In this document: positions 1-64,000 of the stretch, piece after piece
Layout: every line of letters starts with the position of its first letter
Position numbering within the stretch: position 1 is the first letter of the stretch
Assembly: GCF_002113885.1 (NCBI RefSeq)
Contig: NW_018408622.1
Coordinates: 741,967 to 805,966, forward strand
Reading direction: 5' to 3'
Length of the DNA stretch: 64,000 nucleotides
From: Mizuhopecten yessoensis
Taxonomy: Eukaryota
Position numbers and translations under genes: made by a program
Notes under the pieces: generated by a model
What the model saw: only the letters and a program-made list of their open reading frames with translations
Database searches by the model: none
Told to the model about the DNA's origin: nothing

Positions 1-1969
1 CAACTAGTTACACAATGGATAAAAGTTTTAAATTACTGAAGGCCATCGGATTCAGCAGATATTTATGAACGCACTCAAACCGAGTTTTGATTGATAACCA
101 ATGAACTTTTCTGGTGCAAGAAACATTTGTTTCATTCACCTCACCAGAGTCTAGTATTGCTGTCGGTGTTTATAAACAGAACGAACCTTTCAAACTTACA
201 CAACTACACACTGGCAAGGCTACCCGACATAGACAGAACACAGACGTTTCAACAAAGTCAAGTATTGAAAATACACATCTGGATTTTTTTTTTTCGAAGG
301 CTGGGTTTGTTTCTGTCATTGCTTTTCTTGGCTTTTAAAACTGAAAGAAAGTTTTGTATGAAAGGAGTATCTCAAGTATTGCAGTTATAACGAAGACAGA
401 CAGAAAACAGATTTTAGGGACCTGTCTGTTGTGTAACAGAAGCAAGGGAAAGACAACATGTGGGAGAAAATGTTTCGCAGTGATGTTTGTAAAAGCTTGG
501 AAGCTGCCATAAAAAGTTTATATAGTCATCAAGAACAGTTCTGTGATGTACAAAGGTGACAGGAAGTGTAAACAACAGTTCAGTCTGACAGACAGATGAA
601 GCTTTGAAGGAACCTTCCCAACACTAGCCTCGCTGTGTATACTACCTGATGGCAAATAAAGATGAACATGCACTGTCTAAAAGGGGAAAAAATAAACATG
701 ATGTTGTCAACGTAACATGCATTCAGGAGATAAGCAAGTGAAAAAAATGATTATGCTTAGATTTAATGATTAAGTTCAAAAGTATTAAATGTAAGTTTTA
801 AATTAAAAGTTTGGCATACCAGACAACCTTCCCCATTGTTTATCTCCCCTTTCTGCAATGTTCCCATCTCCGGGTCAAAACTGTCTCCACTACCAAACAA
901 ATTCTCCTACTATCGAAAGATGTCTCTTTCCTTTTGATTTCCTTTTGAACACAAATTATCATATAAAAGTTCTGTTTCTAGCACACTGTTCTTATGGTCT
1001 GTATACCAAATATATGGAAATTAAAAATAGAAAGGGATTTATCAAGCCCCACCCCACTCTTTTTCTGTTTGTAAAAGGGAATGTTATCTTTTTTGCTATT
1101 TCAAGATAAATACCCAGCTTTCAAAACAACAAATGGGGTAAAACTATAGATATGTTTTCCATTTCACAATTCATCACTATTTGAACATTTCAAAGTTTTG
1201 ACGAAGATTTCCCCCAATTTGAACTCCATTTTCAAAAATACCATGATTATTATAGTAATTAATCTAAGAAAGATCTGTTAGAAGTTAAATATGACATTTT
1301 CAAAAAGAAAAGCAAAAACATGAAAAAGGAGAAGAATTTGAAGGTGTGAGTTAAAGAGGGAGTGTTACATTGTTGAAAGTTCACCCCCTACTTGCGTGAT
1401 ATGATGTGTCAGACCGAGTGTTATGGTCGGAGTATTAACAGATAGGAATTCTGAGGATCTTCGTGGGAAGCGTATCATTATGTTTAGAATTTGTGTAAAC
1501 AATTAGAATAACATGCCAGCTGTACGGATGAAAACGATGCAGAATCGTGCGTTCGTTTTACTTGAATGAATCACTTTACCAACGCAAGACTGTACAGGGC
1601 ATGTTTTGCACATGCGATGCACATGTTGTCATCACATTTCCCTGCAATTTTGTTCACTCGGAACCCTTGGCCCGCCGTAAATTAGCAGTGATGAGGCATC
1701 TTGTAATCTTAATGTAGAGTAACGTTAATGGGAGAACGAAAAACTGAAAGAAATGTGTCCAATTCAGATGAAGGAAAATGTGCACTTTTTATTCGTGTTT
1801 TTTTAAGACAAAAGATTTCATTCATATGACTTTTGTAAACACACAGTGTAAGAACAGTGTATAAGAACACAACATAATACAAACATATCAAAAGATGTTT
1901 GGCCCTCTGATGCAATTATTATAATGTGCTCAATGTTAATTAAGGGGGGGAAAAAATAACGACATTGAC

Positions 1970-2060
1970 AGTGAGTGAGTGAGTGAGTGAGTGTGAGTGA
2001 GTGAGTGAGTGAGTGTGAGTGAGTGAGTGAGTGAGTGAGTGTGAGTGAGTGAGTGAGTGA
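1970..2060. repeat. (GAGT)n microsatellite
   Basis: About 22 GAGT units with three periodic extra-GT interruptions. Confidence 0.97.
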
Positions 2061-4209
2061 TGATCGGGGGTGGGGGTGGAATTTCACTAAAAAGCGGGAT
2101 TTTCCATCTGATATGCGTGCACTCAACTACAAAATGAAAGTAGGGACTTCACACTTTCTTAATGAGCAGTTTTTTTGGGTTTTTTTCTGTCTGTTAGGAA
2201 TTTATTTATGTTACATGGAAATATTCTTGATTAATTATAAAGTTGGAAAATTTAAACACCCTAGAAATGAATCAGAAAAAAAAATCTGGAAATGAGATTG
2301 TGCACAAGAGATAAATATTAATTAATCATGCTAAAGAACGTTTTTGGGATCCCCAGAAACAAAACTCTAAATCAAGATGTTATGTAATCGTGATCCCTAA
2401 GACACGATTCAATGGCAAGACAGGAAATCTGAGAATGTGAGTCACTTTAAATGTTTAGATGCTGTCATCTAAGGTTAAACTAATTCATATTCAAGCCAGA
2501 ATGTTTTTCCAATTTGAAAGAAAATTCCTTGAAAAATTTGCATCCTTAAATGACCTCAGCTTTAAATAGAACGTTACAAAAATAAAATAAAAACCTTGAA
2601 GTTATGATACTTTATCAAAATCTATTTTAGGCCTTCTAATTGTCAAATTACTGCCCAAAAACTTATGATATATGACACGAACTAAAAAAAGAAAATTACT
2701 GTATTTGTTTAAAGTATGAAATTTAAAAAATAGATTTTTTGTAAATTGAATATAGTGGCTTATGAATTGAAAGAAGCTGATATGCACAACCAAGAGCTCC
2801 CAAGGCCACTCAGTCATGATAATATGTCATTTTGTGATCTTGTTTCATAATTCAGCAATTTTATCCGTTGAAGACCTCTTTTGAACTCATTATTACAATT
2901 ACCTTGAAAATAATTAGCTTTCTTCTCTAAGTAGTTCAAATATGCTAAGATATAATTAAGAAGAATTCAATTTTGAATTAGATTCCGAATACGTTAAAAG
3001 GATAACCTTCCTGATGTAATTTCAATGTAATTCCATCCTATCTGCAAAGAGCCCCATGTCACACCTGTCCATTTGTGATGTACTTATGACAGGTCCAATT
3101 ATACCCAATTACAGTAAATGGGGGGAGGGGGGGGTGAAAGATAATTTTTGTGAATTTCTCAAAATTAGCTACAGTTATATTTTTACTAATTTTTGCGAAC
3201 TGGAACTATATGACTACTGTAAAACTAACATTGAATTAAAAATGTATTCACAATTTTTTTTGAACTCAACAATATGTCTAGATGCTAGTGCTGACTTCCC
3301 CTTGTAAACGAATCTTCTATAGTGCAGGACTTGCCAATTGTTACAGGAAAATACAAACTTGTCCACCCTCCACTACAACAATAGAACCTCCTAGATTATT
3401 GGCGCAGACTAAGACCTTGTCAGCTTTTGTGGACACATTTTTCAGGTTACAAAAACCTCCCAAAATCCTCAGTATACTTATCACATGTATCACAAATGTA
3501 TATAATTGATGAAGATATCTGGATGGCACTGTCACAACAGGAAAAGGATAAAGGGTATTTACAAAGGATGGAGCACTTATTAGGTTAATTACAGTATCAA
3601 GAAAAATCTTCTTTGAAACGTGAACACTACCAGCATAACATTCAAGGTATATATTATAACTCTATAGAGAAATTAACAATGTCTAATTTCACTATCATTA
3701 TTCGTCTATTTACGCTGACTTTTAAACATTTTCTTGTCTTGACAGGATGTAACATCAGCACTACACTAAAGGATCTGAAAGAGTTTCCTGTTAAGACTAT
3801 AAAGAAATTATTACAAAAAGAAAAATAAACAATAAGGACTCATTGATGTTAATTGCTTCACATGAAACATAACTGGTACAATTATCGTTAACATCAGACA
3901 GGACTGACGGTGTGATACAGTTATTGTACAGAGGAGAGACAGATCTCTGAAGTAGGCAGGAAGTATATGTCGTTGGAAACAGGAGGAAAAACAACCCATA
4001 TGTCCTACTTAAAAATATCAGAGATAACAAAATTGGGAAAAGAAGGATAGTGGATATTCTGTGGTGATTAGGGGAGGCAGTTCAACAGATGGGATGTATT
4101 TATGTTATTTATTTCTGTACAATGGGCAAGGCTTTTTGTTAGATTCTACACATCCTTACACATGTAAACACTTACAGGAGTCCCCAAATACCTTCAACTC
4201 TGAAAAGGT

Positions 4210-4620
4210 TTTTTTAGGCCCACTCATAAAATTGATGGGATGAGCTAGGGCATATAGTGTTGCTTATGTCCATCCCATCCTGTCTGTCACCATTCAATGT
4301 TAACACTCTAGCAACTTCATTCTTTGACCATTTGATCAAACTTTAAGCAAAGGTCATGTATGAGAATTCCTCTGGCATCTCTGTGTTTTGGGTTTCAAAG
4401 GTCAAGGCCAAGGTCACTGTTGCTATATTTAGAAAATCTTCAAAAAAATCAGTCTCAGAACTCTAGCTACTTCATTTCTGAACAGACATTTTCTGGTTGT
4501 ACTTTAAAAAAATGTTTGCTTAATCCTCAAAACAGTCCAGATTGTTTAAATTATTTGTTATAATGAAATCAAATGGGGGGGGGGGGGGGGGGGGAATTGA
4601 TATTCTAGGATGCGTCCAAA
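4210..4620 (+). mobile_element. Degenerate Helentron/HINE-like remnant ending near a G20 tract
   Basis: T-run start, GTCC/CTGT microsatellite remnant (4267-4290), AAAGGTCAAGGCCAAGGTCAC motif, G20 at 4575-4594. Confidence 0.4.
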
Positions 4621-4693
4621 AGGTAGAGCAATTGTGTTGGTAACGACTTTATAAAGTAAAGGATGTAAAGATCAATAAAGGGACGGAGGGAGT

Positions 4694-4866
4694 GGTCTGA
4701 GAGAGATGGAATGACTAATTGATAAACAACGATTAATTGACAAACAACAGAGTATTAGAAAACAGACATATTGAGATATTGAGACCAGGAGATAGGGGAC
4801 ATGAGGGTTGGGGTCTGAGAGAGATAGAATGATTTATAGATAAACAACGGAGGATTAGAAAACAGA
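4694..4866. repeat. Diverged tandem duplication (about 118-bp period)
   Basis: ggtctgagagagat.gaatga..gataaacaac..attagaaaacaga occurs twice. Confidence 0.75.
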
Positions 4867-5745
4867 AATGACATGTTATCATTGTATGATTGAGTTATAA
4901 GCTAACGAACACATATACATGATATGTATTATTGACAGTATCCTGACTGAAAGATTTGAGTTGTAATTGTGTCATCAGTGTACTGAAAAACATACTAGAC
5001 ATTTACTGGTCATGAAAACCACAAGCAAGCGAACAGTATGGAAATAAGAGGCAGAAACATGCTGATGTCAAAGTTTCACAGATGAAATTTATAATTGAAA
5101 TATTGAAATAGAAGTTCCTTTAGAAGTTTCTTAATGTAAAAAATATGTAAATCAGTTTTCATGGTACTATAATAGGTTTTACTTTATGATAAACAGGTTG
5201 ATTGAAATGTACTTGAAACCTTATTTCCCCCATGGCTTATGTGGTTTGAAACGTACGTCACAACCGACTCCGTACATAATCCCGTTATCCAGTGGCGTGT
5301 GAGGTGTGTCTTCGGGATAAAGGGTACAGATATTAACATTGACCCATATATTACCAGGTCGTATTCGTCTTTATGGGTGAGGCCGAAATGTCATCGATTT
5401 GCATGACTGTAAATAGACGTGTCCACCGACGACCAGACAGGGTGATTAGGACAGGAGACGTGCGTGTCCCATTCATAGATTTCACACATTGGGAGAGCCG
5501 TGGTTTAGGACATAATCTGTAGCTGTCCTGTATTGATCGGTAGATAACAGTGTTTACTTTTACCTTACTTGATAGTTACCTGTCTACACTCTCTGTACCA
5601 ATATTGTCCAATTTAGTTATCAGTGGCTGATGTCAGCTTATCAACCCTGCCTTAACAGTGATTTTGTTTATTTTATGTGTTTATCTTAAATTTTCTATTT
5701 TCAAAATGTATGCTTTATGTTGATAACGGAGGTAATTATTTTTCG

Positions 5746-5825
5746 AAGCCCCAACTTGTGATCAAATCCAGGACCTGATTTGGTTTAAATAAGTCACTGA
5801 TGCTCTATCGCATATGAGCTAAACA
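5746..5825 (-). mobile_element. tRNA-derived SINE head remnant
   Basis: Minus strand TAGCTCATATGCGATAGAGCA (A-box-like) ... GGTCCTGGATTTGATC (degenerate B box). Confidence 0.4.
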
Positions 5826-5968
5826 GAAATTCTGTCTTTATCCAAGTCCATAGGATAGAGCTAGTATCTAACCAGAGTAACATGGTCAAATAAGATCATA
5901 TTTGAGTAAAATGAAATAAATAAATCGAATACATTAACACAATAGAAGAGATTATCAGGTTGATGCGC

Positions 5969-6251
5969 CATTGTTGTCGTTTGCTTCCGTTTTTGGGAAC
6001 TAGGTTGTGGTGGCTTTTGCCAATTTTTCTAGAGAGTTCCTAAATAATTGTAAAATTGTCAGGGAAACTTGAGAGCAAAAGGGCGACATGATCTTTTATT
6101 TCCCCGTCATGTGACCAGTATCATTGTTGTCGTCTCCTTCCAGCTCTTGCCAATTTTTCTAAAGAGGCTCTGAATAAGGGAAATATGATGGTGGGAAACT
6201 TGAGCATGAGGGTGACATGATCTTTTATTGCCGGTCATGTGACCAGTGTCA
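5969..6251. repeat. Diverged tandem duplication (two copies of about 130-150 bp)
   Basis: cattgttgtcgt..ttgccaatttttcta..gggaaacttgag..gacatgatcttttatt..gtcatgtgaccagt repeated. Confidence 0.8.
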
Positions 6252-6373
6252 ACCAATCAGACGCACTGTTAGAAAGATGAGGTATGATATTACCCACGTG
6301 TATTTGGAAAATTAATGTGACATGTTGATATAGATGTACTAAAACTTAGCAATATTTTTCTTCTCTTCCCCAG

Positions 6374-6649
6374 TCTAGCGATGACTCCCAAGAATACCAT
6401 CATGGAATCTCCTGTAAGCGGCCCAAGCTGCGCAGACTGGAGCCCATGGAAACAATATTCGTTAAGCATGTAAAAGAAGACAGTGTTGCCCAAAACGCCG
6501 GTCTTAACGAAGGAGATCGTATCCTGTCTATCAACAACATACCTATCATCGGCCAGTCTTACCCACAGGTCATCTCGCTGATACAAACCTCCGACGAGCC
6601 CCTACTCAAATTGGATGTGTTGCCAAGAGACGAGGATGTTCTTCAAATG
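6374..6649 (+). CDS. ARHGAP21: ARHGAP21/23 exon (window exon 1): C-terminal part of PDZ domain
   Basis: ttctcttccccag acceptor; [61 protein letters not shown]; donor gtgggt; phase 0-0. Confidence 0.93.
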
Positions 6650-9600
6650 GTGGGTAATAGCGCTCAGATTTGACTAAATCTAATATAGATTTTGGTGGAA
6701 AAGATTTTGAAAAAATTAACTGTGCAATATCAAGATTGTCTCTGTTTTTGAGGTATGGTCATAATCACTATTTCATTTTAGTAGATTAAAACTGCTGTAT
6801 TCGTTGTAAATAGTGTCCTGTGCCCTTAAAGTGCTCATATCCCTTTTTCGGCACCAATATTGAAATTATATAAATGCCACAAACTGACCCACACCCTCGA
6901 TCCTGACCAGCGCTCCAGTAAATGACATTTGTTTTTTGCATAAATAGATAGATTTTAGTCAGAATTTAGTCACAAGCAGTAATTATTACTACCACCAAAA
7001 TCAGTAGAGTTAATTATAGGTATGTAGCTTACATTTTGTTATTTAAATGTTAGTGCCCTGGCCGCTTTTTATGGCAACTACGGTAGTTTCATAGGGTTTT
7101 TAGTTTCCCAGGTCATTTTTTCTGATTTCTTTGTTTTTGAAATTTTCCTTAAAAACCATCAACAGCAAAATGTAGTTATAAATATATGAAATTTCTGGAG
7201 TAATTTTTTCTGAGATTTTGGTCACAGATTATGGTCGACTCAATTGTCCCTTCAAAACAGATTGCTGAACAAAGAATGATAGGGGGAAATTGAAAAATAA
7301 TGATATTTTTTACAAATGGAAATAAAAGAATTTGATTAAAAGATGTGAAATTTACTTTATCCTGTAATTGTTTTTCTTGATTAGCTTTATAATGTTCCAT
7401 CACCAGTATGCATAGTAGTGTTACCTTAACCCTTTCACCCCTGGGTAATTTTAGTAGACTCTACCATACATTTATTCGGATGAGTCCATTATGGTCTACA
7501 GTGGTGAAAGGGTTAAGGCCTGTGAGATGGTATATGGGACTACATGTCAGTTACCTGTAATGGGCTGTTTTGCAGGGTAGATATACCTTACTGTCCTTAC
7601 CTGTAATGGGCTGTTTTGCTGGGTAGATATACCTAGCTGTCCTTACCTGTAATGGGCTGTTTTGCAGGGTAGATATACCTAGCTGTCCTTATCTGTAATG
7701 GGCTGTTTTGCAGGGTAGATATACTTAGCTGTCCTTACCTGTAATGGGCTGTTTTGCAGGGTAGATATACCTAGCTGTCCTTACCTGTATATGTTATCAT
7801 ACAGGAAGGTTATTGCTAGCTAGGTGCACAGGAATGTGCAGACTGTTTACTGCACAGTCAGGTCCAATGTCCTTGTAGACAGATAAACACCGAGGCAGAC
7901 TGTTTTCTCTGTACTGTAATTAATGGGTAACACTATACACCTTCAAATGGAACTTTGTATCCAAAACCTTTTCTATCACAGCTCAAGTTCACAATATCTA
8001 TAAGGACGCCTAAGCATTGTCTATTGAATTATGAAGTTTATGACCTCACTCACAAAACCACTTTTATGTTTAAATGTTTGAAATGTTATTCAACCCATCC
8101 TAAACTTCATCACCTGTGTTCGTGATCCGATAGATGACAAAAATAGTTCTGTAGTTTCCTGTCCAAGAATTGATTTGTTTAAAAGATTACATTTTTTGTT
8201 CAGTGTTAGGTTATAGCATGTATAACATATATGAAAGGACTGTACTTAAATACTGCCTTGATCACAATTACACAATATAAAGGAAGGTGCCTGTCTCAGA
8301 ATATAGTATTATCTGTCCTTAAATTTATACTATATACAGGGAAAGTTTTGGCAAGACAAACTTTCACCCAGACAAACTAAGGAAAACTTATACCCAGGCA
8401 AACTAAGGCAAACTTTCACCCAGGCAAACTCATACCCAGGCAAACTAAGGCAAACTTTCACCCATGCAGGCAAACTAAGGCAAACTTTCACCCAGGCAAA
8501 CTAGGCAAACTTTCACTCAGGCAGACTAAGGCAAACTTTCACCCAGGCAAACTGAGGAAAACTTATACCCAAGCAAACTAAGGCAAACTTTCACCCAGGC
8601 AAACTTATACCCAGGCAAACTAAGGCAAACTTTCACCCAGGCAAACTTATACCCAGGCAAACTTATACCCAGGCAAACTAAGGCAAGCTTTCACCCAGAC
8701 AAACTTATACCCAGGCAAACTAAGGCAAACTTTCACCCAGGCAAACTTATACCCAGGCAAATTAAGGCAAACTTATACCCTGGCAAACTTCTACCATTTG
8801 CCGATATAATCAATATCGCACAGTGTTGATTTTGCCCCTTACATTTAAATACTTCATGTTTATTATGTATGTGTATTACATTGTTTAAGAATGTTCGCTG
8901 TAATAATAAATTCCCCCTCATTATGGAAGGCAAAAGCGAAAATTTCAATGGGGTGAAAATCCTCAGTATAAAGTACTTAACAGTCATTTGGTATCAAGAT
9001 AGAATGACATCTATGGTAAAATTATCTTGAAGTGAAAATTAAAATCAGTTTGTAAATTATAATTTCAGTATTCTAAATATAAAATAAAAAACTGGAATCA
9101 GTAGCAATTATTTGGTGACCAGAGAGAAATAATGGTTGTGGTAAAACCTGTTCTTTAACCCATTCACAAATTATAATTTCAATACTCTAAATACAGATTA
9201 AGATATGCTAAAACCACCATATAATTTGCATATGTACCCTAAGAATCAATGTATATCCTGTATTTTAAACAAATGCCCATGCTTTACAAATATATGCCAT
9301 GCAATCCATTGACAAGGTTAACATTTGATCAAAGACTGTGAGTGGAAGCTAGGCTATATATATAATAAATTATGCATAGGTCACCGAGGTGGAATTTCAC
9401 GTCACTCGCACTTACACACTGTTGGGGGTTTGAAGGTTTATGGTATGTAAATAAAGATGCGAGTCATGTATTGAGTCAGGACGACCTATTGTATCAGAGT
9501 CTGGGACAAACTAGGAGATGACATGTGGGGAATTGTAATGTCGAGAGATTGACAGCATGCTGTGTGCCCTTCCAGGTTTTAAAGTCAGGTTATGTTCAAC

Positions 9601-12600
9601 AATGGATCTCTATTCTATATCAAACATTGTGGCTGTCAATTCTGTTTTAATTTTGACACATTTATAGAATTTAAATAATTGAATATTCATAACGTCAATT
9701 TTAATTTCATCAAAGTGTTTTAAAAGTGGCGATGAAAACTGAATTTAGATGTTGAGATAGCATTGTGCGATAGATTGATTGACAGTGAGACACCTCTTTG
9801 TCATGTATTTGATAAACTTTATGTAGATCATTCGTCTCCTAAAAGGTTTATTACTCAGCACTGGTAATGAGGTAATACATTTATTGCTTATGGTATTATA
9901 AGCATAGTAGACTTTGATGTTGATTCATTTTCTGAGTTTGAAAAAATGTTGGACATTATTTTGTTTGGTCTAAGGGACACAACTCAGTAAGAATTTGGCT
10001 ATCATTTGTATATTTTCAATATTTTATATTTTAAATTTGAGAATTCGCCTTTAAGAAGTATTGTTAGTTTTTTGGCTATATGTGATAACCTCAAAACTGA
10101 TGACATCATGCATATAAATTGATGTGTTCTATCGCTTCTGTGTAAAAATTGAATTTATTATTCACAGTGAGATTTGTGTTGAAAAGTCTTTGTGCATCAT
10201 TTAAATGACATTATGAAGAATGACTAAGATCTAATTTTCTCCCTATGTCGATACCATGTATGTCGGATGATTAATGTGCACTTTTCAATTGGGTACAAGT
10301 GATGTTTGTACATTTGTATATGGTCATTCCTTAATGATTAACTTGTTTTTATTTATAATGTTTGCTAAGTAAATTGTCTTTTTTTTCTGATAAGTATTTT
10401 TATTTGGTTTTTCAGGCTTACCAAAATACAAACAGAAATTCTCTCCAGGAGCCCTTATACCACAGTCGTAGTGGAAGTGGCAGTAATAGTAACAGCGTAA
10501 AGGTCAAAGGTCAGCAGGTCTACCCTTTACCTTCCCAATCCTCTCAGGGGGTCGCATCCTCTGGGGAGAAAGGGAGATATCGAGGACCAGAACGAAGGTT
10601 TTCAGCATCATCACTGGATGAGTACGGTGATTCAGATGAGTTAAATTATAGATATCTGGGATCATCTGAAAAAACAAGAAAAATGAAATCTTCAACATCC
10701 TACACATCGGGATTGAGTGTGTACAGGGAACCACAACTTAAGAACAATGCTAGTGGGAGTGACCTTCACAAGGTCGTATTTAATGACAGACGCAGACAGT
10801 TTGAGTCCCGCGCCAAGGAGAACGTGCAGGCGCCCTCAAAGACATACACATTAGGACTTTACTATCCTGCACCCAAAAAGGAACCTATTACTGTAAAATC
10901 ATCGGAAGGTGTTCCAAGCTCTTCTTCACATTACAGACGGTCAGCAGACAATATATTGCAGTCAAACGATTCTCTAGAAAACATCACGCGGTCAGTGACT
11001 GTCAAACCACAGGGCAGAGTTATTCCCCTTGAACAACGCTCTTCAGCAAGAGAAGGAGTAAATCCATCACAAGATTCATATAATGTTGGAAGTTCATCTG
11101 CATACGCGTCATCTATGTCATCGTCATCTTCACGTCACAGCTACCCAGATTCCTCATCAGCATTAGCCAATCAGAACATAGCAATACCTCACTCGTATAC
11201 ATCCCAAACCAACATGGCAGGTGATAAGAAAGGTGAACATCACCTAACAAGACATTATGTTCCCGTTGTGTCACAGACATCTTCAATGTCGGTCAGTCCA
11301 AAACTGTCCACAAGTGTGGACGGTCTCGACTCTCGCTCCGGTCACTACATTACGGAGCGAAGTCTACGAACTAATTATAGCTCACCTGCATATGAGCAGC
11401 AGAATCAAAACGGTGGTGCTAGAACCTTTATTGTGAAAATCGGCAATAAGACCATTGAAACTGGAGGGAATGGTCAGTCTAATGGTCAAGTGTCCGGTGG
11501 TGCTACAGTTCAGATGTCGAATCAGTACGGCTCCACGTTTGCTCTGACCAAATCTCCTCATGGTGCTCAAATTGAAATTAAACAAAAAGACAACAGGGAA
11601 AGACCACCAATGGTTTCCTACAGAAAACAACAGTTTGAGAGCGGACAGAATGACAACAGCCAGGGACAGAACTCAAACAGGTATAAAACGGAAATTAAGA
11701 AAATAACATCTGGGAAGTTTACAACAGTTCAAAACCGTTTACAAAACTTTGAAAAAGAGGGAATATGTGTGCGAAGAATGTCATCCACTGAGAGATACTC
11801 GTCTCCGGAACCTTCTTCCGGTCACACGTCACATTCCCACTCCTCGGAGCGTAGCACACCACAGCCCCAAACCCCTCAACAGCAACAGACGGCCCCAATT
11901 CGTATCTATGTATCCCAGGGTACACCTCATTCCTCTCCCTCCCCCCTGGTGGAAATCATGCCAATGCCAATATACCAAGACTCGCCAATGCAAAATGCCC
12001 AGCCGATGGAAATGACAACATCACAGGCTTCTCTACACATGCAGGAGGACGATGTAGATGGGATGTCTGATGAAGAGGATCGGGGAAACAAACCTGTTAG
12101 GCAACCGTCATTCCTGGCTGCTATCAACCAGCCTCCGAGATGTAAGTATATGAACCAGGAACCAGGGCCTGTTTTCATGAATCCATTCACATGCTCAAGC
12201 ATGGTTTCTGTGCTCAAACCAGCTTCCTTGTAGCTTGCTTAGATCATGTAACACAGTAAAAAATGACAAGTGAAAATATTTTAAATAAATTTCTGCTTGA
12301 AGTCTCTCCACAATTCTTCCAAATCAAGGACAAAATGTGATTTTTTGTAAAGTTATCACTGGAACAAGAAATTGGGCTTGAGCACAGAATCTGAGTTCGA
12401 GCATGAGAACAGTTTCATGAATACAGGCCCTGGTATAAACAGCTCTTGTAATGTTAGCTGTCAATTCTATATATAGCATTGAGTTCACACTGTACTAATT
12501 AATTACTAGCCGTAAGGTAATTCTTGGCAACTATCAACATAATATGGCTCCAGTGGTGTTCAATTTAGACATAGTCCACTGTATATTTATGTATAAGAGC

Positions 12601-15600
12601 CTTTTCAAATTATATGTCTCTTGTATCAGTAACGCCTTTCTGTTACTGAAAATACGTTAATTTGACCTTACAGATGGTCAGTCTGTCCCTGAGCCGCCCA
12701 GTCCAGACTCCCCACCAGTCAGTCCGAGTCCTTGGATGGGATCACATACCTCAATCTCCAGCTCCAGCAATGCTGGTATGATGCCCTATACCTCCCTATC
12801 CTCAGGTAATTTATAGCATCCAGTATATATATTATATGTTTCAATGATGATTAAGGCAATATGATACAAATACTTTGACATAATTATAAACCTTGCTTTC
12901 AAAAGAGTTCTATACTAGGAAATCTGTGTAATATCTTTTTGTCAGGTCGGACTAGTTTTATTAATCCTTTACCACTGTAAACCATCATGGACTCATCCAG
13001 ATGAATGTATGGTAAAGTCTACTCAAGTAACTTAGGGATGAAAGGGTTAAAAACATTTAGAAGGTAGACAGGAATATCATTATGTCTCGGTAACACTTAA
13101 GTAATTCTAAGTAATATGTGCAAAAAAGGCTGCTAGAATATCTAAGGGAGCCAACTCAACACAACAAAAATCACCAATAATATATAAAAGGCAGTTGATC
13201 CATAACAACATGGTTTTTAAGTGCAGTCTACACCTGGGTAGCCATAAACATGCACACTGTATACAGACATTGACCAGGATATAGAACTTAAGTGATGTAT
13301 ACAGACATTGACCAGGATATAGAACTTAAGTGATGGGTTAAATGTCACATAAAGGTTTTCACTTTGAATCTGGAATAAGTTAGATTTGATTTAAAACATA
13401 AATAAAACATTTCTATTCTAGTTATCTACTGATCTATATATCTAAATACTAATTCCTCTCAAAAGCTCTAGAGAATAAAAATTGTTCAGACTGATTGACA
13501 GTCATTTTATAGTTTAGTCCTAGTAGTGAAATGTGGTTTGACATGAGAGTTATACCCCTTTATTGGTGGTTTGACTTGAGGGTTATTTCCCTTTACTGGT
13601 GCTTTTACCTTAGAGTTATTCCCCTTTAATATTGGTTCGATTGAGTATGATTCCCGTTTACTGTTGGTTCGATTGAGGGTTGTTCACGTTTATTGTTGGA
13701 TTAACTTAAGGGTCATTCCCCTTTACTGGTGGTTTTACTTGAGGGTTATTCCCCCTTAACTTGTGGTTTGACTAGAGAGTTATTCCCCTTTACTGGTGTT
13801 TTTACTTGAGGGTTATCCCCCCTTAACTTGTAGTTTGACTCGAGAGTTATTCCCCTTTACTGGTGGTTTGACTTGAGGGGTATAACACTTTAACACTAAC
13901 ATTAACTTGGTGATGTGTCTTGTTTCCAGTGGTGTTGCCTCCTCCCTGCTCCGATGCGGGCCTGGCTCTGACTAGCACCCCTATCAGAGACTCCACTCCT
14001 TCTGTAATGCTCAGGAAGAAATCTGAGTGTAAGTCTAACATTATAACAATTAATACAAACACAATAAAAATACAAGACATCCGTTTAGTTTCAATACTTA
14101 TTTTTATCCAAGAACTAAGAACCATGTGAAAGACGCTTATATATGTGTATTTAAAAAGTTATGATAATAAAAAAAGAAATTGAGAATGAAAAGAATCATG
14201 AAGACTTCTCAAAAGTTTTTCTTCAAACTGTACTGGAAATTGTCGCCCCAATTGTTTTCCTCATATTCAAACAAGGATGTGTATGCATATGTTTTGTAGG
14301 CAATATTGAAATTTAGAAATAATTTATAATTAGTTAAAAAATGTATGTTCAATGGAATCAATATTGATGTTTTTGTTTGTAATTTTAGCCACACCAGAGG
14401 AGGATGCAATCAAATTGCAGAGGAGGACATCGTATCTCATGGCGACAGCCAAGGACAGAGACAGTCACAAACTGTCATTGGACAAATCCCAATCTCCCAA
14501 CCAATCAGCAGAGCTGACACTACAGTGTGTATTGTTCACAACATTTTTTGAACAAATATTTTGAAGAAAATATATATGTATGTATATGTAGTTACAATAT
14601 GTAAAAAGTAACGATAGGGTGATATTGTTAATTTTGACAGTCTCTTGGAGCAAATGACATTTGAAAATGTCAGAACAGCGCTTCATCTTTTATTATAAAA
14701 TTTCTCTTAATATCATGTTTTCTCTGACAATCAAAACAGCACATTATCTTAATGTCAAATTTCTCTGTATATCATGTTTTCTCTGACAAATGACTAACAT
14801 CAACATCTGATAAAAGCAGAATGTTTTAAATACAAAATTTCAACTTTCTTGAATTTAAACACTAAAGACATAATTTTAATTTTCTTTCAGTACACCAAAC
14901 AAACATCACAGTATGAAGAAGTTGAAGGCTTTCTTTGGAGAAAGGGTAATTATGATTATAAATTTGAGTGCAGTGAGGACATCCTAGGAGGGTTGATTGA
15001 TAACGATCTATTCTCAAAGTTGATTCTTAATTATGATATATAATTTATGAACTTCATTTAGAAGATTTACTTGAAATTATCAGTTCTTATCCAGCAATAA
15101 GCCCATGCCTGGTAATAAGCCCACCCATATCTGTAAGATTCGGTAGATATGTTAACGAATGCTATTGCATTGTCCTGTAATAAGTCCACCCATATCTGTA
15201 AGATTCGGTAGATATATTAATGTGTGCTATTGCATTGTCCTGTAATAAGCCCACCCATATCTGTAAGATTCGGTAGATATATTAATGTGTGCTATTGCAT
15301 TATCCTGTAATAAGCCCACCCATATCTGTAAGATTTGGTAGATATATTAATGTGTGCTATTGCATTGTCCTGTAATAGGCCCACCCATATCTGTAAGATT
15401 TGGTAGATATGTTAATGTGTGCTATTGCATTGTCCTGTAATAAGCCCACCCATATCTGTAAGATTCGGTAGATATGTTAATGTGTGCTATTGCATTGTCC
15501 TGTAATAAGTCCACCCATATCTGTAAGATTCGGTAGATATATTAATGTGTGCTATTGCATTGTCCTGTAATAGGCCCACCCATATCTGTAAGATTCGGTA

Positions 15601-18600
15601 GATATATTAATGTGTGCTATTGCATTGTCCTGTAATAAGCCCACCCATATCTGTAAGATTCGGTAGATATATTAATGTGTGCCATTGCATTGTCCTGTAA
15701 TAAGTCCACCCCCTACTTTTAGTCAGGGATTATATGTTGACCTCCTGGGATTATTACAGGAAATGCAGAAAAATGGATATGAATCATAATTACTGATCAT
15801 TACACGCTTTATATACTGTAAAATCAGATATTTTTGTGGGGCCCAAATTTTGTGGTTTCCCTCAAAAAACACCATGTCATGGGTACATTTACTCATTCAC
15901 CCCTGAAATTTCATAATGAACTATTCCAACCTTTGAATTGGAAGTGTTTAAATGTGTCTTCAGGGGTAAATGAGTTAATTTGTTGAATACAAGTATCCAC
16001 ACAAAGGGGGAATAGCTTTATGTCAAACTTATAATAATTTTGTGGACCTATGATTTTGTTATGATTACCCACAAAATCAACAAAACTTTTATCCCACGAA
16101 AAATAAGTGATTTCACAGTATTGTATTTCATATCATACAGATCGTGTTATATGTTACACTAGGAAATATTGTTTCACACTAAAATTATCCAAATAATTGA
16201 CCTAATGGAAATTTCTTAAATATAAACCAACAGTAATTATAGGAGAACACAATATTCATCTGGTTTTCAATGGTACTACATTTAGACAGATATCTTGCTT
16301 TGTTGATAGAATTCCATTATTTGGCACAACCTTATTTTGGCACCTCAGAAAAGCCAAAATTAGATTAGAATTTGGCTGAAAATGAAAGGTGAAAGAGATT
16401 CATAATAAGTGTATTTCTGAAAACGAATGTGTAGAGTGTGTTGATTTGGGCAATTGTAGACACCACGGATCATGGAGGCCACAGAGAAGAGACAGGACCC
16501 TGCCAGTCCGATACAGGAAGTGGCGAAAGAGGGCACACTCCACCTCAAAACTGACATCACTGATGGAAAGGTACAGTACTGGGTCTATAACAAAAGCTTT
16601 CTAATGTGTAATGTTAAACCTTGTATATCATCTTCATATCAAGACGTATAATAAATTAAAAACTTTATTGATTTTAAAATAATTATGATACAAGTTTTAA
16701 CAACTTATATTTATCACTCTTGTTGACCCTGATGTTGGCATGCGGGCAGGCGATCATCCCATACCTTTTCAGACCAATTGGGAAATGAAACCCCGGCTGC
16801 CTTGGTGAATGCCCTGTCATATAATGTTAATTGCTCAGAAAATATTTACAAATCTAAAGCATTGTTATTTTCTTAAGTCTTGCTGTTTGTTTGGTATGTA
16901 TTCTAGCAATCTTTGTTTTCCCCTGTCAAATACAGTAAAACCTTGTTATATTGACACCATTTGTCAAGAAAATTTTGGCATTATAAAGGAAGGAAATGTA
17001 TGGAGGAGTTGTAAAGAAAGGAAAAATGATGCATTGAAAGACATTGGTGGCAAGCAAAGTATCCAATAAAAAGAGGGGTATTACACAAAGTATCCAATAA
17101 ACAGAGGGGTATTACACAAAGTATCCAATGAAATAAGGGTATTACACAAAGTATCCAATAAAAAGAGGGGTATTACACAAAGTAGCCAATGAAATGAGGG
17201 TATTACACAAAGTATCCAATAAAAAGAGAGGTATTACACAAAGTATCCAATAAAAAGAGGGGAATTACACAAAGTATCCAATAAAAAGAGGGGTATTCCA
17301 CAAAGTAGCCAATAAAAAGAGGGGTATTACACAAAGTATCAAATAAAAAGAGGGGTATTACACAAAGTAGCCAATAAAAAGAGGGGTATTACACAAAGTA
17401 TCAAATAAAAAGAGGGGTATTACACAAAGTAGCCAATGAAATGAGGGGTATTACACAAAGTATCCAATAAAAAGAGAGGTATTACACAAAGTATCCAATA
17501 AAAAGAGGGGAATTACACAAAGTATCCAATAAAAAGAGGGGTAATACACAAAGTATCCAATAAAAAGAGGGGTATTCCACAAAGTAGCCAATAAAAAGAG
17601 GGGTATTACACAAAGTATCAAATAAAAAGAGGGGTATTACACAAAGTAGCCAATAAAAAGAGGGGTATTACACAAAGTATCCAATAAACAGAGGGTTATT
17701 ACACAAAGTATCCAATGAAATAAGGGTATTACACAAAGTATCAAATAAAAAGAGGGGTATTACACAAAGTAGCCAATAAAAAAAGGGGTATTACACAAAG
17801 TATCCAATAAAAAGCGGGGTATTACACAAAGTATCCAATAAACAGAGGGGAATTACACAAAGTATCCAATGAAATAAGGGTATTACACAAAGTATCCAAT
17901 AAAAAGAGTGGTATTACACAAAGTATCCAATAAAAAGAGGGGGATTACACAAAGTAGCCAATAAAAAGAGGGGTATTACACAAAGTATCAAATAAAAAGA
18001 GGGGTATTACACAAAGTAGCCAATGAAATGAGAGTATTACACAAAGCTTCCAATAAAAAGAGGGGTATTACACAAAGTAGCCAATGAAATGAGGGTATTA
18101 CACAAAGTAGCCAATGAAATGAGAGTATTACACAAAGCATCCAATAAAAAGAGGGGTATTACACAAAGTATCCAATAAAAAGAGTGGTATTACACAAAGT
18201 AACCAATGAAATAAGGGAATTACACAAAGTAGCCAAGAAAAAGAGGGGTATTCCACAAAGTAGCCAATGAAATGAGGGGATTACACAAAGAATCCAATAA
18301 AAAGAGGGGAATTACACAAAGTAGCCAATGAAAGGAGGGTATTACACAAGGTAGCCAATGAAATGAGGATATTACACAAAGTAGCCAAAAAAAAGAGGGG
18401 TATTCCACAAAGTAGCCAATGAAATGAGGGGATTACACAAAGTAGCCAATGAAACGAGGGTATTACACAAATTATCCGATAAAAAGAGGGGTATTCCACA
18501 AAGTAGCCAATGAAATGAGGGAATTACACAAAGTAGGCAATGAAATGAGGGGATTACACAAAGAATCCAATAAAAAGAGGGTTATTACACAAAGTAGCCA

Positions 18601-21600
18601 AGGAAATGAGAGTATTACACAAAGTATCCAATGAAATAAGGGTATTCCACAAAGTAGCCAATAAAAAGAGGGGTATTACACAAAGTATCCAATGAAATAA
18701 GGGTATTACACAAAGTAGGCAATGAAATGAGGGTATTACACAAAGTAGCCAATGAAATGAGGGTATTACACAAAGTATCCAATAAAAAGAGGGGTATTAC
18801 ACAAAGTAGGCAATGAAATGAGGGGTATTACACAAAGTAGCCAATGAAATAAGGGTATTACACAAAGTAGCCAATGAAATAAGGGTATTACAAAAAGTAG
18901 CTAATGAAATGAGGGGTATTACACAAATTAGCCAATGAAATAAGGGTATTACACAAAGTAGCCAATAAAAAGAGGGGTATTACACAAAGTAGCCAATGAA
19001 ATAAGGGTATTACACAAAGTAGCCAATAAAATGAGGGGTATTACACAAAGTAGGCAATGAAATGAGGGGTATTACAACTGGGTTACACTGTGTATTATTG
19101 GCTACAAACACATAACGATTGGATGATATATTTTTCAATTTCATGCCAGTGTGAACGCAAACTGGTTACATACATATTCCATGTAAATATGTATGTAACT
19201 GATTTGCATTCATACCAGCATGAACATTAATACTTATACTTACATTCTGAATAGTTAGTTATCACATACACTGTATATGTACTTCTTTTAGATATTTCAT
19301 TAAATTTCAATATTTTGAAATGTCTTTGTCATCAACGCAAACAAGAATCCAGTAACAGTCTAACGTCACCAAAACGTTTGATTCTCATGTAAATTGAGGC
19401 AACAGGAGAAGCTTCAAAATGACATTGATCTAATGGCTTTCATAGCTCTATGAATGCAATTTCTCATGGTAATGCATATAGAGGAACTTGCAGTGGAAAT
19501 GTAAACCTAATTTAATGTAGATGTCTGTGATTGTTACAGAGGAGCAGTGATAGGTCGTGGAAGCCTGTTTGGGTGGAGCTTAGAGGTCATGCTCTGTACT
19601 TACACAAGGAGAGGAAAGAACAATTGGGAGTGGTAAGTTTACTACCGTTAAGGTGAATTCATTCCTAGCCAGTTTTAAAAATGGTATCTGCTTGTATGAT
19701 AATTTGATATTAATCTGCTACTTTTAATTTTGTAGTTTGCTTTTCAATTCAATTCTCAATTGGCAAAGACACAATATTGTTAAATAAGATATTTTGGTAG
19801 GGCCCGGACAAAACACCATTTCATTGGTACATGAATTTGTGGATTACGAGTACCCACTAAAACTGAGAATTGCTTTATATCAAACTTGTAAATTACTTTA
19901 TGGACCTATGAACTTGTGGATGAAGATTACCAAAGAAATCAACGAAATTTAAAAAACCCACGAAAAATGGGTGATTTTACTGTAATTCTACTTGTCCATC
20001 TTTGTAATATTGGATAATGAAATTAATAAACATATAAAACATATAAAGTAGATTTTTAAAACTGAAACAATGTTTTGAAATGTTTTTTTGACAGTGCAAC
20101 CCTATAAAGGACGTTAGTATCAAGAAAACATGATAATAACCGAAAAGTGACATCAAGTGAAATGTACTGTACTAGATCTGCCAAAGTCTTATTAATTACT
20201 TTTATTTTGTCTCCAGGTACACCCTTTCTCCTTTGAGGACCAGCCGATCTCAATCAAGTCTGCCATTGTCGACATCGCCTATGACTACACAAAAAAGAAA
20301 AACGTGTTTCGTCTGAAGACATACAATGGCTCGGAGTACTTGTTCCAAGCAGAGGAGCACGAGGCCATGTTGTCATGGATACGCGCCATTCAGGAGAACA
20401 ATGACCCAGACTCGGATGTAAGGGGCACAAGATATAAAGTCAGGGTACAGTGTTTTCTCTGGATTCTTGTTTTGGCTTAATGCACAACCCGTTCTGCTTT
20501 TTTCGCTTTTCGGGACATGTCAACATCTCTTTCTCGTTAATCAGTTGACTTTGTTTTTCTGCTTCTTGCACAGTCCAACAGGCTATCTCTTCTTAGACCC
20601 AGGTCATTGCATAAGTCAGTTGGGAAAACTCCAGATACTTTTTCCCCGAGGACTATACACCTCAAGAGTATACATATATTCTTTATTCTGTAGAACTGTT
20701 TTTGTCTATATGACAGTGTTACGAGACAATATGCTAACTTCAAGTTGACTTTTCTTAAAACTGGGGAAAAAATCGCTTTTCTCGCAAAATCTGTTCAGTA
20801 AATAAGAGAAACACTTACAAACCATCTTCTCATATCTCCCAGTTGTCCACAAACCATCTTCTAATATCTCCCAGTTGTCCTTACTGGTATTTTGTAAAAC
20901 AGATTTGGTTTGGTTTGGTTTGGATTGCTTTGCTTTCATTTCTTTTCTTTTTTTTTTGGAAACAAAAATCATCTTGCTTGCTTGTAGTGCTAGTTTTAGT
21001 ATGTTATTCTGAAAGTATTTTCTTAACAACATTTTGAAACAGTGTTTGTCCAGGAGAGGACAAATCTTTTTGTTTCGGTTGTGCATTTCTCACCGACGAC
21101 GGGTAAACAGTAGAAAATACCATTTTGTACCTGACTTATTGTTTGTAAATAATTATTGAAATGTTTTGACTAGTGATAATTATATGTTATTTATATTACT
21201 GATAAGATATAGATAATAACTGAATGAAAAATCAAAGTTTAATGTATGATTAAAAACTACACCACTCTATTTACAAATGTAAATTTTGAAGATCAACTAG
21301 CACCATTACTACAAAAGTTGAATTAGAAATCAAATTTCCAGGCTTACAAATCTTTAATTTGTAAATTATGTAAATTGCAACTGAATTTTATTGTCAAGAA
21401 AATAGAATTAAAATAAATAATAATAATGAGTTGTCAAGTTTTCACTGATGCTGGGATAGTCAGCTTTCTGTGTTAGAAGCTGCAATGACTGGACATGCGG
21501 TAATTGACCAGTTGACCGGTGTTGTTGTTTACAGGAGAGGGGTTTAGCGAGTAAAGACCTGATTATTAGAAAGACCAACCAGCATGAATCAGCCCAGCCC

Positions 21601-24600
21601 CCAACCAGCGTTTCGACCAACAAGACTTCGCCGCAGGCCCCACCCAAGGCCATCAAAAAGCTACAAAGTCTCGCCCTCAAACCCAAGATACCACACTCCC
21701 CCAGTATGAAGCGCAAGAAGGCAGAAAGCAAAGGTAGGTATCCAATATGTGTCTTTAAAATGAGGGGGGATGGCAAATTGAAACTGAGTTTCAGGGTTTA
21801 ATGCCTGGGTGAAGGGTTTAATGCCTGGGTGAAGGGTTTCTGGGTGGTAGATTTTTGAGTATAACATAAACAGGGCCAGAAGGCATCGTATGGCATTTAA
21901 GAATTGTTATCTTCAGATGTTATAAAAAAGAATTCTTTCCAAATAAAAAGACTTTTGATGGATTTCCTGGGATATTAAACAGTTTTTGGTGATAATGTTC
22001 ACTATGGTAAAGTGGTAATTGGTGTCCAAGCTAAATCTTGTAAATTTGGGAGCTCTGTTGTATTATCTGCTGTCAATAGAATCTGTCGCAACATCCAACT
22101 TGTTGTTCCAGATGATAACACCAAAGCTAAGACACTCAAAGGGAAGCTGAAGAGTTTCCGTAAACACGGTGTATTAGGTTCAGGACATTCGGAAGAACAA
22201 GAGAACTCCGGGATGTTTGGGGTACCTCTATCATGTTGTATACCGTCACCTAACAATGATGTAAGTATTACATAGACAATTTACACGTAATTTTACATTT
22301 GTAATAAGGATATAAGCACTGAGATAAGTCTGATTGTTTAAAGTGGCAATGATTTGTACTTTCAGAATAAGATCAAACTGATATTATCTTAGGTTGTTCT
22401 GACCTCTGGCAGCTTTATTGCTGAGTATTTTAACTCAGATATATCTACTACCTCGGAAGTCATCAGTTTTAAGAATAGTTGTCTGTTCTTAGTTAGACAT
22501 GCGAGTACTGTGACACAGAAACATAAATAATCCATTTTAGGAACATTGTAATAAGATGTGTGTACTTTGTAATAAGAACATGTGTGCTTTGTGATAAGAA
22601 CATGTGTACTTAATTTATGATTGAAATGTGTGCACTTTGTATTAAGAATATGTGTACTTTGTAATTAGAATGCAATACCTTTTTGATTGAAATATGTGTA
22701 TTTTGTAAAAAGAATGTGTATTTTGTAATAAGAATGTGTACTTTGTAATAAGAATGTGTACTTTGTCGTAAGAAGATGAATGCACTTTGTATTAAGGATA
22801 TATAATGTTTACTTTTGCAGTTTGTGCCACTGATTGTTGACCTGTGCACTAAAATTGTGGAGGCACGAGGTCTGGAGTCGACCGGTGTGTACAGAGTTCC
22901 CGGTAACTCAGCCGCAGTCAATCACATGCAGGATGAACTCAACAAGGTTGTATTCATTATACAGAATGTGTTTTATATACTGTATACAGGGAACATTATA
23001 CAGAGTGTTTTATATACTGTGTACAGGGAACATTATACAGAATGCTTTATATACTGTATACAGTGAACATTATACAGAGTGTTTTATATACTGCTTACAT
23101 GGAACATTATATAGAATGTTTTATATACTGTATCCAGGGAACATTATACAGAATGTGTTATATACTGTATACAGGTAACATTATACAGAATGTGTTATAT
23201 ACTGTATACAGGGAAAATTATACAGAGTATTTATCTACTGTATACAGGGAACAGTATACAGAGTGTTTTATATACTGTGTACAGGGAACATTATACCGAG
23301 TGTTTTATATACTGTGTACAGGGAACATTATACCGAGTGTTTTATATACTGCTTACATGGAACATTATATAGAATGTTTTATATACGGTTTACAGGGAAC
23401 ATTATACCGAGTGTTTTATATACTGTATCCAGGGAACATTATACAGAGTGTTTATATAATGTATACAGGGAACATTATACAGTATATAAACCCTCTGTAT
23501 AATGTTCACTGTATACAGTATATAAAGCATTCTGTATAATGTTCGTTGTATACAGTATATAAAGCATTCTGTATAATGTTCGTTGTATACAGTATATAAA
23601 CCCTCTGTATAATGTTCACTGTATACAGTATATAAAGAATATTAAATAATGTTTCCTGAATACAGTATATAAAACACACTGTATAATGTTCCCTGGATAC
23701 AGTATATAAAACATTCTCTATAATGTTCCCTGTATACATTATATAAAACACTCTGTATAATGTTCACTGTATACAGTATATAAAACACAATCTGTATAAT
23801 GAATACATTACTATATGTATTCTATTATTTACAAATGTTCGCTGTAATGATAAATTTGCCCTCATTACGGAGAATCCGAACAGGCGAAAATTAAACAGCA
23901 GCAAATGTTCCCTGCATACAGTATATAAAACATTCTGTATTATGTTCCCTGTATACAGAATGTGTTTTATATACTGTATTCAGGGAACATTTGCTGCTGT
24001 TTAATTTTCGCCTGTTTTGATTCTCCGTAATGAGGGCAAATTTATCATTACAGCGAACATTTGTAAATAATAGAATACATATAGTAATGTATTCATTATA
24101 CAGAATGTGTTATATACTGTATACAGTGAACATTATACAGAGTGTTTTATATACTGCTTACATGGAACATTATATAGAATGTTTTATATACTGTATACAA
24201 GGAACATTATACAGAATGTTTTATATACTGTATACAGGGAACATTTGCTGCTGTTTAATTTTCGCCTGTTTGGATTCTCCGTAATGAGGGCAAATTTATC
24301 ATTACAGCGAACATTTGTAAATAATAGAATACATATAGTAATTAAATGCAAAGGGTGAATTTAGTATTCGGTGTAGAATTATTTTAACTTCAAAGGGGAA
24401 AATTTGGCTAGAAGAAAATTTCCCTGTATACAGTGTAGCAAATTTTATGAGTCTGGTCAAAATCATATCCATCAATTGTGTTCAGACAAACTTATTACAG
24501 AGACTAAATCAATGTTGCGAATGCAACTTATTTTCATTGATAATAAGGTCCCATAATTATTTCTGCCTTGGTCATTGTTCTTTTTATTTGCAGATAGCAG

Positions 24601-27600
24601 TGTTTATTTCTGTACATAAAAGTACAAAATGGAAAAAAGTTATAATATGTGTCTTGAGTTAAAAATCGTTATAACTTAAGTTTTGTAGCACTTTTTCTTG
24701 AACAGAAGTTATCTCTACAACATAAATCTCATAAACGTAAACAGACAATCCATAATGTGTTTTGTATTTCCAGGGCATTGATAACATGAATGTTGACCAT
24801 GAGAAGTGGTGCGATGTTAACGTCATCAGCAGTCTACTGAAGGCATTCTTCAGAAAGTTGCCTGATCCACTGATCACTACAGGTAGGTAGCTAACTGTGA
24901 TTCACAAACAAAATTAAATTTATGGGTCATTTTTAGAATTTAATTAACAGTCATTTTTTTTAGAGAATTATTTCAGTATTTTTCTTCACGAACTTTAACC
25001 AGAAACAAAATAGACAAGAGCCGCTTTCGTTTATCGCGACCCAAACAGTTGAACATGTTGGAACAGAGTTAAACGTTTATGAAATGAGTCGGACCTAGTA
25101 ATCTGATGCTGCTTTCAGGCGAGCCATGACAAAGCCTTGCAAGGCCTGCATAAATATTTGCAGATCTACTTGAATTTATACCTGAAAAAGTTAGATTTAA
25201 AAATGAACCGGATGCACTAAACGGGCCTGATGAAACAATTGTCAATCAAGGGAGATAAATCTGGTCTACTTAACATACAAAGATTTATTTTTAAACCTGA
25301 AAACAATTTTTAATAAAGGAACATGTCTTATCCTTCCTCATTTAAGGGACTCCTTGTTTTTTAAAAAAATGATGTATATTATATAGATTTGTATTCTGTT
25401 TGGTTATTGAGGAGTAATGACAAAAAATGGAAAGATCTTGCCTGTGCCGTACTGCAGTAATCACCAGTAAATATTTAAGCAATAAACTAAATATATGTGG
25501 CAGACCTACTGTTTTAACTGCCGATGTGTCACAAACAAACTGTCACAGACAAACTGAATGGTGCACGCTAGCAGTTTATCGCTTATATTTACATTTTCGT
25601 TATGAAAAACTGCTAAATAGAGGATCTGTCATAAGTTTCCCTTCATATTGGATTTATGATACAAGTTTTAGATTTTTCATGTAGGCGAGCCTCATAAATT
25701 GAATATGAAGAGAAACGAATGACTGATTCGTTATATCATATAATACAAAATAAACTGTTTATACACAACAAAAACGATGAAACAACAGTTTACCTGTTTA
25801 TTACAATTCGAGATATTTAAATGAGGCAGATAGCAAGATAAAAAGAAAATACAAACTTATACTTTGGCGTATCAGGGGCTACGTATACTCACTCAACACT
25901 ATAAGCTAACTATATACAATACTACAAAAACAAACGTGTACTGACGAGGTAGCCTCCTAAGCAAAGAAAGAGGCCACAAGGAAAAAAAATATATATTCTC
26001 AGCAATATATTTAAAGTAGCTAGCCAGACAACTCTTGAGCGATTCAAGACAGGCCAAATGTAAATATCTAGTGAACGTTCTTGAGCGATTCAAGACAGTA
26101 TATACATGTAGATATCTAGAGCAAACCCTTGAGCGATTCAAGAGCTGCATATAAAATACTCATATATATAAGTAGTAAAGAAAACTTTTAAGCGATTTAA
26201 AAGCAGAGAGATTTTGCCTTGAGCGATTCAAGAGAGGCAAACTGACCACCAGACTTAAGCGATTTAAGAGCTGGCAAGACGAAACTCCTGAGCGATTCAA
26301 GAGCCTAGTAGTTTCAAGAATAGACAGAAAAATTAAAGCAAAAGCAGTAAAATAATCAACAGATAAGTAAATAATGCCTCTTGGAAACGAGCTACCGGAT
26401 CGTACGGAACAACTGTAGAATTCCTACTTTTAGACCCCATGTCTTAAAACTATTGTCGATAGGCCTGAATATCAACGTTATATATAGCCTAAGGTGTAGG
26501 TTAGCACGGTCGAATGCACGTACAATGTCAAGTTCACACCGTAATGACGAATCACGGCGAAGTATTTGCTCACAATAATTGTATAGGAAGTGCGTCAAGT
26601 CCTTAAACACGAAGTTGTAAGGTGGTATTATTCGTACAACAGTAAATGATCAGTAGGCTGCCTTGCTCCCAGTGTGTACAGTAGCGTAGCCACACCTCAA
26701 GTCCAAAAATCATGCAGAAAGTAAACAAACGTTCTCCTCATACTGATTCACGTTTACAGCGTAACAAACTGGCGAAAGTTAAATCATATGGCGATGACTG
26801 TCACTGAGTAATCGTGGTGTAGTTTAAGATAAATCCATAGTGTAGTAAACACTTGAAAAGTCGAAGAATACGCGAAAAGCAAACACACCAACACCCGCCG
26901 GAAATCAATAATGAGGGGCACTGACAATACCACATACCCTCTAGGGGTTAATGCTGATTGGTTAACTCTCCCCTAATTTGCATAAAAACATAAACATGAA
27001 AAACCTAGATACAAGAATATTACCACACGTAAACAAGGAAATGAACTTAAGTAAATTCACACATATATATCTAACTGTTCCACTGTAGAAAAACAACCTA
27101 TGATATATATAAGCAAGGGAGCAATAAAAGTTGTATATAAACTATAATTTAACACACTTGTCAAATTATCATTATAATTGTGATCAGAAATGAATATTTT
27201 GCACTTGGTCGCCTCTGAAACGATGAAAATTGTGTCAGCTTCACAATGACGTGATGTCACATTGATTGTTCCTATTCGATTGTGACGTCATTTCCGGAGT
27301 GATATTACACACGTTACTTAAACATAATTTATGTGATGGCTTAATGACACTGCATAACACAGTATTGATATGATAAAAAGGTATATCTCTTTTACAACTT
27401 TCAAATTTCCTGCTTATTACCATCAGGTCCTGTCTGTATCTAGAAGGGCACAAAGATAACAGCTGACGTCACGCTCTATTTCCCATACAAAATTGAAAAG
27501 ACTATCGTTATTGATTCATTTGTTTTTAAAATATAGAATATTCTCAATTAACAAAATATACACAAATAACATTATGTTAGTAGCTATTCAATTGACGTAA

Positions 27601-30600
27601 GACCTTTTACTGATTGTTTTATTGTGGCCTATATTCTAACATTGTGCAAGTCAGATGTATTCATACGCCCTGCAACCAACTTCAGTTATAGTCTCATAAC
27701 ATGAAGCTGCTATAGGCAGTAATTTAGTAGTAATATAGAAAGGCCTCACTAAATGTAAGTGTATCTGTTTCCACAGAGCTGTACCAGAGCTTTATCAACG
27801 CCAATCAGACTGGGGACCCTGAGCGACGCATGCTCAAGGTTAAGAGGTTATTACATGACCTTCCGGAACATCATTTCGAGACATTTAGACACCTGGCCGA
27901 ACATCTCAACAAAGTCGCCTCCTACGATCAAGTCAATAAGGTGAGGCTCGGATCTAAGCATAGGTGCATGATGTTAAAACATGTTGGTATTGAACATATC
28001 CTTCTGCTTAATTACGATTTTCAAACACAATTTGCTAACATAAAGTAACACTTAGAATATAGTCAATCACAGCTTTTAAACTGATCTTGATTATTTATAG
28101 ATGGACACACGAAACTTGGCCCTGATGTTTGGTCCAACTCTGATTCGCCAAATCAACGATGACATGGCAAGCATTGTTAAGGACATGTCGGACCAGTGTC
28201 GCATTGTGGAGAGTATCATATCTCATGTAAGTTGTGTACAAGTGAACCTGGCTAAAACATAGCTGTGAACCCTCCCTCATTAGGAGGGAAACTCCCTCAT
28301 TTTGACCACAGTCTACCAATCTCTGTAGAAACTCCCTCATTCAAGTCCAAATTCGCACAAACCCAGAATCTCCATCCTGTGGTCAAATGATCTCCTAGTT
28401 ACTACAGGGTGTGCGTAATTAACATAACAGGTGTGTCTGAATCAAATGAATGCTTTTTTGAGTTATTTTGATACATATAAAGGGAAAAGAAAAATGAATT
28501 GAGCAAAACAGTTTCAGTCAAGTTTCACGCACTCTCTCCCTCATTGGAAATGTGGAATGAGGGAGATCTCCCTCATTGGAGGTTTCAGATGTTGACACCT
28601 ATATAACAATATATCAGCTCACAACTAAATATGGTAAAGCATATGCTTTCCTCCACCAGTTTGTAAATTGTATTAAATTCTCTAAAAATTCAAGTTTTTC
28701 ATTGACCCTGTTCTTCATAGAGGTACATGATTGTTGTTTTGGTATAATTTTATCACTATAGACTTTAAAAATTCTTCTCAACAATTCATGGATGGTAGGC
28801 AAAGACTAGCAGTTATATTCTGTCTTGCAGTATGAATGGTTCTTCAGCTCTTGGGACCAAGACCGCTATGTACCAGTGGACGAGAACTATGAGGAAAATA
28901 ATCGACCGTCTAACACCTCCTTCTCAAGGATGTCCTGTGACGATGATGGTAAGTTCGGACCTCTCTGCAATGTCAACATTATTCCTTGGTTTGTTCTACT
29001 ATCTGTCCGCCCTTACAAATCTCTGCCCAACTACACTGTAGGTTGTTCGTACATACAGCAAACCACCCTTAACTTCTGTTTGGATATATTAACTGTAGAA
29101 CAGTTGGGCCAGGATACTTCTGTCAATGAGGTAGCTCAATCGTTTGGAGCGATAGTATAACAATCTGGGCCCAGTTGTTCAAAAGGTGATTAGCTTAATC
29201 AGTGATTAGCACAAGTTTTAATTTTCTTGTATCTTAAAAACGAAACCATTGAATTAGTTACAACTTTCCAGATATTAAATATTAAGTAGAGTGAATTTAT
29301 ATGCAAAAGTGTGAGATTATACCTGGTATATTGACGAAATTATTAAAGGTTGAAAAGTGTTGTTAACTATTGATTAAGCTAATCACCTTTTGAAAAACTG
29401 GCCCCTGAAGTCCAGGGTTCAAATGACAGTGTTGCCCTGCTGCTCGTTTTACACCCACAACACTGCTGTTGATTATTTTTATGTTTATTTCCTCTCAACT
29501 ATTTTTCATATATATGCGGCAAGATAATTTAAGGTTTGCTTTTTAGAAATTATTTATCAAAACTAAAGTCATGTCAGCAAAATTGGTTTCAAGTGCATAG
29601 ATACAGATTTTGGTGGCAGTACGGGGATCCTTAAGTTTCTGCAAGATAACTTGCTTATCATAATTAATTTCGGTGAAACTTGGTATATACATATATACAA
29701 AGGCTTAAAGGCCGAGTTCGAAAATGAAGTTAAGAATATCATTAAACTTACTTTTAACTTTTAATTGCAATTTAAATCAGTCTGACTATATTTGATATAT
29801 ATCTATCAATTATATACCTGTGACTTAAATAAACAATTGAAAAAAAACATTTTGTCAAAGATATTCATTTCTGGCCATGATTTGATTTTTGGCTATTTCA
29901 AAGGAAAAGGAGGTTATTTATTTAATTATTATATATCTTTTGTTCCTGGAGTATTGCTTTGCATTGTAAGAGCTTTGAATACCACCATATTTGTGGTGAA
30001 ATTTGGTTAGTAAGTTCATGGTACTGAGGCTAATGCCAATACTGTTATGGCACAGGAGGTACCTGAAATTAAGAAATGTCTATCAGATTCATCCTTTCCA
30101 AACCTTTGTTTTGTGAGACTGACAGAAATCCATCTGTTTTTATTTCAGACAATGCCAACAATCCGAAATACATTGTGTCGTCATTTGTACAAGCAGCGAA
30201 AAAACGTGGGAAGGGAGAAGACGAGGTGGATGCCAGCCAACCACCGGCGCCACCATACAGGGAGCGCAACATTGATCAGGAGGTGGCTAAACACCGCATG
30301 AAAACACAAAACGAGACAACACAGAGCAGCCCCAATCTCACCACTGTTCTCAAAACTATGCCACAACAGATTCAGGTGGTTGTACGCACAACAGAAAATC
30401 CCAACGATCGGCGGATGGCAAAGTCCCAGGAGATTTTAGATCCTGATTGGGAATACATAGATTCAGAGCGACAATCTCAAAGTATGATAATTAAACCGAG
30501 ACATTACTCGGAAGATTCTCTGGATAAGAATGATGAGATGGAGTTATCTTCTCAGGGTGGTCTCAGTTCTGGTTTCAGTGTGAGTCGTGATACGATAGAT

Positions 30601-32295
30601 CGTCTTCGGAAAATTGAGGAGGAGGCTAGAGCGTTGAGGGAAAAGGAGGAAAAAAGGAGGAGAGATTTCGAAAGGAGAAAATTGGAACGACAGAAAGTGG
30701 AACAAGATATTCAGAGAACGAAAAAGGAAATAGAATACGAGGATAGTCAGAATGTTGAAGATTTACTCAATTCTCCGTCAGTGTGGCACTCAGCAAGTGA
30801 ACTTCATAGATATTCGTCCTCCGGTCATGTGAGACAAGGTTCTGCCACGTCTGATTACTCAAGTGTGTCATCAGGGGCTGAAATACACGGAGGGCCATCA
30901 TGGCTCAAGTATGGTAATACGTCCGACTATAACAGTACTGTGTCCCCTTCAAGTTCCAACGGGGAAAAAGTTTTTAAGGACCCTAAACATGGAGGCAAAT
31001 ATTTTGTGATACAAAGTGTTAATAGTGCTAAAGTTCCTCCTACAAAACGAACAAATTCCTTAGAAACAATGTTGGAGACTGATGAGGAAATAAAGCCAAG
31101 GCAATATGCAAGAATCACAACCAAAAGAGGGTCGGAGAAACCTCGTTGGGTCAATCGGGAAAGTGGTGAACATATACGACGTTCCCGTGGCAACCTCAGT
31201 CGTAGTAATTCAGTGAGGAGAGGTTCGCTAGATTCTTTAATTGACCTGTTAGACAGACAGGATCAAAAAGTCTATGGATACAACTCCTCGGATTCGGAGG
31301 ATGGGTCGGACCTTCTTAGTGACTTGACAACTACGTTTGACCAGAAGCTGAAGGTTTTGGTAAATCCAAAGTACAAACTTAATGGTAGTACAAGCAGGCT
31401 CAACAAGAGTGATGGCTCAGGCTCTGTTACCAGCGACAAAAGTGAGCGAAGCGAAAAAAGTGAAAAGGAGCCCAATGCTCATATGCGTCTTCCTCCTCAG
31501 CTTCCACTGTCGCTGTGCAATAAGTTTGGTCTCTGTAGCAGCAATGACATGCTGGAGAAGCAATACAGAGATCCCAGCCTCCACAGATCTCCCTTACAGA
31601 AAAGCGAGGCCAAAATTGGTATTGCATACCGCTTTGAGCGTAACCCAACAAACAGTGTTGTTCTAACCAACAGTCGGGAGAATATGGGTGGTGCAAGCAA
31701 TATGGGTTCCCCCTCCTCTTACCCTGGTCTGGCCACTGAGCCACGAACCACCTACATGGTGGTCAATCCCTCCCCAGTGACTGTGCTTGACCGGTCTGGT
31801 CGCCACTACTCCCCTTCTGGCCTGTCACAGGGCAGAAATTTGGCAAAAGTAGACTGTAGTCGTGATGCGCGGCCAATTTCTAAATCTGAAAAAACAGAAG
31901 TGAATGTGTCTTTGTCTAAACAGGTCAAAGACAGTCATATGTCTGGTGCCGAGAGACCAACAGGTTTTTCCTGTACTTTTGACATTGGTGGAAATGATAA
32001 ATCTTTGAAGGCTAGGTCATCAAGTCCAGAACCAGCACGAAAGGTCAAGAGGACGAAGCGGAGACACACCGTAGGAAGTACAAACGACGAACATTTCCGT
32101 GCCCTGAAGACCCTGTCTAAGCCCAGGGGTGAACCGAAGATGTCCGCGTGGGACCGACTTCAGCCTGGCGGAGGAAAAGATTCCCAAATTAGTGCTAGCC
32201 AAAACCTGTTATCATGGATGCAAAATGAGCGTCTACGTGCAAGTGTTCCTGACTTGTCTGTGGGCATGACTGGCTACAATGGGAATTACTCGTGA
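6374..32295 (+). CDS. ARHGAP21: Rho GTPase-activating protein 21/23-like (PDZ, PH, RhoGAP); 17 coding exons in window, 5' end outside window
   Basis: Join 6374-6649,10416-12141,12674-12805,13930-14028,14389-14524,14891-14945,16460-16570,19540-19632,20217-20417,21535-21733,22112-22260,22821-22946,24774-24882,27777-27940,28101-28226,28831-28948,30149-32295 = 5967 nt, open to TGA, all introns GT-AG with matching phases. Motifs [15 protein letters not shown] (PDZ), KEG..W..LRGH.LYL..YLFQAE..W (PH), [37 protein letters not shown] (RhoGAP). An invertebrate gene is expected to be co-orthologous to ARHGAP21 and ARHGAP23. Confidence 0.95.
7426..7516. mobile_element. piggyBac-like MITE (83 bp, TTAA TSD), subfamily A
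   Basis: TTAA-CCCTTTCACC...GGTGAAAGGG-TTAA. Confidence 0.85.
7551..7789. repeat. 46-bp minisatellite, 5 units
   Basis: ttacctgtaatgggctgttttgcagggtagatatacctagctgtcc at 7551, 7597, 7643, 7689, 7735. Confidence 0.97.
8328..8975. mobile_element. TA-flanked MITE (CTGTATACAGGG family) with internal GGCAAAC minisatellite (8352-8790)
   Basis: Ends tactatatacagggaaa / cctcagtataaagta; internal aatgttcgctgtaat.ataaatt..ccctcatta shared with 23830-23870; mixed 10- and 16-bp units. Confidence 0.75.
10416..12141 (+). CDS. ARHGAP21: ARHGAP21/23 exon 2: large Ser/Gln-rich low-complexity linker
   Basis: tttttcag acceptor, starts AYQN continuing the conserved LQx-AY after the PDZ; 1726 nt open; ends [14 protein letters not shown], donor gtaagt, phase 1. 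Confidence 0.92.
12163..12432. mobile_element. PIF/Harbinger-like MITE
   Basis: CAG-GGCCTGTTTTCATGAA...TTCATGAATACAGGCC-CTG terminal inverted repeats; CWG flanks (CAG and CTG, not identical). Confidence 0.75.
12674..12805 (+). CDS. ARHGAP21: ARHGAP21/23 exon 3 (Pro/Ser-rich)
   Basis: ttacag acceptor, [25 protein letters not shown], donor gtaatt; phase 1-1; not in ORF track. Confidence 0.8.
12961..13050. mobile_element. piggyBac-like MITE, subfamily A, opposite orientation to 7426
   Basis: Aligns end to end with the reverse complement of 7426-7516; TTAA at both ends. Confidence 0.85.
13258..13335. repeat. Perfect 38-bp tandem duplication
   Basis: tgtatacagacattgaccaggatatagaacttaagtga x2. 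Confidence 0.95.
13532..13883. repeat. Diverged 33-bp minisatellite, about 10 units
   Basis: gtggtttgacttgagggttattcccctttactg consensus; ends about 45 nt before the exon 4 acceptor. Confidence 0.92.
13930..14028 (+). CDS. ARHGAP21: ARHGAP21/23 exon 4
   Basis: tgtttccag acceptor, [18 protein letters not shown], donor gtaagt; phase 1-1. Confidence 0.8.
14389..14524 (+). CDS. ARHGAP21: ARHGAP21/23 exon 5
   Basis: ttttag acceptor, [22 protein letters not shown] (family RRxSYL motif), donor gtgtgt chosen because it gives the phase 2 needed by the next exon. Confidence 0.82.
14891..14945 (+). CDS. ARHGAP21: ARHGAP21/23 exon 6
   Basis: tttctttcag acceptor, [18 protein letters not shown], donor gtaatt; phase 2-0. 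Confidence 0.82.
15113..15710. repeat. 65-bp minisatellite, 9 units, inside a decayed Tc2-like MITE (about 15085-15768)
   Basis: Units start at 15113+65n; flanks ttatccagcaataagcccatgcctgg and agtcag..attatatgttg match the element at 35758-35999. Confidence 0.95.
15814..16120. mobile_element. TA-flanked MITE (CTGTAAAATCA...TGATTTCACAG) carrying a nested TTAA MITE
   Basis: Terminal inverted repeats with TA; homologous to 19782-19984. Confidence 0.8.
15888..15978. mobile_element. piggyBac-like MITE, subfamily B (nested)
   Basis: TTTA-CTCATTCACCCCTG...CAGGGGTAAATGAG-TTAA; near-identical to 34692-34782. Confidence 0.85.
16460..16570 (+). CDS. ARHGAP21: ARHGAP21/23 exon 7: start of PH domain
   Basis: ttgtag acceptor, [28 protein letters not shown], donor gtacag. 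Confidence 0.88.
16931..19092. mobile_element. Tc1/mariner-like MITE expanded by an internal 2-kb minisatellite
   Basis: Left TA-CAGTAAAACCTTGTTATATT; right end reverse complement CAGTGTAACCCAGTTGTAAT. Confidence 0.65.
17056..19076. repeat. 30/31-bp minisatellite, about 65 units
   Basis: caaagtatccaataaaaagaggggtattaca and caaagtagccaatgaaatgagggtattaca variants; the second variant is enriched toward the right. Confidence 0.98.
19140..19224. repeat. Inverted repeat/hairpin, 39-bp arms, 7-nt loop
   Basis: ttcatgccagtgtgaacgcaaactggttacatacatatt-ccatgta-aatatgtatgtaactgatttgcattcataccagcatgaa. Confidence 0.9.
19540..19632 (+). CDS. ARHGAP21: ARHGAP21/23 exon 8: PH domain
   Basis: ttacag acceptor, [31 protein letters not shown], donor gtaagt. 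Confidence 0.92.
19782..19984. mobile_element. Second, 5'-damaged copy of the 15814 MITE (empty site for the nested element)
   Basis: aaacaccat.tcat.ggtaca..ggacctatga..cccacgaaaaat..gtgatttt shared. Confidence 0.75.
20217..20417 (+). CDS. ARHGAP21: ARHGAP21/23 exon 9: end of PH domain
   Basis: ctccag acceptor, [55 protein letters not shown], donor gtaagg. Confidence 0.93.
20819..20923. repeat. 32-bp tandem duplication followed by (TTTGG)4
   Basis: aaccatcttct.atatctcccagttgtcc x2; tttgg repeats at 20904-20923. Confidence 0.85.
21535..21733 (+). CDS. ARHGAP21: ARHGAP21/23 exon 10: post-PH helix and linker
   Basis: tttacag acceptor, [27 protein letters not shown], donor gtaggt; phase 0-1. 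Confidence 0.88.
22112..22260 (+). CDS. ARHGAP21: ARHGAP21/23 exon 11: start of RhoGAP
   Basis: ttccag acceptor, ..[17 protein letters not shown], donor gtaagt; phase 1-0. Confidence 0.9.
22545..22800. repeat. Degenerate 20-22-bp minisatellite upstream of exon 12
   Basis: tgtgtactttgtaataagaa units. Confidence 0.9.
22821..22946 (+). CDS. ARHGAP21: ARHGAP21/23 exon 12: RhoGAP with arginine finger
   Basis: ttttgcag acceptor, [29 protein letters not shown]; catalytic Arg codon AGA at 22893-22895; donor gttgta. Confidence 0.95.
22949..24435. repeat. 37-bp minisatellite in forward-inverted-forward arrangement, derived from a MITE terminus; intact MITE at 24226-24435
   Basis: Unit atactgtatacagggaacattatacagagtgttttat; orientation switches at about 23480 and 23954; MITE ends TA-CTGTATACAGGGAA...TTCCCTGTATACAG. 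Confidence 0.93.
24774..24882 (+). CDS. ARHGAP21: ARHGAP21/23 exon 13: RhoGAP
   Basis: tttccag acceptor, [36 protein letters not shown], donor gtaggt. Confidence 0.95.
25863..26926 (-). mobile_element. Probable solo LTR (Gypsy-like), antisense in the intron between exons 13 and 14
   Basis: ATAC on both flanks (25859-25862, 26927-26930); minus strand begins TGTCAGTG and ends CGCCAAA (one mismatch from the canonical CA end); minus-strand TATATAA at 26484-26478; GT-rich U5-like 3' end; CpG-richer than the host intron. Confidence 0.5.
26034..26301 (-). repeat. Array of seven 15-bp palindromic motifs CTTGA-GCGAT-TCAAG with variable spacers
   Basis: Starts at 26034, 26080, 26128, 26187, 26218, 26254, 26287. 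Confidence 0.92.
27777..27940 (+). CDS. ARHGAP21: ARHGAP21/23 exon 14: RhoGAP
   Basis: ttccacag acceptor, [41 protein letters not shown], donor gtgagg. Confidence 0.95.
28101..28226 (+). CDS. ARHGAP21: ARHGAP21/23 exon 15: RhoGAP
   Basis: tttatag acceptor, [33 protein letters not shown], donor gtaagt. Confidence 0.95.
28831..28948 (+). CDS. ARHGAP21: ARHGAP21/23 exon 16: end of RhoGAP
   Basis: cttgcag acceptor, YEWFF.., donor gtaagt; phase 0-1. Confidence 0.92.
29131..29424 (+). mobile_element. tRNA-derived SINE head split by a MITE
   Basis: A box TAGCTCAATCG at 29132 and B box GGTTCAAAT at 29416; removing 29168-29407 restores tRNA-like spacing. Confidence 0.6.
29165..29407. mobile_element. 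PIF/Harbinger-like MITE, CTG TSD
   Basis: CTG-GGCCCAGTTGTTCAAAAGGTGATTAGCTTAATCA...TGATTAAGCTAATCACCTTTTGAAAAACTGGCCC-CTG. Confidence 0.88.
30149..32295 (+). CDS. ARHGAP21: ARHGAP21/23 terminal exon 17: coiled coil and disordered C-terminus
   Basis: tatttcag acceptor, [22 protein letters not shown]-rich coiled coil, KRRHTVG motif, stop TGA 32293-32295. Confidence 0.92.
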
Positions 32296-33711
32296 CACTT
32301 CGTTCATAGTTGTTTGCGTAGAAACATAAAACTGGCCTGTTGACAATTTTACATGGTTTTACAACTTTGTCTTAAGCATTAACTAGCTGATTTCTTTTTG
32401 TTATACCTAATTTGTGTGTTGCCATGGTTTTTACTTTATCTGCTATACATTGCCATGGTTATACTTTGATAACCTGTTATGGTTACCATAGTTTTGCTTA
32501 TATTCTACCAGTGCTCTTTCATAGTGTATTTCCCTCGTAGTTTTTAGCCATTTTCCTTTCAGACGTATTAATTTGTATTTTAATCGTTAGACTAAGATGG
32601 AGATGGAGCTTTAATTGTTTAACAGTTACTTCTGTATTGGTCATGTCATAAGCTGGTTGTATTTTTTTTTAATTATTTTTCGCTTTTTTCGTGAAAAAAA
32701 AATACATGTTCAGAGCTCATGCCAATCATAGTGTGACACATTGAACAACACTTTATTTATCATTTCATGTAAAATGTTGCAATTTTGTTGAAAATATTTA
32801 CATTAAATGGATGCACATTTTTTTGGAAATGAGTTTGTACATTCACATTATATATTTAAAGCAGACAAACTGATAGAACTTTAGTGATAATTAACAGATA
32901 TATTTAAAAAAAAAAGGCAGACTTGTCAAATTGGTGACTAACTGAAGTATAGCTCATTTATTTGTCACAGATTAGTATTTAATATAATTGACTAATTATA
33001 AGAGGATATTTTGGGTCAAAGCAACCAGCCTTCTACCTTGACTAAGATGCATTATTTTACCTACCGGTAATTATTTGTGATGGAAACTAGCCTGTCAGTT
33101 TCATAGTTCAATAGTACAAAAACTAATCTTTGTAAGCTAACTGTTATGCAGTATTGACTATTCATATCAACATAACATGTACAAAATTTAAAAATAACAT
33201 TTTTGAAATAACATTATAATAGCTGCAGTGAAATGAAAAAAAAAAAGATTTATATTATAGAAACTAAAATAATCTGCAGATTGTATAAGCAATATTAGCA
33301 GTATGTTTACAAGTACTTCATGTTTACATTTTTGGCTGACGTTGACTCGGTGAAGCGTTTCTTATTTACCTCAGTACCTGTTGAAGTTGGCGTGTTACCT
33401 GTTGTCAATGTCGTACACCTGCTACGTACATGAGGTGTGTCATGAAACACAGCTTAATAACACCTGTGAGCTGTGATTGACTACCCGGTATACCTTTCTA
33501 TTGTTTCAACTGTGACATCACAGATAAGACAATTTCATGATGTCACAGACTTACGTTTGATTTGTGATGTCACAAAAGAAATCAGCTTAAGGTCAAAATG
33601 TCAATATTTTAGATTTCAAGAGTCTGAGAGCTGTTGTTTTCAAGAATTTTTACAAGACATCTTGGTTATGTGGTAAAAAAAAAATCTTCCATTTATTTTC
33701 GATTTCACGTT

Positions 33712-33776
33712 TGATTCATGAAACTCGTCAAGAATTTTTCATATGATTCATGAAACTCGTCAAGAATTTTTCATAT
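33712..33776. repeat. Perfect 32-bp tandem duplication
   Basis: tgattcatgaaactcgtcaagaatttttcata x2. Confidence 0.9.
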
Positions 33777-34346
33777 TAGCTCTCCAGACAATTGCTAAAA
33801 TGAAAAATTATTAGAGACATGTTTCACAACTCTCACATGGAATGGAAAGTCATTTTAGACTCTCTTTATCCATTTGTTTGCTGTTTTGAGTGAACTGCAG
33901 TGCAGTTTGTCTTTATTTTAATGCTATTTAGAGGAAGTTTACTGCAGGAATTCTATTTAACTCTTTGATGTTATAATTTCAATGCTGGACATTGCTATAC
34001 CTTGAAAAACAAGTGTTGTTTTCACCACACCTTAATAAATCATATTTATATTGTAAAGTTTTACACCTTAACTTAAAAACATTTCTATAGCGATGTTCTC
34101 TATTGGTATAAATAAAAGCAGAATGACAATAGGTTAGAAATTTAACAAATATTTTTCAACTTTTATGGCACCAAGTTCACATGAAAATACCATGCACATA
34201 CATTTTTGACAATAGTTTTTTTTAAACTTGCATGGTAATGGATGTAGTAGTGATGCAGAACTTGTAGATTTGTTTGAGGTAAAACACTGTCACCTTTGTT
34301 ATACACTATAAACTTTTAATGTTTTATGGCACATCAGGCTAGGCTC

Positions 34347-34437
34347 TTTACTCATTCACCCCTGCAGACACATTTGAACTCTTCCAATTCAAAGGTTGGA
34401 ATAGGCCATTATGACATTTCAGGGGTGAATGAGTTAA
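34347..34437. mobile_element. piggyBac-like MITE, subfamily B (reverse orientation)
   Basis: TTTA-CTCATTCACCCCTG...CAGGGGTGAATGAG-TTAA. Confidence 0.85.
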
Positions 34438-34691
34438 ATATTTAAGGGTATGGAAGTAATGTACTAAACATACTTATTTTAGTGCACTGAGATATTAGTG
34501 CATTATTGAATTTTAACAGATTAGTGCATTAATGAATTGGCTCACCCACCAAATATTTAATAGAAAATAATAAACATGATCCTCAATTGGTGCAATCATA
34601 ATTTAGTACAACGTTTAAAGCCTGATAAAGGACTAAAATGTTACTTCTGCGAACATATGTATGTTTACAGTAATAATAACAAATCAAGACA

Positions 34692-34782
34692 TTAACTCAT
34701 TCACCCCTGAAATTTCATAATGAACTATTCCAACCTTTGAATTGGAAGAGTTCAAATGTGCCTTCAGGGGTGAATGAGTTAA
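34692..34782. mobile_element. piggyBac-like MITE, subfamily B
   Basis: TTAA-CTCATTCACCCCTGAA...TTCAGGGGTGAATGAG-TTAA. Confidence 0.88.
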
Positions 34783-35591
34783 AACAAGCATGTACTTTTT
34801 AAAACCTTTTTTTAGGTTAAAATCAATTTTCCTAATAACAGCTAAGTGTACATGTATTTGCAAAACAAAAATTCAGAAGTTTTAAAGAGGTATGTTGCTA
34901 ATGTTACATTGGTGTATTGTGCTTACATATAATTATTACAGCTTTATAAAGCATCAAGTCCATTCAGAAATTATTGCTGGTATTGGGATTAATTTCTTTA
35001 TCTTGCATGAGAAACATGGTTATTTCAGAAAAACAAAGCTTTATTATTCAGTAAACCGTGAATCCCTTTCTAGGAAAAAGACTTTCTGGTCAATAAACCT
35101 TATTGGGAATTATTTTATACTTCAACAGAAAAGTTTTGTAGGGGTAAAAACACTGCCAATTGTATTTTCAAAATGTTTATGACAAGTTTTCTGTTTCCGT
35201 TAATCAAACATATTAGTTATCGATACCTGTAGTTGATAGTCTGGATTGTGTCTTGCCAGTACGACTAGTGCTTGATCAATGTTAACCTAAATAAGCATAA
35301 TATTTTCATTCTTACTGTACTAACAAGTTTTATGCATGCATTACAAGAGAGTGGGAGTAAGCTAATGGGTTGAAGACAAACCCAGTGTTGAGATTATTCA
35401 TCCTTATACATTATGTAATATATTCATCATGACATTTTCATTACACTAAATATCCATATAAAAATTATTAAGGGAAAGATGATTAACAACTGTGATGTTG
35501 CATCTGGTTGTTACTAGTTAAATATACCATAATCTAATCTGTAGTAACACACCAATGAAGGGGAGACTCATCTATTTACAGATGTGGTCTC

Positions 35592-35683
35592 TTAACCTAT
35601 TCACCCCTAAAAGTCATACTTGAACCTTACCCAATCAAAGACTGGGCAAGTCCAGTTTAGATATGAAGGGGTGAATGAGTTAA
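35592..35683. mobile_element. piggyBac-like MITE, diverged variant
   Basis: TTAA-CCTATTCACCCCT...AGGGGTGAATGAG-TTAA. Confidence 0.8.
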
Positions 35684-35757
35684 AAGAGTATAAACATATA
35701 TTAACTATTTTATTGGTATAAGAAATTGGTGGCCGCTTTTGAAGAGAGAGGATATCT

Positions 35758-35999
35758 TACCGTATATAACGGCAATAAGCCCATGCCTGGTTATAAGCCC
35801 ATACCTGGTAATAAGCCCATGCCTGGCAATAAGCCCATGCCTGGTAATAAGCCCATGCCTGGTAATAAGCCCACCAATATGTATTGCAGTTAGGAAAAAA
35901 TGCTAACAAAAGCTTTTTCATTGTAATAAGCCCATCTAGGTGCTTTCAGTCAGATATTATATGTTGGCCCCCGCGGCTTATTGCTGGATAAATACGGTA
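35758..35999. mobile_element. Tc2-like (TcMar) MITE with five internal 18-bp repeats
   Basis: TA-CCGTATATAACGGCAATAAGCC...GGCTTATTGCTGGATAAATACGG-TA; aataagcccatgcctggt x5. Confidence 0.85.
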
Positions 36000-38113
36000 A
36001 TAATGGTGGTATCTAGCAGATTCGACTGTACTTAACACAGAGGAAGCTAATTTAGACAAAAATATCACTTGAACTCAATTACAAGTTAACAAATTTGTTT
36101 GGATTAAAATGTCTGATGTTTCAATCACTGTTTTACACTGTTTCCCTGCCAAGAGGCTGATGTCTTCAGGTGCTGATTTGTGGATCATTATTCTGAGATT
36201 GGTTACAAAGGGAAAGTGATGTAAATAATGACTATTTTTAACAGAGCTTCCAAGAAAAGGAATATTGCAATAGATTTTATTTTTCATGTTTTAGCATAGA
36301 TTTTAAGATCTACTGTTTTTTATTCATGTTTATTAAAAAGTGACAAAAGAAAATCTTGTCTTGGAGATTAAGATATTGAAAAAGGAAGTTTCAAATAACA
36401 TATTAAGAAAACAATATAATGTAGAGAAAAAAACTTAATTACGGAAAGACGAACACCACTTTCGTCAGCCTTTGATTGTTGATCATCATTTGAAATGAAA
36501 ACAGTAAATATTAAAAAAAATAGTTTTGACCGAATTGTACATGGCATCATCTGTAACATTGTCTTCCATTGATCCATATAGTTTTTATACTTAACAAGTG
36601 GCATTGACCATGTCGACATGCTGAGAGAGAGTTAACGCATGTTTACACCATTAACCAGTGCTAACCACTGGTAACTGTTGTTGACAAATTATCTGTTGTT
36701 AACGAGAATAACATTGGTCTGCTAACCTGTTAGCGGACGAGGTTAACTTGAGAGATACCAAAGACTGACATAGACTATCAGTGTACATTTCTGTTTTAAT
36801 CATTGTTGTTAATGCATTACAAGGGATCACTGGATAGTTGTAAAAATGAAATCTTAAAGAATGAAGAATGTCTTATGTTGTTTTTTCCTACAAATTATAT
36901 GCCACCAATGTAATGTCGCTTTGAATCGACAAACATAACATGGCGATTCTGGTCTCTACATTTGCAATGGTCAGAATGTTTTTCATACATTACTATATAT
37001 TACAGCTTGGTCTTATAAAGACAAAGAACAACTTGATGCCCTAAGAGAAACTCTAGACTTAAGAGAAACTCTAGACTTAAGAGACACAGTGCATACAGCA
37101 GTAAACATAATTCATTTCCACGCCGTATTGAGACTATTTTTTGAGTTAAATTTAATCGGGGAAAAAAAATTTCCTAAGATTTTGAGATACCAGCTACATA
37201 TTTTCTAATTCAAAATGATAAGCCATGTATTAATTGGTCATTGAAAAGTTTCCTTTTATTGAAACTAGTAAAATAGAATCTAACACCACATCATCAATAC
37301 AGGAGGATAAGGTCTGAATTAATAAGTCATAACGTGAAGATTAAACATCGCTAACACACAAAGACAAGATATAAAACTCAGTCTTTACCACAAAACTATC
37401 ACATCTGTGATGCTATACGAAAGGACAAAATCTGTGCTCTTAACTTATTACGTAAAGACCAACACCAGATTAATACGCAAGGAAAGAAACGGTTTAAAAG
37501 TTTGAATGTAAATATTACCTACATCTTCAATACACAAATAATCTTATATTGAATGGTCGCTATGTGAATATTATCATATCGTCAAAGAACAAGAACAAAA
37601 TCTGAACTCAAAAGTCGGTACACATTGCCAACACCAGGGTTACAGCCGACAACGAACGGAAAAACTGTATGAATGCCTACAAGAAATCCTGGCGTTCCAG
37701 AAGAATAGGCGTTACCTACACCCGGACCTTCAATATGTCTCCTGTTAAACCAGGGAAGATGTTTAAAATCTTGTGAAGTTATGTGAACGCCTAATCCAAA
37801 TAATAGTCCTTTTCTGCTTCAGCCAGAATATTGAAGATAAAGTTAATGATATACAACATTTTATATACTGCCCTATCTAGCTAGACTAAGCCACTTTAAA
37901 GTGCGTTACTGCACATATATACAATTAATACAATTAGCATATACATTAATCAATACAATTTTTGAGGAATTTGTATCAGCCGCTAACTACTAGTCCTATG
38001 CCACCTGGTAAATATCTCCCTATGTGTGTGTGCCTGCTTGTGTGCTGGAGATGTAAGAACATCAATCATTATAAACTTTGATGTCTGGCCTAGGTAGGTT
38101 GAGGACAATTTCT

Positions 38114-38660
38114 AACAAGAGTACCGCGGGGCGGAACAATATACGACCGTCGAATGCCATATAGTGTTATATACTTTCTTACATTGAAATAAGATCTGCA
38201 TCATTCTAAGAGTGGTTAGCTGACATGCTATATAAAATGAACTTTTGCAAAAATTGTCGAATCAAAATTCTTTTCAAGGAAACACAACATATCATGAGCC
38301 TACTAAGTTTAAATCCGTCAAAAAATGTAGGAGGAGATCTCCGGACAAACAAATCAAATACCGATATGAACAAAGGGCCATAACTTTTGGAAAAATTGTC
38401 GAATCAAAATTCGTTAATGGGAGATACACTTTCATATCATGATTATAATGTTTACCAATTTTCAAAGAGATCCGTTGAAAAATGTAGGAGGAAATTGCTG
38501 GACAAAAATCAAAAACTGAAATAAACAAAGGTCAATAACTTTTTGAAATATTGTCGAATTTAAATTCGTTTACGGGAGCCACAACTTCATACCATGGTTA
38601 TAACGTATACCAATTTTCAAAGAGGTCGGTCGAAAAATGTAGGAGGAAATTGCGGTTTTA
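38114..38660 (-). mobile_element. Truncated Helentron/HINE-like element with about 150-bp internal repeats
   Basis: AACAAGAG terminus (reverse complement of the CTCTTGTT end at 42839), small GC hairpin, three aacttttg.aaaaattgtcgaat units near 38240, 38382 and 38536. Confidence 0.6.
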
Positions 38661-38851
38661 CCCAAGTGAAATCGGCCCTACTATGTATCTATATGTTAAA
38701 TACATGGGATATATACCTTTTCCAGTACAAATATATTAAAGGATTTATTTAATTACGTATTGGTGTTGTTGTTTTGTTTTTATTGCCTTACCCAAACAAT
38801 GATGTTCGCCTACCAGACTGTTGTTATAGTTGAGTAGCTCATAATTACGGG

Positions 38852-39228
38852 CTGTTCACTTTACACACCGGTCCTAATCTAACACTGTTCACTTTACACA
38901 CTGGTCCTACTCTAAAACTGTTCACTTTACACACCGGTCCTACTCCAACACTGTTCCCTTTACACACCGGTCCTACTCCAACACTGTTCCCTTTACACAC
39001 CGGTCCTACTCCAACACTGTTCCCTTTACACACCGGTCCTACTCTAACACTGTTCACTTTACACATCGGTCCTACTCTATCACTGTTCACTTTACACACC
39101 GGTCCTGCTCTAAAACTGTTCACTTTACACACCGGTCCTACTCTTACACTGTTCACTTTACACACCGGTCCTACTCTAAAACTGTTCCCTTTACACACCG
39201 TCCTACCCTAAAACTGTTCACTATACAC
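38852..39228. repeat. 33-bp minisatellite, about 11.5 units
   Basis: ctgttcactttacacaccggtcctactctaaca. Confidence 0.97.
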
Positions 39229-39239
39229 AAAATGTACCA

Positions 39240-39825
39240 CTGAAAAACGAAATTAAGGTTAGATATAGAAAGATCACAGAAGGAACTGAGGAGACACCAA
39301 AATAAAAGAAACCCCAAATAAGGAGTTGAGGAGACACCAACACAACAGGAAACCCCAAATAAGCAATTAATGAGACACCAAAACAACAGGAATCCCCAAA
39401 TAAGGAATTGAGGCGACACTAAAACAACAGGAACCCTTAAATAAAGCGGTGAGGAGACACCAAAACCACAGGAACCCTTAAACAAGAGGCCCAAAGGCAT
39501 TGGCGGTCACCTGAGTTATATCAAAGGTACAGGTAGTTGAATTTCGTTAGGTAATGATAATTTAGTTAAGGATCTTTCCTTCCATGAACAGTAAAACATC
39601 TGAGTCTTATGAAGAAGATTTTTTTTAACTTTTAACCATTATCACCTTTTGGGCCCCACCCCTCCAGCCCCTGGGGATGGGACAGGCTCTTATTTTCTCA
39701 TACCATCTTATTGCCATCTAGAATCATAATCATTCCAACCAAGTTTGAATAATTTCCTGCTGAAAATGGACAAAATATACCCAAAATTCAATATTTCCCT
39801 ATATAAATTAAAGTCAACTTTACCC
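39240..39825 (-). repeat. 586-bp inverted duplicate of 42502-43087
   Basis: Reverse complement matches with identical length and no mismatch seen; explains the identical ORFs 39171-39500(-) and 42827-43099(+). Confidence 0.95.
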
Positions 39826-40339
39826 TGTTCACTGTTGGTAATATGCATGCCCTTACATGAGTTAATCAGCGTGGACATTTCAATTATAAAACGCGAGACT
39901 ATATATAGCTAGTGGCCTTGGGTGTCGCACTGATTTGAACTTATCCGTTTGTTTAGCAACTTAGTGATGCCATGAGTAACTCATTAATTAAACAGCAACA
40001 ATGGTGTTATTTGTTCTTTTGTACGACAAACTATTACATGAAGTACTGTACTGTAGGTACAATGTCTGAAGACTAGATATTGTGCGTCCCTACATTTATT
40101 TTTTGACGGTGGACCTCTCGTATCCCCCTTGCGGGCGGGACGCCAAATTAAGCCCCCTGTGGATTCATACATTTGTCATCACCAGGTTGCCCCTATAATA
40201 ATACCATCTGACTTCTAAAACACGCTGTTGATAGAGAATTTGAACCGAAACTTTAATTTTTCTTTCCAGTACACAAAACAGTCTTTGGGCCATACTTAAA
40301 AAATGTTTTCTTCTTCTTGTTAATTAAACATAAAAACAA

Positions 40340-40552
40340 TCCTCAGAACACGGGAAATCGCTTCTGAGACGTTCTAGAAAACACAATTTTTTGGGGGGAG
40401 ATCCCCCAAACCCCCCTTACGGGAGGGGGAATACCCCCCTCCCGTAGCCTCCCCCTACTCGCGCTACGCGCTCGGGCAGCAGCACACCGTTGACTATATA
40501 TTGAGAAATATTTCTCGGCCCCCACTTTTAGGAAATCCTGGATCCGCCCCTG
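40340..40552. mobile_element. One end of a GC-rich non-autonomous DNA transposon (hAT-like CAGGGGCGGATCCAGG terminus)
   Basis: Ends CCTGGATCCGCCCCTG; internal hairpins GGGGGAGATCCCCC and ACGGGAGGGGGAATACCCCCTCCCGT; partner terminus not found. Confidence 0.6.
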
Positions 40553-41673
40553 ACATTACACACTGTTCACTTTACATGTGACACATGCAGTTTTACTGAC
40601 TTTTATTCATGGATCAATTTGTTTAAGTTGGCTTCTCATTGTTCTTATTAAGGACGTTTAAAACTCTTTAGAGAACTTACACTTTGAATACAGCTGATTT
40701 GCGTTTCCACATTTGGCATTATCTGGTTAGGTACGACATGTTGACAAACAAACCATTAACAGAAATTGATGATCGTCATCCTGACCTGATTTCTACGATA
40801 ATTAAACGGCTGCTGTTCCTGTTTGGATTTTGTTTTTTTTATTGACGATATGCCATCATATGGAATATTTGTACATTTTTATCAATAGACGAATGCAAAG
40901 AATTACAAAATAGATAACGTTTTCAATGATTTCCGTATTTATTTATGTACATGTATTTACTTCACCCATTTGTATTATTATATTTTTCACACAATATGTT
41001 GATGTCCTGATGTTCGTATTGTTTGTAGAGCTTAAAATGTTTGGAAAACCCTAACACATAGAAGAATAAAACCTGTTATTATCAATTTAACAGTGACCTA
41101 CTATATTGACTATCTGACCCTCTAGTAGCAGCTGGTTCACCTTAGATTTTGTCGGGTTGATAAACTTGTTTTCTTTTGGTATCAACCCAGTTCCTGATCT
41201 GGTCTTTTCTTTTGTTTCCTCAGTTCCATATTTTGGGCTTCCTTTTATTTTGGTGTCTCCTCAGTTCCTTATTTGGTTTTAACTTTGTATTGGTGTCTCC
41301 TCGGTCCCTGTTGTTGTTTTGGTTTCTCCTCAGTTTCTTATTGTTTTTTATTTTGGGTTTCCTTTTGGTTTGGTGTCTCCTCAAGGCTTTATTTAAGGGT
41401 TCCTGTTGTTTAAGTGTCTCATCGGTTCTTTATTTTGGGTTTCCGTTTGTTTTGGTGTCTTCTCAGCGTTTTATTTAAGGGAACCTATTGTTTTGGTGTC
41501 TCATCGGTTCCTTATTTTGTGTTTTCTTTTTTGGTGTCTTCTCAGTTCCTTATTTTGGGTTTAACTTTGTTTTGGTCTCCTCGGTCCCTGGTGTTGTTTT
41601 CCTTTTTGTTTTGGTGTCTCCTCAGTTTCTTATTTGTGGTTTCCGGGTTTTTTTTGTGTCTCCTCAACGCTTT

Positions 41674-42846
41674 ATAAGGTCACCTGGGCCCACTTGTATA
41701 AAACATCTCAACTCTTGAGATTTCCTCAAGTCTAAGATTTTCCATAGACAATACATTGCTTGAGATTTTCCTTAACTTTGAGATGTTTTATACAAGTGGG
41801 CCCTGAGCTTTGCGCAAGTTACATTTTCTGATCGCTTTCCGTTGTCGTTGTGCGTTGTCCGTCGTGCGTCGTCCGTCGTGCGTAAACGTTTAACATTTTC
41901 GACTTCTTCTCAAGAACCAGCGGATGGATTTTTTTCAAACTAAGCCAGAATCATCCTTGGTAGATGAGGCCACCAAATTATAAAATTGGGTATCTACCTT
42001 AACCCAAGGGGCCAGGGTGGGGTACCAAAGGGAAAATTTACCAATATTTCAAAAATCTTTTTCTCCAGACTCAGAGGTACATATACTACAGTCAATTTCT
42101 CTGCATGGATGGAAAAATCATCAGGGGCTTTATTTGAATTCTAATTTTCAGTACCCCCCGGGCTATCCGTTCTACCTTGGGGCGGGGATCAAGTTTTCTA
42201 TAGTTTATTTAGGGAAAAAACACTTTTAGGTATATCTTGGCTATTTTCAGTTGGAAATTAATCTTACTTGGTGAGAATCATCCTTTGAGGAAGATGGTAT
42301 CAAATTGTAAAATTCAGATTCCTACCCCAACCCCCAGGAGCCAGGGCGGGGCACCAAAGGGAAAATTAACACAATATTTCAAAAATATTCTTCTTCAGGA
42401 TGTATTATAATCAAATTCTGTGGATGGGTATAAAATCCGTTAGGGGCTTTGTGTATTTTTCAATTTAATACCCCCGGGCCATCCATTCTCGCTTGGAGAG
42501 GGGGTAAAGTTGACTTTAATTTATATAGGGAAATATTGAATTTTGGGTATATTTTGTCCATTTTCAGCAGGAAATTATTCAAACTTGGTTGGAATGATTA
42601 TGATTCTAGATGGCAATAAGATGGTATGAGAAAATAAGAGCCTGTCCCATCCCCAGGGGCTGGAGGGGTGGGGCCCAAAAGGTGATAATGGTTAAAAGTT
42701 AAAAAAAATCTTCTTCATAAGACTCAGATGTTTTACTGTTCATGGAAGGAAAGATCCTTAACTAAATTATCATTACCTAACGAAATTCAACTACCTGTAC
42801 CTTTGATATAACTCAGGTGACCGCCAATGCCTTTGGGCCTCTTGTT
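41674..42846 (+). mobile_element. Helentron-associated non-autonomous element (HINE/DINE-1-like)
   Basis: Subterminal inverted repeats GGTCACCTGAG / CTCAGGTGACC, CGTC/GTCC microsatellite (41838-41883), central repeats of about 320-bp period, short 3' stem-loop and CTCTTGTT end, inserted in a T run without TSD. Confidence 0.85.
41684..41805. mobile_element. PIF/Harbinger-like MITE nested in the HINE 5' subterminal repeat
   Basis: CTG-GGCCCACTTGTATAAAACATCTCAA...TTGAGATGTTTTATACAAGTGGGCC-CTG; excision restores GGTCACCTGAG. Confidence 0.92.
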
Positions 42847-45800
42847 TAAGGGTTCCTGTGGTTTTGGTGTCTCCTCACCGCTTTATTTAAGGGTTCCTGT
42901 TGTTTTAGTGTCGCCTCAATTCCTTATTTGGGGATTCCTGTTGTTTTGGTGTCTCATTAATTGCTTATTTGGGGTTTCCTGTTGTGTTGGTGTCTCCTCA
43001 ACTCCTTATTTGGGGTTTCTTTTATTTTGGTGTCTCCTCAGTTCCTTCTGTGATCTTTCTATATCTAACCTTAATTTCGTTTTTCAGGATTTGAGTTAGC
43101 TTTGAAATATAGGTTTTCAAATTGCGATAATATTTTGGGAAAAAACCATTTCACAAGATCTACTTACCAACGTTTATTAACCTTATTGTGGAATAACGCG
43201 TATTAAAATCTCTCTCTATATAACAATATGTAACTATAATAAGACTTAGCAGTGCAGACAGATAAACGTAATACACGTGCACACACTCAAACACACACCA
43301 CGTGATAAAAAAGATTGGCAAATACATACAATACACTAAACATCACCTACACCACATCACACAGTTACTAATTTGGTCTGTGTGAGTTTAAGGCTGTGGT
43401 GTTATTTTATGTAATTAAGTAGAAAGACCAAGAAGCATAAATAATAATAAAAACAAATAGCCACATTGGAAATTAATCCGAAATGTATGAAAATAATAAC
43501 AAGTTCAATGCGTAGCGGACCGGATTAATCTGATAATGTTTGTACAAGACGACTACCTCATGTTTTTGATTAAACACATCGTATAACTTATACAAGCAAA
43601 CCGATTGGTCTTTAGTTATTTCGGTTTCAGTTTTATGTTCTTATTTTGAATATCATCTTACATAGAACAGAATTTCATACGTGGCATAAGAAAGACTAAA
43701 TAATAATAATAATACACCAAACCATACAAAAGAAATGGGAAGGGTAATTTGCTATCAGTTATCTAAAACTGGATTTTAAGTAGCACTGCAAATTTCTAAA
43801 ATAAAATCTACCGATCGATTGTCATTTTTGAGGAGCAGAAAATTTCGTCAATAAAGACCTCAATATTTAAAGCAGTGAAGATTGAAGGAAGAATACGTCT
43901 CGGAATATCACAACGAGGACATATACAAATGAAATTATTACCTGATGTTGGTTACAATACATGTTTTAAAATCGATAATTATTCTATTTTGAATACATTC
44001 TACATATGTTCACCCAAAGATGGATAATAGAAAATGTTGGACGGTAAATGACTCCTACGAGACCTGTAATGAACCTTTCAGAGCGGTAGAGGTCCTATCG
44101 CTCGTACATGCTACACTATACTGTGTCATATTTCTCCACTCTGCTGCTGGTAATATGACACAGTTTACAGTTATACACACGTAGACCCAATTTCAGCTTC
44201 GCTTTGATATTTTCAGTCGTGATTATTCCTATTGTGGGATTTTCGTCAAACTTCGTTATCATTATAACATAAAATACTGCACAATTTTATAAGTTGCTGT
44301 TATTTCAGGAATACTTTTCTAGTTTGACCAGGTGATGAGGTGATATCTCCAGTTAAGAACGTGTAAATAGATGGTGAAACTATGATAAATCCTTCACTCA
44401 TTCTCAACAAGAACATTATCATCTGACCAAAATAGAAAATTGTTCTTGCTATTTACAGTCTTTTTTCTGTGATTGGTTCATAAATATTTTATTCATTAGT
44501 CTGATAAGCGGACACAATCTTCATTTCTTTAATCTATTAAATAGCAGCCTAATTCGCAAAAGGCACGGTTTACTCCGCCCACATCTACTGTTAATGACGT
44601 CACAATACCGTGTTTCTTGTGCGGAAAATTTGCATAGCTCCGCCCAAATGTATTGATGTCGGCATCATGAAAACTTGTCAAATTCTGAGATCAGATCATG
44701 AGGTGATAACTCCAGTTTGGAAACAACGGTTTATGGAGTGATTGTCACTGTAGACAGTAGTTATTGATATATTATAAACATACATGATATTTACGCCATT
44801 AAATATATCATGATTCAACTAAACTACTTTCAAATAACTTCTTTAAAAAAGTATTATGCAATACATGATTACAATGTCTTGTGTGACGTGAACAAGTATT
44901 TCATTGATAATTGAAAAAAGTTGCATAATAATAAATATTAGATGTGTACGTGCGTGGTCCACTTTTACATTGCAACTTTTAGATAGATAACCACCAGGTT
45001 CGTGTGTTCGAGACCTTCATATTAATGACAGATTACCAATCTGAAATACAGGGGTTATCCTTATTCTTATTACAAATCACTCATTTAGGTCAGTTTTACA
45101 TCACGCAAGTCCGTTGTGACGTCACGCGCGATAGTTAGTAAGGTATATCACGTGTATTATGTCCAAAACAATCAGTTAAGCAATAACAAAAATTGTTACA
45201 TTACAAAAAAAATATAGGCATACATTGCATAATAGTTTTTTATGGATAAAGACGTTATTTAAACACCGTTCAGTAGAATCAACACTTCTTAAATGGTGTA
45301 AATATGTGCTTAGATTTATATATCAATAAGAGAGACGTATAGAACAAACAAAAAAACAATGTCATAATATTAATATACACAACTGAATAGATCATAGCAA
45401 ATATGGTATTGGTAATACTTGTGTATAACTGTTAATTATGCAATATTACCAGTAGCAAACTGGGGAAACTGGACACAAAGCGTGCCAAAGGCCGGTCAGT
45501 TTTGACACACGGACAAGTGGCATCATATTGACCACAGCGTTAAAGCAGACTGACCACAACGTTAGATCACATCGGGGTGTGAAACAATTCAATGTCAATA
45601 AAAAGACAACCCGCCCCTCCTCGCCACGTCAGAGTCCAAAAGGTGATGTCATCTTGGGACTGCCGTAAACTTGGACTGATGTGGGCTGTCGGCTAACGAA
45701 TGGTAAATTATTGGCAACATTCTAAAGCTTATTAATTTAATTTTGAAACTAATTAGCTTTCCCTCGCAAAATGAAATAAAAGATGTCAACTGGTGGGAAG

Positions 45801-47135
45801 TTTCTATGTACGTTAATTACGTGCGTGTCACAATTAAGTTACAAGACCATATGGAGTACATGTGAAGATGATATTGAATTGGTAACTTTCATGTAGCATT
45901 TCTCTTTTTATTAACATACATGATCCATTGGTAAAATTTTATAGGTTTATTAAGTGAGTTTTAAACGAATCAGCTTTCCCTCGCAAAATGAAATAAAAAT
46001 TGTCAACAAATGGGACGTTTCTATAACGTTGGGTAGTAATCATTACATCAAACCTCATTGAATATCTGTTTAAGTTGGTAGTGAATGTGCTTATATATAA
46101 CCTTTTATTCTTTCAAGAAACGTATACTATTTGAAAACATGGAGAGTAAGTATTACGTCATTAATAAATGACATTAGCAACACCATAAAGACTCCATTAT
46201 TATTTAGAATCCTACATATGATCCAACAGCAAACTAGCTGTGGTATCTTTGCTCGGTCTCAGAGATGACATAGAAAAGGAGGTGCACGTTTGCTTTGCAG
46301 TGTAGGGACACACTCACATATTTATACGCAAAAGGTGAAAGATCAACCATTATTTACAAGCAACAACACAATGACGTTACAATAAATAAACAAATGAATA
46401 AAACTGGTGTTTTCCTTTTCTTTCCGAAAATTAGGAATCATGTGACAGTACATTTTATTTTCAAAGTTGCGTTTCTTTCCAAATCTTTTTATTTATTAAA
46501 CTCCATAAAGCTCGTTTAAAAAGATGGAATCGCGTCGGATTCATCTTTCTGGCTAAAATATTCGCTATTAAATGTGCAAGCATAAAATCATATCTATATT
46601 TTGTTAACGTTTACATATTGATATTCAGTGAACACGCAAACTAAAATCTTAATACAAATATATTCTGTATTTGTCCCATAAGAATAATTTAATTAACAAG
46701 GAGTGATGAACGTTCGGAGCAATGATGATTTCTCTATATGTTATTCCGATATTACCAAAACGTGTAAAGCTAATTAGAGCCATAGCTTATTCTAGAATTA
46801 ATACAAAGCACGTGAAGTGATAAGCTGCCTCTTTAATAGCGATACACGATCAGTGTAGTTACACGTTTTGTTGTCAAACAATTAAAACACCTAAATAAGT
46901 TATATCGGCAAATAATTATTACAAATGGCGAAAATAGCCAGGGAAATTGGAAGAGTACTGTTCCAGGTTTCTTTTAGGAAAAGCATAAGTAACATTATTT
47001 GATCGTGTTTTGTACTTAAGTTTCGTATTAATATGATACAATGGTTTATAAAAAGAAATGCTTTAGGCCCACCATCAACCTTTTTTCATAACTGGAGAAA
47101 AGATATGTTAGTATTGAAACGTTCCTCCGTAGTAA

Positions 47136-48210
47136 TACTGTCTGTTGTAAGAGTAATTTCTATAGTGCTAACAATATCTACTGTCTGTTGCAAGAGTAAT
47201 TTCTATAGTGCTAACAATATCTACTGTTTGTTGTAAGAGTAATTTCTATAGTGCTAACAATATCTACTGTTTGTTGTAAGAGTAATTTCTATAGTGCTAA
47301 CAATATCTACTGTTTGTTGTAAGAGTAATTTCTATAGTGCTAACAATATCTACTGTTTGTTGTAAGAGTAATTTCTATAGTGCTAACAATATCTACTGTT
47401 TGTTGTAAGAGTAATTTCTATAGTGCTAACAATATCTACTGTTTGTTGTAAGAGTAATTTCTATAGTGCTAACAATATCTACTGTTTGTTGTAAGAGTAA
47501 TTTCTATAGTGCTAACAATATCTACTGTTTGTTGTAAGAGTAATTTCTATAGTGCTAACAATATCTACTGTTTGTTGTAAGAGTAATTTCTATAGTGCTA
47601 ACAATATCTACTGTTTGTTGTAAGAGTAATTTCTATAGTGCTAACAATATCTACTGTTTGTTGTAAGAGTAATTTCTATAGTGCTAACAATATCTACTGT
47701 TTGTTGTAAGAGTAATTTCTATAGTGCTAACAATATCTACTGTTTGTTGTAAGAGTAATTTCTATAGTGCTAACAATATCTACTGTTTGTTGTAAGAGTA
47801 ATTTCTATAGTGCTAACAATATCTACTGTTTGTTGTAAGAGTAATTTCTATAGTGCTAACAATATCTACTGTTTGTTGTAAGAGTAATTTCTATAGTGCT
47901 AACAATATCTACTGTTTGTTGTAAGAGTAATTTCTATAGTGCTAACAATATCTACTTTCTGTTGTAAGAGGAATTTCTATAGCGCTAACAATATCTACTG
48001 TTTGTTGTAAGAGTAATTTCTATAGTGCTAACAATATCTACTGTTTGTTGTAAGAGTAATTTCTATAGTGCTAACACTATCTACTTTCTTTTGTAAGAGT
48101 AATTTATATAGTGCTAACAATATCTACTTTCTGTTGTAAGAGTAATTTCTATAGTGCTAACAATATCTACTTTCTGTTGTAATAGTAATTTATATAGTGC
48201 TTACAATATC
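47136..48210. repeat. 43-bp minisatellite, about 25 units, homogeneous core
   Basis: ttgtaagagtaatttctatagtgctaacaatatctactgtttg; variants confined to the edges. Confidence 0.98.
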
Positions 48211-48339
48211 GCCTGAAAATATTGTTACGTTTATGCTTTCAAAGAAGCAGCTTTCGTCTCTTGGTTTCGTTGGGAGTTTATGATAATTGTTTTGTTGTGT
48301 TTAAGTTTCTCTTCGACTCCTTATATGGACTTTCCTTCT

Positions 48340-50640
48340 TTCTTTTTGTGTCTCCTCTGTTCCTGATGTGGCCTTTCCTATTGTTTTTGTGTCTCATTTT
48401 TTCCTGATGTGGGGTTTTCCCTTTGTTTTTGTATCTCCTCTGTTCCTGATGTGGTTTTTGCTTTTTTTGTGTGTGTCTCCTCTGTTCCTGATTTGGGCGG
48501 TTTTCCTTTTGTTTTTGTGTTCCACCTCTGTTCCCGATGTGGGGTTTCATTTTGTTGTTGTGTCACCTCTGTTCCCGATGTGGGGTTTAATTTTGTTGTT
48601 GTGTCTCCTCTGTTACCGATGTGGCGTTTCCTTTTGTTGTTGTGTCTCCTCTGTTCCAGATGGGGTCTTTCATTTTGTTTTTGTGTCTCCTCTGTTCCTG
48701 ATGTGGTTTTTGCTTATTTTGTGTGTGTCTCCTCTGTTCCTGATTTGGGCGGCTTTCCTTTTGTTTTTGTGTTCCACCTTTGTTCCCGATGTGGGGTTTC
48801 ATTGTGTTGTTGTGTCTCCTCTGTTCCAGATGTGGTCTTTCATTTTGTTTTTGTGTCTCCTCTGTTCCTGATGTGGTTTTTGCTTTTTTTGTGTGTGTCT
48901 CCTCTGTTCCTGATTTGGGCGGGTTTCCTTTTGTTTTTGTGTTCCACCACTGTTCCCGATGTGGGGTTTCATTGTGTTGTTGTGTCTCCTCTGTTCCCGT
49001 TGTGGCGTTTCATTTTGTTGTTTTGTCACCTCTGTCCCGATGTGGAGTTTCATTTTGCTGTGGTGTCACCTCTGTTCCCGATGTTGGGTTTCATTTTGTT
49101 GTTGTGTTTCCTCTGTTCCCGATGGGGCGTTTCATTTTTTTGTTGTGTCACCTCTGTCCCGATGTGGCGTTTCATTGTGTTGTGGTGTCACCTCTGTTCC
49201 CGATGTGTCGTTTCATTTTGTTGTGGTGTTTCCTCTGTTCCCGATGTGGGGTTTCATTGTGTTGTTGTGTCTCCTCTGTTCCCTATGTGGCGTTTCATTT
49301 TGTTGTTGGGTCACCTCTGTTCCCGCTGTGGGGTTTCATTTTGTTGTGGTATTTACTCTGTTACCGATGTGGCGTTTCATTTTGTGGTTGTGTCCCCTCT
49401 GTTCCCGATGTGGGGTTCCATTTTGTTGTTGTGTCACCTCTGTTCCCGATGTGGCGTTTCCTTTTGTTGTTGTGTCACCTCTGTTCCCGATGTGGGGGTT
49501 CATTTTGTTGTTGTGTTTCCTCTGTTCCCGATGAGGCGTTTCATTTTGTTGTTGTGTTTCCTCTGTTCCCGATGAGGCGTTTCATTTTGTTGTTGTGTTT
49601 CCTCTGTTCCCGATGGGGCGTTTCATTTTTTTGTTGTGTCACCTCTGTCCCGATGTGGCGTTTCATTGTGTTGTTGTGTCTCCTCTGTTCCTGATGTGGT
49701 TTTTGCTTTTTTTGTGTGTGTCTCCTCTGTTCCTGATTTGGGCGGTTTTCCTTTTGTTTTTGTGTTCCACCACTGTTCCCGATGTGGGGTTTCATTTTGT
49801 TGTGGGGTTTCCTCTGTTCCCGATGTGGGGTTCCATTTTGTTTTTGTGTCACCTCTGTTCCCGATGTTGGGTTTCATTTTGTTGTTGTGTCCCCTCTGTT
49901 CCCGATGTGGGGTTCCATTTTGTTGTTGTGTCTCCTCTGTTCCAGATGTGGTCTTTCATTTTGTTTTTGTGTCTCCTCTGTTCCTGATTTGGGCGGGTTT
50001 CCTTTTGTTTTTGTGTTCCACCTTTGTTCCCGATGTGGGGTTTCATTGTGTTGTTGTGTCTCCTCTGTTCCTGATTTGGGCGGCTTTCCTTTTGTTTTTG
50101 TGTTCCACCTCTGTTCCCGATGTGGGGTTTCAGTTTGTTGTTGTGTCTCCTCTGTTCCAGATGTGGGGTTTCATTTTGTTGTGGGGTTTCCTCTGTTCCC
50201 GATGTGGGGGTTCATTTTGTTGTTGTGTCACCTCTGTCCCGATGTGGAGTTTCATTTTGCTGTGGTGTCACCTCTGTTCCCGATGTGGGGATTCATTTTG
50301 TTGTTGTGTCTCCTCTGTTCCAGATGTGGTCTTTCATTATGTTTTTGTGTCTCCTCTTTTCCTGATGTGGCGTTTCATTTTGTTGTTTTGTCACCTCTGT
50401 CCCGATGTGGAGTTTCATTTTGCTGTGGTGTCACCTCTGTTCCCGCTGTGGGGTTTCATTTTGTTGTGGGGTTTCCTCTGTTCCCGATGTGGTGTTTCAT
50501 TTTGTTGTTGTGTCTACTCTGTTACCGATGTGGGGTTTCATTTTGTTGTTGTGTCTCCTCTGTTCCAGATGTGGTCTTTCATTTTGTTTTTGTGTCTCCT
50601 CTTTTCCTGATGTTGTCTTTCCTTTGTGTTTTGTGTCTCT
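48340..50640. repeat. 41-bp minisatellite, about 55 units
   Basis: tgtgtctcctctgttcccgatgtggggtttcattttgttgt with recurring multi-unit blocks. Confidence 0.98.
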
Positions 50641-51969
50641 TCATTCTTGACATGACCTTTAATTTGGTTTTGGAGTCTTTCTACTTTTTGATGAAACCAA
50701 TGCTATTTTAATGTGTCAACACCGTAGTAAACATATGTAATTTACTGTTTTAAAGTATGTAGTATTTTGTAATGTTTGGACGGAATATAATTGTTTTGTT
50801 GCATTATGAAAACGGTCGTAACTAGAAGTGCAACATGCATAACACCTTAGCACCATGTAATAATAATATTAAAATTATTACAGTTAAGGTTCCAGTGTAC
50901 AATGTTTATACTTCAGATAAGGACGGAAACATTACTGCTAATTGTTATAAGGAGCAATGTATTTTCACAAATCACTTGTTATCTTTCATCTGTTTTGAAT
51001 ACAATGAAGTCACTTTAAGCTGATCACAATATACATCTATATTTGCAGTTATTTATTGCATATATTAGGCATCTATTCTCTCTTTTTCATGATCATTATT
51101 TTATTTATTTATGTATTTATTTATTTATTTTGATTTTGCCATGCATATTAAATTAATAATCGTGAACATTTCTTTCACGTTGAAATTATTTTAAGTTTAT
51201 GATGTCTAGTGTTTCGTGATCGTTAACGATATCATAACAAAGACGTCCAAATCTCACTAATTACTATAGCGGATGATACTTGAACAACATCATCAGAGCG
51301 TCCCTACTTAGGACATATGCATGTGACCATCAGCTATATTAACTGAAGATCGACACACTTTTGTTTTACGTGGTAGTCACAATACGCTGTGTTTAACAAC
51401 AATGTATGTCAGAGCTAGAGGCTGCAACGGCAGCTCTGGCACAACTGAGAGTTCTTCAACATGTCACCCAGTACCCAAACCGTATGTAGGAATGCTTGAA
51501 ACAGAATAGAATGTAATCAACCGCTATCTGTTTTCAGAAACGTTTTCATAACATCTTTTTAAAACCTTTTCACTAAAACTACAGATAATTATCTGGAAAT
51601 GAACATCCAGTTTCGATTACTTTCTTTGCTCCCCATGCGCTATCACTTGCACGCGACCGTTCATTCAGCCAATAGCTGACATTCAATTAGGCCGTTTAAC
51701 AATATATCCGTTCGGCTGCCATCTCGTGTCTGCACCGCGGGTATCCTCGGGGTGTATTGTTCCCAGTGCCTTACCGGAGACTGTCTATTGTCCCTTGTCA
51801 GAAAGACTCCACGGTACTTGATTGTGTGTTTAGGGCACTGAACAAGGTTGTTGTCCCCCTCGCGGCGGAGTTGTACACACTACCGTTATACACAGCCACA
51901 GAACTTCATCAAGTCTTTAATTGACTCCACATTTGAAGATGACATCTCATCAAAATACAATTCCCAGCA

Positions 51970-52008
51970 TATATAAGGACCCTCCCTGATCTGGTTGTGC
52001 CATCACTC
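51970..52008 (+). promoter_or_regulatory. Candidate Fer2 core promoter: TATA box and initiator
   Basis: TATATAAGG at 51970 followed about 33 nt later by TCACTC; CCAAT near 51669; CpG-containing upstream region. Confidence 0.5.
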
Positions 52009-52297
52009 TTGTGTTGGTAACGGTTGTTGCTCATACTAATAGACAGTGTCTAGGCTGGCTAGATCATAGAAGGAATAACAAGCAACTTTACCAGTCATGA
52101 AAACTTTAGTGAAGTAATTTTTTTTTTATATATATCTCAATACATCAATTTTATACGTACGTGCAGCCAACATGTCTCACATGTAACAACTGTTGAGTTT
52201 TCTTGAAAACGTTTGCTTAATTATATTAATCTGGAAATAATGGTTTCAAATCTTTCGGCTAGCCGCAAAGATTTACGATTTTCTTTTGATTTTTGAT

Positions 52298-52832
52298 ATG
52301 GAACTTGCTAGAGACATTCCGATACAATTTTACAACTACTGTCGAAGTCTTGAAGAGGAAATAGAAACGCTTTGTGATCCCAGACCTTGTAGTTTGGAGG
52401 GAGTTGCTAACAAGTTATTCTTGCCGACATCATTTTGTTCTGCTCCTTCCCACTGTGATTCTTACGTTCAACACCAGGAGGGCTGCTCAGATAATTCTGA
52501 AGACTTTTTCCTTGACGGTTTACGCCAAAAACGTGACTCACTGAAATACGACGACGAATTTCCATCCCAACCTCAACGCCACGCCGCAAACATTCGCGAA
52601 CGAAAGAGGATGTTGAGTATCAATTCTGCATTTGAAGAACTGCGGTCTCACGTGCCGACTTTTCCGTACGAGAAACGCCTGTCTAAGATTGATACACTAC
52701 GGCTTGCTATAGCCTACATAGCGTTATTACGGGATATGCTTGATGATGACGCGCACGACCCCGTGGATTACGTGGAGCAGTGTCTGAGAACGTGTGAGGG
52801 CGGACAACGTCAGGCGCAATGGAACACTAGTG
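52298..52832 (+). CDS. Fer2: Fer2 exon 1 (bHLH domain)
   Basis: First in-frame ATG 52298 after in-frame stop at 52238; donor G|gtagga, phase 1. Confidence 0.92.
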
Positions 52833-55800
52833 GTAGGACTTTATTCTTTACAATTGTTTTAAATTTAGGGTAAAAAGTATCACTAACTGTTTAAATAAAA
52901 AAGCGGGAAAATATATATGTTCAACCAGCTTTTATTGAGTCGTGTATTAAGAAACCTGTAGGTTACTAAAATGCTTTTATCAAGAAACAAATTGTATCGA
53001 GGGTTTGGGGATTATTTTTTTTCAACGCTGTATTACAAGTTCAATTTCAGGTTATTTTACTGTTGTTTCGATATAAAAAACGGAGGTGAAAGAAATTCAA
53101 TCGACGCATCAGTATTGAATGCTGTGTATATATTATCTGCTTATATGTATGACTCAGTCTATACTATGAACTTTTTAAGGGTGTGGGTATTAACTATGAC
53201 AATCAAATTAAAAACAATCAAAAATAACAATGATAATAAAACAGCAGTCGCATCATTTGTCTTGTATTTTGGTAAACTTGTTCGAAGAAAATGAGCGATT
53301 TTCTTTTGACATTATTATGAATTTTAAGTGGTACGAAAATAAGTCTTTAACCTGAGTGAATGCAGTCAGGTTTGTCATCCCTACACATAAACAAATACGT
53401 CTGTGTGGTAAACATTCATTAGTAAAACATTAAGGAAATTTATACCAGCGTTAACGGGAAATAAACCACTTTTAAAAATGAGATTTTCAACTATTTCATT
53501 CATGTTTTATTATTTTAATAGAACACCATTTATTAGAGTGTATAATTTATGTTCTGTTGAAGTATATTACTTGAATCTCAAATTAAAGTCATCTCCTATA
53601 GTCTAAGATTTTTAAAAACCCAATTAGAAAATAATATATTAATTATTCATAACATGATTGAAAATCATATTATCTCTCATTTTATTTTAAATTCTTCGCA
53701 ATTTTGAAGAAAAGAATATATAATAAAATTTGCAAAGAATATATATATATATATCGGGACCTCCTTTATGATAAAGCATAACTGAACAAGTAAATAATTT
53801 TATTTAAATAATCACTCGAATTTGATATCTATTAAAACTTTCAGTAGCAGACACATACTGGCTTTAGGCTTCATCCAGCACATATTGTCATATCGAAGAT
53901 CAATTGACGTATAGGGTATGAACCTGATATAACATAACTAACTAAATAATTAAGATTAGGCTCTATGTCATAAAATTTAGTTAAAATGAGTGCTAATGCA
54001 CATTGATTACAGATGCAAAATTATATTACAAACTTATATAGTTTATGTGGAATACTGTTACATTAACTTGTATCAAGACATAAACATGCATTTTTTCATG
54101 AAAAGGATTATCTTCACATTAAATATGAGATGCATCGCCGTATATGAAAAATACGAGATGTGTGTTCTTGGTATTTTCCCAATACTGCGCAACTTCGCGT
54201 TATGTTATAGCAATAAATAAATAAATTTAGTTGGCTTTAGATTGACAACATATATAATCTAGCTATTAATATAAAAGACATTGTAAAACATACCTGCAGG
54301 CTATAACACGGGACCTTATTTTCGTTGAGTATACATGTTGTAAGCAAAGAATAAGGATGTAACAAATATTGATGGTTCCTTTTTTTTCAAGAAATTTTAA
54401 TAGAACGTTTTGTAACATTTCATTTATAATAAAAGTAGGATTCATTTCAACTTGGTTTAAACATGGTAAGTCATCACAATTTCTCGGACATTGCCGATTA
54501 CCTTTTAATGTACCTCATATATTGCTATCTGTTCTTATTGAGTCAGTGGTCCACGGTACATTTGATACTCATGCAAATCTTAACATTATTTTTCATTGGT
54601 TATTTGATAAATATCTAATATATCACAGGGAAGGATGTTAATATGCTGCGAAATCTTGAGTCCAATGTACTTAAGCATAGTTTGTGAAATACTAATTGTA
54701 CCAAACTAATGGTAGAAAAGGATTTGTTTTTAAATGTTAATGCGTTTTAGTGTCAATATATAGACAATAATAAGTTTAACTTTTTTATTTCAGTCTCAAT
54801 TCCATAATCAACTAATTAACTATAATTTCCTATTTTAGTTTTCACAATAGTCACTATCGAATAAATAAGCCGTCATCGACTAGGCTGAACTCTTACTGTG
54901 TTGTAATTATAAATGTTAGGTACCCGCTATTTCACAGTAGTGTAAGCAAAGAAAATATTCTATCCAACCATCAAAGAGTTATGAATTAACAAGGAAAACC
55001 ACCACTTAACGTGAAATAATTCAGACATTCATAACTTGGCTGCCTCATCGTAAAGCTAAACTGTTTATCGAGATATTCTTAAAAACCTCACTGTAATCCC
55101 TTCCTGAAAAAGGGGATAATATATATCAAAAATTTTGAGCTTCACTTTTGAAACATGTCGCGTTTTTGTTGTATAAGATATATCTAAACACAGGCATTTT
55201 CATTTAAGAATGTTATGCTCGTTTGAGTGTTTAGGTATTTGTCTCTTACAGATTCATTTTTGTTTCCTTCTCACATCATTTATCTACCTTTTATTTGCCC
55301 TACTGGTACTTTCTGTGTTGATAGGCCGGAAGTCATGTTGCAGTAATGAATCTTTTTTCAATCACCATTAAAAGTTGTTTATTAGGTCAATTCGATTTAT
55401 TAAAAGAGCATATTACGTACTTGCACAAAATACTGCAACACATTTTGACATAGGTATACTCTATACAATCTGTTTTTCTTCCTATTATATCTTACTATCA
55501 TATACGGCCCATCCAAACACAACAGCATTAAACATCATATCGAACTATTAGTATCTGTATTTTCTATGTTCATTTAGAAACTTTAGGTACACAAATTGAC
55601 CGATAAAACTACTGAAAATAGTCGTTGAGTAACGTGTTTGCAAAGCTAAGGTAAGGTAATAATGATTGTTATAAGAAATATTGTTTAACATTTGCCTATT
55701 TTTTTTAATTTTTTTTTGTAAAATGAACCTATTTGTTCTTTGACCATTTTCATGTGTACACCATTCTTTTTATCTAATGAAAAATATAAATGTGGCGAGG

Positions 55801-55943
55801 CCAAAATATACGTAAAATGGAAATAAAAACCATTCATTTTTAAATTTTCAGATTTAACGGCAAGACTTTCGTGGGTGAAATGGGAAAGTCTTGGAGTACG
55901 ACGACGCTCCAACCCCAACGCTTACAACCCGAATGCATGCTGA
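52298..55943 (+). CDS. Fer2: Fer2/HLH-13 (48-related-2, PTF1 family) bHLH transcription factor, 2 exons, 208 aa
   Basis: Join 52298-52832 + 55852-55943. b[55 protein letters not shown]; splicing reconstitutes the Fer2-type motif [19 protein letters not shown]. Confidence 0.92.
55852..55943 (+). CDS. Fer2: Fer2 exon 2 ([30 protein letters not shown])
   Basis: aattttcag acceptor, phase matches exon 1, conserved Trp motif, TGA 55941-55943. Confidence 0.9.
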
Positions 55944-56244
55944 CACCTGGCTCACAACTACATGATATTATAAATAGCAATATACAAACACGAATAGAGA
56001 GACAAAATCCAATTGTAAAATGAAATAACTTAAAAAATGGATATTTCGCCTTCTGATGAGTTTTATTGAAGTACAATGTAGCACACTTGATAATATCAGG
56101 AGGGAATGTGAAAGCCTCATGAAGTGTGATATGATGCTTCTAATTACTAATTCAAGAAATTATTGAATAACGTGATTTTATTAACAACTGGAGTCTGTGA
56201 AACATCCTTGCTCAAGAGTGTTTGTGGTTTTGTAAATATTGTAA

Positions 56245-56250
56245 AATAAA
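56245..56250 (+). terminator. Candidate Fer2 polyadenylation signal
   Basis: AATAAA about 300 nt after the stop, followed by a T-rich tract (56278-56300). Confidence 0.45.
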
Positions 56251-59200
56251 AACAAACTGTCTATTGTTATTATACGATTTTGTTTCTTTTTCTTTTTATT
56301 TGCAATGAAATTTAATAACACGGCATATCAGTAAATTGTATATACATGTAAACTGTTAAATTGTAAATGGCACAAAGAAGTTTAATTATTTGAGTTGATG
56401 TATAGCGGCTGTAATCCGTTATTTTTAGAACGTATTTTGGTTTTGTACATGAGATGGCAATCTAGTCCGGTTGTCTAACTATCCAGCTACATTGTAGTTA
56501 ATTCTTTTGGGGAAAAGTTTCCAATTATCTAAAATATGCCCAATGAATCAAGGTTTTTTACAATCAAGTCAAGTTATAGACAAAACGCATGTATTAGAAA
56601 GGATCGCTTGTACAAAATGCTTCGTCTAAACAAATAATATTTCTTTCAAATACCAAAAGTTGAAAAGTTTTCTTAATAATCAATACTTTAGTATAAAGTT
56701 TTTTCTACGAACACAATGCTGAGATTAAAAATATGGTTATGGTAAAACATTTATGCAGAGATCGCTTCGAAATTCCATTAAGAGATTTTTTTGAATATTT
56801 TTTGTTTTTAATTGCTGGTTCAGTTAACGTGAATCGCCTCTTAATACATGTAGTCTCTTAGACTCCAGCAGTTTCATTATGGTGATTTAAATTAATTTAC
56901 CTGAAAACTAATACAAACTCAAGTCCACGTAACGACCTCGAAATAATGTAAAAAAGTATCGTTATATTTACGCTAAACATAGATTTACACATGGAACTAG
57001 ATTGAGCATATAAGCACCATTTATGTCCATGCGTAATACTACCTAAAGCGTAAAATAAACTATAAACATTTTATACAAATTCAATAACAACCGTGGCCAT
57101 TGTAGAAAACTGTAACTAGAGATACAAATAATTAAGTACTGAATCATTACATTAATGACTTTTAATTTACGTAATTGTTGATTAAACAAGAGCAGAATAT
57201 TTCTACAATGTAAAATCGTATTGATGTAGATGACGATTTGTCATTTTACATCTCATGGTTTCTTTCATGAACAGAGCATCAGTGACCTTCATAGAAGTAA
57301 GTTTTAATGAAAAATAAAGTACTTGTATATATAGGATCTTAAATGAGTTTTCATTTCATATGAGATTTTATGAAACGAGTCTTAGGAGTTTTTATTTTTG
57401 CGAGATTTGGCGAGCAAAAATTAAAACTTCAAGACAAGTTTACACTAATGACATACGTAAAAATATTACACGGGCGAATTTACTGGATAACAGGCCGATT
57501 ATGTGATACATAGTTATGTTTCCAACGCAAGTTCTTCAATAAGCATTGTCAGTAGAAATTGTGTTCTTAGAGCTATGGACCCAATTTGATCAGCATTTCG
57601 AAGCTTTTCCTCCCGCCTCGATTAACATAAGACAACCGTAAGAACCAAACGTTTTGGTGACATTAGGCTGTTCCAGGAATCTTTTTTGAGCTGACGACAC
57701 AGATTCTTCAATATCGAAAATAAAAGGGAATATCTATTTATAGGTCCATAATAACTAAATATTTAGCATGTTAAGATGAGGATTGAACGTCATTTTTTTC
57801 AATATCCATGCCGGTATCAGCACAAATCGTTTACAAATATATTTATTATTAAATCCTAGCAAGCTTCACGGGATGTGTATGCAACCGATTTGCATTTATG
57901 TCAGCACGAAACTGAAAACATTTATTAGATACTTCGATATGAAAAAGACATTGAAAATTGAATTTGAAAATACAATGAACGTTTGCTGTCATCTTATGCT
58001 TCACCTTCAATGTTATTACACATCTGTATGTTGTGATAGTACACTAAATGATAAAATTGCATTAATCAGTCGTTAAAAGTTTACTTCTTGTTGATTTGTC
58101 TCATTGGGAAATATTCTAATCCTTTTTGCGAAGGGAAAACGATTCTTTTTATTATGTTCGTCAGTATATTTTGTATTTATTCAAGTACCTCGATTATTTC
58201 GTTGAGGATGCGACTTTACTGAAATCTGACCTGGATTGACATGGCTCGTGTTGTCGACAAAGCAAAAGACGCTTCCCGTATCAATAATAATCTTGTTTCC
58301 CTTGGTTTTATTTCTATGGTCTCTATAAACCTGTTCTTTATTCATATTTGCTCCTACTTTATCAACTGGGAAATTGAATTTCGGCTTTATTTTGAATTTA
58401 GAATTGTCATGCCTTTTAAAAGTGGTAATACAGTTCTTATAACACATATACTTAAATGAAAAAATGTCGTAAACATACACATATTGTAAGAAATAAACTT
58501 TTCGCGAATATTTATGTATTCACATTAAAACATAGGACGTGTTTTTGTATTCATGTCGAAAATCCAAATTATCGCGAATAGACGGGTCTCCATCGAGCTC
58601 CCGAAACCTAGCTTCAGCGATCAAAATTTTATACAAAAATTGCGAAAAATATGTTTTTTTTTCACACAGAGAAAATTTGAAGTTTAAATTTCAGGTATTT
58701 ATTTTCTACTTTGAAAAGCCCATATGACTTTAAAAAGTAAAATTACACAAGTTCTTACTAAAATAGTACCGAATAGTACAATAATCAGGAGATGAAAACA
58801 AATAATTAGGTTTTATATGCTATCTCACCGATGACTGATACAAATCCCAAAATGCATTCAAACCTTTGATTACAATGAACCACTAATACAAATTGGTTTG
58901 AACGAGAAGGGAGCAGATCACTCGTAGGTAAACATATTGACCTTTTGAGTATTTTTCACGTTTGTTATTTTATGAGAAACTAACGCAGACGTTAGGATAG
59001 CATTTATACAAAATAAAATAACGAAAACAAGCATACTATCTAACAAATGAAACAATTCTTGAATCCTTTCCGGTCAAGCAATTATATCTACCCAGATGTC
59101 ATCAGAAGTATCTTTTTATTTATCTACAATATCGAGCAATGATATCTTCAATAAGATTTATCAGTTTGGAAATATGTGATATCAAAGTTTTACTTTTCAC

Positions 59201-59927
59201 ACAAACAATGTACTATTAAAACTTTGATATCGAGCAATAATATTAATAACCTATATGAGGGAGCAGACTTCGGTTGAAGAAGCCCTTTCTCTGTGGACAA
59301 CAGGAAAAATTACATTTGGCAACTGGACATTCCCATACAACGGTCGGCTGGCCACTATTGCTCTGTCATTCTCACCCCCATCGGTCGAACTGGGACAAGG
59401 GATCATTAAATTGCCGTCAGATATACGTTCCTTCCTGGAAGAAGGCGTGGTTGACGGCATACGGAAGAATAATGTTAACCTCGACTGCATCACCAACAGT
59501 CACATACGGACTAATAAAACTGTTGTAAATGTTTACAAAATACATCCCACATTGTTAGAAAATATGCACTAATGTCGAAACAAGTCAGGTATCATCCGAT
59601 CTGTGTCAAACAATCGGAAGTATCGGTCCATCATCTGATCTTTTGAGAATATAGACTTTAAACACAAAATTCGCATATTTTATATGCTGTTCACCAAATA
59701 TGCGATTCAACGTTTCCATTAATCCTTCTTTTGACGTCAAAGACACAAAGAGTTTCATCTTTCTGTATGGTTTCTTTCGATTCGTGAAACATGAACGCAG
59801 TTAACACGTGTGATTGCACTTTTGAAATTTGATAAAGATACGGTGTGACAAAAATTAATTACACAAGGATAGTCTTTAGATCAGGAACAGAATCCTGAGT
59901 TCAATGTAACCGATTTTCCCAGGTGTT

Positions 59928-60068
59928 CAGACAGCAAGTTTGGGGACCAAGCATGGCCTGACGTCAAATTCAATATATTTGCAAACCATCTAGGTATTTC
60001 CACTATTATTTAAATTATATATCGCAATTTGACGTCACGCCATCATTAGTCCCAAAACCTTCTGTCTG
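59928..60068. mobile_element. Fold-back/MITE-like inverted repeat with about 45-50-bp arms
   Basis: CAGACAGCAAGTTTGGGGACCAAGCATGGCCTGACGTCAAATT vs reverse complement of the right arm CAGACAGAAGGTTTTGGGACTAATGATGGCGTGACGTCAAATT. Confidence 0.75.
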
Positions 60069-61489
60069 TCGGGATAATACGCGTCACATCAAACATCTCA
60101 GATATTTCTGCAACTAATAGGCCGTTAGGTCAATACTCTTGTGATGTGCACACGTTCTTACATGTTACTCCAAATATTGTGCGTTATCTTTCGCCTTTTA
60201 ACAAAATGTACTAATACCATGGCTAAAACATAACACTGTTGACAGGATTATTTTCACGTTGATGATAATCTTGCGATTTGAACACGAAAGTTGAATAAAA
60301 TGGTGCAGTCAGCGATAGATACACGCACTCTTGATTTGAACTATGATATAACTATACACTTACAGCATTTGTCTGTCTGCAGTGGATATGAAGGATAAGC
60401 TCATACTTGAAGTGTAATTTGGGATTTCACAATGAGAATATAATACAAAACAACAAATGAATTTCTTTTATACGACTAAAGATGTATGTATATATTCAAG
60501 CTTCATTAGATTTTGTGGTGTATATAAATATATAGAATATAATAATTAGTATCCAAGATCTACCGCTAAGCCTTTCTGCCTTCTATATAAACAGCTTTCA
60601 CATTTTTCATGTTAAAAAGAACTTGTGTCATAATCTGTTTTTCAACCAAATACACATTTAACATGGAAAGTATATACTGTTATAATCTGAAATTCATTCA
60701 ATGATTATTTACAAACACATTTTACGTTCTGCGAAAGGAAAATGTAATAGAACCTTTTTGAATTTACAGCAATATTTAAGTCTCACACGAAGGAAAACAT
60801 TATGAAATCATGCGGATTTAATGTAGAGTGAATAAAACAAGAAATATTCCAATAGCAGAAAAGGCTCCGAAGTTTTATATGTCTACCGTGATACATGTAT
60901 GTGTGTGAAAACACTTGTTTATATAAAACCGAACAGAGAACTTTGTCAAAGTTGAACTAGATAATTGTCCAATGTTTTCATCATAAACAGAATAAATACC
61001 AAGTGAATTTAAATTAATATGTTAATCATTTCACACTATAACTGTGAACTATACAAATATAATATATATATTTCAAACATTTAAATGGGAAATTTAGTAC
61101 TGCTTTGGAAAATTGTGAAACAATGGCAAAACATCATAACATCACCTATTCATTTAGAAATTAAATGGAAAACATATTGTTTAAACAAACTTATGTCTGC
61201 AGTATCAAATCCATTTTTTAATTAAAATTATTTTGGCGCTCCTGCCTCCCTCTGATAATTTCCAAAGATCCCTTTACGACCAACAAAACCAAAAAGGCTT
61301 AAGTAATGAAAAAATAGCATGTTGTCTTTATGATTAAAAATGCAATACTTTCCAACACAATGACATAATTCCGAATCAATTTGCTAATCACCAGGCAAAT
61401 TTTTAACATGCAAATAAATATCATGCAAGTACAAGCACGCAAGTAAAATCACAACAAAAGAAACAATTCTTTACATACACCAAATTGTA

Positions 61490-61495
61490 TTTATT
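61490..61495 (-). terminator. Candidate polyadenylation signal of the TEX12-like gene
   Basis: TTTATT on + (AATAAA on -) about 480 nt past the stop codon. Confidence 0.3.
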
Positions 61496-61629
61496 ATTAT
61501 TTGCATTCAGTTAGCACCGAGTTTCATTAATTTTATAACGAACACACTTCCACTTCACATTATCTAATAACTTCAAGATATAGTCCAGTACACACAAAAA
61601 TATAATCTTCAACTACTTCACCTTTGAAT

Positions 61630-62020
61630 ATAATATCACAGCAACTATATGAACTGTGGAAAGTCCCTTCAGATAATAACTTCAACAAATGTGAACGTCA
61701 CCGCAAATGAAGTGCACGCGACAGTCCCTTCAACTTTAAAATAGTACATATGTAAATGACACAGTAGCTGGTAGAGTGAAATAAACACTCAGTCAACAAC
61801 TGTTGCACAGATGAACGTCACAGTAACTGGAGCGTAAGTGAGCAGTCCCTTCAGTTGACAGCTACCACACTGATGCACGTTGTACTGTACACAACAACCT
61901 CTTCACCGACACCTAATACACAGGTGAATGTAACGGTGAATGGTTCAATTTACAACTAAAACACAACTGAAAGTCACAGTAATTGAAGGGTACGGGACAG
62001 TCCCTTCAGTCGATTACACA
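61630..62020 (-). repeat. Degenerate tandem repeat (about 60-bp period) overlapping the TEX12 stop codon
   Basis: agtcccttca near 61662, 61723, 61844 and 61999, each preceded by gtcac.g.aa.tg-like sequence. Confidence 0.75.
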
Positions 62021-62121
62021 ACACTTGCTTCTGTTGGTTCAGATTCTCCTCCAATGCTTTTGCTTCTGTGAGCAACTTGTCCAACCTTTCTGGACACGCT
62101 GTCTCGTACTCCTCACATTCT
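61974..62121 (-). CDS. TEX12: Terminal exon of a TEX12-like synaptonemal complex central element protein
   Basis: Minus-strand acceptor CCTTAAATTCCAG then ECEEYETACPERLDKLLTEAKALEENLNQQKQVLCNRLKGLSRTLQLL*. It aligns without gaps to the human TEX12 C-terminus as I recall it ([47 protein letters not shown]). Upstream exons not confidently placed. Confidence 0.75.
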
Positions 62122-62199
62122 CTGGAATTTAAGGATTTTTGTGGCTGATTTGTTGTGTTTTGCAATCGATATCCAAGTAATTCTTTTTTTTTAATTTAA

Positions 62200-62550
62200 T
62201 TTTGTTTGTATTCATTAATCAGATATATTGTCACATTTCATTTAGATACTGGTATGCTGCTTCATTTCTTCCAGAACATCTCGGCGATTCAGATATAATG
62301 GTGTAAAAAATAAGTTAGACTGTTATGGCACGAGAAGAACGTCTCAACTAAATATTACAATATTACATATCAAGTTTTGGATACGCAATATTATTTTCGT
62401 AAATGCAAAAATATTTAGTTATGACACTTTTCTCCTGTGCTAATATCCAACTGATTTTTACATCTTAATCACCGAGATGTTCTTGAAGAAATAAAGAAAC
62501 ATATCAAAATCAACTGTGAAATTATCTCTGGTTTATGATTAAAAACAAAT
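62200..62550. repeat. Diverged inverted repeat (arms 62200-62294 and 62462-62550)
   Basis: Reverse complement ATCTGAATCGCCGAGATGTTCTGGAAGAAATGAAGCAGCATACC vs ATCTTAATCACCGAGATGTTCTTGAAGAAATAAAGAAACATATC. Confidence 0.8.
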
Positions 62551-64000
62551 GCTCGTCAAGCCATCGTTTTCCGTGTACACATTTACTGTTGACGCTGTGA
62601 ACTTGATTTTAATAGACACAGATAGTATAACAGATTTTCTTTTCAAATGCCATTATAAGACTTGTTTGTTTTTCCTGGGACACTTAATGCCCAGTGCAAT
62701 TCATCTTTAGAAGAATTTGTTTAATAATATGACATTGTGGAACCCAATATGTTGGGATATATTGGAATGCATTGCCCAAATCTATAAAAAATACTATTGA
62801 GTTTTATATAGCTTTGTTTACTATGTGAATGAAAAGGTAGCAAGAAAAAAGAAACGGTACTACATACATCAAATAACCATCGATAGTTACATAGTCTATG
62901 AAAATAATACAATAATATATGAATATAATAAATCTAAGTTCCTAATATCCTTACGAGTTATAAATGGACAAAATGACAATAAGATGCAGTAGATATGTAC
63001 TTTGACCTTTGCATCAACAATCTATTTTTTTTGTGTTCTTTTTAAATAGGTGCTTATTTACCCGGTACTTTGTATTTTTAGTAATCGTTCTTCTATTTAA
63101 TGATTATTTTTACAATGTACTGAACAAGGAGATTGTCTCTGCTTGTGCATTACCAGACCCCTGTAGTCAGAAGTTGAAAATTGTAACATACTGAAGGGTT
63201 TCTTTACGTATTTTCATTATTTTGACCGAAGTGCTGCTGACAAGTCTTAAATGGATGAAATGGACGTTTGACAAACGGTGCAGTAAATATTTACTTTGTC
63301 CATACTTTTTTCCCATAGAAACACCTAGCTTTGTATTTCTAGTGATAGTTTTATCGTTTTTAATTATATTCTTTGCCCAATAACTAGAAGATATTTCTGT
63401 ACATGTAATTGATGTAAATGACATGTCTCAGTAATGTTTCTTCATTGTGACAATGTAATGACCATAAACAAATGAAGGAGTAAGTATGACAGACATTGAC
63501 ATGTTTACACTTAAAGGCCTAAGAAGGGGACAAAGATCTATAAAACGTCTTGCAGACCACTCCCACATCCAATGGCTCATACACTTATTGCAGTGGGATA
63601 CAGTGGGTCTAACTTTCCCTACAACCTCCATATGTGGAGATTCAGGGAATTCCATCTTTTATCATAATATCATATTAGTTTGCTTGAGGCTCTATTTCTT
63701 GCAACAGCTGAAATTATAATAATGATGATGAGGTCACTCTAAGGCATTGTAAAGTGCCAAATTGAAATGTCATAACATATCAACAGTAGCATGACATATT
63801 AGCTGGCCACATTACTCTTACCGAGGGCTAACCAGTTGTACCTAGGGAAACACGGCTGAAATTAAATTGTAGATAGGACAAAAAAAAGTGTTGTGGTGGA
63901 GTTTGGGGGTTGGGGAATCAATTTCATTTTTCTGGTGTTCTAATTCTTCACTGAGTCCCAACATTGAACATGCAGTTGTATACAGCAGATAATGTTATTT

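What the first reader, a model, noticed from the sequence alone, without database searches (positions are those of the whole stretch)
26034..26301. Seven-hairpin array with invariant loop, compensatory stem changes and minus-strand-only G-U pairs
Seen: seven copies of CTTGA-GCGAT-TCAAG at irregular spacing (46, 48, 59, 31, 36, 33 nt) separated by mostly dissimilar spacers. The core AGCGATT never varies. Copy 4 (TTTAA-GCGAT-TTAAA) and copy 6 (CTTAA-GCGAT-TTAAG) change both arms together and keep pairing. Copy 7 (CCTGA..TCAAG) is a C-A mismatch on + but a U-G wobble on -. Copies 3, 4 and 7 extend to 8 bp on - only, through G-U pairs. Inference: this pattern fits selection on an RNA stem-loop (CUUGA-AUCGC-UCAAG) in a minus-strand transcript rather than neutral satellite decay. 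It could be a multivalent protein-binding array such as a Gag packaging, export or anti-silencing signal in a retroelement R region. I do not recognise the motif from any described family.
Basis: partly seen in the sequence, partly recalled or inferred. Interest (0 to 1): 0.85.

Follow-up and report, generated by a model that had tools for sequence, protein, structure and literature searches.

The report
Palindrome array in scallop intron insertion
Seven copies of a 15-base hairpin-capable palindrome with an unchanging centre sit in a lineage-specific insertion, probably a small DNA transposon, inside an intron of a scallop RhoGAP gene. The motif looks constrained, but nothing shows it acts as minus-strand RNA or belongs to a retroelement.

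Summary
Seven copies of the 15-nt palindrome lie at 26034-26301 with the stated spacings, and there are none elsewhere in 64 kb (0.15 expected). The 7-nt centre never varies. Two stem pairs change on both sides.

The core is far better kept than the spacers: pairwise identity is 0.88 against 0.32-0.45, with 0.27 expected by chance. It is the only recurring hairpin-type motif in a window full of minisatellites.

- **Palindromy:** its retention is unlikely by chance (p about 0.001-0.01), so some constraint or mechanism is acting.
- **Strand:** the minus-strand G-U signal rests on about three independent events. The A+C-rich plus strand accounts for it: 19% of control windows are as asymmetric, and the residual z is -1.0.
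- **Retroelement:** no LTR or retroelement gene is present. Instead the array lies between 14-nt inverted repeats flanked by an 8-nt direct repeat (0 of 300 shuffles), which suggests a 1.34-kb hAT-like non-autonomous transposon.
- **Host:** the array is in an intron of a plus-strand RhoGAP 23-like gene of a scallop. The same intron in Argopecten irradians is 0.5 kb and lacks the insertion.

No other copies could be found, so the family-wide covariation test could not be run. My best reading is a transposon-borne multi-site binding array, read as a hairpin or as duplex DNA. Interest is moderate to low.

The parts
26034..26301 (.). Array of seven 15-nt palindromic (5-bp arm, 5-nt centre) motifs, all in the same orientation, at irregular spacing. 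It is a degenerate tandem repeat.
26034..26048 (.). Copy 1 (commonest form); 6 pairs on both strands
26080..26094 (.). Copy 2 (commonest form)
26128..26142 (.). Copy 3 (commonest form); 8 pairs on minus through G-U
26187..26201 (.). Copy 4; stem pairs 1 and 4 changed on both sides; all five pairs are A-T, so the core alone is not stable as RNA at 37 C
26218..26232 (.). Copy 5 (commonest form)
26254..26268 (.). Copy 6; stem pair 4 changed on both sides; an outer 4-5-bp helix lies beyond an internal loop
26287..26301 (.). Copy 7; one arm change (C-A on plus, G-U on minus)
25669..27007 (.). Candidate 1.34-kb non-autonomous TIR element that carries the array. Most of it (about 25700 onward) lies in an A-rich plus-strand stretch that runs on to about 27120; 25863-26926 has no CpG depletion.
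25669..25682 (+). Left terminal inverted repeat (14 nt)
   Evidence: (I9)
26994..27007 (-). Right terminal inverted repeat (13 of 14 complementary to the left one)
   Evidence: (I9)
25658..25665 (.). Left copy of the 8-nt direct repeat (candidate target-site duplication), separated from the TIR by 3 nt
27008..27015 (.). Right copy of the 8-nt direct repeat, abutting the TIR
24874..27776 (+). Host intron (2.9 kb) of the RhoGAP 23-like gene. Orthologous introns are about 0.5 kb (Argopecten), about 1.2 kb (L002) and at most 1.85 kb (Tegillarca).
24755..24873 (+). Upstream host exon (RhoGAP domain region)
27777..27942 (+). Downstream host exon (RhoGAP domain region)

Best explanation
The array is a lineage-specific piece of mobile DNA in an intron of a scallop RhoGAP 23-like gene. 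It is most likely the interior of a 1.34-kb non-autonomous DNA transposon with terminal inverted repeats and an 8-nt target duplication.

Shown: the array arose by tandem duplication of a unit of about 30-50 nt. Since then the spacers have diverged almost to randomness in sequence and length. The 15-nt palindrome has kept its 5-nt asymmetric centre unchanged and its arms complementary.

Inferred: the motif is a recognition site present in many copies, that is, a multivalent platform for one sequence-specific factor. I commit to the version in which the site is read as a short hairpin in single-stranded nucleic acid, with the invariant centre displayed on a stem whose pairing matters more than its sequence. 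This could be RNA of either strand, or single-stranded DNA. That version best explains arms changing together around a fixed, non-symmetric centre. Which strand is read, which factor binds and what the binding does are all unknown. The selection would have acted in the transposon lineage, not on the host gene.
For: - **Uniqueness:** seven copies, unique in the window, against 0.15 expected. It is the only recurrent hairpin-type motif in 64 kb despite 99 tandem-repeat rows.
- **Conservation:** core identity 0.88 and centre 1.0, against flanks 0.32-0.45 and chance 0.27.
- **Covariation:** two pair positions changed on both sides, with p about 0.001-0.01 for two such events. Pairing extends into non-identical flanks in most copies. 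The weak A-T-rich copy 6 gains an outer helix.
- **Folding:** the array folds better than shuffles on both strands (z -4.77 on minus, -2.05 on plus). Six of the seven local hairpins appear in the minus-strand minimum-energy fold.
- **Insertion:** the TIR plus 8-nt direct repeat occurs in 0 of 300 shuffles. The plus strand is A-rich from about 25700 to 27120, and CpG o/e is 1.0 over 25863-26926 against 0.59 for the window.
- **Orthologous sites:** the same intron is 0.5 kb in Argopecten irradians, 1.2 kb in L002 and at most 1.85 kb in Tegillarca. None has the motif or any similarity to the insertion.
- **Context:** DNA elements including MITEs are over-represented in bivalves, and hAT occurs in all mollusc genomes analysed (PMC10294476).
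Against: - Only one locus with seven tandem-derived copies, which are not independent. The covariation amounts to two events.
- Shuffle controls on the 8-bp helix are marginal: 18-23 of 500 on minus and 46-176 of 500 on plus.
- The 5-bp core hairpin is weak: -2.3 kcal/mol as RNA at 37 C, and 0.0 for copies 4 and 6. As single-stranded DNA with 6-nt flanks the copies give -1.7 to -5.4 kcal/mol.
- No relative was found in Rfam, the literature or any collection.
- No expression data were available.
- A real 104-nt hairpin at 25624-25727 (z -4.41) straddles the left TIR, and 3 nt separate that TIR from the direct repeat. The element bounds are therefore a candidate, not a fact.
- The array is internal (365-632 nt from the left end) and lies on one side only.
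Confidence: 0.4

Rival explanations
1. One reading: the motif is an RNA stem-loop in a minus-strand transcript of a retroelement (R region). It acts as a multivalent protein-binding signal for packaging, export or anti-silencing.
For: More cells pair on minus than on plus (87.5% against 75%), with 7 G-U cells against none. Fold z is -4.77 on minus and -2.05 on plus. Copies 3, 4 and 7 reach 8 bp on minus only. The three flank pairs are paired in 14 of 21 cells on minus and 8 of 21 on plus. An element antisense to the host gene is the usual orientation for intronic insertions (own knowledge).
Against: The strand difference is ordinary for this sequence: 19% of windows are as asymmetric, and the residual z is -1.0 after allowing for G+T content. 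The G-U cells come from about three column events in tandem-derived copies. TIR plus 8-nt duplication points to a DNA transposon. The plus strand is the A-rich one, which is the usual sense-strand bias of retroelements (own knowledge). No evidence of minus-strand transcription was available.
Confidence: 0.15
2. The motif is read as duplex DNA. The array is a homotypic cluster of binding sites for a host transcription or insulator factor, or for the transposase or an accessory protein of the autonomous partner element.
For: A palindromic site is repeated seven times at irregular spacing with A/T-rich, unrelated spacers inside a candidate TIR element. An invariant CpG-containing centre sits in a segment with no CpG depletion. 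The isolated hairpins are thermodynamically weak. Arrays of protein-binding sites inside mobile elements are well known: subterminal transposase sites of hAT and CACTA elements, and the Su(Hw) site array of gypsy (own knowledge).
Against: The best-conserved part is the non-symmetric centre, not the half-sites. A dimer reading two half-sites does not require both to change together, yet they do so twice. Transposase sites normally lie near both ends and in both orientations. Here there is one internal cluster with all copies in one orientation.
Confidence: 0.27
3. The array has no function. It is a decaying minisatellite whose palindromic core persists through mutational mechanisms: hairpin-templated template switching that restores arm complementarity, and slippage or conversion seeded by the longest identical stretch.
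For: The window is saturated with minisatellites (99 TRF rows). Copies 1-3 are an ordinary 46-48-nt tandem repeat. Template switching in replication can create and maintain perfect hairpins and yields apparently compensatory double changes in one event (PMC8794818). The array is absent from all three orthologous introns examined, so there is no sign of host-level conservation.
Against: Template switching keeps arms complementary but does not keep the loop or the identity between copies. Four of the seven cores are identical and the 7-nt centre is invariant, while the spacers are near chance identity and vary from 16 to 44 nt. No other minisatellite in the window shows a conserved hairpin core. 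A 15-24-nt identity tract is short for conversion (own knowledge).
Confidence: 0.18

Closest known systems
Tandem-repeat-bearing MITE-like / non-autonomous DNA elements of bivalves (pearl, DTC84, Helentron-derived HINEs; own knowledge, not tested by sequence)
   Same: A short non-coding mobile element in a bivalve genome that carries a small internal array of tandem repeats. DNA elements and MITEs are abundant in bivalves (PMC10294476).
   Different: Those arrays have regular units of about 150-170 bp that decay evenly. Here the units are 31-59 nt, with a 15-nt palindromic core conserved far above the spacers. No sequence similarity could be tested because no bivalve repeat library was on hand.
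Subterminal transposase-binding repeats of hAT and CACTA transposons (Ac, En/Spm; own knowledge)
   Same: A short motif repeated many times at irregular spacing inside an element with TIRs. The 8-nt target duplication is the hAT hallmark.
   Different: Those motifs lie within about 250 bp of both ends and in both orientations. Here there is a single cluster 365-632 nt from one end, and all copies share one orientation.
Su(Hw) binding-site array in the 5' untranslated region of Drosophila gypsy (own knowledge)
   Same: About a dozen copies of a short site at irregular spacing, separated by A/T-rich spacers, within about 350 bp of a mobile element. It acts as a multivalent platform.
   Different: That site is read as duplex DNA by a zinc-finger protein, is not palindromic and shows no paired arm changes. 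Gypsy is an LTR retroelement, whereas no LTR features are seen here.
Protein-binding RNA hairpins with a 5-bp stem and a pentaloop (phage boxB type) and coat-protein operator hairpins (own knowledge)
   Same: Same size class (15 nt: 5-bp stem plus 5-nt loop). The loop sequence is fixed and the stem sequence is free as long as it pairs.
   Different: There is no homology and a different loop. Natural seven-fold arrays of such hairpins are not a described family. There is no Rfam match at any threshold up to E = 1.
Bacterial REP/BIME clusters recognised by RAYT transposases (own knowledge)
   Same: Clusters of short imperfect palindromes with a conserved short core, read as hairpins in single-stranded DNA.
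   Different: That system is prokaryotic. The two-copy and three-copy patterns are absent from 185,579 prokaryote genomes.
Hairpins created and maintained by replication template switching (PMC8794818)
   Same: Perfect short inverted repeats in which both arms change in one step, mimicking compensatory evolution.
   Different: This is a mutational process, not a family. It does not explain conservation between copies or the invariant loop.

Membership tests
LTR retroelement (array in the R region) | Two long terminal direct repeats, or a solo LTR with inverted dinucleotide termini and a 4-6-nt target duplication | tested here: not met
No direct repeat of 80 nt or more involves 24400-29000. There is no similarity of 24400-29000 to the rest of the window.
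LTR retroelement (array in the R region) | gag/pol coding sequence or remnants next to the LTR | tested here: not met
   All ORFs of 130 aa or more in the window are host exons or translated minisatellites. Small ORFs at 24400-30000 show only RhoGAP exon pieces. Small ORFs were not scanned against Pfam.
hAT-like non-autonomous DNA transposon | Terminal inverted repeats | tested here: met
   14-nt arms at 25669-25682 and 26994-27007, 13 of 14 complementary (I9, 40).
hAT-like non-autonomous DNA transposon | 8-nt target-site duplication abutting the TIRs | tested here: inconclusive
   An identical 8-mer lies at 25658-25665 and 27008-27015. TIR plus 8-mer occurs in 0 of 300 shuffles. However, 3 nt intervene on the left, and a 104-nt hairpin straddles that end.
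hAT-like non-autonomous DNA transposon | Several dispersed copies with the same ends, and empty sites in relatives | not testable with these tools
   No eukaryote genome collection can be searched by DNA. The orthologous introns of three bivalves lack the segment but are otherwise unalignable.
Plain minisatellite | Head-to-tail units of one period | tested here: inconclusive
   TRF finds period 48 for only 2.5 units at 76% matches. The other units are 31-59 nt.
Plain minisatellite | Even decay along the unit | tested here: not met
   Core identity 0.88 and centre 1.0, against flanks 0.32-0.45.
Any curated RNA family (Rfam 15) | Covariance-model match | tested here: not met
   No match over the array at E up to 1. 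There are only three sub-threshold chance hits elsewhere in 24000-29000.
Selected RNA stem-loop on the minus strand | Compensatory changes beyond chance | tested here: inconclusive
   Two core pair positions change on both sides (three cells). A third pair position, in the minus-strand flank, adds one more cell. Shuffle controls give 18-23 of 500 on minus, and p is 0.001-0.01 for two double events. The copies are not independent.
Selected RNA stem-loop on the minus strand | Strand asymmetry (G-U against A-C) beyond base composition | tested here: not met
   The energy difference of -14.9 kcal/mol is matched or exceeded by 19% of windows. The residual z is -1.0 after regression on G+T.
Selected RNA stem-loop on the minus strand | A minus-strand transcript exists | not testable with these tools
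   No expression data. The host gene is on plus, so plus-strand intron RNA is the only transcript that can be inferred.
Conserved host intronic element | Present at the orthologous site in related species | tested here: not met
   Absent from the orthologous introns of Argopecten irradians (L005), Tegillarca granosa (L001) and a third bivalve (L002).

The most novel reading that the evidence does not exclude
The motif is a previously undescribed protein-recognition hairpin: a 5-bp stem of free sequence with an invariant pentaloop. A scallop transposon family would use it in multi-copy arrays, read in a transcript or in single-stranded DNA, for example to recruit a factor that handles the element's nucleic acid or shields it from silencing.
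Probability: 0.18. Interest if true: 0.65.

Novelty: new variant of a known kind. Interest (0 to 1): 0.35.

Why it matters
If genome-wide copies confirm the constraint, this would be a natural multivalent hairpin or palindrome array carried by a mollusc DNA transposon. It would be a compact and easily recognised signature for a repeat family in scallops that has no match in the libraries searched here. It would also offer a handle on how such elements recruit host or element-encoded factors. As it stands it is one locus in one genome. Its main value is as a well-defined query (motif, orientation, candidate ends) for a family-wide test.

Tried and rejected
- **Rfam.** The scan of 24000-29000 at E up to 1 gave nothing on the array.
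- **Literature.** A search for the four motif strings returned only chance sgRNA or primer hits.
- **Public collections, two-copy pattern.** It found nothing in viral, metagenome and prokaryote-genome collections.
- **Public collections, looser three-copy pattern.** It found two metagenome contigs (L003, L004). There the letters lie in a regular 51-nt coding repeat of a 162-aa ORF on a contig that looks like a giant virus, so the match is unrelated chance. One search was in the wrong frame. There was no hit in prokaryote genomes.
- **Protein route to other arrays.** I searched the spurious minus-strand ORF over the array (25899-26150) as a protein to find other arrays in gene-called eukaryote contigs. 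No candidate scored.
- **Exact look-up.** The last host exon's product is not on record.
- **Covariance model.** A model built from the seven copies found only those seven in the window and in L001 and L002.
- **Other target-duplication candidates.** An 11-nt direct repeat at 25772/27218 and a 10-nt one at 25928/26723 are at chance level for this A/T-rich DNA.
- **Other readings considered and dropped.** tRNA or SINE origin: no tRNA found. Protein-coding repeat: the spacings are not multiples of three and there is no plus-strand ORF. CRISPR-like repeat-spacer array: this is a eukaryote and spacer lengths are irregular. Hammerhead or other ribozyme: no Rfam hit.
- **Argopecten 7-mer.** A recurring 7-mer identical to the reverse complement of the centre in L005 belongs to an unrelated 157-nt satellite without palindromic arms.
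- The last exon was searched alone, and the other exons were mapped by DNA alignment. After the first viral scan I ran no further pattern scans of the viral collection, to avoid fetching an animal virus by pattern.
Full report
**Observation.** They start at 26034, 26080, 26128, 26187, 26218, 26254 and 26287, which gives spacings of 46, 48, 59, 31, 36 and 33. With one mismatch allowed, the degenerate pattern has no other match on either strand of the 64-kb window. Shuffles give 0.15 on average and never more than 2. The centre is asymmetric, so the motif has an orientation, and all seven copies share it. The 7-nt centre and the base just 3' of the core are invariant.

Copy 4 changes stem pairs 1 and 4 on both sides. 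Copy 6 changes pair 4 on both sides. Copy 7 has a single arm change that is C-A on plus and G-U on minus. Copies 3, 4 and 7 reach eight contiguous pairs on minus only.

One correction is needed. Copies 1-3 are an ordinary 46-48-nt tandem repeat with homologous spacers (TRF period 48, 76% matches; 82% over 38 nt), and a few bases beside the core recur in most copies. So the array arose by tandem duplication and then diverged.

**Is it more than chance or plain decay?** Yes.
- Mean pairwise identity is 0.88 in the 15-nt core and 1.0 in the loop plus closing pair. It is 0.32-0.45 in the 8 nt on either side and 0.32 further out. Chance identity for this composition is 0.27.
- Spacer lengths range from 16 to 44 nt.
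- The window has 99 tandem-repeat rows. Even so, this is the only motif with a perfect 5-bp stem and a 3-7-nt loop that recurs three or more times within 600 nt.
- Two random substitutions in the stem keep a perfect palindrome with probability 0.04-0.11. Two independent double events therefore have p of about 0.001-0.01. This treats the pair-4 change shared by copies 4 and 6 as one event.

**Strand.**
- On an 8-bp helix, 87.5% of cells pair on minus and 75% on plus. There are seven G-U cells on minus and none on plus.
- The array folds at -81.2 kcal/mol on minus (z -4.77) and at -66.3 on plus (z -2.05).
- However, the seven G-U cells come from three alignment columns of tandem-derived copies, which is about three events.
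- The plus strand here is A- and C-rich. That alone turns mismatches into A-C on plus and G-U on minus.
- In 319 control windows of 296 nt, the strand difference has an sd of 12.5 kcal/mol. Nineteen per cent are at least as asymmetric as the array. After regression on G+T content the array's residual is 1 sd.

The strand claim is therefore not established. The hairpins are also weak. The core alone gives -2.3 kcal/mol as RNA at 37 C, and 0.0 for copies 4 and 6. With six flanking bases the values are -4.3 to -10.1 on minus and -2.9 to -6.0 on plus, and about 3-5 kcal/mol better at 15 C. As single-stranded DNA the copies with 6-nt flanks give -1.7 to -5.4.

**Context.**
- The window comes from a scallop. 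A bHLH gene at 52286-52873 is 96% identical to Mizuhopecten yessoensis and about 90% identical to Pecten, Argopecten and Ylistrum.
- The first half of the window is the 3' half of a plus-strand rho GTPase-activating protein 23-like gene. Its last exon is 88% identical to the Argopecten irradians protein.
The large exon was searched alone and the others were mapped by DNA alignment to three orthologous loci.
- The array lies in the intron 24874-27776. That intron is 2.9 kb here, about 0.5 kb in Argopecten (L005), about 1.2 kb in L002 and at most 1.85 kb in Tegillarca (L001).
- Only about 50 nt at the 5' end and 25 nt at the 3' end of the intron align with Argopecten. None of the three orthologous introns holds the motif.

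So the array is lineage-specific, not a conserved host element. The plus strand is certainly transcribed as intron RNA.

**What carries it.** Nothing supports a retroelement.
- No long direct repeat involves the region.
- Positions 24400-29000 match nothing else in the window.
- No ORF of 130 aa or more is retroelement-like.

Instead, 14-nt inverted repeats (13 of 14) at 25669-25682 and 26994-27007 are flanked by an identical 8-mer at 25658-25665 and 27008-27015. This configuration appeared in 0 of 300 shuffles of the intron. Most of the bounded 1.34 kb lies in a stretch of positive AT skew that runs from about 25700 to 27120. CpG o/e over 25863-26926 is 1.0, against 0.59 for the window. The size fits the excess intron length.

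An 8-nt duplication is the hAT hallmark (own knowledge), and hAT and MITEs are common in bivalves (PMC10294476). There are caveats. Three bases separate the left repeat from the 8-mer. A genuine 104-nt hairpin at 25624-25727 (z -4.41) straddles that end. Without other copies the bounds remain a candidate.

**Relatives.** None was found.
- Rfam and the literature gave nothing relevant.
- The viral, metagenome and prokaryote collections gave nothing for the two-copy pattern.
- The looser three-copy pattern also found nothing in the prokaryote genomes.
- A protein search with the spurious ORF over the array gave nothing.
- The covariance model built from the seven copies found only those seven.
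- In the metagenomes the three-copy pattern hit two contigs, where the letters encode a peptide repeat. These are unrelated.

No eukaryote genome collection is searchable by DNA here, and the source species is not in the protein collection.

**Mechanism.**
- Shown: origin by tandem duplication, a strongly conserved asymmetric centre, arms that stay complementary through two double changes, a lineage-specific insertion, and a candidate TIR and target duplication.
- Inferred: the motif is a multi-copy recognition site kept by selection in the transposon lineage.

I commit, at 0.4, to a hairpin read in single-stranded nucleic acid, because co-varying arms around a fixed non-symmetric centre are what a hairpin-reading protein would produce. 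The rivals are:
- A duplex-DNA site cluster for a host factor or transposase (0.27). This is favoured by the weak hairpins and the transposon setting. It is disfavoured by the symmetric arm changes and the one-sided, one-orientation cluster.
- A functionless minisatellite maintained by template switching and slippage (0.18; PMC8794818). This explains paired arm changes but not identity between copies or the invariant loop.

**Verdict.** The feature is real, statistically unusual and unclassified, but it is a single lineage-specific locus. The most interesting part of the claim, strand-specific RNA selection in a retroelement, is not supported by the controls. Interest is 0.35. It would rise sharply if genome-wide copies show independent compensatory changes.

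Noticed in passing
window 25624-25727: An imperfect 104-nt hairpin: 43-nt arms 79% complementary, DNA fold -19.3 kcal/mol, z -4.41. It encloses the left 8-mer and the left TIR of the candidate element in its loop. A sub-threshold miRNA-family hit in Rfam (26.9 bits against a gathering score of 83) is the same hairpin. Its relation to the element is unexplained.
   Followed up: partly
window 27283, 27464, 44595, 45117, 59732, 59959, 60030: The 8-nt palindrome TGACGTCA occurs seven times against 0.64 expected (0 of 100 shuffles reach seven). The sites are grouped in twos and threes. Two lie in the same intron, 276 and 457 nt right of the candidate element.
   Followed up: no
window 39240-39825 and 42502-43087: A 586-nt inverted repeat, 100% complementary and 2.7 kb apart, containing 41-nt minisatellite units. 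These units recur at 41213-41666 and, in a 2.3-kb array, at 48339-50639. This looks like a foldback-type structure or an assembly inversion.
   Followed up: no
window 7423-7516, 15885-15978, 34689-34782; L005 3439-3527 and 13988-14057: A 94-nt MITE-like element with terminal inverted repeats, in three copies in the window (62-95% identical). It is also present in the Argopecten irradians orthologous locus at 74-94% identity, so this family is shared between scallop genera.
   Followed up: no
window, whole: Minisatellite density is extreme, with 99 TRF rows. Examples are 31 nt x 66 at 17055-19076, 43 nt x 25 at 47136-48210, 41 nt x 55 at 48339-50639 and 37-nt arrays in both orientations at 22955-24245. 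Several lie in introns of the RhoGAP gene.
   Followed up: no
window 25863-26926: CpG observed/expected is 1.0 here, against 0.59 for the whole window and 0.59-0.78 in the rest of the intron. The segment is either young or escapes methylation-driven decay.
   Followed up: partly
window 26957-26983 and 26479-26487: On the minus strand, just inside the right TIR, there are an octamer-like and a CCAAT-like string. A TATA-like palindromic run lies about 180 nt upstream of the array in minus orientation, and it reads the same on plus. They are suggestive of a promoter on either strand but were not tested.
   Followed up: no
window 52286-52873: A bHLH gene (helix-loop-helix protein 13-like, PTF1A/Fer type), 96% identical to Mizuhopecten yessoensis. 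This identified the source as a pectinid.
   Followed up: yes
L005 9004-13571: A satellite of about 157 nt, with at least 16 units, lies in an upstream intron of the Argopecten RhoGAP gene. It contains the reverse complement of the array's 7-nt centre by chance and has no palindromic arms.
   Followed up: yes
L003 365-853, L004 about 390-890: Metagenome contigs that look like a giant virus of a protist: A/T-rich, with a translation-elongation-factor-like gene. They carry a 162-aa ORF with a 17-residue serine/leucine-rich peptide repeat whose DNA happens to contain the A-T-rich variant of the palindrome.
   Followed up: partly
window 25772-25782 and 27218-27228: An 11-nt exact direct repeat brackets the whole A-rich stretch. 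It is an alternative target-duplication candidate (1.4-kb insert), but it is about as likely as not by chance in this A/T-rich DNA.
   Followed up: partly
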